Virus record (IMG/VR): IMGVR_UViG_3300032334_001259 | Span: 186,001-250,000 of that record | Length of the DNA stretch: 64,000 bases | Direction: 5' to 3' (one strand) | Shown: positions 1 to 64,000 of the stretch, in pieces | Layout: every line of letters begins with the position of its first letter | Numbering within the stretch: the stretch's first letter is position 1 | Translations under genes and position numbers: made by a program | Notes under the pieces: model-generated | Databases searched by the model: none | The model's input: the letters and a program-made list of their open reading frames with translations, nothing else | Told to the model about the DNA's origin: nothing

Positions 1-7
1 TGCTAAC

Positions 8-2707
8 ATGTCAAGTTACACTGGCTTCTGGTTAGATAATGCTTGTGACCGTGTATGGGCATATTATGCACCATTAAGCGGTATGGCAGGTCGTGATCTT
101 GCACAGGTTATGACAGGAATTTACTATCCAGGCAATCAGGTTATTGGACCAGGTTTTAATCAAGTTCCAGGTTATGATGTAACTTATTATGATTATATTC
201 CATATGATTATGCAACAAAAGATATTGAAAATGTTTATGATATCTATGGTGTGCAAAGTGAAGATACTATTATTCGTAGCTTGTTCACTGATACTGGTTT
301 AGGTCTACGTCCAGAAGACATTGATGTTGTTGGTGGTGGATTCATTGATACATATAGTAGTCATGCACCAGAAGAATTGGTACCTGGTCAAATCGTTGAC
401 ACATTAGATATCAAGGTTAATACGCTACCTGATCGTGATGGTGGACCAGATATTATGATCTTCACAAGTAATTATATAGGTAGTGATACATTTAGTTACG
501 ATCCAGAAATTACTGGTGTAGAATTACCACTTGGTGGTATTGAAAAGTTCTATGTAATTGACCGTGATTTAGGTCCAATTGCTGAAACATATCACTATAC
601 TGTTGATTACTATGCTAAAACAATAACTGTTCTTTACACTCCAGCTGCTGGAACATTCTTCTATGTTCTTATGATTGGTAGTAATGGTGTAAATCCAGTT
701 AATGATCTTGATTTCTATGCTGATGGTGTTCAGACAGATTTTGATATTCCAGATTTTGTTACAACACCAATTCAACAGGCATATGTTAAAATAAATGGTG
801 CAAAAGTTGATAATTGGAGTTTGGTTGACAAACTTGAAAACGGCAGAACTTTACTTGCTGTAAGATTTGATACTGCACCTGTTGTTAATGACTATGTTCA
901 AATTCATCTTTACAATGTTGCAGTTGGAACACAAGCATATAGTGAATGGTATGAGCAAACATTTATCATTACAAGTGCAAGTTATCCAATAAACTATAAC
1001 TTTACATTGGATCGTGAAGAATTTTATGTTGAGCCTATAAGTTCATTCCCAATTGTTCGTCTAAATGGTAGTGATTTATTGCCACCACAACAAAGTTATT
1101 ATTTTGGTGATGGTGTAACTACTAATTTCAGTATGACAGATAGTTGGGTTGAAACCATTGCGAATATTGTTGATCCTGAAATCATTGTTGTAGTCGATAA
1201 TGTAACACAGGTTCGTGATCAAGATTATACGGTTTATCATGATCCAACAAATACTGTTACGCCAGTTATACAATTTACAATAGCACCAGCGAGCGGTTCA
1301 AGAATTGTAATAAGTGATAGCAGTCAGTGTGATTTCAAGATTTATGGTAATCAGTTATGGATTAGTCCACAAGTCACAATTACCGATAATAGTAAACTTA
1401 CAGTTTTAACTCAAGGCAATCATGATCCAAATGAACAGTATACTAAATTGTTTAGTGGTAGCACAAGTGCGACAAGTGTTATCGATAATGGTCTTGATAC
1501 AACTGGATTTGATAGTGTTGGTTTTGATAATGAATTGAGCAGTTATATCGGTGCAGTATATTATACTCTTCCACGTGCTGTTACAAACATAAATCAACTT
1601 TACATTACGCTTAAAGCACCAAATACAACAGGTGGTTTCCCACTATTGCCTTATAGTGACTTTAAATTGGTTACACCATCTATTATTGTGTTGGATACTG
1701 CACTTAACATTAGTGGAACAAGTGTCATTACTGTTCGTTTATTTGGTGAACCTGTTCGTCAAAATACTCTTGAATTTAGAATATTCAAAGATATGCGTGA
1801 AAATACAAGAATGTATGGGGTAAAGTCAAAGAAAGCTACACTTACTGCTAACTTGACAGCAAATGCAAATTACATTTATGTTGATAATGTTAATTATCTG
1901 CAACAACCAAGCACTACACCTAATAATTCTGGTATTATCTTCATTAATGGCGAACGTATTTCTTACGGAACTATGGACCGTGTAAACAATCGTTTAGGTA
2001 ATTTGCGCCGTGGAACTGCTGGCACAGGCACACCTAACTTGATCGTAAAAGGCACAACCATTTATGATAGTAGTAGCACAATGGAAATACCAAATACACG
2101 TGAAACTTATGTTCAAACACCTGTTGCAACTTATATCAGCAGTGGATTGTTTACAACATATGCTAATACTTACACAAATAATACTATCATTGATAAAACC
2201 TTACCACTTGTTCCAATTATGAATAACAGTGCAAATGCTGTTGTTCAAGTAAGTGTTGTTAAAAATTCAACAACGCTTGCGGCAAATAGTGATTATGTAA
2301 TAAGTGGAAATAGTGTTATTATTAACAGTAATGTTAACTTGGGAACCTTTGCGATTGCAAACATTACTAGTAGTAACGGTAACATTTATATAAGCAACAC
2401 TTACACAACAGTAAGCAATGCAATGATTGGTCAAACAATAATTGGTGGTAACCTATATCCATCAACTACTATTACCAATGTAAGCAATGCTGCTCCATAC
2501 ATTGTTATTGCGATTAGTAATCCACAAACTGTAAATGCAAATGCTAACATACAGATTCTTGATACAATTACTGTAAACCAAGGTGTATCAAATAAAATGT
2601 TAGTTGCTGCAAACAGTTATATAAGACAAGGAACACTTATACAGAGCTTTGGAACAAGTTTACAAGACTCAACAAGTGCATATGCAGAGTTTATAAGGTC
2701 ACAATAA
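8..2707 (+). CDS. Large virion structural protein (baseplate/tail), C-terminal part; frame is open to the left window edge
   Basis: Beta-rich T/N/V/I composition, repeated (A/G)DGVxTxF modules, INGERISY...LRRGTAGT motif seen in large myophage baseplate proteins; lies upstream of tail-fibre genes. Confidence 0.65.
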   Translation: MSSYTGFWLDNACDRVWAYYAPLSGMAGRDLAQVMTGIYYPGNQVIGPGFNQVPGYDVTYYDYIPYDYATKDIENVYDIYGVQSEDTIIRSLFTDTGLGLRPEDIDVVGGGFIDTYSSHAPEELVPGQIVDTLDIKVNTLPDRDGGPDIMIFTSNYIGSDTFSYDPEITGVELPLGGIEKFYVIDRDLGPIAETYHYTVDYYAKTITVLYTPAAGTFFYVLMIGSNGVNPVNDLDFYADGVQTDFDIPDFVTTPIQQAYVKINGAKVDNWSLVDKLENGRTLLAVRFDTAPVVNDYVQIHLYNVAVGTQAYSEWYEQTFIITSASYPINYNFTLDREEFYVEPISSFPIVRLNGSDLLPPQQSYYFGDGVTTNFSMTDSWVETIANIVDPEIIVVVDNVTQVRDQDYTVYHDPTNTVTPVIQFTIAPASGSRIVISDSSQCDFKIYGNQLWISPQVTITDNSKLTVLTQGNHDPNEQYTKLFSGSTSATSVIDNGLDTTGFDSVGFDNELSSYIGAVYYTLPRAVTNINQLYITLKAPNTTGGFPLLPYSDFKLVTPSIIVLDTALNISGTSVITVRLFGEPVRQNTLEFRIFKDMRENTRMYGVKSKKATLTANLTANANYIYVDNVNYLQQPSTTPNNSGIIFINGERISYGTMDRVNNRLGNLRRGTAGTGTPNLIVKGTTIYDSSSTMEIPNTRETYVQTPVATYISSGLFTTYANTYTNNTIIDKTLPLVPIMNNSANAVVQVSVVKNSTTLAANSDYVISGNSVIINSNVNLGTFAIANITSSNGNIYISNTYTTVSNAMIGQTIIGGNLYPSTTITNVSNAAPYIVIAISNPQTVNANANIQILDTITVNQGVSNKMLVAANSYIRQGTLIQSFGTSLQDSTSAYAEFIRSQ

Positions 2708-3393
2708 TGAAAAAACCAGAGCAAATTAAACCAATAAATACATCTACTGGTATAGATAGTGGAAAAAAGAAAATGAATCAGCCTAATGAACGTGGTGGTA
2801 TTGCCTTAAGTGGACATATAAAAATATTTGACCCACAAAGTGGTGAAGTATTTGTAAACAAGCGCAATGCTATCCATTATGAAAACTTTAGTTATGCACT
2901 TGCACAAAGTGTAAGTAATGCACAGCAAGGTTGGATTCATGAAATGGCATTTGGTAATGGTGGAACATCTGTTGATCCTACTGGTGTTATTACATATTTG
3001 CCAACAAATACCACTGGTAGCAATAGTGCACTTTATAACCAAACCTATTACAAAGTTGTAGACAATTATAGCATTTATAATGATGATCCAACACGTAATA
3101 AGATTGAAATTCGCCACACTGCTGGCACAGTTTACAGTGATATCTTTATCACTTGCACACTTGATTATGGTGAGCCAAGTGGTCAACAGGCATTTGATAA
3201 CACTACAAACTTTAATGATACATTTGTGTTTGACGAACTTGGTATTAAGAGTTGGAATGGTAGCACTGTTGATGCTGGTAACTTATTAACCCATGTCATT
3301 TTTCACCCAATACAGAAAAGTTTGAATCGTCTTATACAGATTGATTACACTATTCGTGTTCAAACACTAACAAACTTAAGTTCGCAGGTATAA
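2707..3393 (+). CDS. Putative baseplate/tail structural protein
   Basis: KRNAIHYEN, FDELG and HVIFHPIQKS motifs in structural-gene context; true start may be 2773, after TAAATA at 2735. Confidence 0.6.
   Translation: MKKPEQIKPINTSTGIDSGKKKMNQPNERGGIALSGHIKIFDPQSGEVFVNKRNAIHYENFSYALAQSVSNAQQGWIHEMAFGNGGTSVDPTGVITYLPTNTTGSNSALYNQTYYKVVDNYSIYNDDPTRNKIEIRHTAGTVYSDIFITCTLDYGEPSGQQAFDNTTNFNDTFVFDELGIKSWNGSTVDAGNLLTHVIFHPIQKSLNRLIQIDYTIRVQTLTNLSSQV
2735..2740 (+). promoter_or_regulatory. Late promoter core TAAATA
   Basis: Core like the T4 late promoter (TATAAATA); recurs before structural genes. Confidence 0.45.
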
Positions 3394-3396
3394 CGC

Positions 3397-4338
3397 ATGA
3401 CTTTTTATATTAACTATACAAACGGTGCCAATTTAACTGCAATTAGCGATGGTACAATTAATACTACATCAACAAGTTTAACACTTATTGGTAAAAACTT
3501 TCCGACTTATGGTCAGTTATTAAATCAAAACTTGGTTAGTATGTTAGAAAATTGGGCTAATACAACTAGTCCAAATTATCCACTTGTTGGGCAGTTATGG
3601 TATGACAGTAATAATAGTGTTATTAAGTATTATCGTGGTGGTGCCGCAAGTAATTATTGGCAAGACGTTGCAAATATACTTTATAGCAGTAGCACACCAA
3701 GCAGCCCACAACAAAATGACTTCTGGTGGGATAGCACAAACCAACAATTAAAGTATTATGATAATCGTAATTGGATTACGATTGGTCCACAAACTACCAA
3801 TGACGGCTTAAATCGTGTTAGTGGAACAAATAGTTTTATTATTCAGATCGGTGGTAACAATGTATTCACAGTTGATGCATATGGTCGTGTAAATGCTGCA
3901 TATAATCCTGTTGTTCAGGCTTATGGGTTTGCAACAGGCACACCATTCACAGGTAGTGGATTAACTTCTCCGCAAACTATGATTCCTGCAACAGTTTCAG
4001 TAAACGTTGGTAGTTATTTTAATGCTTCAACAGGTATCTTTACTTGTCCAGTAGCAGGAATCTATCAAGTTACGGGAACAGCCATAAGTTTGGGTTATAA
4101 TAGCATACCAGCACCTTATCAAAAGATTGAATGGTGGAAGAATGGCACTACAACATATATTAGTTGTCAGGCACAAAATCCAGCAAGTATTACAAGTGAA
4201 GACTTTGATACACCAATGATTGCCACTGGTTATGTTCAATGTTCTGCGAATGATACACTACAATTCGTTATGGCTGCAAGTGCAAATGGACAAATTGACA
4301 ATAACAACTCAACGTTGAGTATAAGATTAGTTGCTTAA
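3397..4338 (+). CDS. Tail fibre protein with C-terminal C1q-like domain
   Basis: N-terminal TSLTLIGKN...LENWA...GQLWYD module shared with the next two genes; C1q-like motif FNASTGIFTCPVAGIY. Confidence 0.7.
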   Translation: MTFYINYTNGANLTAISDGTINTTSTSLTLIGKNFPTYGQLLNQNLVSMLENWANTTSPNYPLVGQLWYDSNNSVIKYYRGGAASNYWQDVANILYSSSTPSSPQQNDFWWDSTNQQLKYYDNRNWITIGPQTTNDGLNRVSGTNSFIIQIGGNNVFTVDAYGRVNAAYNPVVQAYGFATGTPFTGSGLTSPQTMIPATVSVNVGSYFNASTGIFTCPVAGIYQVTGTAISLGYNSIPAPYQKIEWWKNGTTTYISCQAQNPASITSEDFDTPMIATGYVQCSANDTLQFVMAASANGQIDNNNSTLSIRLVA

Positions 4339-4342
4339 CCAA

Positions 4343-4348
4343 TAAATA
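4343..4348 (+). promoter_or_regulatory. Late promoter core TAAATA
   Basis: Intergenic, 16 nt before the tail-fibre ATG. Confidence 0.6.
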
Positions 4349-4364
4349 ATATTGGGTAATCAGC

Positions 4365-5993
4365 ATGTCATATAACATTAAAAACTTTTCTCAAACCGTA
4401 ACATACACTGTCAACGACAGTACTGCTAATACCAATGCAGTCAGTCTAACGCTTTTGGGTAAAAGTTTACCCAACTATGGAACATACTTTAACCAGAACT
4501 TTGTTTGGTTAATGGAAAACTTTAGCAGTGATAGTGCCAATCCACCACCATATGCAGTTCAAGGACAATTGTGGTGGGATAGCACTTATAAATTTATGAA
4601 TGTTTATGATGGCAGTGCTTGGAAAACCATTTACGGAAATTTAGCAACACTCAATGTTAACGGTGCAGTAAACTTAAGCTCGCTTACATCAACTTCTATA
4701 GCCGCAAATGCTATAACTGCAAACTCATTAGTTACAACATGGAATGTTGGAATTGGTGGCACACCTGCAAACTATGGCGCAGGTTATACAGATTTATGGA
4801 TTGATGGAACAAGTGTTTCACAGATTGATTTGGCTCGTAGTGGAGTTTTAAAAGCATCATTTGTGGCAAATAGTGGTGGTGTGTATTTTGGTACTACTGG
4901 TAGTGCGGCTGCAAGCCTTAATATTATGACTGCTACTGGTGCATATGCCGTAAAAAATCAATTCACATTTAATACATCTGGTGATTTAGTTTCAACAAAT
5001 GGCGGTGAATTTATAGGTTATCATACTGGCGCAATTGGTGCAAATACACCCAATACAGTAGTTGCTACAAGTGTAACAACTAGTAGTGGTGGTCAACATA
5101 TTGGTTACCTAACTGGTGCTATTGGTGCAAATACACCTAACACTGTAGTTGCTACTAGTGTTACTACAAGTAGCGGTGGACAACATATTGGTTACCTAAC
5201 TGGTGCTATTGGTGCTAATACTGCAAATAGTGGTGCATTTACAACAATAACTACAACTAGTGGTGGTCAATTAACTGGTTATCATACTGGTGCAATTGGT
5301 GCAAATACACCCAATACAGTAGTTGCTACAAGTGTAACAACTAGTAGTGGTGGTCAACATATTGGTTATCTGACTGGTGCAATTGGTGCCAATACTGCAA
5401 ATACTGGTGCGTTTACAACAATAACATCTACATCACATATTACTCCAACTGGAAATAACACAGCAAATCTTGGAGCAGTAAGCACATTATATGCAAACGT
5501 TCATGGAACAAATTATTATGTTGCTAATTCAATAATACCTATTTCAAACATTACTGTTGATATTGGTACACCACAAGCAACGTTTGATGCAGTCTATGCA
5601 ACTAGCTTTTTTGGAACATCTACTACCGCAAAATACGCTGACTTGGCTGAAAAATACTTACCAGATTCAAATTATGAAATTGGAACAGTTATGATGGTTG
5701 GTGGTAGTGCTGAAGTGACACAGCATGATGGACGCAAAGTTCGTGCGATTGGTGTTATAAGTGAGTATCCAGCATATAAAATGAACGATGGTCAAGTCGG
5801 TGGTGTATATGTTGCACTTAAAGGACGTGTTCCAGTTAAAGTAATTGGGCCAGTAGAAAAAGGTCAAGCTCTTATTGGAACAGCACACGGACTTGCCGTT
5901 GCACAAACTGATGATAGTCAATGGATGTTTGGTATAGCACTTGAAAATCATAATAGTATGACAATTAAGTTAATTGAAGCAGTTATACTTTAA
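4365..5993 (+). CDS. Tail fibre protein with internal repeats and C-terminal intramolecular-chaperone (Peptidase_G2/IMC-like) domain
   Basis: Shared N-terminal module, five 29-aa repeats, C-terminal AKYADLAEKY...VALKGRVPVKV. Confidence 0.75.
   Translation: MSYNIKNFSQTVTYTVNDSTANTNAVSLTLLGKSLPNYGTYFNQNFVWLMENFSSDSANPPPYAVQGQLWWDSTYKFMNVYDGSAWKTIYGNLATLNVNGAVNLSSLTSTSIAANAITANSLVTTWNVGIGGTPANYGAGYTDLWIDGTSVSQIDLARSGVLKASFVANSGGVYFGTTGSAAASLNIMTATGAYAVKNQFTFNTSGDLVSTNGGEFIGYHTGAIGANTPNTVVATSVTTSSGGQHIGYLTGAIGANTPNTVVATSVTTSSGGQHIGYLTGAIGANTANSGAFTTITTTSGGQLTGYHTGAIGANTPNTVVATSVTTSSGGQHIGYLTGAIGANTANTGAFTTITSTSHITPTGNNTANLGAVSTLYANVHGTNYYVANSIIPISNITVDIGTPQATFDAVYATSFFGTSTTAKYADLAEKYLPDSNYEIGTVMMVGGSAEVTQHDGRKVRAIGVISEYPAYKMNDGQVGGVYVALKGRVPVKVIGPVEKGQALIGTAHGLAVAQTDDSQWMFGIALENHNSMTIKLIEAVIL
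5001..5435 (+). repeat. Five tandem 87-bp (29-aa) coding repeats, consensus GGQHIGYLTGAIGANTPNTVVATSVTTSS
   Basis: Units start at 5001, 5088, 5175, 5262 and 5349; units 1 and 4 are near-identical at DNA level. Confidence 0.9.
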
Positions 5994-6013
5994 TGAAGTA
6001 ATTCATAAACCGA

Positions 6014-6019
6014 TAAATA
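6014..6019 (+). promoter_or_regulatory. Late promoter core TAAATA
   Basis: Intergenic, before 6041. Confidence 0.6.
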
Positions 6020-6040
6020 ATTTAAAACAGGTTTTAAAAC

Positions 6041-7252
6041 ATGTCATATACCTTAACCGTAGTCAACCGCACACCAATTACCATTCAAAATGGTGCAACT
6101 GATAGTTCAACAAGTTTAACTCTCGTAGGTAAAAATTATCCAAATTATGGTCAAATTATTGAACAAGACTTAATTTATCTTATGCAGAACTTTGCTGGTG
6201 GCTCACAACCTGTAAATCCTGTAACTGGTCAGTTATGGTGGAGCACAACAAGTAATAATCTACAAGTTTATAATGGAACAACTTTTAAAACAATTGGTGG
6301 TGCAACAGTAAGCACAAGTGCACCGACAAGTAGCAGTATTGCTGGTGATCTTTGGTATAAGAGTGATGATGCACAGCTTTATCTTTACAATGGTAGTAGT
6401 TGGTTGCTTATTGGTCCAAATTATACAAGTTCACAGCAACAAACAAATGCTACAGCATTAACAATTACAGATAATACAAGTTCAACTCATACAGTATTAG
6501 CATTTTATGTTGGTAATACACTAACTGGTATTTTAAGTAAAGATGCAACATTCACACCACAAAGTCCAATCACTGGATTTGCAACCATTCTTCCTGGTTA
6601 TAATGTTAACTCAACAATTTTTGCTGGTAACATTACAATTAGTGGAACAATTATTCAAAATGCACAACCATATATAACAAGTCTTGGTACACTTACTGGG
6701 TTGACGGTAACAGCACCTATTGTTGGTAGTGTTCTTTATAATGCAAATACTGTTATCTATTCAAGTCAACCTAATATTACAAGTGTAGGAACACTGACAA
6801 GTTTAACAAGTAGTGGGACTGTTCTTGCACCAAATGTTACATCAACCTTAAATGGTGCTATTGGAACAGCCGCACCAAATGTAGCAACATTTACAAATGC
6901 TACTGTAAATAATCGCCTTGTTCAAAATGTTTATACTGCTGGAAGTGTGGGTGCAACTTATACAGTTGATTGGAGTGCAAGTAATTTTTATACATTAACA
7001 CTAACTGCAAGCTGCGCACTTACTTTCACTAATCCACCAGCAAGTGGTAAAGAACAAACTTTAACAATTGTTACAACACAAGGTGGTAGTGGTAGTTATA
7101 CATTATCATATCCAGCTGCAGTTCGTTGGGCTAACGGTGTTGCACCAACCTTAACTACAACTGTTTCATACCGTGATGTTCTTCAATTTGTAACATATGA
7201 TGGCGGAACTTCTTATTTGGGTCGTGCAATCTGGTCTAATGTAGCTCCTTGA
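6041..7252 (+). CDS. Tail fibre protein
   Basis: Shared N-terminal module TSLTLVGKNYPNYG...GQLWW; Thr/Ser-rich shaft; beta-sandwich tip (WANGVAPTLT...DVLQF). Confidence 0.7.
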   Translation: MSYTLTVVNRTPITIQNGATDSSTSLTLVGKNYPNYGQIIEQDLIYLMQNFAGGSQPVNPVTGQLWWSTTSNNLQVYNGTTFKTIGGATVSTSAPTSSSIAGDLWYKSDDAQLYLYNGSSWLLIGPNYTSSQQQTNATALTITDNTSSTHTVLAFYVGNTLTGILSKDATFTPQSPITGFATILPGYNVNSTIFAGNITISGTIIQNAQPYITSLGTLTGLTVTAPIVGSVLYNANTVIYSSQPNITSVGTLTSLTSSGTVLAPNVTSTLNGAIGTAAPNVATFTNATVNNRLVQNVYTAGSVGATYTVDWSASNFYTLTLTASCALTFTNPPASGKEQTLTIVTTQGGSGSYTLSYPAAVRWANGVAPTLTTTVSYRDVLQFVTYDGGTSYLGRAIWSNVAP

Positions 7253-7261
7253 GGATAAAAT

Positions 7262-7654
7262 ATGTCTACAATTGCAATACCTTTAGCTAATAAAGACAAA
7301 TATGAAAATAACTTGTTAGTTGTTTTAGATGGCATTAATGATGAAATGACTATTTCAAAGAAATCACATGATCCCAAAGTAATTGGTGTAACTACTGATT
7401 ATGACAATGCTGAATTAGGACTTAATGATTTTGGAGAAAATCCACACCGTCTTGTTGCTGTTAGTGGTCGTATTCTTTGCTATGTAAAGGGTCCAATTGG
7501 GTTTGGTGATTGCATTGTTACTAGTGATAAAGAAGGTGTTGGGCAAAAACTTGACCAAACAAAGTATGTTCCAGGTTGTATTATTGGAAAATCACTTACC
7601 ACTATAAAAGATAATAGTGTTGAATTAGTAGAGATGGTGCTGACTACTGCATAA
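7262..7654 (+). CDS. Stand-alone tail-fibre chaperone-like (IMC-like) protein
   Basis: VIGV...VAVSGRILCYVKGPIGFGD...IIGKSL parallels the C-terminal domain of 4365..5993. Confidence 0.6.
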   Translation: MSTIAIPLANKDKYENNLLVVLDGINDEMTISKKSHDPKVIGVTTDYDNAELGLNDFGENPHRLVAVSGRILCYVKGPIGFGDCIVTSDKEGVGQKLDQTKYVPGCIIGKSLTTIKDNSVELVEMVLTTA

Positions 7655-7657
7655 ATA
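7652..7657 (+). promoter_or_regulatory. Late promoter core TAAATA
   Basis: Overlaps the upstream stop codon, before 7677. Confidence 0.55.
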
Positions 7658-7676
7658 CCGTTGTGGGAATTTATAA

Positions 7677-8612
7677 ATGACATATGCCAGTGGCGGTATA
7701 ATCCAAGCATCAGATTTTAATACTCGTGTATCTGCAGTTAACGCATTGTGGGGCACTGGTGCTAATGCTAATGGATATGGTCAAGCAAGCACTGTTACTA
7801 CAACTTCTACTGGTACAGTTGTTCCTGCAACTGATTGGGCCACACTTATTGCACGTTTAACTTCTGCAAATCAGCACCAAGTAAACAATACCACTGGTAT
7901 TCCATCACAGCCTACTTCGGGTGGTATTATTACCTATCTTAATACATTAGACAGTGCTATTTCTACAATTAACACAAATAAACTTTCAAGTTTTGCACAA
8001 CAGGCGGCTGCTGCTTTTACAGCGGCACAAACTGCTTCTAGTAGCACTGCATGGACAACAAGTGCACAACGCACATTTACTGCAACTTTTGCTAATGCAG
8101 ATGCTGCACGTTACTTTTTTAATTCAAATGGTTATCTGGAAGTTAGTTTTGTCAATAATGCACTCGCTGGTAATAGTAAAAGTGATTATTGGCAAGCATT
8201 TTTAGCAAATGGTGTAAAACAACATATTTTAAGAGCAAATGCATCTTATTATACTGGAACTGGTTTTACTCCAAATACTAATTTGACTACACAAGGTTAT
8301 TATAACTTAACAAGAGGTCTTGCTACTTTCTTCCAAGTATATGATACTCCAAGTTCTGTTGATTATGTTAACAACTACATGAATATACAGTATGGCATTG
8401 GTAGTGCACAAAATGCTGGTGGTAATGGAGATAACGGTTCAGTTATCGTTATTAACGTTAATATGTTTGATGCTGCTGGTGACGTGTTAAACGATTCAGT
8501 TACTGGAAATACAGTAGTTCAAGTTCGTCCAGTTTACCCAGAAACAACTTATCTTACAACACAAAGTTGGGGCACTGTCACAATCGCTGCTAACGTCAAT
8601 ACTCAAGCATAA
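7677..8612 (+). CDS. Putative virion structural protein
   Basis: TAAATA at 7652; A/T/S/N-rich; ARYFFNSNG motif; end of the structural cluster. Confidence 0.55.
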   Translation: MTYASGGIIQASDFNTRVSAVNALWGTGANANGYGQASTVTTTSTGTVVPATDWATLIARLTSANQHQVNNTTGIPSQPTSGGIITYLNTLDSAISTINTNKLSSFAQQAAAAFTAAQTASSSTAWTTSAQRTFTATFANADAARYFFNSNGYLEVSFVNNALAGNSKSDYWQAFLANGVKQHILRANASYYTGTGFTPNTNLTTQGYYNLTRGLATFFQVYDTPSSVDYVNNYMNIQYGIGSAQNAGGNGDNGSVIVINVNMFDAAGDVLNDSVTGNTVVQVRPVYPETTYLTTQSWGTVTIAANVNTQA

Positions 8613-8613
8613 T

Positions 8614-8642
8614 TTGACTTATTAATATTTTTTTGTTACAAT
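8614..8642 (+). promoter_or_regulatory. Sigma70-type promoter TTGACT-17-TACAAT with extended TG; likely leaderless mRNA
   Basis: The -10 box ends at 8642 and the ATG is at 8649; no SD sequence between them. Confidence 0.6.
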
Positions 8643-8648
8643 TTCAAT

Positions 8649-8969
8649 ATGACTCCAGAAGAACTACGTGAACGGGCTATTGACGCCTATAATCGTGATT
8701 TAGCAAAACAAAACATCCTTACTGCCATGGAATCACGCATGACAGTAAATTATTATGATGGTGTGTTTATTGTTACTCAAGAACTTATTAGTTTTTTAAA
8801 TGCTTGGCGTGACGAAGAAATTTATATGCTTGATGCTTATGATACACCAGTAAAAGTAAATGCTCATGTATTATTAATTCGCTGCAAGCAGCGTTGGCAA
8901 GAAGTTATGAATGAATTTGCTGTAGAATACGAAGAATATAAAAAGATTCGTAATGCAAGACAACTCTAA
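8649..8969 (+). CDS. Hypothetical protein, first gene of the glycosyltransferase/radical-SAM operon
   Basis: ORF overlaps the downstream gene. Confidence 0.6.
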   Translation: MTPEELRERAIDAYNRDLAKQNILTAMESRMTVNYYDGVFIVTQELISFLNAWRDEEIYMLDAYDTPVKVNAHVLLIRCKQRWQEVMNEFAVEYEEYKKIRNARQL

Positions 8970-9705
8970 AGGTTGTATCATATTTGCATACAACACAGAT
9001 AAAATCGATTATTTTAGTCAAGCGGTAGAAGCCGCTGATAGAGTAAATCATTTTCTTGATTTACCAGTTACTATTTTTACAAATGAAGAAAGAGAGTGTA
9101 AACACAATGTTATCATTACTGAAATTCCTCCAAAAAATTACAAACAAAGAAATATTTGGTACAACCGCAGCAGAACTGGAGCGTTTGATCTTACGCCTTA
9201 CAGTAAAACACTGGTGATTGATAGTGATTATTTCTTATGCACTGATACATTAAAATATCATATTGAAAGTCAAAAACCATTTTTAATTGCGAATGAAGTT
9301 TATAATCCAGTTAAAGGTGAGAAAACAATTTTTAATATTGGAAAAAGTCATGTTCCTATGATGTGGGCTACTATAATGATATTTGACAAAAGTGATGAAG
9401 CAAAACAAATATTTGAGTTTGCAAAAATTGTTGAAAAACATTATGACTATTATAGTAGGTTATATGGTTTTCATTATTCAAGTATAAGAAACGATTACAT
9501 TTTTAGTATAGCATGTCACGTAATGGGTGGTTATGGTTCTATATCTTATGCTTTAAAAAATTATCCTATTGTAAATTGCGATAGTCAAACATTTTATGAA
9601 AGTTTAGATAATAACAAACTTGTATACAAATATGCACATGATAAAATATACGGAAATAGATTACAAAATATAGATTTACATCTTATGAATAAAGGTCAAC
9701 TATGA
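8953..9705 (+). CDS. GT-A fold glycosyltransferase (GT8-like)
   Basis: TPYSKTLVIDSDY (DxD motif), RNDY, C-terminal HLMNK. Confidence 0.65.
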   Translation: MQDNSKGCIIFAYNTDKIDYFSQAVEAADRVNHFLDLPVTIFTNEERECKHNVIITEIPPKNYKQRNIWYNRSRTGAFDLTPYSKTLVIDSDYFLCTDTLKYHIESQKPFLIANEVYNPVKGEKTIFNIGKSHVPMMWATIMIFDKSDEAKQIFEFAKIVEKHYDYYSRLYGFHYSSIRNDYIFSIACHVMGGYGSISYALKNYPIVNCDSQTFYESLDNNKLVYKYAHDKIYGNRLQNIDLHLMNKGQL

Positions 9706-10544
9706 GTTCTGGTTACATATGTATTGCACAAAATAGTGGCGATGTAGATTATTTGCGTATGGCATATCTGCAAGCCTTAAGTTGTAAACTGACACAGACA
9801 ACATATAATAGTTTTAGTGTTATCGTAGATAAAGAAACTGCTGATTGTATAGAACAAAAATACATTGATGTATTTGATAATATTATTGTTATTAAAGATG
9901 ACCTTGCAAAAAATAGTAAAATTAAAATGCAGAACGAGTGTCAGGTTTTCAAGTATAGCCCTTATAAACAAACTATGAAAACCGAAGCAGACATGTTGTT
10001 TACTTCAAACTATGATGAGCTATGGTATGCTTGGAATGTTAGTAAGCAAGTTTTTTGTTCACATGTTTATACATATGACGGTCATTTAATCACAGATCGC
10101 AGTCAGCGTAAGTTGTTTGATGATAGTTTATTACCAAACGTTTATAGTGCTTGGACATATTTTTCATATGACTTGGAATGTAAACAATTTTATGATACAA
10201 TGCGTGTCATTATAGATGATTGGAATTATTACCGTGACAATTATCTTATAAACTGTCGTTATGATGAACCACGAACAGATGAAGTTTATGCACTTGCTTG
10301 TAAAATATTAGATATAAAATATAAAAGCAATGGTTTTGGGTTTGTTCATATGAAACCTAAACTTCAAAGAATTGCAACAAACTCAAGTTGGTCTGAAATG
10401 CTTTCATTTGAAGTTCATAACGATTTTGCACCAGTTATTGGTGGGTATAAGCAATCTAAACCACTGCATTATGTTGAGAAAACCTTTGTAACAGATGAAT
10501 TATTAGATAGATATGAGTATGAATTTAACAAAAGAAGAAGTTAA
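9702..10544 (+). CDS. GT-A fold glycosyltransferase-like protein
   Basis: SPYKQTMKTEADML (EAD in the DxD position), FVHMK, PLHY; paralogous to 8953..9705. Confidence 0.6.
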   Translation: MSSGYICIAQNSGDVDYLRMAYLQALSCKLTQTTYNSFSVIVDKETADCIEQKYIDVFDNIIVIKDDLAKNSKIKMQNECQVFKYSPYKQTMKTEADMLFTSNYDELWYAWNVSKQVFCSHVYTYDGHLITDRSQRKLFDDSLLPNVYSAWTYFSYDLECKQFYDTMRVIIDDWNYYRDNYLINCRYDEPRTDEVYALACKILDIKYKSNGFGFVHMKPKLQRIATNSSWSEMLSFEVHNDFAPVIGGYKQSKPLHYVEKTFVTDELLDRYEYEFNKRRS

Positions 10545-10740
10545 GGCTTGGTGGGATGAGTTTGAAAGAGAACTTGGAAAAATGGTAATGCCTTGTGTTC
10601 CTATGCCAGAACCTCCTCCGCCTCCACCTGTTTACAACCCAAGATGGCGGCATGGAAATACTTACTTTACACTTAAGAATGATATGCAATTTGCTGTTGA
10701 TAGTTCACATACAAACGCAATGGGCTGGAAATATGAGTAA
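10513..10740 (+). CDS. Small proline-rich hypothetical protein
   Basis: Fills the gap between overlapping operon genes; PMPEPPPPPP run. Confidence 0.45.
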   Translation: MSMNLTKEEVKAWWDEFERELGKMVMPCVPMPEPPPPPPVYNPRWRHGNTYFTLKNDMQFAVDSSHTNAMGWKYE

Positions 10741-11671
10741 TTTAGTTGATATAAGTGATCTTGATGTAATATTCTTAAGCTATAAAGAAACCAACGCTGA
10801 TAGCAATTGGTCTTATGTTCGTAGTTTTGTTCCGTGGGCAAAACGTGTTCATGGTATAGAAGGAAGTGATGCAGCCCACAAAGCTGCCGCATCAAAAAGT
10901 GAAACAGAGAGATTTATTCTTATTGATGGTGATAATCAACCAAACCCAGAATTTTTTAATCAACAATTAAGACTTAATGATGATAATAGTGAATGTGTAT
11001 TTCGTTGGCGTGCAAAAAATCACATTAATGGGTTATGCTATGGTAATGGTGGGTTGAGCAGTTGGACTAAAACTTTTGTTAATAATATGCGAACCCATGA
11101 AGCAAGTGACGGAAATACAGAAACAGCCGTTGAGTTCTGTTATTTTCAAAATTATTGGGCTATGCATGATGTTTGGAGTATAACATCACCAAATGGTAGT
11201 CCACAACAAGCATGGCAAGCAGGATTTCGTGAAGGTGTTAAACTTTGTCTTGACCGTGGTCGCCGTGTAAATCCAGAAGAATTTGAAAAGGCAACCTGGT
11301 TAGGCAATCGCACAAATCTTGTTATTTGGTGTAGTATCGGTGCTGATGTTGAATATGGCAAATATGCAATGTTGGGTGCTCGTCAAGGTGCTTTTAAAAC
11401 CATGTTCGATGATGATTGGGACTATACAGAAGTTCGTGATTTTGATAAGTTAGAAAATATTTGGAATGATAGTTTAGAATATAACGACAAAGAAAGTGAA
11501 ACGTTTGCAAGAATGTTGCGTAAACGTTTAAATCTTGATATAGTGACTTTTAATGCTGAACAAAGTAAATGGTTTAAAAATCATCAACGTACATATCAAA
11601 ATATTGATATTATGTTACCAGAAAGAGATGTAGGAAATGTCATCCGAAGTGCTGCTAGACAACTCTGGTGA
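10733..11671 (+). CDS. Glycosyltransferase-like protein (GT-A)
   Basis: Start moved to ATG 10733 (MSNLVD); DVIFLSY, AHKAAA, FILIDGDN (DxD), AGFREGVKL. Confidence 0.6.
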   Translation: MSNLVDISDLDVIFLSYKETNADSNWSYVRSFVPWAKRVHGIEGSDAAHKAAASKSETERFILIDGDNQPNPEFFNQQLRLNDDNSECVFRWRAKNHINGLCYGNGGLSSWTKTFVNNMRTHEASDGNTETAVEFCYFQNYWAMHDVWSITSPNGSPQQAWQAGFREGVKLCLDRGRRVNPEEFEKATWLGNRTNLVIWCSIGADVEYGKYAMLGARQGAFKTMFDDDWDYTEVRDFDKLENIWNDSLEYNDKESETFARMLRKRLNLDIVTFNAEQSKWFKNHQRTYQNIDIMLPERDVGNVIRSAARQLW

Positions 11672-13076
11672 TACTGCCACAGTTAACGAAGATAACACAT
11701 TAAAAAGTGATTTTCTAACCGCCGCTGAAAAAATGCAGCAGAAGTTAGGTAATTCACTTTGCCTTTCCAAATGGATGCAAACGAGTTTGCACCTAACAAC
11801 TGGTCATACTAATAGTTGCTACCATCCACCACTACATAGGATAAATGCAGATGATCTCACCGATAACCCCAGTGCACTCCACAACACTGAATTTAAAAAA
11901 ACGCAAAGACAGCGAATGCTACTTGGAGAACGCCCAGAAGAATGTAGTTACTGTTGGCGAGTTGAAGCCACAGGAAACTTATCAGATAGACATTACAGAT
12001 CGGGAGAACCTTGGGCTGCTAATAAGTATAATGAGATTCTTATTCAAGACCCCTTAACTTGGAATGTAAATCCAGCTTATGTAGAAGTAAATTTTAGTAA
12101 TGTTTGTAACTTACAATGTAGCTATTGTTCGCCACAATTTAGTAGTGCGTGGCAAAAGGAAATAAATGAAAACGGTGCTTATCCTACTTCTAATTCCCAC
12201 AATAGTCCTTCTTACTTTACTACTGATCGTAGAGTTATACCAAACAGGGAAAGTAATGTTTATGTTGATGCGTTCTGGCGATGGTGGCCAGAACTCTACC
12301 CAAACCTAAAACATTTTCGTATGACAGGCGGTGAACCACTGCTTGACAAAAACACTTATCGTGTATTTGATTATGTATTAGACCATCCTAAAAAAGATTT
12401 ACATCTAAACGTAACAAGTAACTTTAGCCAAGATGAATATGTATTTGAAAAATATCTCACTTATGTAAAGCATATGTGTGGTAATAAAGTGTTAGAGCAT
12501 TTCATGCAGTTTGTCTCTATTGATGGTTATGGTGAACGTGCTGAATATGGTCGTCATGGTCTTGATTTTAAACTTATGCAATCTAACGTTGAGAAGTTCT
12601 TAACAGATATACCAGGTCGTAATAGCGTAACTTTTATCATTACGATGAATGTGCTAAACATCACAAGTCTTAAAGAATTGATGCAATGGATACTTGAACT
12701 TCGTAACAAATACAATACAACGTATCAACGTGTTTGGTTTGATACTCCAATTCTTCGTGAACCTAAATGGCAATGTGTTGATATACTGCCAGAAAGTTAT
12801 GCTTGGTTCTTACAGAATATTGTTGATTGGATGAAGCCACAGACAGAAACGGTTGATACAAGATTTAATGGTTTTAAAGATTATGAAATAACTAAATTAC
12901 AACGTGTTGTAGATTGGATGCGTGAACATCACCGTGAAGATAATAAAGCTATGGCAGATTTTTATAAATTTTTTGCTGAACATGATAGCCGCCGCAAAAC
13001 TAATTTTTTACAAACCTTTCCAGAAATGGTAGAATGGTGGGATAATTGCAAATATTGGGCAGATAATGCGAAGTAA
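11637..13076 (+). CDS. Radical SAM protein 1 with N-terminal SPASM/twitch-like Cys cluster
   Basis: CNLQCSYC, TGGEP; N-terminal CLSKW...SCYHP...CSYCW. Confidence 0.9.
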   Translation: MSSEVLLDNSGDTATVNEDNTLKSDFLTAAEKMQQKLGNSLCLSKWMQTSLHLTTGHTNSCYHPPLHRINADDLTDNPSALHNTEFKKTQRQRMLLGERPEECSYCWRVEATGNLSDRHYRSGEPWAANKYNEILIQDPLTWNVNPAYVEVNFSNVCNLQCSYCSPQFSSAWQKEINENGAYPTSNSHNSPSYFTTDRRVIPNRESNVYVDAFWRWWPELYPNLKHFRMTGGEPLLDKNTYRVFDYVLDHPKKDLHLNVTSNFSQDEYVFEKYLTYVKHMCGNKVLEHFMQFVSIDGYGERAEYGRHGLDFKLMQSNVEKFLTDIPGRNSVTFIITMNVLNITSLKELMQWILELRNKYNTTYQRVWFDTPILREPKWQCVDILPESYAWFLQNIVDWMKPQTETVDTRFNGFKDYEITKLQRVVDWMREHHREDNKAMADFYKFFAEHDSRRKTNFLQTFPEMVEWWDNCKYWADNAK

Positions 13077-14424
13077 AAAACCAGAAGAATCTTTTTTAGA
13101 ATATAAACAACGTGTGTTAGATACAAAAAGTAAATCTTTTTGTGGTGCTAAATGGTATAATGCAACTATATGGCTTGGTAGTGGACAAACGACAAGTTGT
13201 CACCACCCACTTCCGCATACTATACCTGTAAATGAATTAGAAAAAAATCCAAGTGTATTGCATAACACATATCAAAAGAAGACTGAACGTGCAATGATGC
13301 AACAGGGGGAACGTCCAAAAGGATGTGAATATTGTTGGCGTATTGAGGATAACAGTGATATAGCTATCAGTGACCGTCCTTACAAAAGTATGATATATAG
13401 TGAAGAAGAATTGAACGAGGCATTTCGTCTACCATTTGATACTGACGTAAATCTTCGCACTTTGGAGATAGCCTTTGATAGAACTTGTAACTTTGCTTGT
13501 AGCTATTGTAATCCCGCTTTTAGTACTACTTGGGTTAAAGACATTAAAGTTAATGGACCATACGTTGACCTTGTTAGCGATGGTCGCAATCATTTTACCC
13601 ATATACATGATTCTTCTCAGCTATATAGTTTCTCTGATACGAATCCATATGTAGAAGCATTCTTTAAATGGTGGGAAACTGACCTATATAAGACACTACG
13701 TGAATTACGTATAACTGGTGGTGAACCACTTATGAGTGGACATACATGGAAGTTGCTTGATTGGTTTAAAAACAATCGTGGTAAAAGCCGAACGAAACTT
13801 GCAATTAACAGCAATCTTGGTATTGAACGAGAAAAACTTGTAGAGTTTGTAGATAATATTCGTGAATTGCCACACGTTGAAGTTTATACAAGTTGTGAAG
13901 CATTTAAAGAGCAAGCTGAATATATTCGTGATGGTTTAAATTATTATCAATGGTTTGATAATTTAGTTTACCTACAAAATAGTGGTGCTGTTAAACAATT
14001 ACACGTAATGGCAACTATTAATGGATTATGTTTGCCATCATTACCAAATTTTCTTGAACACATGATGGATTTTAAAATGGGTTATGGTCGTGATAGTTTA
14101 ACTGTTACACTTAACATTTTGCGTTTCCCAAGTTTTCAAAGTCCAATTGTAATGCCATATGGTATCAAAGAAGAATGCGCTGTTGCTCTTGAAAAGTTTT
14201 TAGAACGACATGAACATGGAAAATATTTGCATCAAATGGAAATTGAACATGTTAAACGTTTAATTCAATATTTACGTACAACAACAACTCCACATGAAGG
14301 TGCAAGTCACATTGATATTTTAGAAAAAGATTTTAAAAACTTCTATGAACAATACGACAAACGCCGTGGTAAAGATTTTATTGAAACTTTTCCTGATTTA
14401 GAAGATTGGTATAATGGCATATAA
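13066..14424 (+). CDS. Radical SAM protein 2
   Basis: CNFACSYC, TGGEP; N-terminal CGAKW...SCHHP...CEYCW. Confidence 0.9.
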   Translation: MRSKKPEESFLEYKQRVLDTKSKSFCGAKWYNATIWLGSGQTTSCHHPLPHTIPVNELEKNPSVLHNTYQKKTERAMMQQGERPKGCEYCWRIEDNSDIAISDRPYKSMIYSEEELNEAFRLPFDTDVNLRTLEIAFDRTCNFACSYCNPAFSTTWVKDIKVNGPYVDLVSDGRNHFTHIHDSSQLYSFSDTNPYVEAFFKWWETDLYKTLRELRITGGEPLMSGHTWKLLDWFKNNRGKSRTKLAINSNLGIEREKLVEFVDNIRELPHVEVYTSCEAFKEQAEYIRDGLNYYQWFDNLVYLQNSGAVKQLHVMATINGLCLPSLPNFLEHMMDFKMGYGRDSLTVTLNILRFPSFQSPIVMPYGIKEECAVALEKFLERHEHGKYLHQMEIEHVKRLIQYLRTTTTPHEGASHIDILEKDFKNFYEQYDKRRGKDFIETFPDLEDWYNGI

Positions 14425-15685
14425 CTATAACGGCAAAGAACCAATTAAAATTGCTGTTGACGATTTAACAGATTCTCAAAAACATTTAATCTTTGAGAAC
14501 AAATCATTTTGTATGTATCCTTGGATTCATCTTCATGCATTTCCAACAGGAGAAGCATATCCGTGTTGTAATACCGAGATGCCTGAACTTGTAGGTAACA
14601 CTCGCCATAATACAATAGAAGAAATTTGGCATGGATCGGCAATGCAAGATGTTCGTAATAAGATGCTTGCTGGTGAACCAGTAAAAGGTTGCAGTCGTTG
14701 TTATGAGCAAGAAGACAATGGTTTTTTCAGTATGCGCATGAGTGCTAATAAACACTTTGGACATCATATTGCACTGACAGACAATCCCACACCGCCAATG
14801 AAAATGATTTATTGGGATATACGTTTTAGTAATTTATGCAATCTTCGTTGTCGCAGTTGTGGTCATATCTTTAGTTCAAATTGGTATGATGATCAAGTTA
14901 AACTTGCAGGTGAAGAGTGGGGAAAAAATAACAAACGTATCAATTTTGCTGGTCGCAATGAAGATGATATTTGGAATCAGCTTGAACCGCAGATTGATAA
15001 TCTTGAACAAGTATATTTTGCTGGCGGTGAACCACTTATCATGGAAGAACATTACCGTTTGCTTAAAGAACTTATTAAGCGTGGTCGTCACGATGTTCGT
15101 CTCATTTACAATACAAACTTTACACAAACAGTTTATAAGAAAACAAATGTGTTTGAACTTTGGCGTGAGTTTAAAAGTGTAAGTGTTGGAGCAAGTTTAG
15201 ACGCAATGGGTAAACACGCCGAGTATATTCGCAAGAATACGGTATGGGCAGATGTTGAACGCAATCGTGAAGAAATGTTAAAGATATGTCCACGTGTAGA
15301 TTTTTATATAAGTCCAACATTAAGTGTTATGAATGCATTACACTTACCTACTTTTCATCGTGATTGGGTAGAACGTGGATTTTTAAAACCGCAAGATTTA
15401 AATATTAATATATTGCAAGATCCACCTCATTATCGTATTGATATACTGCCATTTCAATATAAAGTTGATGTGCAAGAACTTTATTTGGAGCATATTGATT
15501 GGCTTAAACCCCAAGATTACCTGAAACGAGCAACTGCTGGATTTGAAAGTGCAATTAACTTTATGATGGCAGATGATAAGAGTAATTTGCTAGAAAAGTT
15601 TATTACTAAGACAGTTCAACTAGATAAGATACGAAATGAAAATATTTTGGAATCCATTCCAGAAATGAGATTTATTCATGAATAA
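14414..15685 (+). CDS. Radical SAM protein 3
   Basis: CNLRCRSC, AGGEP; N-terminal FCMYPW...PCC...CSRC. Confidence 0.9.
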   Translation: MAYNYNGKEPIKIAVDDLTDSQKHLIFENKSFCMYPWIHLHAFPTGEAYPCCNTEMPELVGNTRHNTIEEIWHGSAMQDVRNKMLAGEPVKGCSRCYEQEDNGFFSMRMSANKHFGHHIALTDNPTPPMKMIYWDIRFSNLCNLRCRSCGHIFSSNWYDDQVKLAGEEWGKNNKRINFAGRNEDDIWNQLEPQIDNLEQVYFAGGEPLIMEEHYRLLKELIKRGRHDVRLIYNTNFTQTVYKKTNVFELWREFKSVSVGASLDAMGKHAEYIRKNTVWADVERNREEMLKICPRVDFYISPTLSVMNALHLPTFHRDWVERGFLKPQDLNINILQDPPHYRIDILPFQYKVDVQELYLEHIDWLKPQDYLKRATAGFESAINFMMADDKSNLLEKFITKTVQLDKIRNENILESIPEMRFIHE

Positions 15686-16841
15686 TTTTTGTGTATTACC
15701 ATTTACTAGTATTGAAGCAGATCCAATGGGTAAATGTAAGGTATGTTGTTTATCAAAAACTACTATACCAAATATTGACCTTAAAACTAATACATTAACA
15801 GAAGCATTTAACAGTGATTACATGCGTAATTTAAGACAACAATTTTTACAAGATGAAAAACCAAGTGAATGTGAACGTTGTTGGACAGAAGAAGCAAGTG
15901 GACGCACTAGTAAACGTATGCACAGCACTATGCGACTTCAAAAAATTTTGCAAAATAAATCTTTTACTAAAGATACTGATGGTGAACTTATTTTTCTTGA
16001 TCTTAAACTTGGAAATATTTGTAATTTGAAGTGTAGAATATGTGGTAGCTTTAGTAGCAGTAAATGGGCACAGGAAGAAATTGATATATTTAAAAATAAC
16101 AATACAGCACGTGAAAATCTTGAAAATGGACGTTGGCCACGTGAAGCAAACAATTTTTGGAAAGATTTAGCAGATTTATTATCAAATACAAAATATTTTG
16201 AATTTACGGGTGGCGAACCATTTCTTATTGACGAACACTTTACATTATTAGAAATTGCAGTCAAGATGGGTTATGCAAAAGATATTGAATTGCATTACAA
16301 TACTAATACTACTACTTTTCCTAAACGTGGTTTAGAATTGTGGCCAAATTTTAAATTGGTTGAAATTGCCCTATCAATTGATGATATGGGTAAGCGGTTT
16401 GAATATCAAAGATTTGGAACAAAATGGGAAACTACTCTTGAAAATTTAGAACGTTTTAGACAATTAAGACAAAACAATAAAAATATAAAGCTACAACTGT
16501 GTTTAACTGTTAATGTACTAAATGTTTACTATCTTGATGAAATTTGTAAATGGATACCAAAACAAAAATTTAATTATGTTTATTTTAACGTATTGCATGA
16601 TGCCTGGTATTTTAGTATCAAACATTTTACTCAACGTGCTAAGGATTTAGTTAATGAAAAATATAAAAATTATACTGGTTTTTACGCTGATGAAATAAAA
16701 AATTTAATAACATTTATGAATCAGGGTGTTAGTAGTGATGGAACTGATTTGGTAAGAATACTTAAGCAAAGTGACATACAGCGTAATCAAAAGTTTAGCA
16801 ATTATCATAGTGAGATAGCGGCGGCAATTGGTTATGAATGA
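15678..16841 (+). CDS. Radical SAM protein 4
   Basis: CNLKCRIC, TGGEP; N-terminal FCVLPF...VCC...CERC. Confidence 0.9.
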   Translation: MNNFCVLPFTSIEADPMGKCKVCCLSKTTIPNIDLKTNTLTEAFNSDYMRNLRQQFLQDEKPSECERCWTEEASGRTSKRMHSTMRLQKILQNKSFTKDTDGELIFLDLKLGNICNLKCRICGSFSSSKWAQEEIDIFKNNNTARENLENGRWPREANNFWKDLADLLSNTKYFEFTGGEPFLIDEHFTLLEIAVKMGYAKDIELHYNTNTTTFPKRGLELWPNFKLVEIALSIDDMGKRFEYQRFGTKWETTLENLERFRQLRQNNKNIKLQLCLTVNVLNVYYLDEICKWIPKQKFNYVYFNVLHDAWYFSIKHFTQRAKDLVNEKYKNYTGFYADEIKNLITFMNQGVSSDGTDLVRILKQSDIQRNQKFSNYHSEIAAAIGYE

Positions 16842-18126
16842 TTTTTGTTTGGCACCTTGGACCCACACATATATATCACCACAAGGTGAGCGTAGGTTAT
16901 GCTGTGCATCACGAGAACCCGCACAAAATTTTAAACAGTATATTGACACTGAACACGGAAATGGTGAATTTCAAGCCTTAGCACTAGAGGAATGGTGGAA
17001 TGGTGAACATATTAGAAGAATAAGAAAAGAGTGGTTATCTGGAACAATCCCAAAAGAATGTGAAGTATGCGATAAAAAGTTACTTAATACTTCTGTTTAT
17101 CGTGATTACTTTGCTCATCTCTTCGGTCATTTACGGAAGGATATTATTTCTTCTACTGACCATGAAGGTTATACAACCATAGAACCAATATCCTGGGATT
17201 ATCGTTATAGTAATGTATGCAACTTTAAGTGCCGTATGTGTGGTGACATGTTAAGTAGTGCATGGGAAGTTGAAGTGCGTAAAAATGATATGGTTGACAT
17301 AAAAAATCCAAAGAACTATTGGATGCAACCAAAGAATCGCCATGCTATTCGTGATTTTACTCGTGATGTAGTAATACCAGAATTTCGTGAAGCTATAGAA
17401 AACAAAACTGTGCGTGAAATCTATTGGGTAGGCGGTGAACCACTATTGTATGACGAACACTGGACTTTCATGCGCCGCATCGTTGAATTAGGTTATGCAG
17501 ATCAGGTCCGTGTGCGGTATAATACGAATTTAAGTTATACTAAAGATAAAGATGGAACTCTTTGGGATTTATTACACCACTTTCCACATTGGGAAATATG
17601 TGCAAGTTTAGATGGAACAGGAGATATTGGTGAGTATATTAGAAGTGGTCTTAATTATAATGATTGGTTGGATAATTTTAAACAAGGAATCCAACATCAG
17701 CGACATGTTCGCCAAATGCGTATTGATTTTACTCTTACTTTGCCTGGTTTATATGATCTGGCCAATATTATTAATCTTGTTGATTCTCTTAATGTTTCCC
17801 TATTAAGTAAAGTAGTATTTGCTTTTAGCCCTGATATATTATTAAGTCCATTAGCTTTACCTCGTAATATATTAATACCACTTATAGAAAATATACAAGA
17901 AAATATAAAATCAAAAATAACTTACAGAACTCAAAGTTTGTGGGATGTATTGGAACATCTTAAAACTCGTCAAACTTTTGAAGAAGAATTTCCTGACAAT
18001 TATAAACAAGAGGCAAAACGAGGTAAGGCGCATCTTTTAAAATTGGAATCTATTCGTAAAGATGCTAAAATAAAATTAGAAGATATCTTAACTGGTGATA
18101 CCTTAGATTGGTGGAATAGTATATGA
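16834..18126 (+). CDS. Radical SAM protein 5
   Basis: CNFKCRMC, VGGEP; N-terminal FCLAPW...LCC...CEVC; start moved to ATG 16834. Confidence 0.9.
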   Translation: MNDFCLAPWTHTYISPQGERRLCCASREPAQNFKQYIDTEHGNGEFQALALEEWWNGEHIRRIRKEWLSGTIPKECEVCDKKLLNTSVYRDYFAHLFGHLRKDIISSTDHEGYTTIEPISWDYRYSNVCNFKCRMCGDMLSSAWEVEVRKNDMVDIKNPKNYWMQPKNRHAIRDFTRDVVIPEFREAIENKTVREIYWVGGEPLLYDEHWTFMRRIVELGYADQVRVRYNTNLSYTKDKDGTLWDLLHHFPHWEICASLDGTGDIGEYIRSGLNYNDWLDNFKQGIQHQRHVRQMRIDFTLTLPGLYDLANIINLVDSLNVSLLSKVVFAFSPDILLSPLALPRNILIPLIENIQENIKSKITYRTQSLWDVLEHLKTRQTFEEEFPDNYKQEAKRGKAHLLKLESIRKDAKIKLEDILTGDTLDWWNSI

Positions 18127-19229
18127 ATGTTGTAATGACCCTTCGCAATCCGTTAGACAAAACAGATTTTTTAAATGTTTTTATTGAACCTAATGATACC
18201 CAACTTGCAAAAGATTGGCAAGCAGCATTGCAGTTTGAGATACAGCGCAACTCTATTTTGGAAAAAAATTATTGTTGGCATGGTTGGCCAAATGGTGCAA
18301 GAAACCTACAATATCTTACTAGCGAATTAAGTCGTCATGCACTTAACATATGGAAGTTTAACGAACTAGGAATCTGGCAAGGTTTAGGACTACCTAATAT
18401 TAAAATTGAAACTGTTTATACGCCTGAAACAGTTATGCTTCCGCTCACAGATGAACCTGATAGTGGTGGACCAAACCACGATGTTATGAATATAGTGCAT
18501 AATCATTTTGAACATCTGCAAGGAACTGTAGAAAATCTTAGTCCATACTACAAGATTGCACCACCAAATATAAAGTATAGCATAAGACAATTAAACAATC
18601 TTTGCCATGAGATTGAAACATTATGTTTAAGTTTGCGTAAGCAAAAACACAAACCAGATTGGATTCGTCCTAGCCAGATTACAACCTTTTTAAATGCTAA
18701 AAGATATAATTTAACAGATGAACATCGTAATGGTTTTTTAACAAATGGACATGACCGAAAGTTTGCACATGTTTATATGCATTGGACACAGATTGGCAAA
18801 ACATTACTTGAAGTATTTCGTGATGAAGATGCACCACACCTTAATCAAGTAACGTGTGATGCTATAACACATTTACAATATTACAGTGGCGAGTTTGATA
18901 TTGAATGGGGGCGTGATGTTTGTTATGGAAAACATGATTGGCATACACAAGAGATTGATAAGTTCAATGACTGGTTAAAGCGTGAAGGATATGACCCAAA
19001 CAATAAATCTTTAAGTCTTGGTTATCTTGAAATTGGTAAGATTGATCTTGAAATGAGTTTTGGAACCACTGACATTTCTACAATATGGGATGTTATGGGC
19101 GACTATCTTGACATATACAGCCTTGAAGTAGATGGAGACCATGCTATCTATGATTATAGTTGGGCTGACGAAAACCATGAACAACGCCAAATTGATTATT
19201 TGATGCCTGGTTATCGCAGTCATGTTTGA
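18123..19229 (+). CDS. Hypothetical protein, His-rich motifs
   Basis: Overlaps both neighbours; HNHFEHL, NLCHEIE, YMHW. Confidence 0.6.
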   Translation: MNVVMTLRNPLDKTDFLNVFIEPNDTQLAKDWQAALQFEIQRNSILEKNYCWHGWPNGARNLQYLTSELSRHALNIWKFNELGIWQGLGLPNIKIETVYTPETVMLPLTDEPDSGGPNHDVMNIVHNHFEHLQGTVENLSPYYKIAPPNIKYSIRQLNNLCHEIETLCLSLRKQKHKPDWIRPSQITTFLNAKRYNLTDEHRNGFLTNGHDRKFAHVYMHWTQIGKTLLEVFRDEDAPHLNQVTCDAITHLQYYSGEFDIEWGRDVCYGKHDWHTQEIDKFNDWLKREGYDPNNKSLSLGYLEIGKIDLEMSFGTTDISTIWDVMGDYLDIYSLEVDGDHAIYDYSWADENHEQRQIDYLMPGYRSHV

Positions 19230-20757
19230 TATAGTTTGGTATGATTACAGCGATGGTGATATTCAACATTTAATTGCGAAAGCTAAACAAAGTAGCAAAA
19301 CAGAATATGTTTGGCTTGCACATCGTCAACTAGATTATGTAAACTTTAATTTTCGTTGGATGCCTAACCGTCATCAACTACAATACAAACACGCTTGGCC
19401 AAGTCATAACAATGCAGAACATTATACTACATGGCTTATACCTGTTTATAATGATAGCGGAATAGTGCATCATGATCAACTCGTACCAACGATTGATACA
19501 AAATATTATGATACATGTTTGTTGAATACAAATAGTTTTGATAATGCACATACGGTAGATTTTCAAGTTCGTTTAATAACTACCATGCAAACTGCAATTG
19601 ATACCGCAGTTAAAAAATCAACCAAACCTTGGTTGTGGATTATTGCGGATTGTTGTGAGTATGATGGGTTTGATTTTAATTGGTTACCAAATAATCATGA
19701 GATGAATTATATTCACTGCTGGCCAAGTGGAACATGTGAAAAGGGTGATACATTTTTAATTAATGTTGATGCTTATAAACGAGGTGAACGCAATTATAAT
19801 TTTAATCATGAACCTATCAAACGTAAACGTTGGCCAAGTACAAAGGTTACGCATGATAGTTTGGTACAGGAACTTAATGCAACTCCTAGACTAAATGCAA
19901 TTTACACCGTATATTCTTATGTTGGATTTATAGATTATCCAGATGTTTGTCTGTGGGAAAAACGACCTGTGGTTAGTTTAAATCGTAGCAATAGCAGTTG
20001 TCTTGTTCCACGTGATTGTGTTGTAAAAAAAGAAATATACGAATATCCATATCTTATACGTGAAACAAGTTATGGATTTGATCTTGCAATCGATGTTATT
20101 TTTATTGAGAATGGTGAAAGTTGTGCAAAAGAAAATTATGAAAGATTGAAAAAGTTAGAACCATTGACAAAATACTGTGCTGGTGTAAATGGCAGATTAG
20201 CTGCATATAAAAATGCTGCAAACCAAAGTAACAGTGATTGGTTCATTGCTGTGTTTGCAAAGTGTCATGTGAAAGACAATTTTGACGATTTTGATTGGCA
20301 ACCAGATTTTTGGCAAGAACCTAAACATTATATTTTTTATAATCACAATCGTAATAATAATTTGACATATGGACACATGGCACCTATTGCCTACAATACA
20401 AAACTAATTTTACAAAATACGGGTGGTCTTGATATGACATTGGCGCAAATGCACACCACCGTGCCAATTTGTATAAGTGAAACCTATATTGAAGATGATC
20501 CATGGTTGACATGGCGAACTGCGTTTCGTGAGGTAATTAAACTACTTCATTATAGTAAGAATAATCCAAGCGTTGAAAATGAATATCGACTATGGTCATG
20601 GAAAAATATAACAAATGGAAATGATGCTATTTGGCAACAGCGTGGTGTTAAAGATGCAGAAGATTATTATAAAATGTGTGGCGACAATGAAGATGCACTA
20701 ATGTTGACAAGTGAATGGGATTGGTTGCAGGCACATTATTCATCTTTACAAAGATGA
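19222..20757 (+). CDS. Multi-repeat glycosyltransferase-like protein
   Basis: Three degenerate GT-A-like segments; C-terminal domain (DVIFI...WRTAFREVIKL) parallels 10733..11671. Confidence 0.55.
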   Translation: MFDIVWYDYSDGDIQHLIAKAKQSSKTEYVWLAHRQLDYVNFNFRWMPNRHQLQYKHAWPSHNNAEHYTTWLIPVYNDSGIVHHDQLVPTIDTKYYDTCLLNTNSFDNAHTVDFQVRLITTMQTAIDTAVKKSTKPWLWIIADCCEYDGFDFNWLPNNHEMNYIHCWPSGTCEKGDTFLINVDAYKRGERNYNFNHEPIKRKRWPSTKVTHDSLVQELNATPRLNAIYTVYSYVGFIDYPDVCLWEKRPVVSLNRSNSSCLVPRDCVVKKEIYEYPYLIRETSYGFDLAIDVIFIENGESCAKENYERLKKLEPLTKYCAGVNGRLAAYKNAANQSNSDWFIAVFAKCHVKDNFDDFDWQPDFWQEPKHYIFYNHNRNNNLTYGHMAPIAYNTKLILQNTGGLDMTLAQMHTTVPICISETYIEDDPWLTWRTAFREVIKLLHYSKNNPSVENEYRLWSWKNITNGNDAIWQQRGVKDAEDYYKMCGDNEDALMLTSEWDWLQAHYSSLQR

Positions 20758-21846
20758 AATTACAGTTTGAATAATATAATCAACTTGTTCATCAGTAAGA
20801 TGTGTATGACTTGGCAAACTAATTATTTTACCAGATAAAGATTCACTTTTAACACACTGATGTTGATTCCACTGTTTAGCAAATTTTTGAGTATGCAATG
20901 GATGTTTATAATGACTGCTATAATTTATTTTTGCATTTTTTAAGTAATTGCATGTTTTTTCATAATCGTTGGTTACAATTGGCATAACATACCAATTATA
21001 GAGATTTTGAAATGCAAATTTTGGAATTTTAATTTGATTGTGATTTGAAAATGCTTCACAATATTTTTTAATTATTTGGACTTTTCTTGTGAAAATTTTT
21101 TCATAATTTTTAATATTTGCTGTAATAAGTGCAGCTTGTATACTTGTTATTCTGGATGTAAATCCAACATTATCAATATTACTATCAAAACCATAAAAAG
21201 ATTTACCATTTGAGCAAATTGAATCTAATAATAATGTATCAATTTTGTTAGTGATGATTGCACCACCACCGCCAGCACCCCCAAAATTTTTGTAAGGATT
21301 AAAACTTATACAAATAGCATCTGCTATAGTTTGATCATAATCTTTTGTTGTTATACTAAAACTCTGTGCAGCATCAATGATAAGTTTTAAATTTCTCTCG
21401 TCACACCATTTCTTTAAATTATAAATGTCACAACCTTGACCATATAAATCAACGACTAAAACAGCACTTACTTCATTAGCATACAAATTATAAACACGAG
21501 TAAGATCATTTAAATCTAACAACCAACTGTCATCAATATCAACAAATGTTGGAATACAATTAGCATTTAAAACAGACTGCGCAGTAGCTGCATATGTCAT
21601 TGTTGGTATTAATATTCTTGAATCTTTTGGAAGATTTAACGATAAGATACCTGCATGTAATGCGGCCGTGCATGTGCTTGTTAATTGCACACTTGCATTA
21701 TTATATAAATTACTAATAAATTTTTTTAATTCAATCTCATGTTGACCACGATAAACTTCACCGTATTCTAAAGTAAATTTTAAATTTTTTAAAATTTCTT
21801 CATTATTGTCTTGATATTGTAAATCCAAATCCGAAAATTTTATCAT
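20746..21846 (-). CDS. DegT/DnrJ/EryC1/StrS family PLP-dependent sugar aminotransferase
   Basis: VDLYGQ, IIDAAQS, SFNPYKNFG (PLP lysine), ISLPSH. Confidence 0.9.
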   Translation of the reverse strand: MIKFSDLDLQYQDNNEEILKNLKFTLEYGEVYRGQHEIELKKFISNLYNNASVQLTSTCTAALHAGILSLNLPKDSRILIPTMTYAATAQSVLNANCIPTFVDIDDSWLLDLNDLTRVYNLYANEVSAVLVVDLYGQGCDIYNLKKWCDERNLKLIIDAAQSFSITTKDYDQTIADAICISFNPYKNFGGAGGGGAIITNKIDTLLLDSICSNGKSFYGFDSNIDNVGFTSRITSIQAALITANIKNYEKIFTRKVQIIKKYCEAFSNHNQIKIPKFAFQNLYNWYVMPIVTNDYEKTCNYLKNAKINYSSHYKHPLHTQKFAKQWNQHQCVKSESLSGKIISLPSHTHLTDEQVDYIIQTVISSL

Positions 21847-22715
21847 AGTAATATTTTTATACCACTTTCTAAATCAACTTTGGGGGTATAACCAAGATAT
21901 CTAACAGCAGTGCGTGTATCCATTGCACCACGACGAGGCATGTCCTCTGGTAAATCACGACCACAAATAATTTCACTTTCGCTTTGTGTCAATTCAACGA
22001 TAAGTTTAGCCGCATCATACAAACTTACAGCTTGACCATAACTCACATTAGCAATAACTTTGCTTACTGGTGATGTGGCAGCATTAACGATTGCTTGTGT
22101 AATATCACTTACATATGTAAAGTCAAGTTTAGCTAATGGATCATCTACATTAATTGGTTCATTATTTCTAGCTGATAATATCCATTTACTGATTACTCTG
22201 TTAGGATTATCACCAATTCCATATGCAGCCGTTGGTCTTGTGATAACCCAATTCTTTGCAATATCCTGAACTAATCGTTCACATGCAAGTTTAGCTTTAC
22301 CGTAATCATTAATGGGACGAAGTGGATCATCTTCACGAACAGTTCCAACCCAATTTCCATAAACCATGCTACTGCTTATATAAACAAACTTTGCATTTGG
22401 GTATTTGGTTAATAGATATACAGTTGAATTAATAGTGTTTTGCCAAGCATTGCCAATTTCTTTTGCAAAACTTGCTTGGTTAGGATGGCAAGCAAGATGA
22501 ACAATAACATCTACATCTTCTACAATGGTTTGTGCACAATCACAATTTAACCAATCATCATAACCATAATCCATACGACGACCACGATCAAGATATAATT
22601 GTGTTGTAATAAAACGTAGGTCATCAACAATTGTTACCTTATGTTTTTTATTCTTAAGTGAATTTACAACATGATGACCAATAAACCCAAAACCACCCGT
22701 AACTAAAACGTGCAT
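21843..22715 (-). CDS. NAD-dependent NDP-sugar epimerase/dehydratase (extended SDR)
   Basis: VTGGFGFIG, ISSSMVYG, YGKAK, DFTYVSD. Confidence 0.9.
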   Translation of the reverse strand: MHVLVTGGFGFIGHHVVNSLKNKKHKVTIVDDLRFITTQLYLDRGRRMDYGYDDWLNCDCAQTIVEDVDVIVHLACHPNQASFAKEIGNAWQNTINSTVYLLTKYPNAKFVYISSSMVYGNWVGTVREDDPLRPINDYGKAKLACERLVQDIAKNWVITRPTAAYGIGDNPNRVISKWILSARNNEPINVDDPLAKLDFTYVSDITQAIVNAATSPVSKVIANVSYGQAVSLYDAAKLIVELTQSESEIICGRDLPEDMPRRGAMDTRTAVRYLGYTPKVDLESGIKILL

Positions 22716-22716
22716 A

Positions 22717-23607
22717 TTAGACCGCCATATCTGCTTTAATAGTTTGGTGATGAATATAATTCATTAAACGGATATCATCCATTTGCGCTGTCCACACATC
22801 TTTAACATCACTTAAGTCAAGATGCGGTAATGGAAATGGGCGACGACTCATTTGTTCTTTAACCTGTTCAATATGGTTATTATAAATGTGAACATCACCA
22901 AATGTCAAGATTAATTCGCCAACTTGTGCCCTAATTGTTTTGGCAATAAGATGCGTTAGCAATGCGTAGCTTGCGATATTAAATGGTACACCCAAAAATA
23001 AATCAGCACTGCGTTGATACATCTGACAACTTAAAATATTATTACGAATATAAAATTGTGCAAACATATGACAAGGTGGTAATGCCATATCTTTAAGTTC
23101 AGCAGGATTCCATGCTGTCAAAATATGACGACGACCAGTAGGGTCTTTTTTAAGACCATCAATTAATTCTGCAAGCTGGTCAGTTTCACGATAATTTATT
23201 TTGTTTAGGTTGCTATCTGGTTTAAATGGATTACCAGCTTCGTCTACTGAACGCCAATGTCGCCATTGAACACCATACACACGACCTAAATCACCATCAT
23301 ACTTTGCTTTTGGTTTCCAGTATGGTGCTTTTGCATTTGCAGTCCAGATAGTTGTTTTATCTTTATCACGTGTGCCGTGTAGTATTTCTGCAAGACGGCG
23401 TTCATCACCACTGCCCTCAATAAACCAAAGTAGTTCACTTACTACACTCTTCCATGCAAGTTTCTTTGTTGTAACTGCTGGAAATCCTTCTTGTAAATTA
23501 AAACGTAATTGTTCACCAAAAAGACTAACTGTGCCTACGCCTGTTCTGTCTTCACTTTGGGTGCCATCTAAAATAACTTTTGCACATAAATGATTATAAT
23601 TTTGCAC
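22717..23607 (-). CDS. thyA: Thymidylate synthase
   Basis: DRTGVGT, LGRVYGVQWR, MALPPCH, QRSADLFLGVPFN. Confidence 0.97.
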   Translation of the reverse strand: MQNYNHLCAKVILDGTQSEDRTGVGTVSLFGEQLRFNLQEGFPAVTTKKLAWKSVVSELLWFIEGSGDERRLAEILHGTRDKDKTTIWTANAKAPYWKPKAKYDGDLGRVYGVQWRHWRSVDEAGNPFKPDSNLNKINYRETDQLAELIDGLKKDPTGRRHILTAWNPAELKDMALPPCHMFAQFYIRNNILSCQMYQRSADLFLGVPFNIASYALLTHLIAKTIRAQVGELILTFGDVHIYNNHIEQVKEQMSRRPFPLPHLDLSDVKDVWTAQMDDIRLMNYIHHQTIKADMAV

Positions 23608-24091
23608 GTTTCCACACCTGAAATAATTTGTCTTTGCCGTAGGTTTCCCAATCCACTTGGAAATTGTGTAACAATTCTACCACATCTACGGCTACATCAC
23701 AATTATAATTATCATCAAAAACTGTAAGATATATTTGTTCAAATAAATGTTTTGTGCTTCTTATAAGTTTTGCACCACCAATTATCCATATATCTTTATC
23801 AGGATTATTGGCTTTTAATACTGCTAAACTTTGTTCAATAAAATCACCATTAATTACATAATGTGCATCACGAAAATTATCAACAGGTTGATTAGATACC
23901 ACACAACATAGTCTTTCAGGAAGTGGTTTGGGCATTTTTGGATCTAACCATGTGTTACTACCCATAATAACAATATGATTGCGTGTATTGTTACTGAACC
24001 ATTGCATGTCTTGTTTATCATGTGGCCAGGGAAGACTGCCACCCTTGCCTATCCCACCATCACGGTCTACGGCAAATATGGCTTTAATCAT
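23594..24091 (-). CDS. folA: Dihydrofolate reductase
   Basis: GIGKGGSLPW, DMQWF, VIMGSNTW, WIIGGA; adjacent to thyA. Confidence 0.92.
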   Translation of the reverse strand: MIKAIFAVDRDGGIGKGGSLPWPHDKQDMQWFSNNTRNHIVIMGSNTWLDPKMPKPLPERLCCVVSNQPVDNFRDAHYVINGDFIEQSLAVLKANNPDKDIWIIGGAKLIRSTKHLFEQIYLTVFDDNYNCDVAVDVVELLHNFQVDWETYGKDKLFQVWKRAKL

Positions 24092-24393
24092 AGGTCCAGT
24101 AATTCGTTAGTTTTGGATTCTACTTCTTCTGCAATTGCAGATATATTAAGATGAAAGTCCACACACTCTATTTCTTCATCATGTGCATCAAGATAGCTTT
24201 CAATTACAGTTTCAATTTCTGAATATTCATATCCATTTGCCAACATTGTTGTTACATCAAATGCATGAAGCTGACCATCTTGAAATTTTGCATCTATTCT
24301 TTTAATAAAACGAATGGGAACATCTGATATTTCAACACTTGAAATCAAATGCTCCCATCTGTCAAAAAATTCGTCACTGAAACTATCAGACAC
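24088..24393 (-). CDS. Acidic hypothetical protein
   Basis: Overlaps both neighbours. Confidence 0.6.
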   Translation of the reverse strand: MSDSFSDEFFDRWEHLISSVEISDVPIRFIKRIDAKFQDGQLHAFDVTTMLANGYEYSEIETVIESYLDAHDEEIECVDFHLNISAIAEEVESKTNELLDL

Positions 24394-25078
24394 TGGTCTT
24401 ATTCTTAACGGTCTTTGCTGGTGCTTTCTTTGTAGACTTTACAACTACAGGTTTATCACCTTTAAGTTCATTAAGTTGCTTCTGCATGCTTTGCATGGTC
24501 TTCATCATTTCCATTATAAAAGCAGTCATATCTGGTTGTGCTGTTGGTGCTGGTTGAACTACAGGTGCTGGTGCAAGTTTTGCATTTTCTGCCGCAAGGT
24601 CTATGCCAAGGTCTTTAAAACTTGCATTTTCACTTACAAATGCATCTGTCTGTGCAGTCTTTGCTGGATCAGAATAACCTTGTGAATTTTCCATACGCTC
24701 AAGTTTCTTAACAGCATCATCACCTTTACCAACTGTAGATAATAGGTTGTTTAATTCATCAAGACGCATACTGCTCTTGCTGTTTGGTGTTACCATAACA
24801 CTGTTTGCAGCAACACGCTTAAGATAATTTTCTTGACTTAATGCTTGCAACATATTTTGTCCATCGCTCATCATACGGCGTTCAAGAATATCACTGAACT
24901 CATATGCAGCTTGACCTTCTGTGCTTTCCAAAATCTTCATGACATCATCATGATATTTCTGTGGCATGATATCACTATAAATGACAACTGCCATATGTGG
25001 TTCATCACCACCAATGCTACGCTTGACGATGATAACTTTTTTACTATTGACTTTACCTACGTGTTTAAAAAAACTCAT
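24386..25078 (-). CDS. Hypothetical protein
   Basis: FKHVG N-terminus, C-terminal coiled coil and basic tail. Confidence 0.6.
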   Translation of the reverse strand: MSFFKHVGKVNSKKVIIVKRSIGGDEPHMAVVIYSDIMPQKYHDDVMKILESTEGQAAYEFSDILERRMMSDGQNMLQALSQENYLKRVAANSVMVTPNSKSSMRLDELNNLLSTVGKGDDAVKKLERMENSQGYSDPAKTAQTDAFVSENASFKDLGIDLAAENAKLAPAPVVQPAPTAQPDMTAFIMEMMKTMQSMQKQLNELKGDKPVVVKSTKKAPAKTVKNKTSV

Positions 25079-25284
25079 TGATCCGTTCCTTCGGTTGGTT
25101 GTGCAGCTGGAGTTGCGTTTGCAATAAATGCTTTTACTTTATCATAAACTGCACCAACGGTTGATAACTCTTCTGCTTTAAATGCACCACGTTGTGCAAC
25201 AATCTCTATAATTTGCACCAAAAATGCAATATCATTGATAGTTACACTTGGTGGTGTTTGAACTTCGTTATTTTCGTCGCTCAT
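25075..25284 (-). CDS. Small hypothetical protein
   Basis: GGAG SD before ATG 25284; RGAFKAEELSTVG. Confidence 0.6.
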   Translation of the reverse strand: MSDENNEVQTPPSVTINDIAFLVQIIEIVAQRGAFKAEELSTVGAVYDKVKAFIANATPAAQPTEGTDQ

Positions 25285-25320
25285 TTTAGTCTCCATTATA
25301 TTATATTTAATATAATAAAA

Positions 25321-25346
25321 AAGGCTCCGAAAATTTTCGGAGCCTT
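25321..25346 (-). terminator. Intrinsic terminator, perfect 26-bp palindrome AAGGCTCCGAAAATTTTCGGAGCCTT
   Basis: Followed by a T-tract on the - strand, downstream of the vWA gene. Confidence 0.8.
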
Positions 25347-25372
25347 AAAAGATGCCTTATGGATGGATAGGA

Positions 25373-26635
25373 TTAGGCATCTTCGTAGTAAGCACTTACA
25401 CCAAATGGTGGTTCAATGGTCTTGTTATACTTGTTATGGATAATCCAAACAGTATCACAATAGTTTTCATCACCCCAAGAACCAAATGGTTCACCGTCAG
25501 TAAACACAATCAATAGCTTTGGTGAAACATCTTCGTGCTTCATCCAGTTCCAATTCACTTCAAAGTCGGTGCCACCAAAACCTTTAGGTTCATAGTTTAC
25601 AAGGTCATCACCATCAGCAGTGGTATATTCTTGTGGGTTATGGACCTGTGTATCAAAGCACCACACTTTAATCTTGTAATCATCATATGATTGCATAATA
25701 CCGTTGATTTCACCAAAGAAATTATTCAACTGTTCATTGCTGATAGAACCACTGGTATCAATGGCAACACAGACATCAATAGCTTGGTCCTTACGCATGT
25801 TAGGCAGAACAAAACCATTGCTGAAATGTTTCTTATTAGGAACAGTCCAAGTGTAATCATTCTTAACAGTGGATTGGATTTGTTGTGTAATGAGTTCACG
25901 CCAGTTGATTTTAGGTTGTGTGAGTTCATTAATCATACGCTTGACATTGCCAGGAACATTGCCAGCGCCAGCAGATTGTGCGGCGGCAAGCATTGCTTCC
26001 TTAAACTCATCCTTAATCTTTTGACGTTCTTCTTGTGAAAGTACGGGACGACCTTTGCCATCCTTCTCACCATCACCTTCGCCGCCACCGCCCTTGCCAT
26101 CCTTGTCAGCATCAAGATGGTCATCAAGCAATTGGTCAAGCAAATCTTCAATGTTGATTTTGGTAGCGTTCTTGATCAAGTCATCATAAACTTGTTCAAA
26201 ATTCCATTCATCGTATTTGCGATCATGCAATACGGGAACAACAGTAATTTTTGCACCAAGGTTATACTTAATACAATCAGCATTAACAACATAATCCATT
26301 GCGATGTTGGCAATGTCACGTTGTTTGCCAATACCACGGTTGATATGGTCATATGCACAATGAAGCAATTCGTGACAAAACAAAAACATCATTTGGTTTG
26401 TAGGCAACTTGAGGATAAAGTCACTGTTGTAATAAAAGTGACGACCGTCAGTTGCGGCAGTGGTCAGCCAGCTATCGGCATTAACCAATTTTAGTCGCAT
26501 GGCAAGATTGCCGAAAAAAGGTTGTTTAAGAACCAGTGCAATACGAGCCTTGAGAATTGCTTGACGTGCGTTGTAATCTACCGTAGCATCAATAGTATCG
26601 GACAGTTTGCCACCACCCTGTTTAACTTTAGCCAT
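25373..26635 (-). CDS. Metallopeptidase-like plus vWA domain protein (DUF2201-like), partner of the MoxR ATPase
   Basis: TAATDG, HELLH (HEXXH), MIDAS DTSGS, GGTDF, FTDG; AGGAG SD before ATG 26635. Confidence 0.85.
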   Translation of the reverse strand: MAKVKQGGGKLSDTIDATVDYNARQAILKARIALVLKQPFFGNLAMRLKLVNADSWLTTAATDGRHFYYNSDFILKLPTNQMMFLFCHELLHCAYDHINRGIGKQRDIANIAMDYVVNADCIKYNLGAKITVVPVLHDRKYDEWNFEQVYDDLIKNATKINIEDLLDQLLDDHLDADKDGKGGGGEGDGEKDGKGRPVLSQEERQKIKDEFKEAMLAAAQSAGAGNVPGNVKRMINELTQPKINWRELITQQIQSTVKNDYTWTVPNKKHFSNGFVLPNMRKDQAIDVCVAIDTSGSISNEQLNNFFGEINGIMQSYDDYKIKVWCFDTQVHNPQEYTTADGDDLVNYEPKGFGGTDFEVNWNWMKHEDVSPKLLIVFTDGEPFGSWGDENYCDTVWIIHNKYNKTIEPPFGVSAYYEDA

Positions 26636-26659
26636 AATTAATCTCCTATCCATATATAC

Positions 26660-26687
26660 ATAATACCACAGAATTATATTATGTCAA
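26660..26687 (-). promoter_or_regulatory. Early promoter TTGACA-16-TATTAT
   Basis: Same architecture as the promoters at 27985, 28278 and 29087. Confidence 0.7.
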
Positions 26688-26690
26688 GAG

Positions 26691-26801
26691 AAAAAATAGG
26701 GGGGAAGTGTTGCGGCACTACCCCCCTAACCGTAGGAAAAATCACACTTTTTTCCTACCTTATCTCGCCCTCACTGTGATGGAGAACGATAGGGGCGAGA
26801 T
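26691..26801 (-). ncRNA. Candidate 3'UTR-derived structured RNA: three hairpins ending in an intrinsic terminator, with an anti-SD loop
   Basis: Stems ATCTCGCCC/GGGCGAGAT, GTAGGAAAAA/TTTTTCCTAC and TAGGGGGG/CCCCCCTA followed by T6. Confidence 0.5.
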
Positions 26802-27928
26802 TAATCACGCACTGCCGCAAGGATGAAGTCACCGTTTTTAGCATGATATTCCTTATAGTGCTTCATCTTGCTAGTCTTCATTGGCAACTTGTAGTTACGG
26901 AGAATAGTAGCAAGCATCATAACTTGTAATTCCGTATCCATGTTGTCAAGGAAGAAGCGGAACACGTTGTCAAGTTCATCGTGCCAAGCGGTATTCTCGT
27001 TGTCTTTCATACGTTCACCACCACGACGATCATAGCTATCCTTGAGTTCATAGCAACATGAAACCGTCAGCGAATACTTTGCACCAATGTCTTTCGCTTT
27101 GAGTTCCTTAACCTTACCGTTAAGAATATCGGTAGGATTAGGCATCTGGCTTGCTACCTTACGATGTGCGGCAAACTTAAGTGCAACACCTTCACCAACT
27201 GTACCAGACACAAGGTCATTCAGTTCAGTATCTACAAGGTCTTCTTGCAAGAGATCGCTAACAAACGACCACGAACGAGGCGTAGCAAACGATGCACCAC
27301 TTTGGCGAGGATCAAAGTTGAACAAATCATTCTTGTTGCAAGTTACATAAGCAACAACGTCAGGATTGATAGCATTGTTCAATGCCCAATCATTCCACGA
27401 CTCGAAGTCAACACGCAAGTTCAAGTGAACAAAACGGTTGGCAAGTGGCGATGGCATACGATACACAACACCACGGTCAGTGTCACGGTTACCAGCGGCA
27501 ACGATAACAACATTGTCAGGAAGTTCATACGTGCCAACACGACGATTAAGAACAAGCTGATAAGCGGCAGCTTGTGTTGCTGGTGCAGCAGAGTTCATTT
27601 CGTCAAGGAAAAGAACCACAACAGGATACTTGGCAGCTTCTTCTGCTGTAGGCAGATCGGGTGGAGCATTCCACATGGCATTGCCAACGGTTGGGTTGTA
27701 GTAAAGAACACCTTTAAGATCGGAAGGGTCCATAAGTGCAAGACGCAAGTCATACAGCTTGCCGCCCATGCTTTCACAGATATCGGCAACAAGTTCGGAC
27801 TTGCCAATACCAGGTGCGCCCCACAAGAAGATAGGACGTTTACGCTTCATACATACCATAATTTCACGCTTTGCAGAAGCGAGAGTAACGGTGCGCACTT
27901 CGGAAAGTGCCTCATTTGGTTTAGCCAT
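26801..27928 (-). CDS. MoxR-like AAA+ ATPase
   Basis: Walker A GAPGIGKS, Walker B LFLDE, AAGNR, PLANRF, TPRSW. Confidence 0.9.
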   Translation of the reverse strand: MAKPNEALSEVRTVTLASAKREIMVCMKRKRPIFLWGAPGIGKSELVADICESMGGKLYDLRLALMDPSDLKGVLYYNPTVGNAMWNAPPDLPTAEEAAKYPVVVLFLDEMNSAAPATQAAAYQLVLNRRVGTYELPDNVVIVAAGNRDTDRGVVYRMPSPLANRFVHLNLRVDFESWNDWALNNAINPDVVAYVTCNKNDLFNFDPRQSGASFATPRSWSFVSDLLQEDLVDTELNDLVSGTVGEGVALKFAAHRKVASQMPNPTDILNGKVKELKAKDIGAKYSLTVSCCYELKDSYDRRGGERMKDNENTAWHDELDNVFRFFLDNMDTELQVMMLATILRNYKLPMKTSKMKHYKEYHAKNGDFILAAVRD

Positions 27929-27957
27929 TGTAATTCTCCATCAGTTGACTATAACTC

Positions 27958-27985
27958 AATATAACACATTATTTGTAGTTGTCAA
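27958..27985 (-). promoter_or_regulatory. Early promoter TTGACA-16-TATATT with conserved leader GTTATAGTCAACTGATGGAGAA
   Basis: Leader is nearly identical to the one upstream of 28221. Confidence 0.75.
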
Positions 27986-28221
27986 GCAGAAATTTTTTGC
28001 AAATCTGCAAGCGCACCTTGCAACCAACGTGATTTCTGGACAAGTGCCTTACCAGACAATTCACCGTCACAGCAAAGGTTTTCGGGCGAAAGTTCAGCTT
28101 CAAGACTATCTTGCAATTCTGCAATATCACGACTTGTCAAATTATTGACATCCATTTGACGCTTGTTGAAAATAGCGTTCCAAACGTTCTGCTTATTGAT
28201 ATAGGCTTCAAGATTACGCAT
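27982..28221 (-). CDS. Small early hypothetical protein
   Basis: Own promoter and GGAG SD; LSPENLCCDGE motif. Confidence 0.65.
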   Translation of the reverse strand: MRNLEAYINKQNVWNAIFNKRQMDVNNLTSRDIAELQDSLEAELSPENLCCDGELSGKALVQKSRWLQGALADLQKISA

Positions 28222-28250
28222 CAATTTTCTCCATCAATTGACTATAACTT

Positions 28251-28278
28251 ATATTACCACAGGATTAGGGGTTGTCAA
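28251..28278 (-). promoter_or_regulatory. Early promoter TTGACA-16-TAATAT with conserved leader
   Basis: GTTATAGTCAATTGATGGAGAA lies downstream. Confidence 0.75.
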
Positions 28279-28922
28279 GCACTTTTTTCAAGACGAACAT
28301 AATGTAAACGGGTTACATTTTTGTCATCATGTTTATAGATACGTGCGGTCAAGCTGATTTTCTCGTTATTTTCCAAGCGGTTAGCATGTGGAAAACTTAC
28401 AAGATTTCCGTCAATTTCAGCCGTATGATACCATTTACCATAATTATGGCTATAAACGGCACTTACAATTGTTACGGTTGCCTTTAACCCATCACCAATT
28501 TGTCCAATATGACGGCTGTTTTCGCCAATTTGTGCAATCTTTTCAACGGCTTGCTCACGCTTTACAGCGTTATTATAGGAACTAGGAACGCTGGCAATAA
28601 CCGCCAAGTTACGGTAATCGTCAGTTTTAAATTCTTTTTGTTCTGTTAAAAGAACGCAAGTTTTCCAGTATTCTTGTAATGTGCCAGCAATAAGTTCAAT
28701 CATCTTGCTGTCAAGATATTCACAAATTTGTTCAGCAAATTCAATATCTTGCGGTAAAATTTTAAAGTTTTCCATTTCTGGATTAAGAAATTCACGCATA
28801 AGTGCGGCATTGCTTAATTCACCCTTGGTGTTGTCAGCATCATGCCGTTTGATATAACGACCATTTGTCCGTTGTGCCGCACAAGCGGCAGACATAGCAT
28901 GTTTCAAGCCAATAGTGGTCAT
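28275..28922 (-). CDS. Hypothetical protein, possible C-terminal OB-fold
   Basis: HIGQIGD...TVTIV...ARIYKH...TRLHYV; ATGA-coupled to the upstream small ORF. Confidence 0.6.
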   Translation of the reverse strand: MTTIGLKHAMSAACAAQRTNGRYIKRHDADNTKGELSNAALMREFLNPEMENFKILPQDIEFAEQICEYLDSKMIELIAGTLQEYWKTCVLLTEQKEFKTDDYRNLAVIASVPSSYNNAVKREQAVEKIAQIGENSRHIGQIGDGLKATVTIVSAVYSHNYGKWYHTAEIDGNLVSFPHANRLENNEKISLTARIYKHDDKNVTRLHYVRLEKSA

Positions 28923-29035
28923 TTTGCACCTTTATGCTTTGGTTTACGGGTATAGCTGCCCTTGCCCTTACGGGGGGTGACAATTTTTTGACGGTATTTG
29001 GGGTCAGCCAATGACTTGGCAATAAGGCTACGCAT
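28919..29035 (-). CDS. arfA: ArfA-like (alternative ribosome-rescue factor A) 38-aa protein, absent from the ORF track
   Basis: MRSLIAKSLADPKYRQKIVTPRKGKGSYTRKPKHKGAK; own promoter and GGAG SD; stop overlaps the next ATG. Confidence 0.7.
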   Translation of the reverse strand: MRSLIAKSLADPKYRQKIVTPRKGKGSYTRKPKHKGAK

Positions 29036-29059
29036 CGCTAGTTCTCCATCAATTATGCT

Positions 29060-29087
29060 ATAATATCATATAATTATGCCTTGTCAA
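29060..29087 (-). promoter_or_regulatory. Early promoter TTGACA-16-TATTAT for the ArfA-like gene
   Basis: Followed by ATTGATGGAGAATAGCG-type leader (TTGATGGAGAACTAGCG) and ATG 29035. Confidence 0.75.
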
Positions 29088-29485
29088 GACATATTTTGGA
29101 TGGCTTGGCTTAAATTATTGTCACAGAGTGCTAACATCATGCTTAATTCACTATCCATAAGGAATAATTCACCCTTGCTCATTTGGTAAAACCACGGATG
29201 ATTATGGTAACGATCCATTAGAACAAGTTCTTTACCATTGATTTGATATTTTTGCCTATCAATATGATGTTCATAGAATTTATATCCATAACTGCGCAAT
29301 AGTTCAAGGGCAGTATTGTTGAGCCTAAATCCAAAATTTTTATTATTATTATACCAATAAAGAATAAAAATATTTTTTTGATTTATGTGAGGAATAGGCG
29401 CATCTTGTCCATGTGACAAATGATATAATTCGTGTGTCCAATCAATTTTGGATTTATTATTTTGTTGGGTAAACGATTGGGCCAC
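29084..29485 (-). CDS. Hypothetical protein
   Basis: ORF in operon context. Confidence 0.55.
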   Translation of the reverse strand: MAQSFTQQNNKSKIDWTHELYHLSHGQDAPIPHINQKNIFILYWYNNNKNFGFRLNNTALELLRSYGYKFYEHHIDRQKYQINGKELVLMDRYHNHPWFYQMSKGELFLMDSELSMMLALCDNNLSQAIQNMS

Positions 29486-29750
29486 TATTGAGCAATACTA
29501 CGCTAAAACGATTTGTTTTAAATTGTGCATTAAGTTTCTTGCAAAGATTAATAGCATGACCAGGATTGCTAAAACTACTTTTTTTATATTTTGGTCCACT
29601 ATACTGTGCCAACATGCTTGTAGTTTTAAGATTTACTGGTTTATTGTCAAGAAAGATAGCCCAAATACCTTCACTTGCCAGCACTTGTTCTGACTTGTAA
29701 GTTTGCTTATTCGTAATTTCTAATAGTACTTGAGGCTTTGGTCTACTCAT
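29457..29750 (-). CDS. Hypothetical protein
   Basis: MSRPKP...KYKKSSFSNPGHA; TAAATA at 29771-29776. Confidence 0.6.
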   Translation of the reverse strand: MSRPKPQVLLEITNKQTYKSEQVLASEGIWAIFLDNKPVNLKTTSMLAQYSGPKYKKSSFSNPGHAINLCKKLNAQFKTNRFSVVLLNSGPIVYPTK

Positions 29751-29792
29751 AATTGATAATATCTATAGTTTATTTATCGGATCGATTCGATC

Positions 29793-30014
29793 CTAAAAAT
29801 CTTTCCCTATCATTTCTACATTTATAGTATCTGCATTTTCAAGTTTTACTTCTAAATCAGCAATATGATTTTCTAATTGCAGAACATATCCAAGTAAATC
29901 TACAAGTTCACCTTGGACTTTTCGTATTTCATCATTATCAATAATTTGTTTACCTGCGGCAACAGTTACACGATTATTAAATTCACGGATGTAATGCGTA
30001 TTAGGCGGTCTCAC
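29793..30014 (-). CDS. Small coiled-coil hypothetical protein
   Basis: Overlaps the upstream gene. Confidence 0.5.
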   Translation of the reverse strand: MRPPNTHYIREFNNRVTVAAGKQIIDNDEIRKVQGELVDLLGYVLQLENHIADLEVKLENADTINVEMIGKDF

Positions 30015-30477
30015 TATTACAAATCCTTAAACGTTCTTGCTGTTCCAATTTGGTCTTAAATGGACCTTCATACTCATATCGTTGTAGTGTAATGAGTTTT
30101 GGTGTAAACTCTGGAACAAAAGTTTTATTATATTTTACAATGTAATAACCAGCACAATAATATGAACTGCTCTTATCGTTCTTTGTATAAATTGGAACTT
30201 TAAGTTTTACATTCCATAAGATATTATGTGGTGTATGATTTGTTGGATAATCATACACCGTATTTTCAACAGTAGGTTTTGTTTCACGACTGCGGCGAAC
30301 AAACTTAATATCTTTGTTTGCAATCATTTCTTGCATGTTTGGAAATACTTCAACACTGTCTTCCATAGTGCAACGAACACCACTTGTGGTTTGCGCAATG
30401 TTTCCAATGCGCTCACCACGATCATTTTCAATAATCCAAAAGCGGTTTTCTACAATACTCTTTGCTTTAAGACTCAT
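30001..30477 (-). CDS. Hypothetical protein
   Basis: YYCAGYY, YEGPFKT; start moved to ATG 30477. Confidence 0.6.
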   Translation of the reverse strand: MSLKAKSIVENRFWIIENDRGERIGNIAQTTSGVRCTMEDSVEVFPNMQEMIANKDIKFVRRSRETKPTVENTVYDYPTNHTPHNILWNVKLKVPIYTKNDKSSSYYCAGYYIVKYNKTFVPEFTPKLITLQRYEYEGPFKTKLEQQERLRICNSETA

Positions 30478-30679
30478 TTTTAACACTTCCTTTTACCATA
30501 TCAAGCAATGAATAATATTCACCACGTAATTCAATTACACTTAACCAACCAACGATAGCTACAATACTGATTACAGTTCTGGTAGTATCAGTGCCCCAAT
30601 AGTGGACTGTATCATAAACACAAAGTGTTACAACTGCCCACGGAAGAATATTATCAATAATTTTAATTACTTTATGCAT
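30467..30679 (-). CDS. Small two-helix membrane protein
   Basis: GGAG SD before ATG 30679; two hydrophobic segments. Confidence 0.5.
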   Translation of the reverse strand: MHKVIKIIDNILPWAVVTLCVYDTVHYWGTDTTRTVISIVAIVGWLSVIELRGEYYSLLDMVKGSVKNES

Positions 30680-31670
30680 AGGATTGCTCCATAAGAGGTT
30701 TAGCCAAAATATCGGCAATGGGTTGCACATTTTCACTTAACTTGACAAGTTCCCACTTACTACAAAACTTAATAAGATGGGTGCCAATTTGACGATTGCT
30801 CTTGGGCTTTACTTGCATAAGTTCAGCATCAATAGCATCACGTATATCCTGTGGCTGTGCAGTTAAATCCACAAGAACACGATTTTCTTCATAACGGTCA
30901 AGCACACGATGTTCTACACCTTCATGGTCAGTCCAACGTTGTAACATCATATTATTCCATGCCCAACCACGTTTATCACGGTCAGCAAATGCTTCTACAA
31001 GACCAACTTTTTTAGCACTGCCTTTGGTGCGAACACCAGGATATGCAGTCATAATGTTATCAGTTGGGTCACCACGCATACATTTTTCAAACAACACAAA
31101 CTTTGGATCACCAACAGTCTTGTGTTCTTTGGTTTTATTATCAACAACTGGTTTACCATTATCATCAAAATATCCATCAGTTGTAATATAATGGTTAACT
31201 AAACCATTGTAAATGCTGACGTTTTTTTCAAGTAATTGATGAAAGTCACTGTCATTGCTTAAGATGATGTGTTCATCTTGCGGATGTAATGCAATCCAAC
31301 GTGCAATAATATCATCTGCTTCTGCACGTTCAACTCTAATAACACTACAGTTTGTCTTTTCATTTACCCATGAGGTAAAATCGCCATAGGCTTTCCAAAA
31401 CTCTGCATCTTCTTCTGCTTCACGTACTGTCATTTTACCCTTAATAACTGCACGGTTTGCTTTGTATGTGAGTTTATGATCCTTACGCCAACTACGAGCC
31501 TCAAGTGCAAAAATAACATGGTCAGGCTTGTGCAAACGATTTACCTTTTGGATCACATTAAACATAATGTGCAAGGCAAGCCCAATCTTTTGCCACGTAT
31601 CAGTTCCACGATTGGTGGAATGACGTGCACGTGCAAACAGGTTAGCTGTATCTACAAGAAGATATTTCAT
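30672..31670 (-). CDS. rnh: T4-type RNase H / 5'-3' exonuclease (FEN family)
   Basis: LVDTAN, EADDIIA, SNDSDFHQL, GDPTDNI. Confidence 0.88.
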   Translation of the reverse strand: MKYLLVDTANLFARARHSTNRGTDTWQKIGLALHIMFNVIQKVNRLHKPDHVIFALEARSWRKDHKLTYKANRAVIKGKMTVREAEEDAEFWKAYGDFTSWVNEKTNCSVIRVERAEADDIIARWIALHPQDEHIILSNDSDFHQLLEKNVSIYNGLVNHYITTDGYFDDNGKPVVDNKTKEHKTVGDPKFVLFEKCMRGDPTDNIMTAYPGVRTKGSAKKVGLVEAFADRDKRGWAWNNMMLQRWTDHEGVEHRVLDRYEENRVLVDLTAQPQDIRDAIDAELMQVKPKSNRQIGTHLIKFCSKWELVKLSENVQPIADILAKPLMEQSYA

Positions 31671-31679
31671 AATAACCTT

Positions 31680-31708
31680 AATATAATGTATGGACTTTAA
31701 TTTGTCAA
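31680..31708 (-). promoter_or_regulatory. Sigma70-type promoter TTGACA-17-TATATT
   Basis: Directly upstream of rnh. Confidence 0.65.
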
Positions 31709-31711
31709 GGG

Positions 31712-32143
31712 TTATTTTATTTCAGTGCGACCATCACCAAGATTAGTTCTGGTAACATACCGAGTGTTATCTAAATTGGGGGGATTTTGTTCGTTGGTGC
31801 GTATGATATTACGTGCCACATCATTAAGCCAAGCATCAACAAGGTCTTCGGGATTGATACCACGATAACCATTTTCACGCAGCATTTCAATAAACTCTGC
31901 GTTCCAATCAAGTTCCATACTACCCATACTTGGATTTTTTGGATCAAAGTCAAATCCAAGCACGGATACACGTGGTTCTACTTTTACAGGTTTTTCTTTT
32001 TTTACACGAGGTTTTTTAGGTTTTGGTTCTGGTTTAGTTTTAGTAACGGCTGGTGGTGCGCTTTCTGTTTGCACAGTAGAGGCGTCAGCGGTTTTGTTAT
32101 TTGTATTAGTTAATGTTTCTATAATTTTATTAAAGATTTTCAT
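31712..32143 (-). CDS. Hypothetical protein
   Basis: Pro/Lys-rich linker followed by ELDWNAEF domain. Confidence 0.6.
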   Translation of the reverse strand: MKIFNKIIETLTNTNNKTADASTVQTESAPPAVTKTKPEPKPKKPRVKKEKPVKVEPRVSVLGFDFDPKNPSMGSMELDWNAEFIEMLRENGYRGINPEDLVDAWLNDVARNIIRTNEQNPPNLDNTRYVTRTNLGDGRTEIK

Positions 32144-32451
32144 TGACACACTGTTTGAAATACTGGACGACCATAAATGTCACGCCCAGCAAAGTAACGG
32201 TTACATACTGGTTGATAATATGGATCGTAATAAGGTTGCTGTTGATAATATTGTGGTTGGTTCATGCTGTTGAGCATACCACCAATGATAAGACCGCCAA
32301 CAAGTCCACCAAATAGAGCAGCACCAGCGTCACCGCCACCGCCACGATAGTATCCGCCACCACCATGATGGTGATGACCGTTCCAATCAGCATAAGATAC
32401 TGATGGCATTAAAGTAGCAGTTACTAATATAGCAGCAATAATCTTACGCAT
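32140..32451 (-). CDS. Small secreted/membrane glycine-rich protein
   Basis: Signal peptide MRKIIAAILVTATLMPSVSYA, His/Gly run, glycine zipper GAALFGGLVGGLIIGG, two Cys; GGAG SD. Confidence 0.65.
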   Translation of the reverse strand: MRKIIAAILVTATLMPSVSYADWNGHHHHGGGGYYRGGGGDAGAALFGGLVGGLIIGGMLNSMNQPQYYQQQPYYDPYYQPVCNRYFAGRDIYGRPVFQTVCQ

Positions 32452-32470
32452 GGTTTTCTCCATATAACCC

Positions 32471-32499
32471 TTTATACTACGGTATTTAATATCTGTCAA
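32471..32499 (-). promoter_or_regulatory. Sigma70-type promoter TTGACA-17-TATAAA
   Basis: Upstream of ATGGAGAAAACC-ATG. Confidence 0.6.
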
Positions 32500-32502
32500 G
32501 TA

Positions 32503-32736
32503 CTAATTTAGATAAGGACGATGTTTTGCCTCAAATTCTTTTATAAATTTAGCGGCACTTGGATGTAGGACAATTTTCTCATTTTCCAAGTCTTCTGGCA
32601 ATTCAGCCCCAAGATATTCATATATTTCACGTGCCTCTACGTATTTTTTACCGTTTTTAGTTTGTTCCTGAATATATTTTAACATAAAATATTCAATTTC
32701 TTCTTGGTCAAGTTCAAGTTCTTCTTGGCTATTCAT
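32503..32736 (-). CDS. Hypothetical protein
   Basis: Overlapping small ORF. Confidence 0.5.
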   Translation of the reverse strand: MNSQEELELDQEEIEYFMLKYIQEQTKNGKKYVEAREIYEYLGAELPEDLENEKIVLHPSAAKFIKEFEAKHRPYLN

Positions 32737-32989
32737 TTGTCACCTGCAATAGTGTTAGGTAGGTTTTCCATGCTTCTTCAAGAGATGGATGCTGTTTTTG
32801 AAGTTCTTTTTGTTTAGCGTAAGAAATGTTAAAAAACGCACTGTCATTAGTTTCTAACAATGCGTTTTCAACCCATTTTTTTATATTATTCCTACGAGCA
32901 TCATGAAAATCTTGCCATCCTGCACTATCACGTGGAATAGCCCGTCCAGTATCATACTCAAAATCGTATTCGTATTGAGTGCTGCTCAC
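32729..32989 (-). CDS. Hypothetical protein
   Basis: C-terminal HPSLEEAWKTYLTLL resembles the end of 40245..40658. Confidence 0.5.
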   Translation of the reverse strand: MSSTQYEYDFEYDTGRAIPRDSAGWQDFHDARRNNIKKWVENALLETNDSAFFNISYAKQKELQKQHPSLEEAWKTYLTLLQVTNE

Positions 32990-33300
32990 CTGTTACTTAT
33001 CACATATTGCGTAACGATTTCAGTAAGTTCAGCACCAAGAGTTTCTAAACCATCTGGAATTATATAAATCTGATTGTTACAGCGATCCTTAATACGGTCA
33101 TATTTGCTAAACTCTACGATATAACCACCATTGTCAGCAAACCATAACTTGAAATCAACATAATCTTTTGATGGATGCGAGTTTCTTGTTTGATTACTAA
33201 CTGTCCTTGGTCCATCATTGAGTAAGATGTGTTGTTCTTTCTGTGCCGCATCCCAAGCCCGCTTTGCTTGTTTTTGGAACCACTTATCAAACCACTTCAT
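32986..33300 (-). CDS. Hypothetical protein
   Basis: ATGA-coupled ORF. Confidence 0.55.
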   Translation of the reverse strand: MKWFDKWFQKQAKRAWDAAQKEQHILLNDGPRTVSNQTRNSHPSKDYVDFKLWFADNGGYIVEFSKYDRIKDRCNNQIYIIPDGLETLGAELTEIVTQYVISNR

Positions 33301-33650
33301 TGGAACTGCCTTTCAATGTCATCTTCATCACACGCTTCACCATATTGTGTTTCAATAATAACAAGTGGTTCCTTACCAATATTCACAACTTGATGCCAAT
33401 TACCAACAGGAATTGAAACAGTTTCGCCTGCCTGTAAAATTGTAGTGTGATCATTGTCTTTGGCACCACTATAATTTTTTACAACTCTTGCAACACCACT
33501 TTGAATTACCCAAAATTCACTGCGCTTGCTATGCTTTTGGTAACTTAAACAATGGCTTGGCTTTACTACAAGTTCTTTTACTTTGACATTGCCAGCGTCA
33601 TGCAACACTGTAAAATGTCCCCAAATACGTTCTTCATAATCTTTGCTCAT
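33297..33650 (-). CDS. Cupin, type II mannose-6-phosphate isomerase-like
   Basis: WGHF, LSYQKHSKRSEFW, IPVGNWHQ, IIETQYG...EDDIER. Confidence 0.85.
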   Translation of the reverse strand: MSKDYEERIWGHFTVLHDAGNVKVKELVVKPSHCLSYQKHSKRSEFWVIQSGVARVVKNYSGAKDNDHTTILQAGETVSIPVGNWHQVVNIGKEPLVIIETQYGEACDEDDIERQFQ

Positions 33651-33955
33651 ATTTCTAATCCATCTTTCGGTAAAACTGGTAATTTCATAGCGGCATAAGT
33701 TGCCGCCTCTTTATTTTTAAATTCTATATGAACTTTGCCTAATCCGCAAGTTAAAAATGTAAAATCCACATTATATCTATAACCTGCTTCACCCATTGCA
33801 TTGCAGATTATACAAGCGGCTTCTACATCCTGATAGTTTGCATTAAGTGCACCACCCTCTATATAATCACCAGGATCAATCATATATCCGTTTGAAATCG
33901 GTCTTTGTGTAAGTGATTTACTTGGAAATTCAAGTATTAAACTTTTTCTTGGCAT
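33647..33955 (-). CDS. Hypothetical protein
   Basis: FKNKEAATYAAMKL; likely paralogue of the next gene. Confidence 0.5.
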   Translation of the reverse strand: MPRKSLILEFPSKSLTQRPISNGYMIDPGDYIEGGALNANYQDVEAACIICNAMGEAGYRYNVDFTFLTCGLGKVHIEFKNKEAATYAAMKLPVLPKDGLEI

Positions 33956-34176
33956 TTATATTTCAACGCATAAAAACTACAGTTTGAAGGTTCTGCAAAC
34001 CTGACTTTAATACAATTGCTATTGTCTATTTGTAAAAAAAGATAATCTTGCCCATTTACAAGATTATCTTCATTAAACCACCTTTTTAAAGTATACATTG
34101 CTGTTTGACGACCTACCCAATTTCTTGGTACTTCAAAAGCTACTTCATTATCTTTTGTAATATATGGCACTGGCAA
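33937..34176 (-). CDS. Hypothetical protein
   Basis: FAEPSNCSFYALKY. Confidence 0.5.
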   Translation of the reverse strand: MPVPYITKDNEVAFEVPRNWVGRQTAMYTLKRWFNEDNLVNGQDYLFLQIDNSNCIKVRFAEPSNCSFYALKYKCQEKV

Positions 34177-34187
34177 ATATCCATTAA

Positions 34188-34409
34188 TTACTGGACGCTT
34201 CCGTATACTTTTTCGGTAAACAATTTATCATCAATATCCCAATTATTTGGGATCTTCTCCCCACGCTTTACACGCTCATATTGCGAATAAGCATGCTTAT
34301 CCTTGCGATAAAGTTCTGCCTCATTAAAGACAAAACCATACTCCACACAAAATGCCTTGAACGCCTCAAGGTCATTGAACACACGATTTACATTTTGGTT
34401 CTTAATCAT
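34188..34409 (-). CDS. Hypothetical protein
   Basis: Promoter TTGACA-16-TATATT at 34460-34487 upstream. Confidence 0.6.
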   Translation of the reverse strand: MIKNQNVNRVFNDLEAFKAFCVEYGFVFNEAELYRKDKHAYSQYERVKRGEKIPNNWDIDDKLFTEKVYGSVQ

Positions 34410-34473
34410 TTGCTATCTTTCTGTTAGCGTTATATGGACTTGCCAGTGCCATAATTGTCAATATACAGTAAAC

Positions 34474-34812
34474 TTATAGTTTGTCAACTACTTTTTTATC
34501 TTTATTTTTCAATAACTTATTATAATGGTCAATAGCCGCCTGTATTTTAGGAATATCTTCCTTTTGAACAATTACATCATTCCAAGTTAATTCTGCTCCA
34601 AAAATGTATTTTATAGCAGCCCACACTCTCTTATGAAATGGTTTGTAATTAGAAGCCTGTATTTCAATAAAGAAATCTGGTTTATAAGGCATGCTATCGC
34701 CCCAATCATAAACTTGGATAATAACAGTATGATCAGGAGATTGACATTCACACGAAAGAAATACTTTCAGGTCATTATCATTCTTTACTGATATATCTTC
34801 AATTTTGCTCAT
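34474..34812 (-). CDS. Hypothetical protein
   Basis: CECQSPDH, KRVWAAIKYIFG. Confidence 0.55.
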   Translation of the reverse strand: MSKIEDISVKNDNDLKVFLSCECQSPDHTVIIQVYDWGDSMPYKPDFFIEIQASNYKPFHKRVWAAIKYIFGAELTWNDVIVQKEDIPKIQAAIDHYNKLLKNKDKKVVDKL

Positions 34813-35543
34813 TATTTTGTCTTTGCTGGTAATAGATATTCATACTTGATAAGACCGCTGTCAACTGTAATCTTGGCTACACCATCATCACTGAATTGCA
34901 TTGTCTTATCACCTTGTAGGTTAAGAATTGAAACTACCAAACCTACTGGCCATGCCCAACCCTTTGTAAGAGTTCCAGTTACACCGCTTTGGAATACAAA
35001 GTTACCAGCGTGAGTGGAAGCATCACCAAAATAAAACTTTAAGTCACTGCCTTCTGTTTTTGCAATAAATGCAGGTTCTTCATTATTAGCTTGTGCTTGA
35101 AATTTAAGGCGTTGAATATTACTACCAGTTGGTTCAAAAGTAACACCAAAATTAGCACCACGGAATGTTACAGTCTTCAACTTTTCGTTAATAACTTCTG
35201 TTGTCATAAAACGATAGTCGTTTTTAAAATCACCCTTTGCATTTTCAAAATGAATACCAACTGGTGTTGAAGCACCATTACGAGTTTCACGCTTTAATTC
35301 AATTGTGGCATCTTTTGCATATTCTGGAATATTAAGAATAGTATTCAATTTTGGCAGATTTGGCATACCAAATACACCAACAAAATCTGCATTCACTTCG
35401 TTGAATGTTGCGTTAAGAATAAGTGTGCGATCTTCGCTAACACTTTGAATTTTAGTTTCTTTATCATCACCTGTAATCTTGATAACATCAATTTTACCAG
35501 TTCCAAGTGTATGATGTACGATATCTGTAAGAAAGTCTTTCAT
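34812..35543 (-). CDS. DNA polymerase sliding clamp (gp45-like)
   Basis: Size about 240 aa, position next to the polymerase, C-terminal DSGLIKYEYLLPA; promoter TTGACT-17-TATTCT at 35565-35593. Confidence 0.65.
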   Translation of the reverse strand: MKDFLTDIVHHTLGTGKIDVIKITGDDKETKIQSVSEDRTLILNATFNEVNADFVGVFGMPNLPKLNTILNIPEYAKDATIELKRETRNGASTPVGIHFENAKGDFKNDYRFMTTEVINEKLKTVTFRGANFGVTFEPTGSNIQRLKFQAQANNEEPAFIAKTEGSDLKFYFGDASTHAGNFVFQSGVTGTLTKGWAWPVGLVVSILNLQGDKTMQFSDDGVAKITVDSGLIKYEYLLPAKTK

Positions 35544-35582
35544 AGATTTTTTCCTTTATGTCATAGAATAACAAATTATTAA

Positions 35583-36419
35583 TTATAAGTCAATTATTTC
35601 TGCAGTACCACCACCAATTTTATATCTTGGTTGTAGTTCACCAGATTTTCTCCATACCATGTAACTACTTTTTAATGGTTTAATTTCAAAATTGTCCAAA
35701 ACAAAACCTAACATAGTAAGTTCATTTATTACATGTTGATAATCAATGACGCTTAAATTATTTTCTATATTAGCTTGTTGCGCCCATACTTGGTCATTAG
35801 GTAAAAAATTAAAAACCCAAATACCACCTTCATAAAGCAAATCATAAACTTGTTTGCTTATATCAATAATATAATTTTCGTCAGCCTGTATAAATTCACT
35901 AAAACAATATACTATCCCAAATGATTTTTGAGGAAGAGATAACATATTATTATCAGGTATTTCATATTTTCTTAAACGACGATTTGCATAAAATGGATTG
36001 TTTAATGATGCTGCAGCTTCAATGCAAATATCATAATATCTATCTGCGATGTAGAAAGGTTCTGCAGATACACTAAATGGTAGAAATTGTCCACGACCTG
36101 GAAATAATTCTAAAGTAGGAACATTATTTGCGATATATTTTAATAATAAACTTGATAGATTAGTTACATCATATTCATTAAATTTGTTTGAATCAAGAAA
36201 AATTCTTCGTGACTCTAAACTTTGACCTTTCAATTTATTAACATAAACAGTTGTATTGTTTTTTAATATTGTTAAATCTTTTTCCAATCCTATTTCAAGT
36301 TTTTTTATTAATGTATCATATAAATCTGCAACTTCATTAAAGTATGTAGAATAGTTTTGAAAAACTTTTTTTGATTCTTTTAAAGAATTAAGGTGATTTT
36401 GTTTTTCTAATAGGTTCAT
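35583..36419 (-). CDS. Class I SAM-dependent methyltransferase-like protein
   Basis: LELFPGRG (motif I-like), LPQKSFGIVYC, LYEGGIWVF. Confidence 0.55.
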   Translation of the reverse strand: MNLLEKQNHLNSLKESKKVFQNYSTYFNEVADLYDTLIKKLEIGLEKDLTILKNNTTVYVNKLKGQSLESRRIFLDSNKFNEYDVTNLSSLLLKYIANNVPTLELFPGRGQFLPFSVSAEPFYIADRYYDICIEAAASLNNPFYANRRLRKYEIPDNNMLSLPQKSFGIVYCFSEFIQADENYIIDISKQVYDLLYEGGIWVFNFLPNDQVWAQQANIENNLSVIDYQHVINELTMLGFVLDNFEIKPLKSSYMVWRKSGELQPRYKIGGGTAEIIDL

Positions 36420-39082
36420 TAAATAAACTCAAATAAATTGGTAAAAGTATTGCTTATATTAGTTCTGTTAGTTATATCCCAACCTAACACACCAAGCAAG
36501 TTTTCTACTTTCTGACTTACAATTGTGTCTTCCATTTCATCACTATCAAATGGCATATCTTTAAACCATTGCGGAATACGTGTTTCATCTGTAGGATAAC
36601 CAATACTTGTTAATTTAAGTGGATTATCTTTTAGCTTACACACAATAGTTTTCATACCGTCAACGATTTCAATACTGCGAGTATCACCATGCATGCGACG
36701 AAGATTATTCCAATTGAGAGCGGCACGAACGTGACCTGGCATATTAGCACGACCTTCACGGCGTTCTGCTTCACCATAGAATGTTAATTTATTAACACGT
36801 TTTGGTGTTCCCTTTTCCCAACTTGGTAAGTTTTTAAACTTATATTTGAAATCACGAATTTCTTCAACAAGTGTTTCTTGGTCAACACCATCAAGTGTTT
36901 TTTTAAGAATGTCAGCAAGAAAGTCCTGAACAAGTTTTGGTGTATCACTGCGTTTTAAGTCTAAACCCATTGCTTTAAGTTTGCCAGATTTTCCTTCAAC
37001 ATCGAGACGTTTGTTTTCAAGGTCATAAATCAATACTGCATATCGTTTCTTTGTAATAAACAAACCTTTACTTGCAACCAATTCACGACCACCCTTAATG
37101 ATTTCACCAAGTTCTGGTGTAGTATGAAATGCTTCATACATAAACTTTGGAAACGTAAGGTTAACTTGTTCACCAATACTGTCATAAAGTTGGACACATA
37201 TCTCTTTGTTCCACTCCATGCGACCAGCTTCAACATCATCTTTGATAACTGGCCATGCAGAGAAATAAACAGAGTCAGTATCACCATAGATTATTGCCTT
37301 ACCAACATGGTCATGCTCACCAGTAATAAGTTGATTAACTGTAGCATCCATGTGCTTTGCAATCGTACGACCACATAGCGTAGTGCTTTGTCCAATACGT
37401 TGGTCAAAGAAACGACAACCTGCGTTAAGAATAGCACCGTATAGACTGTTCAAGTTAATCTTTTTAACCAACTGACGTTTATCCCAGAAAGCAATTTCTT
37501 TTGGGTCTTTGGCTTCTTTCTTTTTAGCTTGCAATTCTTTACGTTCACTATACCAACGTTCAAGCAAACTTGGCACAACACCTTGGCGTTCAAGGTTAAA
37601 AATAGTTCCATTGGCACTTAATGCCCATGGAGCATAATTGTCAAAAATCATATCATAAATTTGTGCTGCACTGTAAACTTCACTACTACCATTTTCCCAA
37701 TCAATGGTAATTTCTGTGCCAATTTCACGATTCATTACAGCAGTGTATTCTAATGTTGCAAACAAACCTTCCCATGCACCTGCAAATGATTTGCCTTCAT
37801 CTATGCGTTGTTTAAGTAGTGCTTCTGTCATAATAGGACGAAGTTGTCCAACGATGGTTTCTGGTCCCATATTGAGTGCACGAATAACGGATGGATACAG
37901 TGAGTTAATATCAATAGCACCAATCCAATCATGCAATCCTTTCTTTGGATATGCAACATAAGCACCAGCAACCTGTGTATTGACTTCTTCTTCACGTGAA
38001 CGGCGACTTGGAACCACTAACCCACGACGATGCGCTTCATTGATAATTGCCTGGTCTGTCACTGCAACAGCACCCATTGTAGTCTGCAACAACACGGTAT
38101 TATCATGCGCAATTTCGTTTGCCAAATCAAGAAAACGCAACTTTTTATCTAATTTGTTTAACAGTGCAACGTCCTGACGAGAATACTGAATAAAGGTTTC
38201 AAAGTCACGATTATATAACTGGTCAAGCGAACCTTCGTATGCTGTCTTGCGTTCATTGAGTTCGTATTCGCCAATAGCATCAAGGCTATAGGAATGGCGT
38301 TCTTCATAGGTATACTTGCGATATAGCACCATATAATCAAGATGAACACGACCTACCAAATCATAGGTATAACTGGTCTTGCCGTATTTTTCATATTCAC
38401 GTTCTTTAGGAAACTGATCCCATAAGCAGAAACGACGAGTATCGTCTTTGCTTAATACACGTGTAACACGATTAACGGTATATGGAATATCAAAACCTTC
38501 ACTATTCCAACCACTTAACACATCTGCGTCATCAATAAGTTCAAGGAATGTAAGTAGTAATTCACGCTCACTTTCAAACATAAATGTGTTTTCAAATCGT
38601 GCGCCAATCTTATTAGCTTCATCTATGCTCATTCCCTTTGGTGGCATGGCAAGTGTAATAAGTTGGTCGAGCCAATCCAAATAGATTGTTATTGCAGTGA
38701 TTCTGGTAAACGGGTCATCAGGAGTGCTGTAACCTTTTTGCGGATCAAAGTCCGTCTCAATATCGAAAAAGGCTGTTTGTAATTGTGGCGAATCTTTACC
38801 AAGATAATTTTCAGCGAGACAACGAAAAATTGGGTTGAGGTCACTTTCAAATATACGTTTACCTTTTTTTACTCCGTTTAATTCACGGCGTAAATCTTTA
38901 TTACTACGACAACTTACACGACGAACTGGGGTATCATAAATGCTGCGATGAGTGCCATTGTCATCTTCATAATAAAATTGATAGTTACAATTATACTCTT
39001 TATAAACACGTTTACCATCTACACGTTCAACAACATGAATGCGTTCTCGTGTTCTGTCATGGATGGCATCAACATAACTCAT
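36419..39082 (-). CDS. Family B DNA polymerase (T4 gp43-like)
   Basis: ExoI FDIETD, GWNSEGFD, DINSLYPS, KINLNSLYG, YGDTDS, KKRY; clamp-binding-like C-terminus TNLFEF. Confidence 0.97.
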   Translation of the reverse strand: MSYVDAIHDRTRERIHVVERVDGKRVYKEYNCNYQFYYEDDNGTHRSIYDTPVRRVSCRSNKDLRRELNGVKKGKRIFESDLNPIFRCLAENYLGKDSPQLQTAFFDIETDFDPQKGYSTPDDPFTRITAITIYLDWLDQLITLAMPPKGMSIDEANKIGARFENTFMFESERELLLTFLELIDDADVLSGWNSEGFDIPYTVNRVTRVLSKDDTRRFCLWDQFPKEREYEKYGKTSYTYDLVGRVHLDYMVLYRKYTYEERHSYSLDAIGEYELNERKTAYEGSLDQLYNRDFETFIQYSRQDVALLNKLDKKLRFLDLANEIAHDNTVLLQTTMGAVAVTDQAIINEAHRRGLVVPSRRSREEEVNTQVAGAYVAYPKKGLHDWIGAIDINSLYPSVIRALNMGPETIVGQLRPIMTEALLKQRIDEGKSFAGAWEGLFATLEYTAVMNREIGTEITIDWENGSSEVYSAAQIYDMIFDNYAPWALSANGTIFNLERQGVVPSLLERWYSERKELQAKKKEAKDPKEIAFWDKRQLVKKINLNSLYGAILNAGCRFFDQRIGQSTTLCGRTIAKHMDATVNQLITGEHDHVGKAIIYGDTDSVYFSAWPVIKDDVEAGRMEWNKEICVQLYDSIGEQVNLTFPKFMYEAFHTTPELGEIIKGGRELVASKGLFITKKRYAVLIYDLENKRLDVEGKSGKLKAMGLDLKRSDTPKLVQDFLADILKKTLDGVDQETLVEEIRDFKYKFKNLPSWEKGTPKRVNKLTFYGEAERREGRANMPGHVRAALNWNNLRRMHGDTRSIEIVDGMKTIVCKLKDNPLKLTSIGYPTDETRIPQWFKDMPFDSDEMEDTIVSQKVENLLGVLGWDITNRTNISNTFTNLFEFI

Positions 39083-39103
39083 TTATTACCCCAGTCTGTG
39101 TAT

Positions 39104-39132
39104 ATTATAATTTATTACTGTGAATCTTGCAA
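39104..39132 (-). promoter_or_regulatory. Sigma70-type promoter TTGCAA-17-TATAAT for the polymerase
   Basis: Consensus spacing upstream of ATG 39082. Confidence 0.55.
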
Positions 39133-39381
39133 ATTATCCGTAGATTGTAGGATACTTTCAATGATATCAAGTTCATCACGTGCCTTATCAAAGTCACGCT
39201 TCTGTGCCATCTTTACTGCTTTCTTAAGAAGATTTGGCTTAAGTTGCATTTCTTCTGCTACAGCGGCAATCGTATCATTAAGTCCACCAGTAAGTACTTC
39301 TACTTCGGTGGTTACGCTGATTGCTTCTGTAATAAGTTGTTTAAGTTTTGCACGTTCTTCATTGCTAAATGTTCTTGACAT
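39115..39381 (-). CDS. Small dsDNA-binding protein (T4 DsbA / GapR-like)
   Basis: 88-aa helical pattern LKQLITE...LNDTIAAVAEE...LLKKAVKMA. Confidence 0.55.
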   Translation of the reverse strand: MSRTFSNEERAKLKQLITEAISVTTEVEVLTGGLNDTIAAVAEEMQLKPNLLKKAVKMAQKRDFDKARDELDIIESILQSTDNLQDSQ

Positions 39382-39472
39382 GATTTAAGTCCTTTCACTG
39401 TCTAATATATATAATCTTTAAAAATAAGTCAATATAATATGTTTTGTCGTCGTAGTGTCATAGTATACAACT

Positions 39473-39498
39473 TAAATATTTGCGTACCATGGTGGTAC
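39473..39498 (+). promoter_or_regulatory. Late promoter TAAATA followed by a 5' hairpin GTACCA-TGG-TGGTAC
   Basis: Upstream of AAGGA SD and ATG 39527. Confidence 0.5.
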
Positions 39499-39526
39499 AC
39501 AAAATTCAAACCAAAAGGAACAACCC

Positions 39527-40177
39527 ATGAGATTAGACGATTTGGCCACACGTTTAGTTGCTGTTGAAGCAAAAGTAGCAACACTAACAGGCACTACAGT
39601 TAATACAAATGCACCTACTACTACAGAAGAACTTGATGCTCGCCTTTCAGTAGTTGAAGCACAAGTTGACCACCTAATTGCTGCAAAGACCGCAGAACAC
39701 ATTGATGCTATCGTTGCAGCACCAGCAGACGCTGCACCAGTTGCAGTTGAAGATGTTGTTGCTCTCTCACCAAGTGCAGACGTTCCAGAAGCAGCAGCTA
39801 TTGTAGCTGACGTTGTTGCAGATCAACATGAAGCAGATGCTATTGTTGATAGCGAAGTAGCAGTTATTATTGCAGCCGCTGTTTCAGCAGTTGTTAGCGC
39901 AGACCCAGAAGTTGTAACTGATCCAGTTGCTATCGCTGATGCTATCTCTGCAGCAGTTGCAGATGCACCAGCACCAACAACTCCAGAAGCAGTAGAAGCA
40001 GCAGTAGCAGCAGTTGCTGATATTATTGCAACTGCAACTGGCGTTGATGAAGTAGCACCAGAAGTTGTTGCAGCGGTTTCAGAAGCAGTTGCTACACCTG
40101 CTGACCCAGCACTTGATGCAATTGAAGTACGTCTTGGTACTGTTGAAACAAAGGTTGATTCACTTTTGGGAAACTAA
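39527..40177 (+). CDS. Acidic Ala/Val/Asp/Pro-rich protein with terminal coiled-coil repeats; lone + strand gene in a - strand region
   Basis: SD sequence, biased codon use, own terminator; contains no F, W, Y or C. Confidence 0.85.
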   Translation: MRLDDLATRLVAVEAKVATLTGTTVNTNAPTTTEELDARLSVVEAQVDHLIAAKTAEHIDAIVAAPADAAPVAVEDVVALSPSADVPEAAAIVADVVADQHEADAIVDSEVAVIIAAAVSAVVSADPEVVTDPVAIADAISAAVADAPAPTTPEAVEAAVAAVADIIATATGVDEVAPEVVAAVSEAVATPADPALDAIEVRLGTVETKVDSLLGN

Positions 40178-40215
40178 TAACCAACGCTCTGCGTTGGGTT
40201 AAAAAGTTTTTTTAA
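40168..40215 (+). other. Candidate programmed -1 ribosomal frameshift signal and 13-codon extension
   Basis: In-frame G_GGA_AAC, 6-nt spacer, stem CCAACGC/GCGTTGG; -1 frame reads LITNALRWVKKFF then stop. Confidence 0.6.
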
Positions 40216-40219
40216 TACG

Positions 40220-40246
40220 AAAGAGCCACTTCGGTGGCTCTTTTTT
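40220..40246 (+). terminator. Intrinsic terminator with cUUCGg tetraloop
   Basis: AAAGAGCCAC-TTCG-GTGGCTCTTT plus further T residues, between convergent genes. Confidence 0.9.
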
Positions 40247-40658
40247 ATTCTTCACCCTGTTTGTATAGGTTTAATAGTGTTTGGTATTGTTCATAAGCAT
40301 CCTTTAATGTAGGATACTTTTCTGTAAAGTATGGGTCATCTGCAATAATCATCATCTTATCTGCAATCATCATAACAGTTTTATACAATTTATCAAGATT
40401 TATTTCATTATGATTAGTTTTAATAATTGCATCACCCTTATCTTGTGGCGTAATTTGCAATTCTTTGCTTGTTATTGCTACTGATGGAGTTATTGTATTA
40501 AAATTGTATGATGAAGATGAACCAGTAGCAAGATACATTCCACTACCACCACCGCCTCCGCCGCCTATTGTGTTTATAGTAATAGAACCAGTAGGGGCAT
40601 TAGTTGGAAGTGTATAAGTGGTTCCTGATAATGGTATTTGAGTAATATTGGTGCTCAT
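40245..40658 (-). CDS. Hypothetical protein
   Basis: Low-complexity T/G/S N-terminus; KYPTLKDAYEQY; promoter TTGACT-17-TAAATT at 40664-40692. Confidence 0.55.
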   Translation of the reverse strand: MSTNITQIPLSGTTYTLPTNAPTGSITINTIGGGGGGGSGMYLATGSSSSYNFNTITPSVAITSKELQITPQDKGDAIIKTNHNEINLDKLYKTVMMIADKMMIIADDPYFTEKYPTLKDAYEQYQTLLNLYKQGEE

Positions 40659-40694
40659 TCTTTAATTTACTAATTTACATAGCTAAAGTCAATA

Positions 40695-41825
40695 TTATTC
40701 TACTCTTCTTTCTATGTCACAAGTAATACAATGTAAACTACCTTCCCAAAAAACATCATTTGACCATTCAACATAGATTGCAGTAATACCATCGTTTTTT
40801 AAAACTGAATAAAAGTTCCTGTCATAAAACGGTAAAATTATTGTTTCTGGATTAATTGTTAAACAATTAACTTTTTTGTTATTTTTTTTAAAAAGAGGTT
40901 GCCACTTATGTAACCACAAACTTGGATCGTATTGTTCTTGCACAAAAGAAGATGGCAAGGTTTTAATCCACTCATTACTATTTTCTGGAACATATATTTT
41001 TTTAAAATAATTAGATAAAACGTTTTCTTTATTAAAAGAAATTATTGAATCAGAATTTAAAATACAAATTTCACTATCTAAATGTCCAATTGCATCAACG
41101 TAAATTAATTCAATTCCCAAAAAGTTAAGCCAATTTTTCATCCATATTTTGCCTAATTCTGTTCCACTATATTTGCTAATAAAACACTTACTATTATGTT
41201 TTAAAATAGAAGCAGTGTGAAAATAATTTTTTGAATAATTTGAAATGTTATGTTTTATTAACCACTCCAATTTATTAAATGGATCAACTTTTTTTATATT
41301 TTTAACAAAACTTTTTGCATGATTTATATTTTTTGGTGGAAAAATTCCTACCATTTTGAAATAATCATCATATGTTTTTAAAATATATTCAGGATTAATT
41401 TCTACATCTTCTTGTAAATTTACCTCAGTTGAATTGACAATTAAATTACCATCCCTTAATAAATCATCACAAATTTTTTCTAGCCACAAATGTTGATATC
41501 TACGTTCAACATAAGGTCCATACGTTGTAAAAAACATATTACCATAGACCATATAAAAATCACGCATGTTTATAAGTGGGTCATGATTTATTATTTCAAC
41601 ACAATTATAATTTAACGGTTGCTTTGGTCGTAAAACTTTAACATTTAGTTGTTCTAAAATATTTTGAAAATTATTCAGTTCACGATTTGATTGTTCAACA
41701 ATACTAACAAAATCTTCTTGTTTTTTATCATCATACCTTGAAGGAATTTTATCATTTTCAAAAACAGAACCTAATATAACAGTTTTTAAACTATCATATT
41801 CATTCCAACAGTGTATTTTGGTCAT
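40695..41825 (-). CDS. Amidinotransferase family protein (pentein fold)
   Basis: WNEYDSLKTVILG, NMRD, GHLD, GSLHCITCD. Confidence 0.8.
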   Translation of the reverse strand: MTKIHCWNEYDSLKTVILGSVFENDKIPSRYDDKKQEDFVSIVEQSNRELNNFQNILEQLNVKVLRPKQPLNYNCVEIINHDPLINMRDFYMVYGNMFFTTYGPYVERRYQHLWLEKICDDLLRDGNLIVNSTEVNLQEDVEINPEYILKTYDDYFKMVGIFPPKNINHAKSFVKNIKKVDPFNKLEWLIKHNISNYSKNYFHTASILKHNSKCFISKYSGTELGKIWMKNWLNFLGIELIYVDAIGHLDSEICILNSDSIISFNKENVLSNYFKKIYVPENSNEWIKTLPSSFVQEQYDPSLWLHKWQPLFKKNNKKVNCLTINPETIILPFYDRNFYSVLKNDGITAIYVEWSNDVFWEGSLHCITCDIERRVE

Positions 41826-41828
41826 AAA

Positions 41829-42182
41829 TTAAACGCTTTTTGGACGATTTTGACGGTCATGCTTTAATTTAGCAGCAAAGGCATCTGGGGTCAATTTATA
41901 TTTTGCAATAAAAGCATCATGTAAATCTTTTGGGTCAACTTGGAAAGCCACTGATATGTTTTGCATTAAATCATCAATGCTTGCATAATCTATTTGTTCC
42001 ATATCATCTAATTGGCTTCCAAGACGTGCAACAGCACCCATCATATTCTTACCTTCTACACCTCTTACAACAGTGTCATACTTCCAACGTGCTGCCATAA
42101 GACCACGTGCACCAGCACTTATAGGATTGCGTCCTTGAATCGTAGTGCTCATTGCTGCTTCAATAATTTCTTTAACTTTCAT
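41829..42182 (-). CDS. Putative internal head protein
   Basis: Leader MKVKEIIE-A; LHDAFIAKYKLTPD. Confidence 0.55.
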   Translation of the reverse strand: MKVKEIIEAAMSTTIQGRNPISAGARGLMAARWKYDTVVRGVEGKNMMGAVARLGSQLDDMEQIDYASIDDLMQNISVAFQVDPKDLHDAFIAKYKLTPDAFAAKLKHDRQNRPKSV

Positions 42183-43135
42183 TAGGTTGCCATAATTTTT
42201 TTAAGTAATGTGGGAGCAAATAAATTTTTAACTAATTCAGATTTGTAAATTTCAGAAGTCATTTCTTTAAATTTTTTCATTTCATCTACACCAAATTCAA
42301 AAAACCCACTGCATCTATTTTTGCTTTGCTCTACAAATTTTTCACTATCCTTAATAGTTTCTGTTCTTTCAATTAAAGCGGTTTTTTTAGCAGTTTCTTT
42401 AAATAATTTTTGATCATTTTCTGATAGTGAATTCCAAAAATCATTTGATATAACAATAGTTGTTAAAAACAAACTATGATTTGTATTTGTGATAAAAGGT
42501 GTTTTGTGTTTGACTTTATCAAATCTGACCAAAGTTGTTTCACCACCATCAAAATTAATATCTTTCATTCTTTCAAAGTGTGCGGATAAATCATCACCAT
42601 GTTCATCTAAAATCGCATTTGCTCCTAAAATATCATAAACCTTTTTTGTAATTGGGCTTTCTGAACAACTAACTGTTTTACCCTTAATATCATCTATTTT
42701 TTTTAAAGGTTGATTACTTACCATGATACGGAATCCACCGCTGTAAGTAAAAGCTAATCCTCTCATTGCAGTATTTTTACCTAATAATTCTAAAAGATTT
42801 TCTCCTATAGAACCATCAAGAACTCTGGAAGCATGGTCATGGTCTTGAAACAAAAATGGCATATCAAATATATAAAAGTTATTAAATTTTGAACCTATTG
42901 CCGTAGTTTGAAACTGTGCCATTTGAAATTTGTTGTCACGTAATGATTTATAAAAACTTGCACTATGATTATAACTAGGATTAGAAAAAAATTCTTTTCT
43001 AGTTAAAACTTCAATATTGATTCGTCCACTTGTCTCTTTTTCAATTATATTTTTAAAAGTATTTGCTGATCTTAAAAATAGATTAAGAGGTTCATGAGCA
43101 ACAACCCAACGACAATTTATTGAAGTTTCAGTCAT
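42182..43135 (-). CDS. dctP: TRAP transporter solute-binding protein (DctP-like), no signal peptide
   Basis: ETSGRINIEV, FDMPFLF, YSGGFR, FWNSLSENDQKLF; TAAATA at 43153-43158. Confidence 0.8.
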   Translation of the reverse strand: MTETSINCRWVVAHEPLNLFLRSANTFKNIIEKETSGRINIEVLTRKEFFSNPSYNHSASFYKSLRDNKFQMAQFQTTAIGSKFNNFYIFDMPFLFQDHDHASRVLDGSIGENLLELLGKNTAMRGLAFTYSGGFRIMVSNQPLKKIDDIKGKTVSCSESPITKKVYDILGANAILDEHGDDLSAHFERMKDINFDGGETTLVRFDKVKHKTPFITNTNHSLFLTTIVISNDFWNSLSENDQKLFKETAKKTALIERTETIKDSEKFVEQSKNRCSGFFEFGVDEMKKFKEMTSEIYKSELVKNLFAPTLLKKIMAT

Positions 43136-43187
43136 AGTAATTCCTTTTTACCTATTTATGAATAAAAATATGAAATTATATGTTATC

Positions 43188-43595
43188 TTAAACTTTACCA
43201 CTTGGGTCCATAATAGGCGGTAGACCTAACTTATTGGTTTTATTACCAAATTTGGCGGCTTGACGCTGTGTTTCGCCAGGTTTTATATCAACTGTCATGC
43301 TCATAGCATAACGTGGGTCTTTTGCCATCTTTTTATTGCCAGCAACTACGCCTACACCAGCAGATTCACGGTAAACTTTTTCGGCACCAACAGGGTTAAT
43401 CTTAAATCCCCACATCTTTAATTTATATAATAATTCTTCTTCATCTTGTGCAACAAAATCATATTTGTTTGTATAACCATAATAGGTTCCATTAGGACGT
43501 TTTGTTACATATGCAGTTTCGCCTGTGCGTGGGTTATCATATACAGTGGCGTAAGTTGCTTCGTCTAACTGTGAGAATAATTCGTTTAATAACAT
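43188..43595 (-). CDS. Putative internal head protein
   Basis: Start moved to ATG 43595 (TAATG overlap); leader MLLNELFSQLDE-A. Confidence 0.55.
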   Translation of the reverse strand: MLLNELFSQLDEATYATVYDNPRTGETAYVTKRPNGTYYGYTNKYDFVAQDEEELLYKLKMWGFKINPVGAEKVYRESAGVGVVAGNKKMAKDPRYAMSMTVDIKPGETQRQAAKFGNKTNKLGLPPIMDPSGKV

Positions 43596-44239
43596 TACAT
43601 TAAGTCCCATTTTTTAAGAGACCATTTTTTAACCATATCACGTGATAAATTTACTTTGGTTGATATCTCTCTTGCTGTTAAACCTTCATTTTTTAACATC
43701 TGAATAGAATCAAATTGTTCTTTCGTTAAACCACGACGAATCATCGCTCGTTTCTCTATAATTGATTTTTCCCACTTTACCCAAGGTTTTTTCTTACCTT
43801 TATGTGATTCTGATATTTTCTTTTTAGATTCTTCCGAATGAATTTTACCGTGCATTCTTGTATAATTTTTAGCAATGCCTTTTAATGCTCTACTTCTTTT
43901 TACATTTGACTCTTCTGACATAATTATGCCATTATTGCCATCGCCACCTTTTGTAGAATTATATCCATTTTTATAGGTATCAAATTTTTCTATAAGTTCT
44001 ATTTCTTTTTGTTTAGCAACTTCTGCGGAATCAACCAATTCTAATAATTCTATCTTCCACACATCAGTTCCATACTTGTTTATAGCATTGTAAAATTTTC
44101 TATTGTCACGAATTTTTATAGCATCTTTCTTATGCTGTTCAAATCTTTCAAATATGGTATTACCAGTAAAACCAATATATGATTTACCATTTACATTATT
44201 TGTAATTTTATAAACAGAATAGGTTTTTGCAATTACCAT
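43595..44239 (-). mobile_element. Free-standing GIY-YIG homing endonuclease with NUMOD3-type repeats
   Basis: SVYKITNNVNGKSYIG, RFEQH, GYNSTKGG, HSEESKKKIS. Confidence 0.85.
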
Positions 44240-45174
44240 GCACGGCAACTCCAATATCTTGCAGTTGTTCTATCTTTTGCTGTTTTGCAATTGTGTCTGG
44301 CTCTAAAAGACTTTCTGCGTTTTGGATTTGACCGCTTTATTCTCATTTTTTTGTCACCAAAATTTACTTTAATTACTTTGCCTGTTTTTGGATTTTTCAC
44401 GTACACTTTTTTCTTTTTAACATCGCCCTTCATAGGTTTGCCAAGTGGAACTTTACGACCATGATATTCTGCTTCTGCAACGAGTGATTCATGAAGTTCA
44501 TCCATAAAGAAACGAACTTCTTTGTCGCCTTTGTTAAGAACAATATCATCATCGTCTTCGTCAATATCCCAACCCATGTTGCTTAACATTTTTACGGCTT
44601 GGGCATGCTTACCTTCATCACCATGCCACCACATCTTTGCCAAACGTTTTAGAGTTTGGTGATTATCTTGCATAGAAACTACTTCACCTTCTGCTACACT
44701 ACTTTTCTGTGCGATTGCACGTTCTGCAGCTTGGTTGATGTCCTCACGACTTGCGCTATATGGGCTTACATTTAGCGTGGTGATTTCTTCGTATGCAGGC
44801 GTCATTTCATCATCGGTTTTTACAACTTTTTTAAGAAGATGATAATTTGTCTTACGAACATCATCAGACTCATGACCACTTGTTGCAATAAAATAATCAT
44901 CACGATAATGCTTTACATAATTGTTGCCACCAAAATCACGTTCTCGCCAAAGTTTTGCTTCACCAAGATATTTGGTTTCAATTGCGCCTAAACTTTCTAA
45001 TAAACCAAGTAATTTTTCATCACCAAGTAATGTAATACTTTCGTTATCCATTTCCATAATTTCAGTATCTACTTGTAGAATATTACTGAACTCAAGATAG
45101 ACACCATCACCAATGGTTGGACGATCTTCGCTTATGGCTGTAAGTTTTTCAATTAGGGAACGCATATCACTCAT
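44233..45174 (-). CDS. Putative head-packaged polyprotein with basic C-terminal domain
   Basis: Leader ending AISE; C-terminal KVNFG...SFRARHNC...ARYWSC; TAAATA at 45194-45199. Confidence 0.6.
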   Translation of the reverse strand: MSDMRSLIEKLTAISEDRPTIGDGVYLEFSNILQVDTEIMEMDNESITLLGDEKLLGLLESLGAIETKYLGEAKLWRERDFGGNNYVKHYRDDYFIATSGHESDDVRKTNYHLLKKVVKTDDEMTPAYEEITTLNVSPYSASREDINQAAERAIAQKSSVAEGEVVSMQDNHQTLKRLAKMWWHGDEGKHAQAVKMLSNMGWDIDEDDDDIVLNKGDKEVRFFMDELHESLVAEAEYHGRKVPLGKPMKGDVKKKKVYVKNPKTGKVIKVNFGDKKMRIKRSNPKRRKSFRARHNCKTAKDRTTARYWSCRAW

Positions 45175-45196
45175 GTTAAAAATCCTGATATGTTAT

Positions 45197-46147
45197 TTAT
45201 TTTGCTTTGGTGCTTACACGAATTGGTGCTTTACCTGTTCCGCCAGTATCTTTACCACCACGACCTGCTGCATTTTGTGCTTTACGTTTACGAGTAACTG
45301 CACTGCGTTTTTGTGCCGCACTCATTTTACGTGCTTTGGCTGCTGGTACACATTTTGCATAGCCACTCTTGCTGCCGCTTGTTCCGCATGGTGGATGCTT
45401 ACCGCCAACCTTCTTGCCAATATTAACCCACTTGTCTTTAAACCACTTGTGTAGATTGCCCTTGGCTTCTGGTAATACAAGATTTCCGCAATGAATACAA
45501 TAATCAACTTGTTCAAGTAGCACACTCTCGGTAATTGGATCACATGTAAGTTCTGTGCTTTCTAAGGTCATTTCCATAGCGATTTTTTTCTTATATACGT
45601 ATAGTTTGTAACCTGAAGCATCATCGCTAAAAATCTTTTTCTGTTGGACTGGATCAGTTACAGCCTTAAAACCCATCTGCTCAAAGAATTTTGCTGCCCT
45701 ATCATATAACTTGATTCTGCTTGGTTCGTTTGATTTTGCACCCATGACAATTACTTCAGTTTTAGGATGTCTTGCAATAAAGTGATTCAAACAATAGGCA
45801 ACGCCATTGAATATTTTAAAAACAGTATCTCTTTCAGTGCCAGTTGCAGCATGGGTATCAGGTCTGCTCTGCGTTTTATTTTCAAATGCCAATACATAAT
45901 AATTTTCATTATATTCTTTAAATGTGACTTCAATTTTGGTTTTATTAACGGTGAAATCATAATCAGAACCGTAATTATCTGCATACACATCAAAATTTTC
46001 TGGCGCTTTGTTTACGTCGATAAATTCTTCAATTTCTTCGCTTTCGTTCTTGACGCAGTTTGGATACTTCTTTCCAAACATTGTTTTCATGCCTTCTTTA
46101 TGATAGCCTTTCCAACATGCTTCGCCAAGAACATCTTCCATCTTCAT
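45197..46147 (-). CDS. Putative head-packaged polyprotein
   Basis: MKMEDVLGE-ACWKGY...PNCVK; central SRIKLY domain; basic LHKWF...KCVP domain. Confidence 0.6.
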   Translation of the reverse strand: MKMEDVLGEACWKGYHKEGMKTMFGKKYPNCVKNESEEIEEFIDVNKAPENFDVYADNYGSDYDFTVNKTKIEVTFKEYNENYYVLAFENKTQSRPDTHAATGTERDTVFKIFNGVAYCLNHFIARHPKTEVIVMGAKSNEPSRIKLYDRAAKFFEQMGFKAVTDPVQQKKIFSDDASGYKLYVYKKKIAMEMTLESTELTCDPITESVLLEQVDYCIHCGNLVLPEAKGNLHKWFKDKWVNIGKKVGGKHPPCGTSGSKSGYAKCVPAAKARKMSAAQKRSAVTRKRKAQNAAGRGGKDTGGTGKAPIRVSTKAK

Positions 46148-46881
46148 TTGGATTTATTTCCCCAGTTTTTAGCACCAGCCTTGCGGCACTTAACTAACGC
46201 ACCGCTTGCATAAGCACTTGGCCATACTTTATAACGGCTCTTAACTTTGTAATAACAAGCATCTTTCTTTTCATTCATAAGACTTGCTTCATACATTAAT
46301 CCACCACAATGTGGACAACTTTCTTCTACAGCTTCTAACTCATCTGTTGTATCACCAGTAACAGGATATGTCTTGCCACCAACATTGAATGATTTTTTAC
46401 CTGCTTTTATAGCATTCATTCTTGCATCAGTAAAGGCATTGGATTCTTCCATGTCATCGTGTTCAGCATTACCAATGATTTCATTATAATTGTCCATGCA
46501 AAGATAATCATGACTCTTACTCAACTCTATAAGTTTTTCAGCAACATCGTGTAAATCCATATCAGTCTTTGCATCTTCACGTGCATATTCCATGATTCTA
46601 ATAAGCAATGGAACATCCATTGTTACAGTATCTGTAGCATCTGCTTCTGGAATTACTTCAACATTTTCTTGTGGAATTACTTTTGGTTTACGAATAGCAC
46701 TACCTGGTATCATCTTGTCCATTGCAAGTTCAACACCAGCACGTTGTTTTTTGCTTTTACCAGCAGCATGACCCTTCATTAAATTAGGGTTGCGTGATAA
46801 TCGCTTTGTTACATAAGAAGTAAGAGTTTTATTGCGTAGTTCTTCTAAATCTGTCTCAACAATAATATCATTTATACGCAT
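46144..46881 (-). CDS. Putative head-packaged polyprotein
   Basis: MRINDIIVE leader; DVPLLIRIMEYAREDA; C-terminal DACYYKVK...WPSAYASGALVKC. Confidence 0.6.
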   Translation of the reverse strand: MRINDIIVETDLEELRNKTLTSYVTKRLSRNPNLMKGHAAGKSKKQRAGVELAMDKMIPGSAIRKPKVIPQENVEVIPEADATDTVTMDVPLLIRIMEYAREDAKTDMDLHDVAEKLIELSKSHDYLCMDNYNEIIGNAEHDDMEESNAFTDARMNAIKAGKKSFNVGGKTYPVTGDTTDELEAVEESCPHCGGLMYEASLMNEKKDACYYKVKSRYKVWPSAYASGALVKCRKAGAKNWGNKSK

Positions 46882-47753
46882 TAGTCACCACCTACCATTT
46901 TATCACCAGGTGGTCCACTATCTGTACCTTTCCAATAGCCAGTAAATTTTGGACCAGTTTTTTTAGATTCGTTTTTTCTACGTTTCTTTTGCTTATATGT
47001 TCCACCGAATAATGATCCAACACCATTGCGACTTATCATTCCACCTAATGGACTTGAAACAGCAGCAATACCACCTGCACTACTTGCGCCAGCACTTGCA
47101 CTTTCACCAATCACGTGAAAGCCAGCTTGTTGCTTACTTTTAACTTGTGCTTGTGGAACCATAACAGGAATACCCTGAACATTACCATTTGTATCAATTT
47201 TTGCCATCTTTACCATGCCTGGTGTTTGTGTCATACCAGGTGGCTTTTTAGGACCAAGTGTTTTTTGTGGCGTTCCTGTTGTTGTGGGCTGAACTGGCAT
47301 TTCTGCTTCTGTCATTTCACTTGGATAACGCATTTCATAATCAAGATAATCAAAAACACTTTCAATATAATCAGCTGCACGAGTTAGTTTACGTTGAACC
47401 CAACCCTCAAGTCCTTGATTTTCCCCAACATTTTTAAGCATATCATGTAACATGATAGCAAGTTTAGCTGTGCGGTAAAGTTCCTGACGTGCCATTTGAA
47501 CTTCGTGATCTGGATACTGATTATATGTTTGTGGCATAATTTCGCCAGTTGGTTGTGCTTGGCAATCACATTCATCAAGACTCTTAATAGTTTCTGGTAG
47601 TTTAATCATATAACGACCAGTTGGAAGTTTCCAAACAGTGCCGTTGAAACGTTGTAATAGTTTTTCTGCTTCATCGTAATTTACAATTACTGGCTTGCCA
47701 TTTTTAGCAAGAATTTTACCATAAACGTAAGTGTCTTTAATCTGATAATCCAT
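46881..47753 (-). CDS. Putative head/core-associated protein
   Basis: LEGWVQRKLTRAADYI helical domain; several xxE linkers; TAAATA at 47772-47777. Confidence 0.55.
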   Translation of the reverse strand: MDYQIKDTYVYGKILAKNGKPVIVNYDEAEKLLQRFNGTVWKLPTGRYMIKLPETIKSLDECDCQAQPTGEIMPQTYNQYPDHEVQMARQELYRTAKLAIMLHDMLKNVGENQGLEGWVQRKLTRAADYIESVFDYLDYEMRYPSEMTEAEMPVQPTTTGTPQKTLGPKKPPGMTQTPGMVKMAKIDTNGNVQGIPVMVPQAQVKSKQQAGFHVIGESASAGASSAGGIAAVSSPLGGMISRNGVGSLFGGTYKQKKRRKNESKKTGPKFTGYWKGTDSGPPGDKMVGGD

Positions 47754-48090
47754 TGGAAATTTCCTCTGTATTATTTATTTTACTTTCTGTAACAGTAAGG
47801 TTAAGATTTTTGATAGTAATACCATTGAAAGAATTAAATTTAATGTTATTAATATTCATTGATTTAATTTTACATTCTTTATTTTTTAAATTAATAAATT
47901 TTAACGATTTGGGTTCAAACCCTTCATTTTTTACATAAAAAATATCAACGATGCCTTGATTTTGTTGCAAAACAGGCAAACTACGTTCACTTATAAGTTG
48001 ATCTTCAAAATATATTCTATAACATATTTCTTCTTCACCATAATCATATGATTCTGGTACAATTATTAATTTAAATTCAATTTCCGCCAT
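47737..48090 (-). CDS. Hypothetical protein
   Basis: Very AT-rich; N-terminus resembles 59799..60275. Confidence 0.5.
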   Translation of the reverse strand: MAEIEFKLIIVPESYDYGEEEICYRIYFEDQLISERSLPVLQQNQGIVDIFYVKNEGFEPKSLKFINLKNKECKIKSMNINNIKFNSFNGITIKNLNLTVTESKINNTEEISNGLSD

Positions 48091-48359
48091 TATAAAACCT
48101 GTTGCAAACCTTTTAATAATTTATCTTGGTGCAACTTTGCTGTTTTACTTTTACTTTTTTTAATTTTTTGGATTTTTGCGTGAAAGCGGCGTAAATCGCT
48201 GCGAGTGAGTTTTTTATTTTTCTTTGAAAGAAATTCTATAGCTTGGCTTTTTATATTTGTGGATTGTATTTCTAAATTACTGTTTATTTGATACTCTTCC
48301 CAAAGTTGAACGATTTGTTCCCATTGTGCTTGGGAGAGAGCAGTATTGTCGTCAAGCAT
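48090..48359 (-). CDS. Basic hypothetical protein
   Basis: GAGGAG SD before ATG 48359; this start removes the overlap with the nucleotidase gene. Confidence 0.55.
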   Translation of the reverse strand: MLDDNTALSQAQWEQIVQLWEEYQINSNLEIQSTNIKSQAIEFLSKKNKKLTRSDLRRFHAKIQKIKKSKSKTAKLHQDKLLKGLQQVL

Positions 48360-48372
48360 TGTACTCTCCTCA

Positions 48373-48885
48373 TTAATTGTATCTCCCCAATTTTGCATAA
48401 CTGGAGAGTTCTCTTGCAACTTTTCCAAATTCACTGTCATTATACTTGATGCCAATGCCGCCAGCACTTTGCCAACTTGCAATGTTCTTGCCATAATCAT
48501 CTACAAGAATACAAGAATTACCACCCAATGTGGCAAACATTGCTTTATTATGTGTAAGTTCAATGTGGCGTGGTGGCATATCACTAAAGTGCATATTAAC
48601 CCAAGCAACCTTGCCTGGCGCACTACGTGGATCACCTGTTAGCGGTGAACTGCAAATATGATAACTGCCAAACTCTTTAATAACATGTCGCACTAACTGA
48701 CGAGCATGTGGAAGTAACGGTAGGTCAACCCAAAATGTAGGATGGTCACGGACCAACTGTAATTTTGCCTCTGGATTGTCTATATCTTTATAGTGGTCTT
48801 TTTTATCTAATCTGGCCCACTCACCAAAAAAATCAGCAAGAACGCCGTCCATATCAAGATAAACTCGGAATTTTTGGTATGCCAT
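48373..48885 (-). CDS. HAD-family 5'(3')-deoxyribonucleotidase (NT5C-like)
   Basis: YLDMDGVLADF, ICSSP, ILVDD; promoter TTGACA-17-TAGTAT at 48917-48945. Confidence 0.85.
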   Translation of the reverse strand: MAYQKFRVYLDMDGVLADFFGEWARLDKKDHYKDIDNPEAKLQLVRDHPTFWVDLPLLPHARQLVRHVIKEFGSYHICSSPLTGDPRSAPGKVAWVNMHFSDMPPRHIELTHNKAMFATLGGNSCILVDDYGKNIASWQSAGGIGIKYNDSEFGKVARELSSYAKLGRYN

Positions 48886-48948
48886 AGTAATATTTACCTA
48901 ATTTTGCCTATGGTTTATACTACCACGGATTTACAAATCTGTCAAGTC

Positions 48949-51900
48949 TTAAACTTCACGCAAAGACAATCTACCCGTCTCATATTCTCTTGTAAATGTA
49001 TCAAGAAGTGCTTGACCACCAGCTTCTTTATAGTGTTTTACCAATATTTCATATGCTTCCGTTGGTGTATCAGCACCAACTTCAATAAATCGATCAACAG
49101 AGGTATCTCTATATAATGCAAACACTTTACTTGCATTTGCACGACCAATACGGTCTACAATTACATTAGAACGCTGTGGCTGTGGTTTTGGTTGTGGTTT
49201 TGGTTTTCTTACACCAGTTTTATAATCAGTTGGTGTTACCAGATGATATGGTCCATTACCATTACTAATATTATTTGCAATGTTGCGATAACCGCCATTA
49301 TTAAGATTTGCTAATGCACTTTCTTCACTATCGCCACGAACACGAACAAATACAAAGTTATTTGTATCACTTACAACATAGAACTCAATCTTGCCGCTAC
49401 CAACAACAACAATGTGATTTATATCTTGCTTGCCTATGGCTTGACGTGCGTTTCTGCTGCCCCAATGCAATCTACGATTACCACGATAAACAATCATATT
49501 GTTATCAAATGCATTTGCATAATAATCAGCAATTTCTGCAACTTGATCTTGTGTATATTTTGCTGGATCAAAACGTGCAATAATATGGTCATCATAATCT
49601 TCAATGCGATATGCAAGAGTATTGTAAACCTGTTCAGCATTAGGTTTGCCATCCAAACCGTTTCGCTCAATTTTTATGATTTCACCATAAAGTGATGCAA
49701 TGTTATTATCACTATAATTATATCCTATAACATTCAAGTAATTTTTAACATCTTCTCTGCTAACATTTGGTATAAGATTTTTTACAGCTTCAAATTCTAT
49801 TTCATCAGTGTTTGCTTGATTTGGATAAAGTCCTAATCTGCTATACTCACGATTCTTTAAACCATTGCCCTGCATATAAATCGTTGTGACGTAAATGTTA
49901 AAATATGGGAACTTTAACAAATATGCTTGTGTATCCATATTGCGTTCATTTAGCCAATCATATGCAAGTTTAATCATTTCATATAGTTGTTCACCATGAA
50001 CTTCTACTACTTCATCACCTAATTTAGTTTCAATTTTAGCAGTAATTTTACCTTGACCGATTGGTTTAACTGGCTCACGTGACTTACGAACTGCTTGAAC
50101 TTGACGCACCAATTCTTCTTTGTCAATATCACCAGTAACATATTTTGCAAATATATCAACTGTGCTACTGTCTTTCTTTACGCTATCTACAATAAGTTTA
50201 TAAAACTTCTTGTGATATTCTTGTTTGCTATCTTCTGGATCAGCAGCCGCAGCCATAGCACGAACATAACGTAACATTGTGTTACGGATTTCATCATACT
50301 TTTCAAAGTAATTGCCACCAGCACTACGAAACTCAATATAATTAGACTTGATGTTTACACTTACGTAACGATCACCTTTAGTTCCACTGATAATTTTGTT
50401 TACTTCTCTATTAGTTTGGTCAAGTAAACCAGCACGTGCATCATCCAATATCTTTGGTAGTGACTTACGGAAATCACGTGTTTCTGTTGCTTTATATGCT
50501 TGGTCAAACATACTCTTTGTCCAACGGCTGTTTAGTCGTTCAAAACGGTCTAATACATACTTGTCACCAAGCAACAATATAAGTTTAAGGTGATTTATAT
50601 TTGCCATAGTTTGGTCAGGAACACTAACACCAATATGGAAACCTGTTGTGCGATTAGTATAATAACGGTTACGCTTTGCCCATGTGAATACGTTATTAAG
50701 TGCTTCAAGTGCATCATCAAGTAACATTGGTGGTGATACAAGTTCTACACCGCCATCTTCAAAGTCTTCTGGACTATCTAAACTGCTATCTGGTTCAAAT
50801 ATCCAGTAATCACCACGACTTGTGCCGTGATAACCACTGCTTTCAACTGCGCTATAACCTGTTGCATTTTCAAAACTATTCACTAAATCATCATAAGTTA
50901 CATCACCTGAACTACTGCCATCAGTCATATATGGCCAATCAAGACTATCAACATTTGTTTCACGATTAATGTAACGTGCAAAACCTTGCATTGTGTCAAT
51001 TTCGTGGATTCTTAAAAAGTCTTGCCAGTTTTCTTTATCGTTTTCATTTTCCCAATTTTCACGAACAGAAGATTCGGCTTCATCTTTTTGTTCTTCGGTT
51101 ACTTCACTGTAATCATCTACGCCTACTTCATCAGCAATTGCTTGTTTCCATTCATCGCTGTTTTCATATTCATAATATTGATCACTTACATAATCGCTAA
51201 AGTTTTCATAGAATGCTTCTAATGCACGTTCTACACTGCGACGACTATTGCCATAATCACCTTCTGTAAAGAAGTCTATAATCATACGTTGGCGATCTTT
51301 GTAAGTTTCATCTGCTGGAAAATCTTCATCTTGATCATAATCTGGCTCTGGGTCTTCTTCTTCACCTTGTAGACCAGGTACATACATTTCAGTTTCAAAG
51401 CCAACACGCATTTGTTGTGCAAACTCGCTCTTGGCAAATGCTTCCAAACTCTTTGGATTCATTTTTACTTCTGCAAGGAAAGATTCTGTTAGACTTTCTT
51501 CAATGCTTTCGTTGCGTTCTGGAACTGCTACAATAGTATAACCTGGTCCCATATTATGTTCAGTTGCCCAACTTTGTGCATAACGACGAGCAGCAGTTTC
51601 ACTTGCAGCAGTAAATGTATGGTAAACACCGCCCATACTACCTACAATATTATATGTAGTTTCTCCTTGCGGTGTAGCACGATGCTGTGCAATAATTAGT
51701 GGTGGTATTGTATTGCCAGCAATATCATAACCACGCTGTATTTCCCAATCTGCATATTGTCGTTGTTGTTCTGGTTGTGGTCTTGGTTGTGGAATTAGTT
51801 GACCTTGCGCATCCCATAGATTATTGTTGTTTGGTGTTCTAATTGCAATATTTGCTAATGATAGACCACGTTGTTGTGCAAAACTTTGTGCTGCTTGACT

Positions 51901-54900
51901 TGCTTGGTAAAAACTTCGTGCTTGTGTTGCTAATAATTCTGTGCCATCGCTTCGGTTTACAACAACATATGTTCCGCCAGATTGTTGTTGCTGTACTGGC
52001 TGTGCTGATGCACCGCCAACAGTTCTCCATTCCCACCTGCCATTTATAAGACGATTATCATCTGCCCATTGTCTTGCATATTGGTATGCTGCTGCTTGAC
52101 TGTCAGCAGTAAAACGATGAACAACACCGCCTTGCGATAGTATTTCAAATTGTTGTCCTGACTGTGATGCTTGTTGTGTTTCATTAGGTCTAAACAGATT
52201 GTATGAATCAAGTGCTATATTATTTCTATTTGCATATTCACGAGCTGCTGCAATAGCCTCTTGGGTAGTAGTATAAGTTCCTTGTGCAATTACTCTATCA
52301 CCACTACTGGTTCGCATTTGGAATACAGCGCCAGCAGTTTGGTATGGCATTTGCGGAATAGTTGCAGCAGTTTGTGTTTGTCCAACAGTTTGTGCATCTG
52401 TTTCACGGCGTGTCATAAATTGCGGAACATCAATCATTTCACCACTTGGTGCTTGTAGTTGAACACTATCAGGATAACCACCATCACGTGCAATTCTGCG
52501 ACCATAACCACGAGCACGATCCATTACATCAAGTAGTGTGCCAAACATAGTTACTTGACGTGAACCGTTTATAAACAACATAAAGTTTTGTTGTGCGTCT
52601 TGTGGTGTTTGTGTTTGTTGTGGTTCGCTACGGCGTGTTTCGTTGGCTGTAAAAACATTATAATATGTATTAACACCCATATAATTGTGTTTTAATTCAT
52701 AATTATTATAATTTACACCACGACCACGCAACCACCTAAATGCTAAATCAGAAGCATCGTATTTGTTATCTGCACGAACAATCTGCACTGCTAATTCTGT
52801 ATCTTTATAAACTATTTCATAACGATTGCTACCACTGCCAATACCAGTGTCACTTGCAACAAACGCCAGTGGTGGTAGTGCAGGCATTAAACCACTTACA
52901 TACGTAGCATTTTTCAAACGAACCAGCATTACATCTTGTAGATAATAGCCACTGTCACTGCTTGTCCAATTACGTGCATCGTCATAAACTTCATAAGGAT
53001 CATTGCCATAAAACTTTTTAAGAACTGTTCCGTTCTTGGTGCGAACTTCATATTCCTCTACACCAGAACCTTTTTTATCACGACTAATAGCACGTTTACG
53101 CTGTTCATTACGAACATGTGATAACAGTGCAGTCTTTGGAATAGTGCCGCTTACATATTGACTAAAATACTTGATTGTATCTGTATCTTCTTTTGGTGCA
53201 TTAGTTGCTAATAATTTATAAAACTTCTTTGCATATTCTTGCTTTTCTGCTTCTGGATCAATCGCAATACTCAATGCATAAACTGTGCGGTAAAGGGTGT
53301 TTATAACTTTATCTAAATCCATATCTAACCAATTACCGCCAGGACTACGAATCTCAATACGATTATCTTTGGTGTTGATACTGGTAAACTTATCAGTATT
53401 AGTATCGTGAATCATCTTACTAACAGTTTTGTTTAAGTTAGTGCGAATCATACTAATTGCTTGTTCTGCTTTGCCTGGATTACGCTTGATTACAGTGGCT
53501 ACTTTATCTAATGCACTTACTGCATAATTATTACCAAGACGACCGAATGTATCAAGAACATACTTGTCTCCTAAAAATAGTGCCATCTTTACATAATCAA
53601 GATTTTGCAAACTATAACCAGGCAGACTTACATTCATATGCAGACCAGTGGTTTTATTGGTATAAGCATTTCCACTCTTTGCCCACGCTGCAACTTTCTT
53701 TATAACATCTACCATTTGCGGAATAGTTAGTGGTGGACTTACAAACTCCCAACCTTCACCACCACGACCGCTGCTTGCATGCAAACTACTATCTGGTTCA
53801 ACCTTAAAGTAATTAGGTTTTTGGCGTTGGGTGTGATAACCACCACTTACTTGTATATCATAACCTACGGCTTGACTAAAACTACGTGCAGGCGGACCAT
53901 CGCCACGACCACGACTATTATCATAATCTGGTTCTGTCCAGTGCGGCCAATTTATAGTTCCACTAAAATAATTGTGAATGTCACTATATGTATCACCACC
54001 AATAACACTATCTAAAAAGTCTTCTACAAGTGAGCCGTCTTCGCTTGCTTTATCATACCACTTTTCATAGTTTTCACGAGTGAAGCGCATGTAAGCATCA
54101 ATTGGTGGTATTTCAGGAAATAGTTCACCTTGCTTTTCATAATCACGACCATAGGTTTTATCTAACCATACTTGATATCGTGTATCAGTTTGTCCACTTT
54201 CTTGACTATTTGCCCAATTATCAAACGCAATTTTAGCATAAGTTTCATATTCACCAGCAATACTTTCTTGAACTTGTTGTATATCACGGCGAGTATTATG
54301 GTCACCACGGAAGAATTCCATAATTGAATTTTGTAAATCAGTTAGATTATCTGCAAATATGTTTCCATCTTGGTCATAATCTGGTTCGCTGTCAAAGTCT
54401 TCGTATGGATCATAGTCATCGTCATCTTCAAACTCTGTAACGATAAGTTCAAACTCTAAACCAGCACGTGCAAGTGGCAATGCATCAACTGCTTTTTTAA
54501 GTGCAGTAGGACTCATTGCAACTTCATTTAATAATTCTTCTGTAATCAAACTATCGCCAAGCACTACATCTTCAAGCCAAGGAATCTTTGGACTTTGTTG
54601 ATCTCCACGTGGATATTCATCCCATGGAAACTTTGCTACTGCACGGTCAGTAAGAGTAGGACCACCACCAACTGTTCCAAGAATACTTGGTGCGTGTTCG
54701 CTTTGCTTTTGTGGTCCAAGTAAGCGCATAAACTTTACCTTGTCTCTTGGCATTACATAATCATAAGAAAGTTGGTTATCAATTGTTCCATCAATAATTA
54801 TATCTACTGCAATATTTTTGAATCCAAGTGCGGTTTGTGCATATACACGATAAGTCTTTCGCAGATCAGGCAACGTTCCTTGAACAAAGAATGTGACAGT

Positions 54901-57486
54901 TGCTTTTGCAAATCGCACATATCCAAGTTTAAATGCTGCTTCATATCCATCTATACCTTGGCTATGTAGATAACCTTCGTGATATTCTGGTGGAACATAA
55001 ACAACTTTACGATCAGGCAATATCCAACCATGTGTTTCATTTGGGTCAAGTGCTTCTTCAATGCTTTCAGCCTTTTGCATCCACTTACTTTTAATGTATT
55101 CAATTACACCCATAGTATCTTTAATATTATTCTGCTGCATGAATCGCACAATCTTGCGACCATTTTCATAATCAGTATCACCAGGCTTTCGTGAATTGCT
55201 TAATTCTCTACGTAAACCAAAGTCATCACCATCAATATTATAATAACGCAAGTCAAACAATATCTTGCTTGCTTCTTTGCTTAATGTTGAACGATTCTGT
55301 CCAAATAACAATTCAACATAAGGAGCCAAATAACTTTTTCTGCTATATTGCTTACGTGATGGTTGTGGACCTTTAAGGATATTCTTTGCCGCACCAATTG
55401 TAATACTCTTTGCAGTATTTTGTAATCTCCATGCTTCTTCATCGGCATAAAGATATGTTGGAATACCACGCTTTTTTGCAGCAAGTAATACACGGCGCAC
55501 CGCTGGACTTTGGAACTCATGTTGTTCTTTAATTAAAACATGAACACTCATTACTGGTGTAATTGCAATAGTGCCATCACGACTGAATACACGGTCTTCA
55601 CTTTCACGATGACGTGTAGTGCTTTGGTCATTCCAATAATCAATTGGTTTTACTTTATAATTTTGGTTTAACCAACGACCATTCAATACAAACATTACAG
55701 CACTATTACCAACATATTTGTGATAACCACCGCTACGACTGCGTGTAGTGCTTAAAAAGTATGGATAACCTTTTGGTTGTAGTTTATATTCCCAATCACT
55801 GCCAACAGTGTTGCTCAACTTAAACTCACCACTTGTTAATATTTCAGCGGCAGCAGTTGTTCCTGTGTAATGGTATAGAACATCAGTTGCTAATTCTGTT
55901 AGTGGTTCAACGCCTTCATCAAGTTGTGATTGTATACTTTTAACAATTTGTGGTGATGCTTTTCCGCTTGTCCATTCAGTTTCAATACTGCCATCAGGAT
56001 TCATCCAGAATAATGCTGCTTCACCATTGTCAATAGCATCAAGATAACGATCAGCAACATAGAAATTATGATGGAAATCATTTTCTGCAGCTTTTTCATA
56101 TGTATAGGTTGCTAATACATGACCATCACGTGTATCAAATACACCAATGTAAAATGGTTTACCACGGAAACTACCAACATTCTTGTTGGTGCTTTCTTCT
56201 AAATCTTTACGATGACTACGCTTGTAGTATGAACACCAACCATTAGGCGCAATCTTGCCTTTTACCGCACTACAACCATGAGGAGGACGCCACATAGTGC
56301 AGTGGTCGCAACGTTGACCATTGCGAGGCATTGCCTGATACTTTGCTTCGGCTTTGGTTGATTTTTCTGCGGCTTCTTCAACTTTCTTTTGTGCAAGATG
56401 CATTATATCTTTTTTAGGAACAACATAAACATCAATGGTTTTCTTGTTCTCTACATCAATCGCTTTTTTCATACGATTTAAACCATCAGCAACACTTAAA
56501 TGACCATCATCATTTTGTATTACAAGTAGCGGATAACGTGTGTCAGCATTCTGCATACGCTCACGCTGTGCTGCATTATCTTGCCACCAACTTAAATCGT
56601 GTTTAATTTTATCTAATGGAAAATTCTTGTGCAAATATTGTGGTTTAGATTGTGCAAACTTTAATACCGCTTCTACACTAAACTGATTGCCAGCATCATC
56701 GCCAAACTTACTACCGTGAAAGTAATCTTTTGCTTCATACTTTGGTAAACCGTATAAATCTAAATCAACACCGTGTGTAGAACCATAATAGGTATCATCT
56801 ACATTTGGTTTATATGGTTTACGACCAACCTTTACAAGTTTTGGTAAATCATCCCAATCACCACCAATGCCTGGTGCTTCTGTAATGTTTTCTTCAACTG
56901 CTTCGCCTAATCCCAAACCAATACGCACTGCTTGCATAAGTGTTTTGCCATCTACCATGATGTTTTGTGGGACTTGTGTAGCACGTTCAAAAGCATCTGC
57001 ATCACCACTCTTTGCTGCTTCACGTGCATTAGTAGCACTGGTTAGTCGTGGACTTTCAACAAATGTAAGTGGTTCAAATTTATAAAAACCGTGTGCAACT
57101 TCTTTGCCATTATATTGTTCAAGCACTGGACGCATACTTGCCATATCATCTTCGCCAGCAACAAAGGTTGCACTACGGAAACCTTTTTCATAAAGATAAG
57201 CAGCGGCTTGTAGGAATGTTTTAATATTTGGATCTTCTACGATATGACCTTTGGTTTCTGGATATAATGTATAAAGCCAACGTAGTTTTAAATCATATGG
57301 CAGTGGATTTTTTTTCTTGTCTTGTGACTTACTTAAAAATCCTGCCCATGCACCATTCTTTGCACTGGTAATTGTAGTTTGGATTAATCCCTGATGACCA
57401 AAATGTGGTGGATTTAGTCTGCCAAAGAAGAAAGAGATATGTGGTCCGCTTGCTTCTTTTAATGTGCTGTTAATAATTGTCATCAT
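48949..57486 (-). CDS. 2845-aa multidomain polyprotein: HIGH-type nucleotidyltransferase, ParB-like, HiPIP, ART-like, two amidoligase domains and repeat modules
   Basis: GRLNPPHFGH; VADGLNR; CDHC-x8-C-x12-C; YHYT/STT/ESE; two copies of GxExE...EPDSS...ExVSPP...TGxH...IExRSxGG. Confidence 0.8.
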   Translation of the reverse strand: MMTIINSTLKEASGPHISFFFGRLNPPHFGHQGLIQTTITSAKNGAWAGFLSKSQDKKKNPLPYDLKLRWLYTLYPETKGHIVEDPNIKTFLQAAAYLYEKGFRSATFVAGEDDMASMRPVLEQYNGKEVAHGFYKFEPLTFVESPRLTSATNAREAAKSGDADAFERATQVPQNIMVDGKTLMQAVRIGLGLGEAVEENITEAPGIGGDWDDLPKLVKVGRKPYKPNVDDTYYGSTHGVDLDLYGLPKYEAKDYFHGSKFGDDAGNQFSVEAVLKFAQSKPQYLHKNFPLDKIKHDLSWWQDNAAQRERMQNADTRYPLLVIQNDDGHLSVADGLNRMKKAIDVENKKTIDVYVVPKKDIMHLAQKKVEEAAEKSTKAEAKYQAMPRNGQRCDHCTMWRPPHGCSAVKGKIAPNGWCSYYKRSHRKDLEESTNKNVGSFRGKPFYIGVFDTRDGHVLATYTYEKAAENDFHHNFYVADRYLDAIDNGEAALFWMNPDGSIETEWTSGKASPQIVKSIQSQLDEGVEPLTELATDVLYHYTGTTAAAEILTSGEFKLSNTVGSDWEYKLQPKGYPYFLSTTRSRSGGYHKYVGNSAVMFVLNGRWLNQNYKVKPIDYWNDQSTTRHRESEDRVFSRDGTIAITPVMSVHVLIKEQHEFQSPAVRRVLLAAKKRGIPTYLYADEEAWRLQNTAKSITIGAAKNILKGPQPSRKQYSRKSYLAPYVELLFGQNRSTLSKEASKILFDLRYYNIDGDDFGLRRELSNSRKPGDTDYENGRKIVRFMQQNNIKDTMGVIEYIKSKWMQKAESIEEALDPNETHGWILPDRKVVYVPPEYHEGYLHSQGIDGYEAAFKLGYVRFAKATVTFFVQGTLPDLRKTYRVYAQTALGFKNIAVDIIIDGTIDNQLSYDYVMPRDKVKFMRLLGPQKQSEHAPSILGTVGGGPTLTDRAVAKFPWDEYPRGDQQSPKIPWLEDVVLGDSLITEELLNEVAMSPTALKKAVDALPLARAGLEFELIVTEFEDDDDYDPYEDFDSEPDYDQDGNIFADNLTDLQNSIMEFFRGDHNTRRDIQQVQESIAGEYETYAKIAFDNWANSQESGQTDTRYQVWLDKTYGRDYEKQGELFPEIPPIDAYMRFTRENYEKWYDKASEDGSLVEDFLDSVIGGDTYSDIHNYFSGTINWPHWTEPDYDNSRGRGDGPPARSFSQAVGYDIQVSGGYHTQRQKPNYFKVEPDSSLHASSGRGGEGWEFVSPPLTIPQMVDVIKKVAAWAKSGNAYTNKTTGLHMNVSLPGYSLQNLDYVKMALFLGDKYVLDTFGRLGNNYAVSALDKVATVIKRNPGKAEQAISMIRTNLNKTVSKMIHDTNTDKFTSINTKDNRIEIRSPGGNWLDMDLDKVINTLYRTVYALSIAIDPEAEKQEYAKKFYKLLATNAPKEDTDTIKYFSQYVSGTIPKTALLSHVRNEQRKRAISRDKKGSGVEEYEVRTKNGTVLKKFYGNDPYEVYDDARNWTSSDSGYYLQDVMLVRLKNATYVSGLMPALPPLAFVASDTGIGSGSNRYEIVYKDTELAVQIVRADNKYDASDLAFRWLRGRGVNYNNYELKHNYMGVNTYYNVFTANETRRSEPQQTQTPQDAQQNFMLFINGSRQVTMFGTLLDVMDRARGYGRRIARDGGYPDSVQLQAPSGEMIDVPQFMTRRETDAQTVGQTQTAATIPQMPYQTAGAVFQMRTSSGDRVIAQGTYTTTQEAIAAAREYANRNNIALDSYNLFRPNETQQASQSGQQFEILSQGGVVHRFTADSQAAAYQYARQWADDNRLINGRWEWRTVGGASAQPVQQQQSGGTYVVVNRSDGTELLATQARSFYQASQAAQSFAQQRGLSLANIAIRTPNNNNLWDAQGQLIPQPRPQPEQQRQYADWEIQRGYDIAGNTIPPLIIAQHRATPQGETTYNIVGSMGGVYHTFTAASETAARRYAQSWATEHNMGPGYTIVAVPERNESIEESLTESFLAEVKMNPKSLEAFAKSEFAQQMRVGFETEMYVPGLQGEEEDPEPDYDQDEDFPADETYKDRQRMIIDFFTEGDYGNSRRSVERALEAFYENFSDYVSDQYYEYENSDEWKQAIADEVGVDDYSEVTEEQKDEAESSVRENWENENDKENWQDFLRIHEIDTMQGFARYINRETNVDSLDWPYMTDGSSSGDVTYDDLVNSFENATGYSAVESSGYHGTSRGDYWIFEPDSSLDSPEDFEDGGVELVSPPMLLDDALEALNNVFTWAKRNRYYTNRTTGFHIGVSVPDQTMANINHLKLILLLGDKYVLDRFERLNSRWTKSMFDQAYKATETRDFRKSLPKILDDARAGLLDQTNREVNKIISGTKGDRYVSVNIKSNYIEFRSAGGNYFEKYDEIRNTMLRYVRAMAAAADPEDSKQEYHKKFYKLIVDSVKKDSSTVDIFAKYVTGDIDKEELVRQVQAVRKSREPVKPIGQGKITAKIETKLGDEVVEVHGEQLYEMIKLAYDWLNERNMDTQAYLLKFPYFNIYVTTIYMQGNGLKNREYSRLGLYPNQANTDEIEFEAVKNLIPNVSREDVKNYLNVIGYNYSDNNIASLYGEIIKIERNGLDGKPNAEQVYNTLAYRIEDYDDHIIARFDPAKYTQDQVAEIADYYANAFDNNMIVYRGNRRLHWGSRNARQAIGKQDINHIVVVGSGKIEFYVVSDTNNFVFVRVRGDSEESALANLNNGGYRNIANNISNGNGPYHLVTPTDYKTGVRKPKPQPKPQPQRSNVIVDRIGRANASKVFALYRDTSVDRFIEVGADTPTEAYEILVKHYKEAGGQALLDTFTREYETGRLSLREV

Positions 57487-57488
57487 AT

Positions 57489-57515
57489 AATCCAGATAAA
57501 ATATTTATCTGGATT
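57489..57515 (-). promoter_or_regulatory. Late promoter TAAATA inside a 12-bp inverted repeat that covers the polyprotein RBS
   Basis: AATCCAGATAAA-3 nt-TTTATCTGGATT immediately before ATG 57486/57483. Confidence 0.65.
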
Positions 57516-57916
57516 CATTTAGAACGATTTTTACTATAGTAGCCATTCTTAATTGCTCTTATTGTTTTAAGAGCATGGTATCTTTGTTTTAAATCACCCT
57601 TTTTCTTATATTCTGCGCTTTTAAAGTGTGGATTAGCGTCAAGTTCTTTGTGTTGTCTTAATAAATCTTCTTCTGTATCGTTATCATATTCATGTGGTCT
57701 GTATGTTACAACTTGATATGGGAAATGTATTCCCTTGTTCATTGTTGCAAGATTTTGTTCTACCCAATCTGCACCAATACGATCAGCTTCATCTTGAGAA
57801 TCTGCACTAAAAGTATCAACTGTTCTGTATGAACGTTGATTGTATGCATTTGGAAATAATAATTGTACGGCATATGTTTGTTGGGTATCTTCGCCAATTA
57901 TTTCACTATAACGCAT
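57515..57916 (-). CDS. Putative internal head protein carrying one copy of the polyprotein repeat module
   Basis: Start moved to ATG 57916; leader MRYSEIIGE; TFSADSQDEADRIGADW; TAAATA at 57936-57941. Confidence 0.55.
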   Translation of the reverse strand: MRYSEIIGEDTQQTYAVQLLFPNAYNQRSYRTVDTFSADSQDEADRIGADWVEQNLATMNKGIHFPYQVVTYRPHEYDNDTEEDLLRQHKELDANPHFKSAEYKKKGDLKQRYHALKTIRAIKNGYYSKNRSK

Positions 57917-57941
57917 CTTATAATCCTTCAAGTATTATTTA

Positions 57942-59081
57942 TTAGGTTGGTGTCCAACGATGTCTTGGAACCAATTTAACATTAGGTTCACCAGCTTTAC
58001 CATAAGCAACATAGCCCTCACCACCAGGCTCACCTTTTGTAGTTTGTGTAATGTCACTTAGTTCACTGTCAATTTGTTCAATAATATTATTCTTGATAGC
58101 ACGTAGATTTTCTAATACATTAAATGTAGCAAGGAATCCACGACTATTCTTGTTTACCCATTCAGTAATCTTATTCTGCATAGGAACACTTTGGCGACTG
58201 CTTGGTAACCATTCTAAAAACTTGTTAGCAAGTCCAGTTGTAATACCACTACGTGCCATTTGGTTGTTAAAATTATATAATACTTGCTTAAATCCAGACA
58301 TCTTCATAGCTGCAAGATTCTGGTCATTTAAGAAATTATCAATAGCAATCTTATTTGTGGCAACATACTTCTGTAAATTAGCAAGTGCAGTTGTATCTAT
58401 TTTTGGTTGTGATTGGGCATAACGTGGACCTAATACAATCAAGCCAGCAGTTTTATTAAATGCTGTAAAATCATTTATAGGTTGTTGCTCATCATCACTT
58501 AAACCAAACTCTGGGAAGTAAGCATGACCAACAGCTGCTGCTGTGCTTTTTGCAATACGTTGTCCAAGTTCACTATTTGCCTTAACACTGTATGTTACAT
58601 TGTTTGGTGTAAATGTGTAAGCACCGTCTTTAAGTGGTGGACGATTCATATAAAGTAAATCAGCATATACATAACCACGAAATTCTTTCGGTGTAGCTGC
58701 TTCAAATAGCGGCCAAAGGCTTGCAAATTGTGTAGCAAATGCTTGTCTTTGCTTGATTTCTTCTGGTGTTTCTGCTTTACCAGTTTGCATAATAAAACGT
58801 GCAAGGTCACCTGCACTTTGTGATTTACCATCTATGGTTCGTTTTAACCAACCGTTGTGACCAACCATGATGAATTTACCATCAGGTTCACGTCCCCAAT
58901 ATACTTGTGGTTTGCCATCCCATTTCCAACGAATATTTTGCTGTGGATTTTTGGCAATTTCTGCAAGTTTGTTTATTGCAGTAGTTGCACCCAAACTACC
59001 ACTTATAAGAACCAAGTCTTCAATATGTTGGAAAGCACGACCAACTTTTGGTGCTTCGGTAAGGATTTGGTTTATAAACAT
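57942..59081 (-). CDS. DUF6267-like protein with KxDG ligase/nucleotidyltransferase-like motif
   Basis: HIEDL, KWDGKP, YADLLY, GEGYV, KLVPR; leader MFINQILTE-A. Confidence 0.6.
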   Translation of the reverse strand: MFINQILTEAPKVGRAFQHIEDLVLISGSLGATTAINKLAEIAKNPQQNIRWKWDGKPQVYWGREPDGKFIMVGHNGWLKRTIDGKSQSAGDLARFIMQTGKAETPEEIKQRQAFATQFASLWPLFEAATPKEFRGYVYADLLYMNRPPLKDGAYTFTPNNVTYSVKANSELGQRIAKSTAAAVGHAYFPEFGLSDDEQQPINDFTAFNKTAGLIVLGPRYAQSQPKIDTTALANLQKYVATNKIAIDNFLNDQNLAAMKMSGFKQVLYNFNNQMARSGITTGLANKFLEWLPSSRQSVPMQNKITEWVNKNSRGFLATFNVLENLRAIKNNIIEQIDSELSDITQTTKGEPGGEGYVAYGKAGEPNVKLVPRHRWTPT

Positions 59082-59722
59082 TATAAAATATTTAGTTTGT
59101 TTTTTCTATATGGGCCACGAGATTTTCCTTTTCTTGCATTCCCCATTTTAATACGTGTTTCACTTGATAAAGTTCTTCCTTTAAGAGATGAACTTATTTT
59201 TTGTTTTGTTTCTTCCGAACGTTTTTTTCCTTTATTTGCATTACCTATTTTTTCACAAATTTCTTTATTGTTTGGGTTATTTTTCTTTACTTTGCTTAAT
59301 TTGGCACGATGCTCTGGTGATTTTATTTTTCCTTTTGTTGCAATACTTAAATTATCGCAATGTTTTTTGGAAAATATTCTGCCTTTTTGTACAATACTCA
59401 TTTTAATTCGTGTTTCTTTGGATGGTGATAATCCACTTATTCCATCGCCGCCATCTGTTTTATTATGTAATATACCAGTGCCAATATCTTTGCGACCATA
59501 CCACGCAATCATACGCCGTTCTATTGCTAATGCACCTATTTCGGTTAAATTATGTTCTAAAATAATAATATTATTTTTGTTTTTTGGTGTAGACGTATTA
59601 TAATGCTTTTCATATGCACGTCTATCTTTGCCTTTACCAATATAATATGGAGTTAAATCATCTGCTCTTATATAAGCATATACGTAATATCCGCTTGGCG
59701 GATTAGTGCTGGTAAATACCAT
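59081..59722 (-). mobile_element. Free-standing GIY-YIG-like homing endonuclease with NUMOD3 repeats
   Basis: YVYAY...[17 protein letters not shown], repeated SxETRxKMS; TATAAATA at 59780-59787. Confidence 0.8.
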
Positions 59723-59798
59723 TGCTGTGTTCCCTATAAACATAGAGTAGGTAGGGCTGCAACCCGTGACCTACACTATTATTTATAATTTAATTATA

Positions 59799-60275
59799 TT
59801 ACAAATTTTCTAAAAACCACATATAGGTTGGAACAGAGAACTTTAATCGCCATTCACCATTCCATCCTAAATTTTTATAACTGTCTGGAAGTGGTTCTGC
59901 TTCATACTCTGCTGAACCATTGATTTGTTTATGATATTTTCCAAGACTGTAAAACAAATAGTCTAATTCAATTTCATCAATTTCTATTTGTTTAATGTTT
60001 AACAATTGGTCTGCAAGTATATTACCATTTTCATCAACGGGTGTGTGACGATTCTGTTTATCAACAAGTCTTATCTGTAAAACATGATCGCCTTCAATTA
60101 AATCTTTGCTAAAAGTGATGACTTTTTCATCACCACTTTCTGCTTTTTCTACAACTTCACCAGATTCAATAAGTTCACCATCAAGTAGCACTTGGTATTT
60201 TGGCGGTTCATTATGCCAAATACTATCTAAAATAACTTTAAATTCTACAAGTTCACTATCAAGTTCTTCACTCAT
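59799..60275 (-). CDS. Acidic hypothetical protein (beta-sandwich-like)
   Basis: LGWNGEWRLKF...PTYMW. Confidence 0.6.
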   Translation of the reverse strand: MSEELDSELVEFKVILDSIWHNEPPKYQVLLDGELIESGEVVEKAESGDEKVITFSKDLIEGDHVLQIRLVDKQNRHTPVDENGNILADQLLNIKQIEIDEIELDYLFYSLGKYHKQINGSAEYEAEPLPDSYKNLGWNGEWRLKFSVPTYMWFLENL

Positions 60276-60278
60276 TGT

Positions 60279-61190
60279 TTAGCCTTTCTTAATGGCATCC
60301 TTGTTAATGTTTTTATTTAATTTTAATTTAATTGGTTGTGGTGCTGCACCTGGTGGTTGTGGAGCCTGACCGCCCTGTGGTTGTTCAAGTGGATATTTTG
60401 CATCTGGATTAAGATGATGTGCACCACCATTGCTAATTTGGTTAGTAAGAACCTTCTTAAGTTCTTCTACGTTACCTTCATACTTGTGATAACCAGTGTG
60501 GTCAAGTTTAATACCTGTATCAGCAAAAATCTTACCACCAGCCATACGCCATAGGTAACAGAATGTCCAATCTTCGGAAAGATAATTGTCATCCTTGTCA
60601 ATCATGGTATCAAACAAACCATACATAAGTGGTTCATATTGCGGACCAATACCGATATTATCACGATATTTTAATTCTGGATGTAGGTTGATAAGTTGTT
60701 CAATCACCTGACGCTTTACCATCATGAAACCAGTTCCCAATGTAGAAACTTCAACGAGGTCACCCATAGTAACTGGATTTGGAACAGTGTTAATAACATA
60801 ACGAATTGGAATACGCTTCATTGGATAAACACCACCAACAACATCTTGGTTGGCAAGTAATAGACGAATGATTGCTTCTGGATCAAAACCAAGGTCAACG
60901 TCAATAAACATCAAATGTGTAGCAGCTTGGTTAAACAAGAACTTTGCAACAAGGTTATTACGACCACGAGTAATAAGTGATTCGTTAACCATTGTATCAA
61001 TGCTATAGTTAAGTCCCATCTTACCAGCAATGATACCAAACTTAATCATTGCGATAAAGGTTGCTTCATTACAAAGTCCACCATACATTGGCAAACAGAA
61101 ATGAATATGTTGTTTTCTTAAAAAATCCAATGCCTCTTGTGGCAAACCAAAGGTATTATCTTGTTGTGGTTGATTTAATTGTTCTGTCAT
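60279..61190 (-). CDS. GT2-like glycosyltransferase
   Basis: ESLITRGRN, HLMFIDVD (DxD), GTGFMMVKR, LSEDWTFC, LDHTG. Confidence 0.75.
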   Translation of the reverse strand: MTEQLNQPQQDNTFGLPQEALDFLRKQHIHFCLPMYGGLCNEATFIAMIKFGIIAGKMGLNYSIDTMVNESLITRGRNNLVAKFLFNQAATHLMFIDVDLGFDPEAIIRLLLANQDVVGGVYPMKRIPIRYVINTVPNPVTMGDLVEVSTLGTGFMMVKRQVIEQLINLHPELKYRDNIGIGPQYEPLMYGLFDTMIDKDDNYLSEDWTFCYLWRMAGGKIFADTGIKLDHTGYHKYEGNVEELKKVLTNQISNGGAHHLNPDAKYPLEQPQGGQAPQPPGAAPQPIKLKLNKNINKDAIKKG

Positions 61191-61251
61191 TGATCTTTCC
61201 ATAAAGTGTAGATATAATTAGTTATCTACTACAAGCAGTATGACAGAATTT

Positions 61252-61623
61252 TTATGTATTGTAAAGAACTTGATTAATATTACCAGAAGTAAAGTTAGTA
61301 ATATGTGCACGGCACCATACAAAATTACCAGTAAAATTAAAGAAATAACTACCAGTGATTGGTGTAGTTCCATCACCAATTATAGTTGATGTAATATCAA
61401 ACCAATCACTGTCGGTTGGGTTTTGTAGTAATGATGCTTGGAAATCAATAATCCCAACAAAGTTAGATAAGTTGTAACTTACTGTATGCAAACCATCTGT
61501 GTAACCATAGTATCCATTACCTTTAACTTTGTCACTGCTCCAAGTTGTGCTACTGCCATTATATGGTCCATTTGCTTGACCATATGCAATAGAATTTAAC
61601 ACTACTTGTGGGATACTACTCAT
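61252..61623 (-). CDS. Hypothetical protein, likely structural
   Basis: GYYGYTDGLHTV, NFTGNFVWCRA. Confidence 0.55.
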   Translation of the reverse strand: MSSIPQVVLNSIAYGQANGPYNGSSTTWSSDKVKGNGYYGYTDGLHTVSYNLSNFVGIIDFQASLLQNPTDSDWFDITSTIIGDGTTPITGSYFFNFTGNFVWCRAHITNFTSGNINQVLYNT

Positions 61624-61625
61624 TA

Positions 61626-61796
61626 TTATTCCGCTTTTTCAATTTCAACGATTACTTTTTCACCAACAAGTTCCTGAACAACTGCTTCAATGTTTTCAAC
61701 AACATCACTACTGATGATTGTTTTTGAACTTGATTCTTTGTCAGCAACAAGTTTGCTTACTTTGATAACCAATACTTCTTCGTAGATTTTTGCCAT
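61626..61796 (-). CDS. 56-aa hypothetical protein absent from the ORF track
   Basis: MAKIYEEVLVIKVSKLVADKE...VIVEIEKAE; GGAG SD and TAAATA at 61812-61817; fills the gap exactly. Confidence 0.7.
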   Translation of the reverse strand: MAKIYEEVLVIKVSKLVADKESSSKTIISSDVVENIEAVVQELVGEKVIVEIEKAE

Positions 61797-61797
61797 C

Positions 61798-62139
61798 TTA
61801 TGACTCCATAGTATTTATTCGTGGTTTACGTCCACGCTTTTTACCACCACCACGTGCGGTGCCATTTGGTTTAATATCATAGGCAAGGCCAAGACGTGTA
61901 GGTTCCATACCATCAATTTCCATAATTTTATCAGTTGGAACACTAAACTTACGACCATTTCTATGACTTGCAATAAACTTAAAACTGTTATCTTCCCAAA
62001 CTACATTATCTACATTTAAGAATAGTTCTTGTTCACCTGGCATACCACCAAAAACTTGAACAGGACATTTAGCAAGTATTCTTGTTTTTCTATTAATTAC
62101 TTTCTTTTCAATTAATGCACGTGTTAGATCTGTATTCAT
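61798..62139 (-). CDS. Hypothetical protein
   Basis: IDGMEPTRL; C-terminal KKRGRKP (AT-hook-like). Confidence 0.55.
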   Translation of the reverse strand: MNTDLTRALIEKKVINRKTRILAKCPVQVFGGMPGEQELFLNVDNVVWEDNSFKFIASHRNGRKFSVPTDKIMEIDGMEPTRLGLAYDIKPNGTARGGGKKRGRKPRINTMES

Positions 62140-62855
62140 TACGCTTTACTCTCTTTCTTAACATGTTTATAAATCTTATTGACGCCATCCTGAAACATCA
62201 TATACATAAGTGGAATATTGTCACCACTTTTGGCAAATACACGAACAGCACCATAATAATAACCACCACTACCAATATAACCATCCACAATTTTCTCACA
62301 CCAACGGTCAAGTTCATATGTCATGCTTAAATCGTCACTGTTGGTTTTTACAAAATTATATAATTCAATTAGATTATCTTTCTGTGTTGATCTACCACCT
62401 ACTCTCCAACCCCAATAGGTATGAAAATCAATTTGATATTTGATATCTGGATCATACTTTATTGCACTGATAAGTTTAACATCAACAGCAATATTGTCAA
62501 GTTTATCCAACTCATCAACATATTGTATATTACTTGTTGTTAAACCATAAACATGTCCAAGCATTTCTGGATCATCAAGAAACGCATCAAGAAGTGACGT
62601 TTCATTTGTAAAAACACGCAAACATCCTTCTTTACGCACACGTGCGGTTGGATCAAGTGCTAATACTTTTTTTCGCAAAGGAGTTGCATGAGTATAAGAA
62701 AAATTCCTTATACTACCATGTGGATCGCCTAATTCCAAACGGAATCTATACTTGTTCTTATACCAAGTTTTAGCTTCGCTTGTTACACGCCAATGTGGAA
62801 TTACGTTTTTAAACTTTTCCTGATATTCAATCAGCGTTTGTTCTGTCACTGCCAT
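62139..62855 (-). CDS. Hypothetical protein
   Basis: Overlaps the end of clpA. Confidence 0.55.
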   Translation of the reverse strand: MAVTEQTLIEYQEKFKNVIPHWRVTSEAKTWYKNKYRFRLELGDPHGSIRNFSYTHATPLRKKVLALDPTARVRKEGCLRVFTNETSLLDAFLDDPEMLGHVYGLTTSNIQYVDELDKLDNIAVDVKLISAIKYDPDIKYQIDFHTYWGWRVGGRSTQKDNLIELYNFVKTNSDDLSMTYELDRWCEKIVDGYIGSGGYYYGAVRVFAKSGDNIPLMYMMFQDGVNKIYKHVKKESKA

Positions 62856-64000
62856 TTTCTGCCACCAATTCTAACTTGTCATCAAGCAAGTCTACTTTAA
62901 TTGTAACACTGTTCTGTGATTTGTCAAACAGTATTTTCTTTGCAAGTGGAACCTTGATGTGTTCATGAATTGTGCGGCTCATTGGTCTTGCACCAAGCAA
63001 TGGGCTATAACCCTTCTTGACAAGCCAATCATAGGCAGCGTCAGTAATATCAAGTGTGATATTTTTACCTGACATCTGTGCTTCAAGTTCAGCAATGAAC
63101 TTTTCAGCAATCTTACGGATAGTTTTGCTATCCAGTTTGTTGAATGTAACAATCGCATCTACACGATTGCGGAACTCTGGACGGAAATGTTCTTTAACAG
63201 CAGTTTCAACAACATCACTACGATCTTGGCTGCCAAAGCCAATAGCAAGACGTTCACTATCAGCTGCACCAAGATTACTGGTCATAATCAGCAATGATTG
63301 GCGACAATCAGCACGTTTACCATTTGTGCCAGTGATGAAACCCTCATCCATAACTTGCAACAATACTTGTGCAACATCAGGATGTGCCTTTTCAATTTCG
63401 TCAAATAATATAATACAATGTGGGTTCTTGGCAACTTCACTGATAAGCAATCCACCAGCAAGATTAGCATCATCATAACCAACATAACCTGGCGGAGAAC
63501 CAATTAATCGTGAAATGCTATGCTTTTCTTGATATTCACTCATATCAAAACGTAGCAGTTTCATATTAAGTTTTTCACTTAACTGTTTAGCAAGTTCTGT
63601 TTTACCAGTGCCAGTTGGACCAAGGAACAAGAAGGAACCAACGGGCTTGTTATCAGCCTTCAAGCCAGCTTGACTTACCCATACACGATCAAGAACTGCA
63701 TCAACCGCCGCATCTTGATTATAAACTTTACGTTTAATTTCTTTGTCAAGAGTTGGCATAAGTTTCTGTGTATTCTCTGCACCAAGCTGTGACTCTGGAA
63801 TACCAGTGATACGGCTCAATTCACGGCGGATTTGTGCAACATCAATAGTGCGTGATCCACGTGACTGTGTGCGGCGTAGTGCTGCGGCACTATCAATAAG
63901 GTCAATAGCCTTATCTGGTAGACGTTTATCTGCTTGATAACGATGACTTAACATCACTGCTTCTGTGACAGCAGCATCTGTAATCTTAACATTATGAAAT
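62827..64000 (-). CDS. clpA: ClpA/ClpB family AAA+ chaperone, C-terminal part (truncated by the window)
   Basis: RLPDKAIDLID, GPTGTGKT, RFDMSEY, RLIGSPPGYVG, FDEIEKAH, GARP; no long ClpB middle domain. Confidence 0.9.
   Translation of the reverse strand, partial: FHNVKITDAAVTEAVMLSHRYQADKRLPDKAIDLIDSAAALRRTQSRGSRTIDVAQIRRELSRITGIPESQLGAENTQKLMPTLDKEIKRKVYNQDAAVDAVLDRVWVSQAGLKADNKPVGSFLFLGPTGTGKTELAKQLSEKLNMKLLRFDMSEYQEKHSISRLIGSPPGYVGYDDANLAGGLLISEVAKNPHCIILFDEIEKAHPDVAQVLLQVMDEGFITGTNGKRADCRQSLLIMTSNLGAADSERLAIGFGSQDRSDVVETAVKEHFRPEFRNRVDAIVTFNKLDSKTIRKIAEKFIAELEAQMSGKNITLDITDAAYDWLVKKGYSPLLGARPMSRTIHEHIKVPLAKKILFDKSQNSVTIKVDLLDDKLELVAENGSDRTNAD

Follow-up and report, generated by a model that had tools for sequence, protein, structure and literature searches.

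We analyzed a 64,000-nt stretch of DNA (the window; positions 186,001 to 250,000 of IMG/VR record IMGVR_UViG_3300032334_001259) of a 338-kb freshwater jumbo phage. Directly after the tail-fibre genes, at 8649-20757 (+), we observed a 12.1-kb run of overlapping genes: A106, B250, C280, c75, D312, five radical-SAM (rSAM) genes (R1-R5), E368 and F511. The neighbouring genes overlap by 4-35 nt. The run converges on a DegT aminotransferase and an SDR sugar epimerase/dehydratase. The first-pass annotation had described this operon as four GT-like ORFs and five radical-SAM paralogues following Ser/Thr/Asn-rich fibres, and this observation was confirmed, with the corrections given below. The same gene order recurs in about 80 independent contigs, which is more than chance.

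Genes of the cassette and its surroundings

The upstream structural module (8..8612, +) consists of ORFs 8-2707, 2707-3393, 3397-4338, 4365-5993, 6041-7252, 7262-7654 and 7677-8612. ORFs within 3397-7252 hit PHROG tail-fibre and virion protein families. Four fibre-type ORFs (3397-4338, 4365-5993, 6041-7252 and 7677-8612) have S+T+N fractions of 0.31-0.36, while the genome mean is 0.197. The 310-aa family homologous to 7677-8612 occurs upstream of the cassette in 63 related loci. We treat this module as context and as the candidate glycosylation target, not as a part of the enzymatic cassette.

The first gene, A106 (8649..8969, +), encodes a small protein with no family hit. Its orthologues were found in 66 loci and in Ralstonia phage RsoM2USA (ORF354). 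The alignment shows a conserved folded protein (invariant G38, D62, P67, N88 and R101) with no hypervariable or Cys-rich core, so it is not a RiPP precursor. B250 (8953..9705, +) and C280 (9702..10544, +) are paralogues (hhalign of B250 against the C280 profile, 99.3%) and putative glycosyltransferases of GT-A/GT8-like type. Neither gave a Pfam hit, and the match of the C280 profile to glycogenin (GT8) over residues 8-110 was weak (E = 0.002). Atlas features for C280 point to nucleotide-diphospho-sugar transferase, Glyco_transf_8 and Nucleotid_trans (0.96-0.98). D90 and D92 (DSD) of B250 are invariant in 31 orthologues, and E95 and D97 of C280 are invariant. RsoM2USA ORF353 is a homologue of B250.

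The fourth ORF of the first-pass annotation (10595-11671, GTG start) had to be corrected. Based on the sequence and on gene sizes in related loci, it is a 75-aa ORF, c75 (10513..10740, +), followed by a 312-aa gene, D312 (10733..11671, +). The c75 product is small and proline-rich, with homologues in about 17 close loci. In more distant relatives the same slot is occupied in 54 loci by a family of different length (~115 aa), which may or may not be homologous to c75.

D312 is a putative glycosyltransferase with a predicted GT-A fold and a C-terminal helical domain (AF2 model, pLDDT 86.6), and it is the most conserved non-rSAM gene of the cassette. The top Foldseek hit was the chlorovirus PBCV-1 capsid glycosyltransferase A64R (E = 1e-4, prob 1.0), followed by WrtF, TarS/P, SunS/ThuS and SpsA. 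Structural comparison (VIA) gave Z of 8-9.8 over residues 4-154. The match is moderate (Z ≤ 9.8, TM 0.3-0.45), and nucleotidyltransferases share the fold. D65 and D67 (DGD), at the end of strand 60-65, are invariant in 30 orthologues (mean column identity 67%). Among 50,697 phage records a D312 homologue was found only in RsoM2USA.

E368 (18123..19229, +) is the last gene of the conserved core and is present in 66-67 related loci. The annotation of four GT-like ORFs was supported for three of them and partly for one, F511. E368 is not GT-like and gave no Pfam, PHROG or NCBIfam hit. Its AF2 model (pLDDT 88.9) is a predicted cyclophilin-like barrel with a long helical insertion. Foldseek found no PDB match, a wider VIA comparison found cyclophilins, McbB and KslB (Z about 7-8.8), and AFDB holds unnamed or DUF695 cellular homologues (TM 0.72-0.81). 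F511 (19222..20757, +) is a variable accessory protein, as its length and presence differ among relatives. BLASTP of D312 against F511 showed that residues 290-505 are a D312 paralogue (E = 3e-12), but IAVFAKC stands in place of LIDGDN and the DxD motif is lacking. Atlas found only viral hypothetical clusters for this protein.

F511 overlaps by 12 nt the stop end of the convergent DegT/DnrJ/EryC1-family PLP sugar aminotransferase gene (20746..21846, -; Pfam 3.7e-57). This protein scored below every NCBIfam equivalog cut-off, which leaves its specificity unassigned, and a homologous family occurs in about 29 of 84 related loci. The next gene encodes an NAD-dependent NDP-sugar epimerase/dehydratase of the SDR type (21843..22715, -; Pfam Epimerase 5.6e-32, GDP_Man_Dehyd 3.1e-21), with only generic NCBIfam hits, found in about 26 related loci. 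Both genes are accessory. They are absent from most distant cassettes, so NDP-sugar tailoring is not a core function.

The first-pass annotation had also placed a cupin isomerase, a methyltransferase, an amidinotransferase and another GT elsewhere in the window. The cupin (33297-33650, -) was confirmed. The amidinotransferase was only a sub-threshold ADI hit (40695-41825). The methyltransferase and the further GT were not found among the ORFs scanned, which were not all the ORFs of the window.

Five radical-SAM enzymes of family NF033640

All five proteins contain CX3CX2C and belong to NCBIfam NF033640, the twitch domain-containing radical SAM proteins (N_Twi_rSAM), with 292-400 bits against a cut-off of 170. 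They are 21-32% identical to each other. A sixth protein, encoded elsewhere in the genome, also scores far above the cut-off. In this family the auxiliary-cluster twitch domain precedes the radical-SAM barrel. The family is an annotation class, and we could find no characterised member.

R1 (11637..13076, +; 335.7 bits) has conserved Cys42/61/103/106 and C157-X3-C161-X2-C164, and a paralogue-specific Cys281 (96% conserved). It forms its own orthologous clade (SH-aLRT 99), sister to R2. R2 (13066..14424, +; 307.8 bits) has Cys26/45/87/90 and 141/145/148, with an extra Cys322 (98%). Its clade has support of 100, and the single RsoM2USA rSAM (ORF349) groups with R2. R3 (14414..15685, +; 400.1 bits) is closest to the family consensus. 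Pfam detected SPASM at 33-97 before Radical_SAM at 137-288. Orthologues of R3 at 49-93% identity lie in 80 IMG/VR loci, and its clade (support 100) groups with bacterial homologues. R4 (15678..16841, +; 342.6 bits) groups with homologues from Bdellovibrionota, Myxococcota and Bacteroidota, and there are 10,161 cluster representatives at E ≤ 1e-3 and 1,503 at 1e-30. R5 (16828..18126, +; 292.3 bits) has clade support of 100 on a long stem and an extra Cys258 (100% conserved). It is fused to R4 in some relatives, and in one related locus (L008) an 834-aa double-rSAM ORF occupies the R4+R5 position. Each of the five anciently diverged enzymes is a separately conserved orthologue.

A profile of the N-terminal domain alone hit only BtrN, the 2-deoxy-scyllo-inosamine dehydrogenase, among PDB entries (E = 0.0037), with all four Cys aligned. 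BtrN and the related twitch enzymes HygY and AprD4 act on carbohydrates. The setting here is likewise carbohydrate-type, and a DegT-family aminotransferase is nearby, as in 2-deoxystreptamine pathways. However, the twitch domain of BtrN is C-terminal and core similarity is very low. No member of NF033640 has a known substrate, and similarity of fold or motif to BtrN does not fix the chemistry.

These data also bear on whether the rSAM enzymes act on protein rather than sugar, as twitch/SPASM-type maturases that cross-link, epimerise or oxidise residues of fibre or other phage proteins. The GTs would then act separately, for example in S- or O-glycosylation of the same protein, as in glycocins. 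Most characterised SPASM/twitch enzymes are peptide maturases, and weak core hits include YydG and SkfB. The structural neighbours of D312 include the S-glycosyltransferases SunS and ThuS, and each paralogue keeps one extra conserved Cys, as radical peptide epimerases do. On the other hand, there is no plausible precursor peptide, as A106 is a conserved folded protein and c75 is not conserved across the clade. The N-terminal domain matches BtrN specifically and not peptide maturases, no RRE-type domain was detected by Pfam or NCBIfam, and the bacterial context described below is carbohydrate/lipid-like rather than RiPP-like. We consider this reading unlikely.

Conservation of the cassette in phages and bacteria

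The uncharacterised cassette A-B-C-D-R1..R5-E keeps its order in about 80 environmental jumbo-phage contigs of IMG/VR, and conserved synteny with fibre genes was also found in two ENA contigs. In the cultured phage RsoM2USA (MG752970, ORF354-347), homologues of A, B, C and D, one R1/R2-type rSAM (34-36% identity) and a D-like protein lie in the same order directly after the tail/baseplate module. It has one radical-SAM gene instead of five and no E368. All these genes are annotated as hypothetical and were not discussed in the paper on this phage. Related cassettes add a NodU/CmcH-type carbamoyltransferase, a SAM synthetase and a PNP_UDP_1-family protein, which we infer to be a 5'-dAdo/MTA nucleosidase. 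Copies of such SAM-supply, salvage and sugar-tailoring genes lie elsewhere in the genome studied here.

In bacteria (Chitinophagales, Chryseobacterium, Bdellovibrionota, Myxococcota and Microthrixaceae MAGs, and Reichenbachiella faecimaris), the same family forms tandem arrays of 4-7 paralogues, including R3-like and R4-like members. The arrays sit next to DXD glycosyltransferases, GT2, carbamoyltransferases and SDR epimerases. Their neighbours also include UbiA prenyltransferase, KAS III, GDSL acylhydrolases and B12-rSAM. No homologues of A, B, C, D or E occur in the true bacterial loci. The first-pass annotation had stated that absence of linkage between these rSAM genes and GT or fibre genes in related phages would count against its reading; such linkage was clearly present.

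We considered whether the five rSAM genes may be an independently acting auxiliary-metabolic array (for example for cofactor or lipid chemistry) that merely sits between unrelated GT genes in a conserved genome backbone. The genome is rSAM-rich, with 11 rSAM-domain ORFs including B12-binding ones elsewhere, and marine T4-like genomes with 12 rSAM genes have been reported (PMC5332604). The rSAM cluster of the same family in Vibrio phage K566 has unrelated neighbours and no A-E. However, the overlapping reading frames suggest co-translation, the A-B-C-D + rSAM unit survives in the very distant RsoM2USA with only one rSAM retained, and GT linkage recurs independently in bacteria. We find the absence of a single pathway improbable.

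Proposed function of the cassette

The first-pass annotation had proposed a pathway that builds an unusual radical-tailored glycan on virion proteins, with DNA hypermodification or host-surface remodelling as alternatives. This interpretation was partly supported. The link of these rSAM enzymes to sugar chemistry now rests on comparative evidence and not only on adjacency in one genome, while the target remains an inference.

Hypermodification of phage DNA to evade host restriction is disfavoured, although not excluded. Phage GTs and radical-SAM/PLP enzymes are used in base-hypermodification pathways, and a thymidylate synthase and DHFR lie next to the DegT/SDR pair. However, this ThyA passes the NCBIfam thymidylate-synthase equivalog cut-off, is paired with DHFR as in T4, and is the only ThyA-family gene in the genome, so no hydroxymethylase is evident. 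No TGT/DpdA was found, and a search for TET/JBP, for which the control was uninformative, gave no hit. B, C and D are of GT-A type with the nearest matches on protein and glycan acceptors, and the rSAM family forms arrays in bacteria without phage context. We regard this as the least likely reading.

A non-virion glycoconjugate is another possibility, namely a host envelope glycan or glycolipid (for superinfection exclusion or receptor masking) or a free glycoside-type small molecule produced during infection. The bacterial arrays beside UbiA, KAS III, GDSL acylhydrolases and DXD GTs look like glycolipid or secondary-metabolite chemistry, and NodU/CmcH carbamoyltransferases classically act on small-molecule sugars. 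The genome carries further scattered sugar genes, namely the cupin of mannose-6-P isomerase type, a GDP-mannose-dehydratase-like SDR and a DctP binding protein. Against this, no cassette protein has a transmembrane segment, and no Wzx flippase, Wzy polymerase or polyprenyl-phosphate transferase lies in the operon, which favours a cytoplasmic, soluble acceptor. The phage cassette lacks UbiA and KAS III, and its position directly after the structural genes, on the same strand, is conserved even in RsoM2USA. This alternative appears unlikely, although less so than the others.

The reading we tentatively favour is that the region is a conserved enzyme cassette of a clade of freshwater jumbo myoviruses, which most likely assembles and then radical-tailors a sugar structure in the cytoplasm of the infected cell. 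Our analysis shows the co-linearity of three soluble GT-A-type putative glycosyltransferases (B, C and D) and a DxD-less D paralogue (F) with the five rSAM enzymes, the canonical SAM cluster and BtrN-like four-Cys twitch domain in each of these enzymes, their separate conservation, and the accessory genes in relatives, including DegT and SDR. The activities themselves are inferred, as is expression, which is probably late (no RNA run was listed). In this view, the GTs place ordinary host NDP-sugars on an acceptor, and the five rSAM enzymes each abstract a hydrogen from a different sugar C-H. They would use the fully ligated auxiliary cluster as an electron sink, or a paralogue-specific Cys as a hydrogen donor. 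This would oxidise, epimerise or deoxygenate distinct positions, as BtrN, HygY and AprD4 do, and the keto products would then be open to amination (DegT) and the hydroxyls to carbamoylation. A106, c75 and E368 are not explained by this scheme.

A similar arrangement is found in virus-encoded virion glycosylation, namely PBCV-1 A64R and its partners and mycobacteriophage GT operons, where soluble GT-A enzymes lie next to structural genes. Those systems are not known to contain radical-SAM enzymes. What differs here from the NF033640 annotation class is that five distinct subfamilies are fixed in one phage operon together with GT-A genes. That the acceptor is a virion protein is inferred more weakly, from position, from the soluble nature of all the proteins and from the analogy with A64R. 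Nothing in our data shows a glycan on a fibre, and adjacency to fibre genes is conserved within one phage lineage and could be inherited genome order rather than functional coupling. In summary, these results suggest a soluble pathway that most likely builds and chemically edits an unusual sugar structure. Virion proteins are its likeliest target, most plausibly one of the Ser/Thr/Asn-rich fibres encoded immediately upstream, and the product would then be a decorated receptor-binding or shielding surface.

Gene content of the cassette and its surroundings

We analyzed bases 186,001-250,000 of a 338,435-bp virus record with direct terminal repeats. The GC content is about 35%, and the sequencing runs that share sequence words with the region are freshwater, lake or pond metagenomes. 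The first-pass annotation had described five tandem radical-SAM enzymes embedded in a glycosyltransferase operon directly after the tail-fibre genes, and this observation held. From 8649 to 20757 the plus strand carries twelve reading frames whose ends overlap by 4-35 nt. The fourth ORF as first listed (10595-11671, GTG start) is better read as two genes, a 75-aa ORF (10513-10740) and a 312-aa gene starting at 10733, which fits the sequence and the gene sizes in related contigs. Therefore the operon consists of A106, B250, C280, c75, D312, the radical-SAM genes R1, R2, R3, R4 and R5, E368 and F511. It converges on a DegT-family aminotransferase (20746-21846, minus strand) and an SDR epimerase/dehydratase (21843-22715, minus strand), behind which lie thymidylate synthase and DHFR. 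The upstream genes (8-8612) are structural. Several of them gave PHROG tail-fibre or virion hits, and four fibre-type ORFs contain 31-36% Ser+Thr+Asn, against a genome mean of 19.7%.

We wanted to see whether known families could be assigned to the genes that do not encode radical-SAM enzymes. Pfam, PHROG and NCBIfam gave nothing for A, B, C, D, E and F, and profile searches of the PDB with D, B and E found nothing meaningful. Searches of a protein-cluster atlas with F and E returned only viral hypothetical clusters or no usable hit. B250 and C280 are paralogues (hhalign 99.3%). Neither matched the Pfam GT8 family PF01501, and the C280 profile matched glycogenin (GT8) only weakly, at E 0.002 over 103 residues of the nucleotide-sugar-binding half. 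The language-model neighbours of C280 in the atlas were nucleotide-diphospho-sugar transferase, GT8 and Nucleotid_trans clusters (0.96-0.98), carrying PF01501 and PF03407. B keeps an invariant D90-x-D92, while C has E95-x-D97. The GT8 assignment of both proteins is weak.

D312 is the best conserved gene outside the radical-SAM set (mean column identity 67%). Its AF2 model (pLDDT 86.6) has a GT-A fold in residues 4-154, and the top Foldseek hit was the PBCV-1 A64R glycosyltransferase, which glycosylates the chlorovirus capsid protein (E 1e-4, prob 1.0). The list that followed was dominated by GT-A enzymes, and VIA structural comparison gave Z scores of 8-9.8 over the same residues. The invariant D65-G-D67 lies at the end of strand 60-65, where GT-A enzymes carry DxD. 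Nucleotidyltransferases of the same fold also matched, so catalysis by D312 is inferred. F511 carries a D312-like C-terminal half (E 3e-12) in which the DxD is replaced. E368 folds confidently (pLDDT 88.9) but had no Foldseek match in the PDB, and an exhaustive structural scan gave only a cyclophilin-like barrel with a helical insert at Z about 8. AlphaFold DB holds unnamed cellular relatives of E368, and it is not a glycosyltransferase. A106 is a small, conserved, evidently folded protein. None of the cassette proteins has a transmembrane segment.

Further, we examined how the operon might be transcribed. A search for RNA evidence returned no run. A promoter and terminator scan gave counts equal to shuffled expectation and so says nothing about transcription units. 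No T4-type late promoter motif lies near the operon. In the whole window the T4 late-promoter motif TATAAATA occurs once, against 9.4 +/- 2.9 expected from shuffles. It is therefore depleted, and late transcription probably uses another signal despite the T4-like DNA polymerase at 36419-39082.

The first-pass annotation had also placed a methyltransferase and another GT elsewhere in the window. Neither was found among the ORFs scanned, which were not all of those present. Scattered sugar- or guanidino-related genes were a cupin of mannose-6-phosphate-isomerase type (33297-33650, minus strand), an ADI/amidinotransferase-like protein (40695-41825, minus strand; sub-threshold, with three paralogues in the genome) and, outside the window, a GDP-mannose-4,6-dehydratase-like SDR (genome 314383-315417, positions 2383-3417 of the genome stretch L099). 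The phage encodes a DctP-family TRAP-transporter solute-binding protein (42182-43135, minus strand; Pfam 1.6e-38), which is an unusual auxiliary gene. A MoxR-type AAA ATPase is paired with a DUF2201 metallopeptidase/VWA protein just beyond td/frd (25373-27928, minus strand). A GIY-YIG + NUMOD3 homing-endonuclease-like gene (43595-44254, minus strand) and a second NUMOD3-containing ORF (59081-59743, minus strand) lie among replication genes. There is also a single 2,845-aa ORF (48949-57486, minus strand), and a ClpA/ClpB-like AAA+ C-terminal module (62827-63957, minus strand; NCBIfam ClpA 1.1e-130, below the equivalog cut-off) runs towards the end of the window.

Five radical-SAM enzymes with an N-terminal twitch domain

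We wanted to establish to which family R1-R5 belong. The CX3CX2C motif, which binds the SAM-cleaving [4Fe-4S] cluster, and a GGEP motif of the SAM-binding GGE type are invariant in all six paralogues of the genome and 100% conserved in 49-67 orthologues of each. Pfam Radical_SAM hits were obtained, three of five above the gathering score. All five proteins matched NCBIfam NF033640 (N_Twi_rSAM, "twitch domain-containing radical SAM protein") above the curated cut-off of 170 bits (R1 335.7, R2 307.8, R3 400.1, R4 342.6 and R5 292.3 bits), and a search of the genome found the same five plus one more at 201.9 bits. This sixth member, at 270.7 kb, lies about 5-11 kb from two B12-binding radical-SAM genes (genome 270687-283600, outside the window; positions 2657-3775, 7582-9117 and 13668-15650 of the genome stretch L100, all on the minus strand). 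The genome has eleven rSAM-domain ORFs in all, two of them B12-binding. Since B12-rSAM genes also neighbour the bacterial arrays described below, this may be a second, related module.

Pfam placed a SPASM-type match at residues 5-97, ahead of Radical_SAM at 111-308, which is the reverse of the usual order. We built a profile of the N-terminal ~100 residues from the five enzymes and 15 distant relatives, and it hit only one structure family in the PDB, the twitch domain of BtrN (E 0.0037). All four invariant cysteines aligned with BtrN cysteines in the HMMER alignment, and in BtrN these are the four ligands of the auxiliary cluster. The spacing is 19/42/3 in R1 and equivalent in R2-R5, in agreement with the C-X18-C-X~42-C-X2-C spacing of a fully Cys-ligated auxiliary [4Fe-4S] cluster, the arrangement seen in radical dehydrogenases. 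Within 49-67 orthologues of each paralogue the four N-terminal Cys and the three SAM-cluster Cys are conserved, and each paralogue keeps one further Cys at a position of its own (92-100% conserved).

A rival possibility is that these enzymes modify protein residues rather than sugars, as SPASM-domain maturases with two auxiliary clusters and peptide substrates do. The enzymes lack the seven-Cys C-terminal SPASM motif of that group, as only four conserved Cys lie in the auxiliary domain and the domain is N-terminal. No adjacent precursor peptide with a leader and a variable core was found either. We rejected A106 and c75 as RiPP precursors, since A106 is a conserved folded protein and c75 is restricted to close relatives. 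The lack of a precursor and the BtrN-specific domain match weaken this reading, and we regard it as unlikely.

The five enzymes are only 21-32% identical to each other. In a tree with 12 related phages and 38 bacterial homologues (quick method, midpoint root), each formed its own clade (SH-aLRT 99-100). R1 and R2 are sisters, while R3 and R4 each group with bacterial sequences rather than with each other. So these are five old, individually maintained functions, not recent copies.

Distribution in phages and bacteria

We then investigated how widespread the cassette is. Megablast of the whole region against 50,697 phage records found no match. A first scan of genome contigs with R3 alone found nothing, and the six-paralogue alignment was too divergent to serve as a seed. 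Among metagenomic proteins, however, R3 alone has thousands of homologues, the best 120 at 62-93% identity, and a scan of IMG/VR returned 80 loci. Tblastn and ORF matching showed A, B, C, D, R1-R5 and E in the same order in essentially all loci that extend far enough. Orthologues were found in 66 loci for A106, 71 for B250, 75 for C280, 80 for D312, 84 for each of R1-R5 and 67 for E368, and the 310-aa fibre-like gene lies upstream in 63 loci. Contigs reach 316-344 kb. F, DegT and SDR are variable and are missing from most distant loci. In one relative R4 and R5 are fused and an extra rSAM is present. Two distant rSAM representatives lay on short, uninformative contigs.

Related cassettes insert three kinds of accessory gene, namely a NodU/CmcH-type carbamoyltransferase (33 loci), a ~190-aa PNP_UDP_1-family protein that we read as a 5'-deoxyadenosine/MTA nucleosidase (16 loci) and SAM synthetase (9 loci). 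This genome encodes homologues of all three elsewhere, outside the window: SAM synthetase (genome 319974-321056, minus strand), the carbamoyltransferase (323083-324540, minus strand) and the PNP_UDP_1 homologue, a probable MTA/5'-dAdo nucleosidase (287187-287627). These accessories fit heavy, stoichiometric SAM use and hydroxyl tailoring.

Among 50,697 deposited phage genomes only Ralstonia phage RsoM2USA, which is cultured, has a D312 homologue. Its ORF354-347 are A, B, C, a small ORF, D, one R1/R2-type rSAM and a D-like protein. They lie directly after its tail/baseplate module and are all annotated as hypothetical. Vibrio phages of the nt-1 and K566 type have family members at about 22-25% identity. 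We tested whether the neighbours of the K566 rSAM cluster are remote homologues of C, D or E, and they are not (hhalign probabilities 0.1-2.5%).

A pattern scan of species-representative genomes found 212 relatives. The closest seven loci (L101-L107) look like jumbo-phage contigs binned into bacterial or archaeal MAGs, labelled Haliscomenobacter, Legionellales, Rickettsiales, Betaproteobacteria TMED41, Porticoccaceae and Pacearchaeota. The first five (L101-L105) carry homologues of A-E and the cassette's carbamoyltransferase, and a sixth (L107) carries D/F-like genes and the carbamoyltransferase. True bacterial loci come from Bdellovibrionota, Chitinophagales, Chryseobacterium, Myxococcota, Acidimicrobiales and the isolate Reichenbachiella faecimaris, and they again show tandem arrays of up to seven paralogues. 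We scanned 96 neighbours within 2.2 kb in 21 long contigs. The commonest Pfam families, counted without a formal background model, were GT2 (6 neighbours), GDSL (5), B12-binding rSAM (3), UbiA (3), carbamoyltransferase (2), SDR epimerase (2) and GT1 (2). Tblastn found a carbamoyltransferase beside the array in at least ten bacterial loci. Three of four Bacteroidota arrays are flanked by a protein with a DXD "Gly_transf_sug" domain, next to or fused with UbiA. In the Bacteroidota MAG contigs L130, L155 and L177 the arrays comprise 4-7 family members and KAS III is also present, which suggests an uncharacterised glycolipid-type pathway in bacteria. So the pairing of this rSAM family with glycosyltransferases and carbamoyltransferases is not peculiar to the phage. 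The lipid-like bacterial neighbours support a rival reading in which the phage cassette makes a non-virion glycoconjugate or a small molecule, which we consider possible but unlikely.

Predicted function and significance

The evidence supports a pathway centred on sugar chemistry. In this view soluble GT-A enzymes would build on an acceptor, five BtrN-like radical enzymes would each modify a distinct C-H position, and optional amination, carbamoylation and SAM-supply functions would be added in some lineages. The gene order, the family membership of the five enzymes, their cysteine motifs and their separate clades come directly from the analysis, whereas expression, glycosyl transfer, the radical reaction on a sugar or cyclitol and the attachment of a glycan to any virion protein are inferred from sequence, predicted structure and position. 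Three things favour a virion protein as the target: the cassette's conserved place at the end of the structural module on the same strand, even in RsoM2USA; the absence of any membrane or lipid-carrier component; and the structural kinship of D312 to a viral capsid glycosyltransferase. We consider glycan building and radical tailoring somewhat more likely than not, while its placement on virion proteins is only a tentative proposal, and the combined statement falls a little short of being likelier than not. The interpretation in the first-pass annotation, a radical-tailored glycan built on virion proteins, is partly supported.

That the rSAM genes form an array acting independently of the GT genes is unlikely. 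DNA hypermodification, which the first-pass annotation had listed as an alternative, seems very unlikely. We looked for a base-activating enzyme encoded by the phage and found none: there is a single ThyA-family gene, it passes the thymidylate-synthase equivalog cut-off and is paired with DHFR, so we rejected it as a hidden hydroxymethylase. No TGT was found, nor any TET/JBP hit, although the control for the latter search was uninformative.

A more far-reaching possibility, which we regard as unlikely but which is not excluded, is that the five enzymes are position-specific glycan editors. After simple sugars are transferred to a fibre or other virion protein by B, C and D, each paralogue would oxidise, epimerise or deoxygenate a different carbon of the protein-bound glycan, with later amination or carbamoylation. 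This would create rare sugars in place, without dedicated NDP-sugar pathways. If true, it would define the first function for the large NF033640 family, including the 4-7-gene bacterial arrays, and a new mode of viral surface diversification.

Virus-encoded glycosylation is known from chloroviruses and some mycobacteriophages, and radical-SAM tailoring of sugars is known from antibiotic pathways. A phage operon that fixes five distinct radical-SAM subfamilies together with GT-A enzymes has not, as far as our literature searches reach, been described. Searches on the family name, on jumbo phages with radical SAM and on RsoM2USA found no account of this cassette, and the nearest remark is that some marine T4-like genomes carry up to 12 rSAM genes (PMC5332604).

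In summary, the enzymatic core of the cassette belongs to a large family with no assigned function (1,503 50%-identity clusters at E<=1e-30) that forms multi-gene arrays in several bacterial phyla and in a cosmopolitan clade of freshwater jumbo phages. As RsoM2USA carries a one-rSAM version, the question is open to direct study in a cultured phage. Assigning the chemistry would annotate thousands of genes, and it could also reveal how large phages decorate receptor-binding structures or otherwise spend substantial SAM and Fe-S resources late in infection.

Follow-up and report, generated by a model that had tools for sequence, protein, structure and literature searches.

Does the RNA hairpin that follows the stop codon of a MoxR-like ATPase gene in an uncultured jumbo phage pair with the ribosome-binding site of its own mRNA, or does it act in trans on the leaders of other genes? 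The window analyzed here is a stretch of 64,000 nucleotides (bases 186,001-250,000) of the IMG/VR virus record IMGVR_UViG_3300032334_001259, a 338,435-bp sequence with direct terminal repeats and 35.5% G+C, known only from metagenomes and without similarity at the DNA level to any deposited phage in a megablast search. A preliminary description, made from the sequence alone, had noted three consecutive hairpins on the minus strand downstream of an AAA gene, with the loop of the first being antisense to a leader motif shared by neighboring genes. It offered two readings, i.e., a feedback sRNA that shuts off a regulon of early genes or a 5'-3' UTR pairing. The features relevant to this question, all on the minus strand, are as follows.

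26801..27928 (-), MoxR-like AAA+ ATPase gene (375 aa), the mRNA that carries both partners; Pfam AAA, AAA_3, and AAA_5 above cut-off, bpMoxR below cut-off; 47% identical to the ATPase of Pseudomonas phage PA5oct
27958..27985 (-), sigma-70-type promoter of the AAA gene (TTGACA-16-TATATT, with TG before the -10; 11 of 12 matches)
27934..27943 (-), AAA leader motif UGAUGGAGAA containing the Shine-Dalgarno (SD) GGAG, 5 nt upstream of the ATG at 27928, the 5' partner of the proposed pairing; predicted partly single-stranded in the leader fold
26762..26801 (-), hairpin 1, a 9-bp GC-rich stem, (A)UCUCGCCC/GGGCGAGA(U), starting at the last base of the stop codon (TAA, 26803-26801), with a 22-nt loop (26792-26771) displaying GUUCUCCAUCA (26787-26777), the 3' partner (anti-leader/anti-SD)
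26732..26758 (-), hairpin 2 (GUAGGAAAAA / UUUUUCCUAC), present only in a subclade
26691..26728 (-), hairpin 3 (26728-26697) plus U6 (26696-26691), the intrinsic terminator of the AAA transcript
28227..28236 (-), the same leader motif in front of a 79-aa gene (also counted as 80 aa; stop at 27982-27984, ATG at 28221), behind its own TTGACA promoter
29041..29051 (-), leader motif UGAUGGAGAAC of the ArfA-like gene (28919-29035 including stop, 38 aa), 11 nt complementary to the loop
32456..32463 (-), AUGGAGAA in the leader of a gene for a 103-aa Gly/Tyr-rich secreted-looking protein (ATG at 32451), only 8 nt complementary
25373..26635 (-), partner gene (421 aa), DUF2201_N metallopeptidase plus VWA-like domain, with its own promoter (26687-26660) and the leader site AUGGAUAGGA at 26653-26644
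25348..25384 (-), a second element of the same design, a hairpin spanning the stop codon of the VWA-like gene, whose 17-nt loop carries UCCUAUCCAU (25372-25363); the terminator 25346-25321 follows

We first assessed whether the structure and the complementarity are real, and the observation in the preliminary description was confirmed. The 3' region folds with an MFE of -49.5 kcal/mol (z = -6.2), and 0 of 200 shuffles fold as well. Hairpin 3 is a GC-rich hairpin followed by a U tract at the end of the transcription unit, although a simple terminator scan missed it because of its internal mismatch and long apical part; the next promoter starts at 26687. The transcription unit thus runs from the promoter at 27985 to the terminator at 26691, and the anti-SD sequence is located in the 3' UTR of the mRNA whose SD it matches. 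The loop sequence GUUCUCCAUCA is the complement of the leader motif UGAUGGAGAA(C), which occurs as TGATGGAGAA in the AAA leader (27943-27934; 10 nt), in the leader of the 79-aa gene (28236-28227; 10 nt), and, extended to 11 nt, as TGATGGAGAAC in the leader of the ArfA-like gene (29051-29041), whereas ATGGAGAA (32463-32456; 8 nt) precedes the ATG at 32451. The ArfA-like assignment was confirmed by a profile match to PF03889 (E = 1.7e-9, above the family cut-off). Each of the AAA, VWA-like, 79-aa, and ArfA-like genes has its own TTGACA-N16-TAnnnT promoter with TG before the -10. The exact 10-mer occurs 4 times in the window, against 0.10 expected, and 0 of 100 shuffles reach 4; in the whole 338,435-bp genome it occurs 8 times, while a control word (the pattern read backwards) occurs 0 times. 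Seven of the eight copies lie 4-6 nt upstream of an ATG and downstream of a TTGACA-N16/17-TAnnnT promoter, and the eighth is the inverted copy in the loop of hairpin 1. With one mismatch allowed, the count in the window is not significant (7 against 4.3 expected), so the signal lies in the exact matches. A scan of the whole window with the curated covariance models of Rfam 15, AbcR included, returned no match at the gathering score.

To find out which of the possible partners is conserved, we scanned IMG/VR and metagenome contigs with the AAA protein, which gave about 170 loci (numbered here with the prefix L), 133 of them unique. In the main clade (84-100% AAA identity), hairpin 1 follows the stop codon in every locus that extends far enough. 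Its stem (CTCGCCC/GGGCGAG) and its loop (CATCGTTCTCCATCAGTGA) are practically invariant, although the sequence behind them is replaced or varies: hairpin 2 is absent from most main-clade relatives, and the terminators at this place differ freely. In the subclade that has hairpin 2, hairpins 2 and 3 show seven pairs with compensatory changes, as assessed among 7 relatives. In most of the main clade, the loop is complementary to 12 nt of the AAA leader. In the window's own phage, however, a CA insertion in the loop shortens the contiguous match from 12 to 10 nt, and in the relative L050 the own-leader match is only 8 nt.

The more diverged members of the same clade are decisive. Every lineage of the window's clade (62-100% AAA identity) has a GC-rich hairpin just after the AAA stop; the stems differ, and each loop is complementary to that lineage's own AAA leader, as listed below (leader / loop).

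Main clade: ACTGATGGAGAA / TTCTCCATCAGT, 12 nt
L036: TTTGATGATGGAG / CTCCATCATCAAA, 13 nt, stem TGCCCCCC
L090: TGATGATGGAG / CTCCATCATCA, 11 nt, stem TAGGGCCCAT
L089: TTGATGGAG / CTCCATCAA, 9 nt, stem TTGCCGCCC
L114 (65% protein identity): TTGGAGGTGC / GCACCTCCAA, 10 nt, stem GGGGGC
L115/L116 (62% protein identity): TGGAGGTGCC / GGCACCTCCA, 10 nt, stem differs

The base just 5' of the common core is C, A, or T in the leaders and G, T, or A in the corresponding loops. Consistently, a loop-by-leader matrix is strongest on its diagonal, each loop matching its own type of leader best, and shuffled loops reach the observed run in 0 to 75 of 20,000 trials. For a test at the level of lineages, single-linkage grouping by shared 11-mers merged too many loci (15 groups) and was replaced with clustering on protein identity (80%), taking one median representative for each of 32 clusters. 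The longest own complement between the leader (-32 to +3) and the 80 nt after the stop is 10 nt or more in 5 of the 32 clusters, against 0.36% of 842 cross-cluster pairs; for 9 nt or more, the figures are 5 of 32 against 1.5%. The lineages are not fully independent, a problem that this cluster-level test reduces but does not remove. Outside the clade, further lineages have 9-12-nt own complements of unrelated sequence, namely, L188 (TGATTGGGAGA), L174 (GACTCTCACAT) and L158, L142 (AGGAGCAACTT), L119 (AGTTAGGAGCA), L180 (GGACACAGCC) and L150 (AACACAGCCC), L056 (ATACGCCCTATG), L054 and L155, and L134. All of them fall in the translation initiation region, covering the SD, the spacer, or the start codon, and the 3' copy lies mostly in the apical loop of a strong hairpin behind the stop. 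On the AAA tree, the window's clade is monophyletic and every member has the element, whereas elsewhere its distribution is patchy. About half of the AAA protein clusters show nothing, and neither do the closest cultured relatives by protein, PA5oct, Phosso, and Atu_ph07, which have plain terminators and leader/3' complements of only 5-7 nt. Collectively, the complementarity is kept when the sequences change, which indicates that it is under selection.

This pattern also bears on two unlikely readings of the locus. The preliminary description had itself set as a refuting condition that the motif proves to be a DNA operator acting in either orientation, and we considered in addition a pair of short inverted repeats flanking the gene that would serve recombination or inversion. 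Two copies of one word do flank the coding sequence in inverted orientation, and their covariation would also be expected if a protein recognized the word in duplex DNA. However, the downstream copy is always inside the loop of a hairpin whose stem is kept by wholesale compensatory change, between a stop codon and a terminator and far from any promoter, whereas the upstream copy always overlaps the SD or start codon rather than the -35/-10 region. No contig among those examined shows the gene inverted, and the matched words are unrelated between lineages, which would require a new protein specificity each time. Although this evidence is indirect, a role as duplex DNA is very unlikely. Equally improbable is that the hairpin is a protein-binding or decay-protecting 3' structure and that the complementarity is a by-product, for example, a relic of an inverted leader copy. 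3' hairpins commonly stabilize mRNAs, and in the main clade the loop is conserved beyond the paired part, but a by-product would not be regenerated with new sequences in at least eight lineages, nor would it appear independently on the neighboring VWA-like gene with that gene's own leader sequence.

In the window's genome, own 5'/3' complementarity is not a general property. Among 391 ORFs, only the AAA gene and its VWA-like partner have a non-low-complexity own complement of 10 nt or more. The hairpin at 25384-25348 (dG -30.3 kcal/mol, z = -6.9) presents UCCUAUCCAU, complementary over 10 nt to the VWA-like gene's leader site AUGGAUAGGA. This second element is conserved only in the nearest relatives L009-L011, and at 8 nt in L038; a survey of the VWA gene across all clusters revealed no enrichment beyond the nearest relatives.

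We next asked whether the loop might instead, or additionally, act in trans. In this alternative, the 3' end of the AAA transcript (hairpin 1, with or without hairpin 2, plus the terminator; 60-110 nt) would be released or act in place, and its anti-SD loop would repress a regulon of early genes that share the UGAUGGAGAA leader, among them the ArfA-like ribosome rescue factor. Seven leaders in the genome carry the exact 10-mer, and the best predicted duplex is with another gene, a 139-aa gene at G000 79701 (15 bp with one G-U, -24.2 kcal/mol), while the ArfA-like leader pairs over 11 nt (-19.0 kcal/mol, with low opening costs) and the site before 32451 forms a weak duplex of -10.7 kcal/mol. 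The whole 19-nt loop is nearly invariant in the main clade, more than the 12 nt needed for the AAA leader. In most of the seven leaders, the motif sits in the loop of a short hairpin whose 3' arm abuts the AUG, with different arms (CAAUU/AAUUG, the pair seen in front of the 79-aa gene, CUGUU/AACAG, and UUGUU/AACAA), which would suit kissing (loop-loop) contacts. One hint for trans action comes from L050, where the loop (CGTCTCCATCC) matches the ArfA-like leader (GATGGAGACG, 10 nt) better than its own AAA leader (8 nt). There, the loop and the ArfA-like leader differ from the main clade at two positions that stay complementary (GGAGAAC/GTTCTCC becomes GGAGACG/CGTCTCC), while the AAA leader does not follow.

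Other results do not favor this reading. In the 86-kb genome fragments that hold L036 and L090, TGATGGAG occurs in the AAA leader, in the loop, and otherwise only inside coding sequence, so that no other leader carries the motif; in L114-L116, L188, and others, the matched word occurs once in each orientation per locus. The partner that is conserved is therefore the AAA mRNA's own initiation region, and a trans-acting regulon is possible only in the main clade. In an energy-based target search over 391 start regions, the number of duplexes at or below -14 kcal/mol (21) lies within the range for shuffled loops (2-29) and cannot define a regulon. The sharing of the motif is explained by a repeated promoter-leader cassette, since the leaders have more than the motif in common, e.g., AGTTATAGTCAA(C/T)TGATGGAGAA and the upstream AAAAAAGTGCTTGACA...TATATT. 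Some main-clade relatives have ArfA-like leaders with only 8 nt of match or none, and a search for the ArfA family in the genome fragments of L036, L089, and L090, which are only 3-25% complete, found no member, so that ArfA covariation could be examined only in L050 and the main clade. No internal promoter and no evidence of processing were found. No public RNA run contained this DNA, and a comparison with four metatranscriptome contig sets at 80% likeness recovered only scraps of the conserved ATPase core from other organisms (26.9-27.9 kb of the window, inside the coding sequence), with nothing over 26.69-26.80 kb and no informative ends or joints, which is no evidence either way for a separate ∼110-nt species. 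The interpretation in the preliminary description is therefore supported in part: the 5'-3' pairing is strongly supported by covariation, whereas the sRNA regulon is not established and, as the main function, appears unlikely.

We thus favor, with moderate confidence, the view that hairpin 1 is a cis-acting 3'-UTR element of the MoxR-like ATPase mRNA, in which a GC-rich stem starting at or within about 16 nt of the stop codon presents a single-stranded loop that base-pairs with the translation initiation region (SD and flanks) of the same mRNA species, either within one molecule or between copies. The analysis itself demonstrates the hairpin, the complementarity, their conservation, and their covariation across lineages; everything functional, including the pairing in vivo and the direction of its effect (repression, stabilization, or activation), is inferred from sequence and by analogy. 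The estimated energetics are favorable, with a duplex of -16.4 kcal/mol against opening costs of 1.4 and 2.3 kcal/mol (the latter, approximately, for the AAA leader). RNAcofold of the leader plus the 3' UTR does not form the loop-leader helix, but loop-loop and pseudoknotted contacts are outside its model. In this view, the loop would occlude the ribosome-binding site once the full-length transcript exists, blocking 30S binding, so that translation would be limited largely to the cotranscriptional period, or the mRNA would be marked for decay, as for icaR (PMC3868564); as a putative RNase III substrate the duplex is only 10-13 bp, although stacking on the 8-13-bp hairpin stem is conceivable. 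Because the stem abuts the stop codon, terminating ribosomes should melt it, which would couple the switch to ongoing translation. In the main clade, the loop could also pair in trans with about six other early leaders, including that of the ArfA-like gene, as a secondary, lineage-specific extension.

Alternatively, the pairing may activate or stabilize rather than repress, by closing the mRNA into a loop that protects the 5' end from 5'-end-dependent decay or hands terminating ribosomes back to the start. In L036 the paired stretch begins about 2 nt from the predicted 5' end, the hairpin abuts the stop codon so that terminating ribosomes must open it, and a 5'/3'-UTR interaction that controls ribonuclease action is described for Bacillus subtilis hbs mRNA (PMC5737220). 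However, the paired stretch always covers the SD, spacer, or start codon, and pairing there blocks 30S binding in all studied cases (icaR, PMC3868564). This possibility cannot be excluded but is improbable. A bolder and still unlikely scenario is that a family of uncultured freshwater jumbo phages builds a timer into individual mRNAs, each transcript being translated mainly while it is being made and silenced (or cut) once complete, with terminating ribosomes transiently reopening the switch. In the main clade, the same loop would have been recruited as a trans-acting anti-SD regulator of a cassette-defined set of early genes, thereby tying ATPase expression to manipulation of host ribosome rescue through the phage ArfA-like factor.

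The proposed mechanism is that of the icaR mRNA of Staphylococcus aureus, where a UCCCCUG motif in the 3' UTR pairs with the SD region of the same mRNA, blocks the initiation complex, and creates an RNase III substrate (PMC3868564). The present element shares with icaR the location of the anti-SD sequence and a complementarity under selection, whereas a block of initiation and RNase III cleavage are only inferred here. It differs in that it belongs to a lytic-type jumbo phage of uncultured freshwater hosts, sits in the apical loop of a hairpin directly at the stop codon within a short 3' UTR of 60-110 nt, and is kept by covariation across lineages with unrelated sequences. Long-distance 5'-3' interactions also keep type I toxin mRNAs inert (hok fold-back inhibition; Helicobacter pylori aapA1; PMC9841398, PMC6733600), the 3' end of the full-length mRNA shutting off translation so that nascent and completed transcripts differ in activity. 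Those mRNAs, however, are activated by 3' processing and paired with an antisense antitoxin RNA, whereas here there is no antitoxin, the protein is an ATPase, and a terminator hairpin follows the element. 3'-UTR-derived trans-acting sRNAs and mRNA-mRNA regulation (PMC5502269), such as the Listeria hly 3' UTR acting on prsA2 (PMC8722363), likewise involve a conserved seed in a 3' UTR that shares the mRNA's terminator, with possible pairing here to the leaders of other mRNAs (ArfA-like and others), but in our case the conserved partner is the own leader and the seed is in a hairpin loop rather than a free 5' stretch. AbcR-type and staphylococcal C-rich-loop sRNAs, the former cited as an example in the preliminary description, mask SD sequences of the GGAG type by means of a pyrimidine-rich, CUCC-containing loop; the element described here is part of an mRNA 3' UTR and matches no Rfam family in sequence or structure.

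A 5'-3' pairing of this kind is known so far from only a few bacterial mRNAs, the icaR report calls its case singular, and, as far as our literature searches reach, it has not been described for a phage gene. The evidence here is evolutionary rather than experimental: one orthologous gene keeps the arrangement through complete turnover of stem, loop, and leader sequences, the kind of covariation usually available only for structured RNAs. If confirmed, it would show that 5'-3' mRNA closure is a selectable and portable regulatory design in phages, portability being supported by the version that the neighboring VWA-like gene has acquired, and it would supply a set of natural compensatory variants for testing the mechanism and a simple part for gene expression engineering. 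The possible link to a phage-encoded ArfA-like protein is a second, weaker lead.

Finally, the repeated leaders are reminiscent of the promoter-early stem-loop cassettes (PeSLs) of T4-type phages (PMC2839356, PMC4122927), in which small early genes are each flanked by a stem-loop or terminator and a near-identical sigma-70-type promoter. The window's genome has this arrangement, i.e., a near-identical early promoter repeated in front of several small genes and preceded by stem-loops, with the repeated unit extending here into the shared leader, which explains why several genes carry the motif. PeSLs are described as recombination modules, not as partners of an antisense loop, and the phage studied here is not T4-like by the evidence at hand. 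Within these leaders, the ATG inside UGAUGGAG opens a mini-ORF whose stop overlaps the main start in 4 of 7 cases, but a role for this upstream mini-ORF was set aside because no SD lies in front of it.

The DUF2201/VWA-like gene that neighbors the AAA gene has its own version of the 5′-3′ device, which maps to two stretches of the window.

25348-25384, minus strand: hairpin spanning the stop codon of the DUF2201/VWA-like gene
26644-26653, minus strand: complementary stretch in the leader of the same gene, including the SD

The 17-nt loop of this hairpin (UCCUAUCCAU) is complementary to 10 nt of that gene's own leader. This second arrangement is conserved only in the nearest relatives. A different conserved pair of islands was found at the relatives' loci L093-L100 (about 55% AAA identity), where UCACACG lies in the leader, upstream of the SD, and CGUGUGA just after the stop (7 nt). 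Both islands are invariant while the surrounding bases vary, and may represent another form of 5′-3′ pairing that does not cover the SD. In the relatives' loci L036, L089, and L090, two further hairpins follow downstream of hairpin 1, of which one has GATCTC/GAGATC-type arms, whereas the other is terminator-like and shares the string GCGGG(C)TAGGGGG(G)CTG. A three-hairpin 3′ UTR may be ancestral in the clade. At locus L024, the last ∼60 bases of the contig run back on themselves as a reverse complement after the terminator loop, which looks like an assembly fold-back artifact rather than biology.

The shared leader motif was inspected in the leaders at window positions 27934-27951 and 28227-28244 and in those at positions 39335, 317916, 79489, and 79686 of the whole phage genome (G000). 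In these leaders, GAUGGAGAA tends to sit in the loop of a predicted short hairpin whose arms differ between paralogous leaders (CAAUU/AAUUG, CUGUU/AACAG, and UUGUU/AACAA) and whose 3′ arm abuts the AUG. The AUG inside UGAUGGAG also opens a reading frame of 4 to 7 codons, the stop of which overlaps the main start in 4 of 7 leaders. A further gene of this region encodes an ArfA-like protein.

28919-29035, minus strand: gene for a 38-aa ArfA-like alternative ribosome-rescue factor

The assignment of this phage-encoded protein rests on a match to PF03889 above the cut-off. Its TGA stop overlaps the ATG of the next gene, and homologues occur in most main-clade relatives, in two sequence variants.

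Inspection of promoters across G000 revealed many TTGACA-N17-TAnnnT promoters that are followed by an ATG only 6 to 9 nt after the −10 hexamer (e.g., at 217708, 251095, 251999, 256616, 269460, 301020, and 322520, partly outside the window), suggesting a sizeable class of leaderless mRNAs in this phage. Strong promoters at about 41213 (minus strand) and 103354 (plus strand) of G000, both outside the window, are directly followed by what look like tRNA genes. Finally, the leader motif also appeared in sense orientation at G000 positions 256193-256240 on the minus strand, likewise outside the window (the window coordinate would be about 70,200). There, a 10-bp hairpin (GCAGUGCUGC/GCAGCACUGC) inside or at the end of a minus-strand gene displays UUGAUGGAGA in its loop, possibly as an internal ribosome-binding site presented in a loop.

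Follow-up and report, generated by a model that had tools for sequence, protein, structure and literature searches.

A 38-codon ArfA-like gene with an ordinary stop codon in a 338-kb phage genome that also carries a tmRNA

Bacteria depend on ribosome rescue for survival, and the process is being explored as a target for antibiotics, yet to our knowledge hardly any work has addressed its part in phage infection. The locus described here raises the question of whether a phage can supply a ribosome-rescue factor of its own and, if so, of what kind. It was found within a 64,000-nucleotide stretch of DNA (the window), which represents bases 186001–250000 of an IMG/VR virus record. This record, the genome of a freshwater jumbo phage, comprises 338,435 bp, with terminal repeats of 123 bp and a G+C content of 35.5%. 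A preliminary description of the window had read a 38-codon ORF as an unannotated, early-expressed peptide resembling ArfA of Escherichia coli, and had proposed two possible roles for it, that of a rescue factor released from its usual regulation, which would free ribosomes stalled on mRNA cleaved in host shutoff or by toxin RNases, and that of a competitor of tmRNA tagging.

Expression signals, conservation and genome context

The ORF was identified on the minus strand with the core sequence given in the preliminary description, and the strong promoter, Shine-Dalgarno sequence and ATGA coupling that had been attributed to it were also found to be present (Table 1). The promoter is near the sigma-70 consensus, with 11 of 12 matches together with the TG of an extended -10, and codons K35–G36 of the ORF supply an AAGGTG-like Shine-Dalgarno sequence for the gene that follows. 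Some relatives possess an upstream in-frame ATG and, as this codon is ATT in the window gene, the start of the 38-aa form was taken to be the conserved start. A terminator-like hairpin at 28962–28980, within the ORF, lies on the plus strand and is antisense to the gene, and was taken as a chance occurrence. The term unannotated has to be withdrawn, as the 38-aa gene is already present in a public gene-call collection, where it has a precomputed match to the ArfA family of Pfam (PF03889).

Table 1. Features of the arfA-like locus and of related loci (window coordinates, unless a locus or the genome is named)
Feature	Position	Strand	Remarks
arfA-like CDS	28919..29035	minus	38 aa, MRSLIAKSLADPKYRQKIVTPRKGKGSYTRKPKHKGAK; true TGA, four codons past the KH motif
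Sigma-70-type promoter of arfA	29060..29087	minus	-35 TTGACA (29087-29082), 16-nt spacer ending in TG (29068-29067; extended -10), -10 TATTAT (29065-29060)
Shine-Dalgarno GGAG	29044..29047	minus	8 nt 5' of the arfA ATG (29035)
ATGA overlap	28919..28922	minus	arfA TGA (28921-28919) and p215 ATG (28922-28920); translational coupling
p215	28275..28922	minus	215-aa coupled downstream gene; phage-only family
MoxR-like AAA ATPase (375 aa), then DUF2201_N/DUF2201 protein (426 aa)	25373-27928	minus	
Strong intrinsic terminator	25321..25346	minus	11-bp stem and T-run; probably terminates the transcription unit(s) containing arfA
5'-3' exonuclease	30672-31670	minus	
DNA polymerase	36419-39082	minus	
Promoter-class sites in the window	26660, 27958, 29060, 31680, 34460, 62900	minus	
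tmRNA	genome 377-709 (L002)	minus	two-piece (permuted), alpha-type; outside the window
In-ORF intrinsic terminator of viral locus L067	3075-3097		9 pairs
In-ORF terminator or strong hairpin at the equivalent place	L003:1588-1613		also in L042, L046, L051, L057, L082 and L099

Conservation of the gene was assessed in approximately 15 related freshwater phage contigs originating from independent metagenomes. The length of 38 codons, the stop codon and the TTGACA and -10 hexamers are kept in these, with a promoter spacer that varies, while GGAG is retained in all contigs except one and the ATGA overlap in every contig with the 38-aa form. A more distant relative (L037) encodes 40 aa and does not have the overlap. 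Related phages are also present in DNA runs of lake and other freshwater metagenomes. Over the whole peptide, the 11 distinct alleles gave a mean dN of 0.06 and a mean dS of 0.59 (dN/dS of approximately 0.10), and the identity among relatives is 84–100% for the ArfA-like peptide against 61–100% for the product of p215, with the neighboring p133 also being less conserved. Purifying selection acts on the 38-aa ORF, a real gene which has its own promoter and Shine-Dalgarno sequence and ends at an ordinary stop codon.

The gene is located in a minus-strand block together with those of a 5'-3' exonuclease and the DNA polymerase, with the tail-fiber genes occurring on the opposite, plus strand. It is followed by p215, a 79-aa ORF (p79), the genes of a MoxR-like AAA ATPase and a DUF2201 protein, and a terminator, and the ATPase/DUF2201 pair is conserved 3' of arfA in all related contigs. 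Within the 24–35 kb region of the window there are five comparable promoter sites, that of arfA included, and every one is on the minus strand. Across the whole genome, the class TTGACA-N16/17-TAnnnT (-10 of at least 5/6) has 35 sites compared to 3.75 ± 1.1 in shuffled sequences, an enrichment of about nine-fold, most of these having the TG of an extended -10 (TTGACA-N16/17-(TG)TAtatT). The sites are mostly on the minus strand (29 of 35) and are clustered in blocks, one of which includes the tRNA region; the genome possesses 23 tRNA genes. Judged by its motif, this promoter class would fit transcription by the host polymerase, and an early or middle timing is plausible.

The gene coupled to arfA, p215, has 42 homologs, none of which has a Pfam domain. 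Its AF2 model (pLDDT 90.8) has a helical N-terminal domain followed by a C-terminal OB fold, with structural matches to SSB, RPA, the anticodon domain of LysRS and ExoVII, and this model suggests that the p215 product may bind nucleic acid. It was considered as a universal partner of ArfA, and this was rejected, the arfA–p215 pair being confined to this phage lineage.

Elsewhere in the window, a number of paralogous radical-SAM proteins are encoded head-to-tail on the plus strand (11637–18126), three of which (14414–18126) have the SPASM iron-sulfur domain N-terminal of the radical-SAM core, an inversion of the order normally seen. There is also a very long ORF of 2,845 aa on the minus strand (48949–57486).

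Relationship of the peptide to ArfA

The proposed kinship with ArfA was borne out by profile comparison, in which PF03889 matched the 38-aa peptide at 37.4 bits (gathering cut-off 25.5, E 1.7e-9). This match covers only positions 18–44 of the 44 in the profile, with positions 1–17 being unmatched. When the whole 338-kb genome was searched in six frames with the same profile, a single place was found (35.3 bits, E 3.3e-9), and the low E-values at the level of the protein and of the six-frame genome indicate that the match is not due to chance. A phmmer search of PDB sequences recovered six ArfA chains (E ~3e-5, aligned residues 5–35), with 16 of 30 aligned positions identical to E. coli ArfA by manual count on the PDB-chain alignment; the string of E. 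coli ArfA that the preliminary description had quoted agrees with these chains. ArfA was the only family listed by hmmscan against Pfam at E-values up to 1, with neither BrfA nor a further rescue-peptide family appearing, and a search of the peptide against NCBIfam gave no match. The sole PHROGs match was to phrog_37108, of unknown function, and is restricted to the C-terminal module. Megablast against phages returned nothing, and distant blastn matched the exonuclease gene only. It can be stated with high confidence that the 38-aa ORF is a translated gene of the ArfA family.

To map the elements of the peptide, the PDB-chain alignment was compared with the structural descriptions of ArfA (PMC8012679; PMC5378476), with the E. 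coli protein (YhdL; PF03889; PDB 5MDV, 5MGP, 5U4I, 5H5U, and 5U9F) serving as the reference system. Both proteins share the channel module KGKGSYxRKxKH with its KH motif, the DP turn, an aromatic residue at the position of F25 and the RQ(R/K)(V/I) strand that is added to the beta-sheet of RF2. The decoding-centre helix is retained, with I5–K13 corresponding to E. coli I16–L24. At the level of the alignment, Y14 is the equivalent of F25, whose aromatic ring packs on the strands of RF2, and Q16-K17-I18-V19 that of Q27–E30, the strand which augments the RF2 sheet. The channel module R22–H34, RKGKGSYTRKPKH, corresponds to E. coli K33–H45, with K33–H34 representing the KH motif K44–H45, and is followed by four more residues. 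The peptide reaches about the ordered extent of ArfA in cryo-EM maps, which ends at residues 46–48 in the structures (PMC8012679).

Conservation among 66 non-redundant relatives extends beyond the basic tail to A6, L9, Y/F14 (91%), R15, R/K17, I/V18 and V19 (90%). The equivalents of these positions, from A6 to V19, lie in E. coli ArfA within the helix and the strand in contact with the decoding centre and with RF2 (PMC8012679; PMC5378476). H34 of the KH motif is retained in just 40% of the same 66 relatives.

The phage peptide also differs from E. coli ArfA in a number of respects. It has 38 aa compared to an ORF of 72 aa and an active form of about 55 aa in E. coli, and the phage gene possesses neither the RNase III hairpin, nor the terminator, nor the hydrophobic tail, having a true stop codon instead. 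It is phage-borne, has a strong promoter of its own and is coupled to an OB-fold gene. E. coli residues 1–11, including T7, K8 and I11, have no counterpart, as merely M1–L4 precede the helix, and positions of the RF2-activating minidomain are changed (A18 to K7, L19 to S8 and L24 to K13), such that the N-terminal minidomain of E. coli (aa 2–16, I11, A18 and the L19/L24 patch) was not recognized in the phage peptide. In E. coli, folding of the minidomain is coupled to the opening of RF2, and the A18T substitution keeps RF2 binding and abolishes release (PMC5378476; PMC8012679). E. coli ArfA shortened to residues 1–40 is inactive (PMC8012679); at the level of the alignment, the channel module of the phage peptide extends beyond this point and is long enough.

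A predicted complex of the peptide with E. coli RF2 scored 0.33, the mark being 0.34, and was counted neither for nor against an interaction. ArfA/RF2 pairs are species-specific.

The basic tails that sense the empty channel in BrfA of Bacillus, ArfT of Francisella and the C-termini of SmpB and ArfB are alike in kind, with BrfA also having a KH motif and adding a strand to RF2 (PMC8012679). However, past the basic tail, a sequence relationship of these proteins to the phage peptide is undetectable.

Two designs of viral arfA genes

A search of 1.84 billion representative proteins (E ≤ 1e-3) identified 36 relatives of 35–91 aa, and a narrow peptide pattern recovered 86 viral loci as well as 10 bacterial ones, the latter in genomes or MAGs. 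Such genes appear in two designs. Those informally grouped here as stop-type encode 36–50 aa, have their stop codon 5–12 codons past GSY, are free of hairpins and often overlap the next start. The window gene, with 10 residues past GSY and its ATGA overlap, fits this group, other members of which are the rest of the window clade, Caulobacter phage Cr30, Brevundimonas phage Kikimora (36 aa) and several forms of 36–37 aa. The second design, terminator-type, has a G+C-rich hairpin and a T-run inside the ORF, directly 3' of the RKGK codons (Table 1), and locus L059 of IMG/VR is also among the viral loci of this non-stop kind. These genes show no variation over the coding part and the stem, and both conservation and frame collapse right after the T-run, although the nominal ORFs extend a further 26–84 unconserved codons. 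RNA folding of the segments past GSY gave a mean z of -0.4 for the short class (57 unique segments) and -1.8 for the extended class (20 unique segments).

The terminator-type genes share the core of the window peptide and its short N-terminus, which in the L067 group is just as short, and differ in the in-ORF terminator and a variable tail. Their predicted truncated product has about 38–40 aa, the length at which the window gene is ended by its stop codon. Bacterial arfA and brfA are expressed from non-stop mRNA and are hence repressed by trans-translation, and this tmRNA-feedback design is known solely for the back-up rescue factors ArfA and BrfA (PMC8012679). By analogy, the terminator-type viral genes are apparently of the non-stop type and should be under tmRNA feedback.

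The non-stop mRNA with an in-ORF hairpin or terminator that is typical of bacterial arfA was not found for the window gene or its clade, an in-frame TGA being present in all relatives. As had been proposed, a real stop directly follows the functional core, the TGA occurring just past the ordered part, and no internal hairpin was detected when the mRNA of the window gene was folded (z +0.62). As the transcript has a stop codon and must extend into the overlapping gene that follows, synthesis of the peptide would proceed regardless of tmRNA. With a real stop, a hairpin-free mRNA and in-ORF terminators at the same place in relatives, the window ArfA probably escapes tmRNA feedback. This is the best-supported part of the interpretation, and the earlier reading of the gene as unregulated by tmRNA was well founded.

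Phage ArfA as such is not new, having already been annotated in Citromicrobium phage vB_CbaS-RXM and Brevundimonas phage Kikimora, and phage arfA genes have been named, with no functional test, in two articles (PMC8953757; PMC12753301). The ArfA of Kikimora, of RXM (g10) and of pelagiphage HTVC027P (gp30) share the subfamily motif (R)NPxAKxL..P.YRQ+(I/V)V+P+KGKGSY.RK with the window peptide. That of Kikimora, a jumbo phage, is likewise of the minimal stop type (37.3 bits). In contrast, RXM g10 (60 aa) has a strong hairpin past the core (z -2.67) and a longer tail and so looks to be of the non-stop type, and HTVC027P gp30 lies under the Pfam cut-off with 20.2 bits. For this distant homolog, high expression was reported at 3 hpi and a second time late (PMC12753301); these are the sole timing data, and serve as a distant precedent for the window gene. 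What is new here is a minimal, stop-terminated and N-terminally short phage ArfA that occurs alongside a phage tmRNA. In a literature search of incomplete coverage, no paper was found that analyzed both designs or tested a phage ArfA.

The tblastn matches of the peptide were mostly to phages of Alphaproteobacteria, and the subfamily was seen in phages of Caulobacter, Brevundimonas, Citromicrobium and Pelagibacter, hosts which reportedly lack arfA. In a survey of 2,376 alphaproteobacterial genomes, none had arfA (PMC11633108). In our six-frame search, ArfA above the cut-off was identified in 8 of 401 genomes of the class to which one alphaproteobacterial MAG belongs. This sporadic pattern of alphaproteobacterial arfA would suit carriage by mobile elements.

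The phage tmRNA and the role of the peptide

Outside the window, an alpha-type tmRNA was identified in the phage genome with ARAGORN and Rfam (108 bits to RF01849 and 100 bits to RF04321). It is canonical-looking, with an ARAGORN tag, ANDNAPVEMRLAA, that ends in ...LAA. A domain search of the 338-kb genome found no SmpB, RF-1 or PCRF domain, so the phage must use the SmpB and release factors of its host. The presence of a tmRNA together with ArfA favors a gain in rescue capacity over the competition with tmRNA tagging that had been offered as an alternative, and the phage's own tmRNA argues against the latter. The alpha_tmRNA matches of Kikimora and Ralstonia phage RsoM2USA, of 40 and 37 bits, respectively, are under the cut-off of 50, and no co-occurrence of tmRNA with ArfA is claimed from them.

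The closest relatives of the phage DNA polymerase are those of the jumbo phages Phosso of Sinorhizobium and Atu_ph07 of Agrobacterium (46–49% identity), and these, along with the alpha-type tmRNA, hint at an alphaproteobacterial host. An identical 4.6-kb contig was found in a MAG labeled as Gammaproteobacteria. The assignment of a host through this MAG failed, since it has an ordinary one-piece tmRNA and the phage polymerase is absent there.

We consider it reasonably probable, from sequence comparison, that the phage peptide is a functional, minimal member of the ArfA family that rescues ribosomes via RF2. Host RNA polymerase would transcribe arfA from the strong sigma-70-type promoter as part of the replication, or early-middle, block. 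Where a ribosome has stalled at the 3' end of a truncated mRNA, the basic C-terminal module would enter its empty mRNA channel, and Y14 and the strand Q16–V19 would dock host RF2 by beta-strand addition, as F25 and Q27–E30 do in E. coli. RF2 would then hydrolyze the peptidyl-tRNA, allowing the ribosome to be recycled with no tagging. Unlike that of bacterial ArfA and of the terminator-bearing viral relatives, synthesis of the peptide would be independent of tmRNA activity, and the peptide and the phage tmRNA together would provide a greater capacity for ribosome rescue during infection.

Rescue is the likeliest role because the positions facing RF2 are conserved, which would be superfluous in a peptide that only plugged the channel; because the feedback design of the terminator-type relatives with short N-termini suits a back-up rescue factor only; and because RF2 activation by BrfA relies on an N-terminus of unrelated sequence (PMC8012679), which points to this part of the protein being evolutionarily plastic. 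Counting against it are the profile match limited to Pfam positions 18–44, the low retention of H34 and the species specificity of ArfA/RF2 pairs. Activation of RF2 by the phage peptide is nevertheless something that we only infer, as the minidomain is not of the E. coli type. It is here that a blocker or decoy of rescue has to be weighed, where the peptide would plug the empty channel and hold RF2 closed in the manner of ArfA(A18T), or would exclude tmRNA-SmpB, with host rescue or tagging being inhibited and not supplied. Such a role would agree with the absence of the minidomain, which in E. coli turns RF2 binding into release (PMC5378476), with the loss of A18, L19 and L24, and with the inhibition of trans-translation by an SmpB-tail peptide (PMC8012679). 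However, the ribosomes trapped in this way would cost the phage its own translation and a competitor for the channel would antagonize its own tmRNA, while the tmRNA-feedback design of the short relatives and the opening of RF2 by BrfA also count against a blocker, which we therefore think unlikely.

The same N-terminal difference could mean that the peptide does rescue ribosomes, but with another partner or by another route, working with RF1 as well as RF2 or activating the release factor without a minidomain of the ArfA type. The occurrence of the subfamily in phages of hosts that reportedly lack arfA (the survey cited above) would be in keeping with this, and there is a precedent in ArfT of Francisella, which is reported to recruit RF1 as well as RF2 (PMC6299226). 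Against it, the F25-equivalent aromatic residue and the beta-strand responsible for RF2 specificity are conserved and nothing indicates RF1, making this improbable. It is far less credible still, and in our opinion very improbable, that the small ORF serves mainly as a leader that loads ribosomes for the OB-fold protein p215 and that its likeness to ArfA is vestigial. The ATGA overlap retained in the 38-aa contigs and the Shine-Dalgarno-like codons K35–G36 would be expected of such a leader, but the purifying selection acts over the entire peptide, the peptide is better conserved than p215, and its family occurs in many other viruses which do not have p215.

If rescue via RF2 is taken as the role, a constitutive ArfA of 38 residues would be the smallest natural rescue peptide to recruit a release factor and would define minimal requirements for RF2 activation. 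More tentatively, and with considerable doubt, phages may carry a minimal, tmRNA-blind ArfA class of their own, free of the minidomain, into hosts that mostly lack arfA, and in this phage, with its tmRNA, both arms of rescue would be seized early. Without the minidomain, such a class would have to open the release factor in another, simpler manner, and the seizure of both arms would ensure a supply of free ribosomes at a time when host mRNA is being broken down or RNases of a defence are at work. The two viral designs, stop-type and terminator-type, amount to a natural experiment on why ArfA synthesis is normally tied to tmRNA. The occurrence of ArfA in phages whose hosts reportedly lack arfA, and beside a phage tmRNA, further suggests an adjustment by phages of how much rescue proceeds with tagging and how much without. 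A peptide that blocked rescue instead would represent a natural inhibitor of an antibiotic target.

ArfA-like ORFs were also observed in a number of other phage genomes. In Caulobacter phage Cr30 (L008:947-1099) there is an unannotated ArfA-like ORF which overlaps the next start, with an RNA ligase gene two genes off, and in RsoM2USA (L006:1435-1623) an ArfA-like ORF is unannotated, an ORF on the opposite strand being annotated there instead. Enterococcus phage VRE9_2 (L007:920-1066, phrog_37108) encodes a 48-aa peptide which ends in KKGKGSYKRKPKHKG and whose N-terminal half is unrelated. This module is all that the Enterococcus phage peptides share with the window peptide (PF03889 at 23.5 bits, below the cut-off), and its presence may represent an independent use of the channel-binding module of ArfA by phages of Gram-positive hosts.

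Follow-up and report, generated by a model that had tools for sequence, protein, structure and literature searches.

Phages are known to use -1 programmed ribosomal frameshifting mainly in tail chaperones, capsid proteins and a few enzymes (PMC10885494). One case is the G/GT tail assembly chaperone of phage lambda, in which GGGAAAG shifts about 4% of ribosomes with the zero-frame stop immediately downstream (PMC3296357); the tail-chaperone frameshift is conserved among long-tailed phages and haloarchaeal viruses. G_GGA_AAG is highly shift-prone in E. coli, and G_GGA_AAC is used by the archaeal virus HCTV-1 (PMC5009743). A frameshift near the stop also extends structural proteins, as in the major head protein of Lactobacillus phage A2 (PMC10885494). 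T7 gene 10A/10B is a further example. In E. coli dnaX a heptamer ending A_AAG, a spacer of about 6 nt and a stem-loop, together with an upstream Shine-Dalgarno-like stimulator, yield the truncated product of the tau/gamma pair. A separate body of work concerns short C-terminal amphipathic helices that bring MinD, FtsA and FlhG to the membrane; that of MinD is about 15 aa, cationic, and needs two or more copies to bind (PMC6803595).

We examined a gene of an uncultivated freshwater jumbo phage in a 64,000-nt stretch (the window; positions 186,001 to 250,000 of IMG/VR record IMGVR_UViG_3300032334_001259). We conclude, with a probability of about 0.85, that its end is a real -1 programmed frameshift cassette making a 229-aa isoform of a 216-aa protein; this figure does not extend to any membrane role. 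Production of the isoform is inferred from sequence comparison alone.

The locus and its conservation in relatives

The initial annotation had described the heptamer, spacer, stem and -1 frame at the end of this gene, and these were all confirmed at their positions (Table 1), except that the terminator begins 3 nt, not 4 nt, after the -1 stop. The zero-frame protein has, as claimed, no F, W, Y or C; it contains A 56, V 38, D 21 and E 17, with D+E 38 against K+R 7.

Table 1. Features of the frameshift locus, in window coordinates.
Position	Strand	Feature	Detail
39472..39478	+	Candidate T4-type late promoter core	TTAAATA box, about 54 nt before the ATG
39479..39503	+	Hairpin at the predicted 5' end of the mRNA	Core GTACCA-TGG-TGGTAC, 39484-39498
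39515..39519	+	Shine-Dalgarno sequence	AAGGA; AAGGAG in most relatives
39527..40177	+	Zero-frame ORF, stop included	216 aa, acidic, Ala/Val-rich, predicted all-helical, pI about 4; ends TTG GGA AAC TAA TAA
40168..40174	+	Slippery heptamer	G_GGA_AAC; codons Gly215-Asn216, preceded by the G of the TTG Leu codon
40175..40180	+	Zero-frame stop and second in-frame TAA	TAATAA; together the 6-nt spacer
40181..40197	+	Candidate frameshift-stimulating hairpin	CCAACGC-TCT-GCGTTGG; 7-bp stem, 3-nt loop
40174..40215	+	-1 frame extension	13 codons, LITNALRWVKKFF, plus stop TAA at 40213-40215
40219..40244	+	Intrinsic, bidirectional-looking terminator ending the transcription unit	Strong; 11-bp stem, T run

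Within the window alone these features could be chance: in-frame X_XXY_YYZ heptamers occur at 0.66% of codon positions, so that about 0.4 of 64 ORFs are expected to end in one, and 2 do. The other (59799-60275, - strand, A_AAT_TTG TAA) opens only 2 codons in the -1 frame. Relatives settle the question. We collected 83 distinct 3' ends from 121 loci of lake metagenomes; all have a stop directly after the heptamer, followed by T in 82 of 83, and an open -1 frame of 11-28 codons, mostly 13 or 18, with consensus [VLI]-I-[ST]-[SG]-[VIF]-[KR]-x-[WF]-[FIL]-x-x-[LIF]-F-K. Among 74 distinct relatives, stops within 12 codons occur in 1/74 for the -1 frame, against 42/74 (zero frame) and 58/74 (+1 frame); BLOSUM62 per residue is 1.99 against 0.24 and -0.22. 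pN/pS is 0.58 against 0.98 and 1.22, with synonymous divergence as saturated as in the gene body. The three antisense frames are interrupted in 19-63 of 74, and an antisense gene was rejected. Stop-codon readthrough was likewise rejected, since the zero frame beyond the stop is not conserved and has a second stop immediately after the first in 30 of 83 loci.

The -1 frame has no ATG, GTG or TTG upstream in 83/83 and is closed 4-5 codons upstream in 63 of 83. Termination-reinitiation at the stop, giving a separate 12-18-aa micropeptide without any frameshift and using the overlapping Ile/Val codon as a non-canonical start, was considered, because the stop overlaps an ATH or GTA codon (TAATA, TGATC and similar) in the manner of classic TAATG or ATGA coupling signals, and the purine-rich GGGR might act as a weak ribosome-binding site. 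Three loci (one group) have a true ATGA overlap. This reading is very unlikely: 80 of 83 loci have no ATG, GTG or TTG anywhere in the accessible -1 frame, where selection would be expected to fix ATG; what is conserved is a run of three or more G followed by AA, while the better Shine-Dalgarno match AGGA (TTA/CTA + GGA) never occurs although TTA and CTA make up 68% of Leu codons; and a stable hairpin 3-9 nt after the would-be start would inhibit initiation.

The heptamer is constrained beyond what the protein needs. We found G_GGA_AAN in 61 of 83 relatives, G_GGG_AAR in 19, A_GGG_AAR in 2 and G_GGC_AAG in 1. The Leu codon is NNG in 81/83 against a 20% background, while the adjacent Leu matches background; Gly is GGA/GGG in 82/83 against 17%, and Asn is AAC in 14/14 against 27%. 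The 22 imperfect heptamers need a G:U or mismatched re-pairing, so strict tandem slippage may not be the whole mechanism, and the AAC A-site codon of the window is the less slippery, 'mammalian-like' type in E. coli (PMC5009743). No conserved upstream Shine-Dalgarno-like stimulator was found (the Lys codon 8 positions upstream is AAG in only 52/83). Transcriptional slippage was rejected because there is no homopolymer longer than 3-4 nt at the site.

A hairpin starts 3-9 nt after the heptamer in most relatives (mean z -2.1). It is much more stable than synonymous recodings of the same peptide (-9.2 against -3.5 kcal/mol, mean z -3.0, 81% of loci below -1.64), and compensatory changes occur in two registers; one relative has the C-G to T-A swap of the window's own stem. 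A single consensus hairpin works only partly (69% and 58% of cells paired) because at least two stem registers exist. Splitting by register gives 92-94% paired, but this figure is biased by the selection, so the double-sided changes and the recoding comparison carry the argument. Part of the 18-aa form of the tail (K-S-G-T-K) overlaps downstream hairpin sequence and may be shaped by it.

The alternative that nothing past the stop is translated, with only a 3' stabilising or backup-terminator hairpin conserved and the heptamer a coincidence of the C-terminus, draws on the chance level in the window, on a terminator-like score of the hairpin on the - strand, and on conservation of LLG[K/N] as protein. 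It is already disfavoured and very unlikely. Hairpin sequences differ widely between clades while the peptide pattern persists, the conserved L-F-K motif lies beyond the hairpin, W/F alternation at position 8 needs two base changes yet stays aromatic, only the -1 sense frame of the six is stop-free and similar at the amino-acid level, and the synonymous bias at the heptamer cannot come from protein constraint.

Conservation in homologues had been proposed beforehand as a check of the recoding, and it was passed. Homologues down to about 45% identity keep all three elements (heptamer, hairpin and -1 peptide), among them the divergent lineages L156 (about 45% identity) and L161. Three of the four divergent lineages without a G_GGR_AAN heptamer (L157, L160 with G_GGC_CAG, and L162) lack peptide and hairpin too; a fifth, L159, keeps the bases in a shifted register and also lacks both. 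Locus L062 (G_GGC_AAG) has a 7-codon deletion that removes the hairpin.

The acidic body and its gene

More than 462 homologues were found, nearly all 213-219 aa and ending LLG[K/N]; gene callers miss the extension in every one of the more than 460 database entries. The family is narrow (37 representatives at 50% clustering), is abundant in the JGI lake series, and is absent from deposited phages, with no tblastn hit in 50,697 phage records. None of 156 retrieved proteins carries the tail in-frame, so there is no natural fusion to confirm that body and tail act as one chain; the homologues of 226-232 aa are N-terminal start-call extensions. 'Aromatic-free', as the initial annotation had it, is exact for the window protein but only approximate for the family (mean 1.5 F/W/Y per body, though zero Trp in 78 bodies). 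Some relatives carry an insert of roughly 95 aa rich in aromatics and Cys.

Body and tail were analysed apart. An AlphaFold2 model of the body is all alpha (pLDDT 83, pTM 0.74). Pfam gave only sub-threshold coiled-coil hits (HalX 20.1 bits, below the 23.2 cut-off), PHROGs gave none, and the best PDB profile hit had E = 0.28. Three Foldseek searches of PDB and BFVD folds with two AlphaFold models, including that with pLDDT 83, gave at best E of about 0.5-1 with TM about 0.2. In the language-model atlas the nearest named cluster is a capsid scaffolding protein, but at 0.66, below the tool's own lead threshold.

The gene is a lone + strand gene beside the DNA polymerase in a - strand block, outside any head module. 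Its neighborhood varies between relatives (glycosyltransferases, metallophosphoesterases, a nitroreductase) and is uninformative. A TAAATA box is present in 69 of 73 distinct leaders of relatives, median 52 nt before the ATG, and tail-fibre genes of this window carry ATAAATA 22-27 nt before their starts; promoter function is inferred. After the box, relatives have 62 distinct hairpin sequences at the same place (GTGCCA..TGGCAC, GTGTCA..TGACAC, GGTGAGTG..CACTCACC), and in 86% of leaders the 34 nt after the box fold with z < -1.64. A role in stabilising the mRNA is a possible inference.

The cationic tail and its putative role

Across 74 distinct peptides the tail was confirmed as basic, aromatic and amphipathic: net charge is +3 (range +1 to +4), there are about 3 aromatics in 13 residues, and the hydrophobic moment peaks at 100 degrees, with z about 2 against own shuffles in 96% of peptides. 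The bodies have pI about 4 and no Trp.

In our interpretation the gene is strongly expressed and probably late. Most ribosomes would decode Gly-Asn and terminate at 40175. A fraction, paused by the hairpin and possibly by the adjacent stop, would slip back one base, read CUA AUA ACC and onward, and terminate at 40213. Comparison of relatives shows that the -1 frame is protein-coding, that it can only be reached by a shift within the last 4-5 codons, that the heptamer is selected at the nucleotide level, and that the hairpin is selected as a structure. Tandem P/A-site slippage, stimulation by the hairpin, the efficiency of shifting, the existence of the trans-frame protein and the function of the tail, including any membrane binding, are inferred.

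The interpretation in the initial annotation, a frameshift producing a fixed ratio of soluble and membrane-anchored isoforms, is thus partly supported: the recoding is upheld, while membrane binding and a fixed ratio remain inferences from resemblance to MinD/FtsA-type helices. Reversible binding to the anionic inner membrane is the most likely single role for the tail, yet it is only tentatively proposed, on physicochemical resemblance alone. If it is true, and if the protein oligomerises at all, the frameshift rate would set how many membrane-binding tails an assembly carries.

A live, though doubtful, alternative is that the tail docks onto another protein. It could resemble the basic C-terminal coat-binding helix of an acidic helical scaffolding protein such as that of P22, or the sliding-clamp-binding tails at the C-termini of T4-type polymerase and late-transcription factors, or simply extend the C-terminal coiled coil. 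The acidic body, predicted to be all-helical, the weak scaffolding match and a plausible late gene are consistent with this, and the DNA polymerase of this window ends ...TFTNLFEFI, resembling the W-F-S-N-L-F-K form of the tail in several relatives; this resemblance spans a few residues and has no statistics. Conserved positive charge with interfacial Trp/Phe is, however, more typical of membrane-binding helices than of clamp tails, and the location outside any head module, the variable neighbors, the narrow family and the lineages lacking the tail are unlike an essential scaffold or replication factor.

It is very unlikely, and pure speculation, that the tail is an antimicrobial-peptide-like membrane disruptor used at lysis and masked by the acidic body, as anionic pro-regions mask cationic peptides. 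Phage cationic lysis peptides and cationic C-terminal helices on endolysins exist, and the tail is a cationic Trp/Phe-rich amphipathic peptide of a gene with late features, but no lysis genes were identified next to the gene in the window or in relatives, and there is no signal peptide or cleavage site.

A more speculative and rather unlikely extension is that recoding serves as a stoichiometry dial. The abundant acidic protein would assemble through its repeated L-x-x-R-L-x-x-V-E-x-K-V coiled-coil segments, and the frameshift rate would fix how many subunits carry a weak membrane-binding helix, tuning avidity as MinD dimerisation does but through translation instead of nucleotide state. To our knowledge this would be the first bacterial or phage frameshift whose sole payload is a membrane-targeting helix; literature searches combining frameshifting with amphipathic or membrane-targeting helices returned no papers, and we found no prior description.

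Comparison with described systems

The locus places a frameshift in an unannotated protein family of uncultivated jumbo phages, with an unusually small payload on a very acidic body. It is a clean natural example of dual coding, because the same 40 nt is constrained both as peptide and as hairpin, and the two co-evolve: W-containing tails go with one stem register and F-rich tails with another. Several natural loss-of-function lineages are available for comparison. If the tail is a membrane anchor, this would show that phages can set the soluble-to-membrane-bound ratio of a protein at the ribosome; either way the cassette gives an experimental handle on a protein family with no assigned function.

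With lambda G/GT the locus shares the heptamer class (G_GGA_AAG in lambda and most relatives here, G_GGA_AAC in the window and in HCTV-1), Gly-Lys read in both frames and the stop immediately 3' of the heptamer; in lambda, and by analogy here, the result is a fixed minor fraction of a C-terminally extended product. It differs in that the extension is 13-18 aa and not a whole T domain, the gene does not lie between a major tail or tube gene and a tape-measure gene, the body has no similarity to gpG and no PHROG or Pfam chaperone hit, and a conserved downstream hairpin is present, whereas lambda is not known to need one. As in T7 gene 10A/10B and the A2 major head protein, a frameshift in the last codons of a late, abundant protein (here by inference) would make a minor longer isoform; those extensions, however, are tens of residues and become part of the capsid, while here the body is not a recognisable capsid protein and the tail is a short cationic amphipathic helix. 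With dnaX the locus shares the bacterial-type layout of heptamer, spacer and stem-loop, but shifting in dnaX truncates the protein whereas here it would extend it, and the upstream stimulator of dnaX has no conserved counterpart among the relatives. The tail matches the helices of MinD, FtsA and FlhG in its extreme C-terminal position, length of about 10-15 residues, positive charge and helical moment with hydrophobic and aromatic residues on one face, while the bodies are not homologous, and in those proteins the helix is encoded in-frame and regulated by nucleotide state, not supplied by recoding.

The locus and its setting

The initial annotation described a 216-aa ORF ending in a slippery heptamer, followed by a hairpin and a short open -1 frame, and we found this observation to be correct to the base. 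The ORF ends TTG GGA AAC TAA TAA, with G_GGA_AAC in the X_XXY_YYZ register. The zero-frame protein has no F, W, Y or C, has 38 acidic against 7 basic residues, and has a pI near 4. Taken alone this arrangement is not beyond chance: in-frame heptamers of this form occur at 0.66% of codon positions in the window, and 2 of 64 ORFs end in one. The other case opens only two -1 codons before a stop and is a chance case; just downstream of it is the window's only exact T4 late-promoter consensus, which occurs once against about 9 expected and so is depleted.

Features of the window, with positions and strand where assigned
Feature	Position	Strand	Description
Leader of the ORF	39440-39526		conserved among relatives
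216-aa ORF	39527-40177	+	only + strand gene within the - strand block
Heptamer	40168-40174		G_GGA_AAC
Hairpin	40181-40197		7 bp with a 3-nt loop, after the 6-nt spacer TAATAA
Stop of the -1 frame	40213-40215		-1 frame reads LITNALRWVKKFF
Terminator	40219-40244		strong
strand block	20746-63957	-
DNA polymerase	36419-39082	-	ends ...NISNTFTNLFEFI
137-aa protein	40245-40658	-	convergent downstream neighbor; poly-Gly tract, sub-threshold Gly_rich_2 and minor-tail hits
376-aa protein	40695-41825	-	convergent downstream neighbor; marginal arginine-deiminase-fold C-terminus (22.5 bits, just under the 22.8 cut-off)
219-aa ORF	43595-44254	-	GIY-YIG-like N-terminus by eye (...YKITNNVNGKSYIGFT...); may be a homing endonuclease
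2845-aa ORF	48949-57486	-	single ORF
Second ORF ending in a heptamer	59799-60275	-	A_AAT_TTG TAA
T4 late-promoter consensus	59780-59787	-	TATAAATA
Radical-SAM cluster	11637-16841	+	three consecutive paralogous radical-SAM-domain proteins (479, 452 and 387 aa) downstream of the tail-fibre genes, unusual as an auxiliary cluster for a phage

The window comes from a jumbo myovirus with T4-like replication genes. Its DNA polymerase is 44-49% identical to those of Sinorhizobium phage Phosso, Agrobacterium phage Atu_ph07 and Serratia phage BF, and identical copies of the locus lie on IMG/VR contigs of 117 and 338 kb. The leader is conserved among relatives (fetched loci L001-L155), with two or more TGTAAT/TGTAAC/TGTCAC boxes about 70-95 nt before the ATG (36 of 78 leaders), a TAAATA box (69 of 73, median 52 nt before the ATG) whose core also lies before the tail-fibre genes of this window, a hairpin with 62 distinct, covarying sequences at the predicted mRNA 5′ end, and a strong AAGGAG ribosome-binding site. 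This looks like a late promoter with a possible regulator site and a 5′ stabilizer hairpin, and we infer from it that the gene is late and strongly expressed.

Comparative evidence for the -1 frame, the heptamer and the hairpin

The protein family has more than 462 members in metagenome protein sets, almost all 213-219 aa long, yet it collapses to only 37 representatives at 50% identity and has no member in 50,697 deposited phage records. We fetched 155 loci, which gave 83 distinct 3′ ends. In every one a stop directly follows the heptamer position, and the -1 frame continues for 11-28 codons (mostly 13 or 18), encoding [VLI]-I-[ST]-[SG]-[VIF]-[KR]-x-[WF]-[FIL]-x-x-[LIF]-F-K.... The sequences are related by descent, so that counts of loci overstate the number of independent events; least affected by this are the frame contrasts, the synonymous-recoding control, the neighboring-codon control and the pattern of co-loss.

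Conservation of the three sense frames over 12 codons past the stop
Frame	BLOSUM62 per residue	Sequences with a stop (of 74)	pN/pS
-1	1.99	1	0.58
0	0.24	42	0.98
+1	-0.22	58	1.22

The single exception in the -1 frame is locus L062. Synonymous divergence past the stop (pS 0.68) is as saturated as inside the gene (0.67), and the three antisense frames are interrupted in 19, 27 and 63 of 74 sequences. The stretch past the stop is therefore protein-coding in the -1 frame only. No ATG, GTG or TTG lies in the open part of this frame upstream in any of the 83 loci, and in 63 of them the frame is closed by a stop only 4-5 codons before the extension; the only route in is a -1 shift within the last few zero-frame codons, which is where the heptamer sits. 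In one clade (L059, L058 and L071) the last codon AAA plus the stop TGA creates ATGA, a classic stop/start overlap, at the first codon of the -1 frame (tail MISGVRSKFRSLV...), and these few loci could also make the tail as a free peptide.

Codon usage at the heptamer
Position	Observed	Background in the same genes
Leu codon before Gly ends in G	81/83	20%
Neighboring Leu ends in G	16/83	20% (at background)
Gly is GGA or GGG	82/83	17% (GGT, the commonest Gly codon at 54%, never appears)
Terminal Asn is AAC	14/14	27%

The heptamer is selected as nucleotides. Of the 83 loci, 61 have the canonical G_GGA_AAN, 19 have G_GGG_AAR, two have A_GGG_AAR and one has G_GGC_AAG. In G_GGG_AAR the P-site re-pairing is perfect, while the A-site Lys tRNA would re-pair on GAA through a first-position G:U. 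These imperfect forms mean that strict tandem slippage may not be the only pathway, and single P-site slippage of the Gly tRNA on G_GGG is an alternative.

Most loci have a hairpin that starts 3-9 nt after the heptamer, 72% have a stem of 6 bp or more, and the mean z against shuffles is -2.1. As the key control we kept each peptide and recoded it with synonymous codons drawn from the usage of the family itself: observed mean MFE is -9.2 kcal/mol against -3.5 for the recodings, mean z is -3.0, and 81% of loci fall below -1.64. The stems fall into at least two registers with quite different sequences, such as CCAGCG/CGCTGG, GCTTCCGAAG/CTTTGGAAGC, AACGTCCGA/TCGGACGTT and AAAATCCAA/TTGGATTTT. Both registers beat shuffled and slid controls on the full alignment, and within registers 5 of 8 and 4 of 9 pairs show double-sided changes, although the 92-94% paired in those subsets is inflated by how the subsets were chosen. 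Locus L005 carries the exact C-G to T-A compensation of the stem found in the window. In the minimum-free-energy fold of the window, the heptamer region (GGGAAACU) pairs with the U-run at about 40205-40212, enclosing the 7-bp hairpin in a longer two-tier stem (-32.3 kcal/mol for 40160-40255, z -6.6).

The three elements are kept together or lost together. A subfamily of 312-327 aa (L005:3001-3936, L062, L160; proteins P0005, P0083, P0103 and P0122) carries an insert of about 95 aa after residue ~152 that is rich in Cys, Trp, Tyr and Gly and has no Pfam match; L005 keeps the frameshift cassette, while the insert-bearing L062 and L160 have lost it.

Heptamer, hairpin and -1 peptide at divergent or exceptional loci
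Locus	Heptamer	Hairpin	-1 peptide
L156 (about 45% identity)	G_GGA_AAA	present	ITSGFRKLFRSLF
L161 (divergent body)	G_GGA_AAA	-21 kcal/mol	longer tail ending RWFKSLF
L160	G_GGC_CAG	none	no amphipathic peptide
L157	A_GTA_AAA	none	no matching peptide
L159	same bases, shifted register	none	no matching peptide
L162	A_GGA_AAA	none	short, no match
L062	G_GGC_AAG	removed by a 7-codon deletion	truncated (11 aa)

Properties of the tail and the body

The body and the tail were analysed apart. Across 74 distinct tails the mean net charge is +3 (range +1 to +4), and about three aromatics occur in the first 13 residues. Position 8 is Trp in 51 and Phe in 12, and position 13 is Phe in 62. The hydrophobic moment peaks at 100 degrees, with z about 2 against each peptide's own shuffles in 96% of cases. 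The 78 bodies have a mean pI of 4.06, 1.5 aromatic residues on average, and no Trp at all. The F-T-N-L-F core at the C-terminus of the DNA polymerase resembles the W-F-S-N-L-F-K form of the tail in several relatives (for example loci L151 and L154), which may be coincidence, or a hint that the tail is a clamp-type docking peptide.

AlphaFold2 with a 57-sequence alignment gives a confident all-helical model of the body with eleven helices (pLDDT 83, pTM 0.74), for which we found no significant match in the PDB or BFVD. Nothing reaches threshold in Pfam, PHROGs or the PDB sequence profile. Three segments repeat an L-x-x-R-L-x-x-V-E-x-K-V-x-x-L motif: the N-terminus, residues about 34-50, and the C-terminus.

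Interpretation and comparison with known systems

Comparison among relatives establishes a coding -1 extension that is reachable only by a shift at the last codons, selection on the slippery site at the nucleotide level, and selection on a correctly spaced hairpin as a structure. The remainder is inferred from sequence alone: that a fraction of ribosomes slip on G_GGA_AAC to produce a 229-aa isoform, that the adjacent stop may add to pausing, and what the tail binds. Binding to the inner membrane is our tentative preference, with another protein surface a somewhat less likely possibility. The interpretation in the initial annotation, a frameshift that adds a membrane-targeting amphipathic helix, is therefore supported only in part, its membrane role resting on resemblance.

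The MinD membrane-targeting sequence is likewise a C-terminal cationic amphipathic helix of about 15 residues, and its weak affinity requires two or more copies (PMC6803595); the resemblance is real, but it is only a resemblance. Literature searches that combined frameshifting with amphipathic or membrane-targeting helices found nothing, and a recent survey of phage frameshifts lists tail chaperones, capsids, lysins, polymerases, methyltransferases, transposases, RusA/RuvC and Cro, but nothing like this case. G_GGA_AAG is described as highly shift-prone in E. coli, and G_GGA_AAC is the g-t shift site of the haloarchaeal virus HCTV-1 (PMC5009743). Lambda G/GT uses GGGAAAG, reads Gly-Lys in both frames, has the stop immediately downstream, and shifts about 4% of the time (PMC3296357), which is only a reference point for the efficiency here. 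The inferred mechanism is canonical -1 frameshifting with a known heptamer; what is new is the gene family, which is uncultivated, unannotated and of orphan predicted fold, the very short cationic amphipathic payload, and the clear dual coding of peptide and candidate stimulator.
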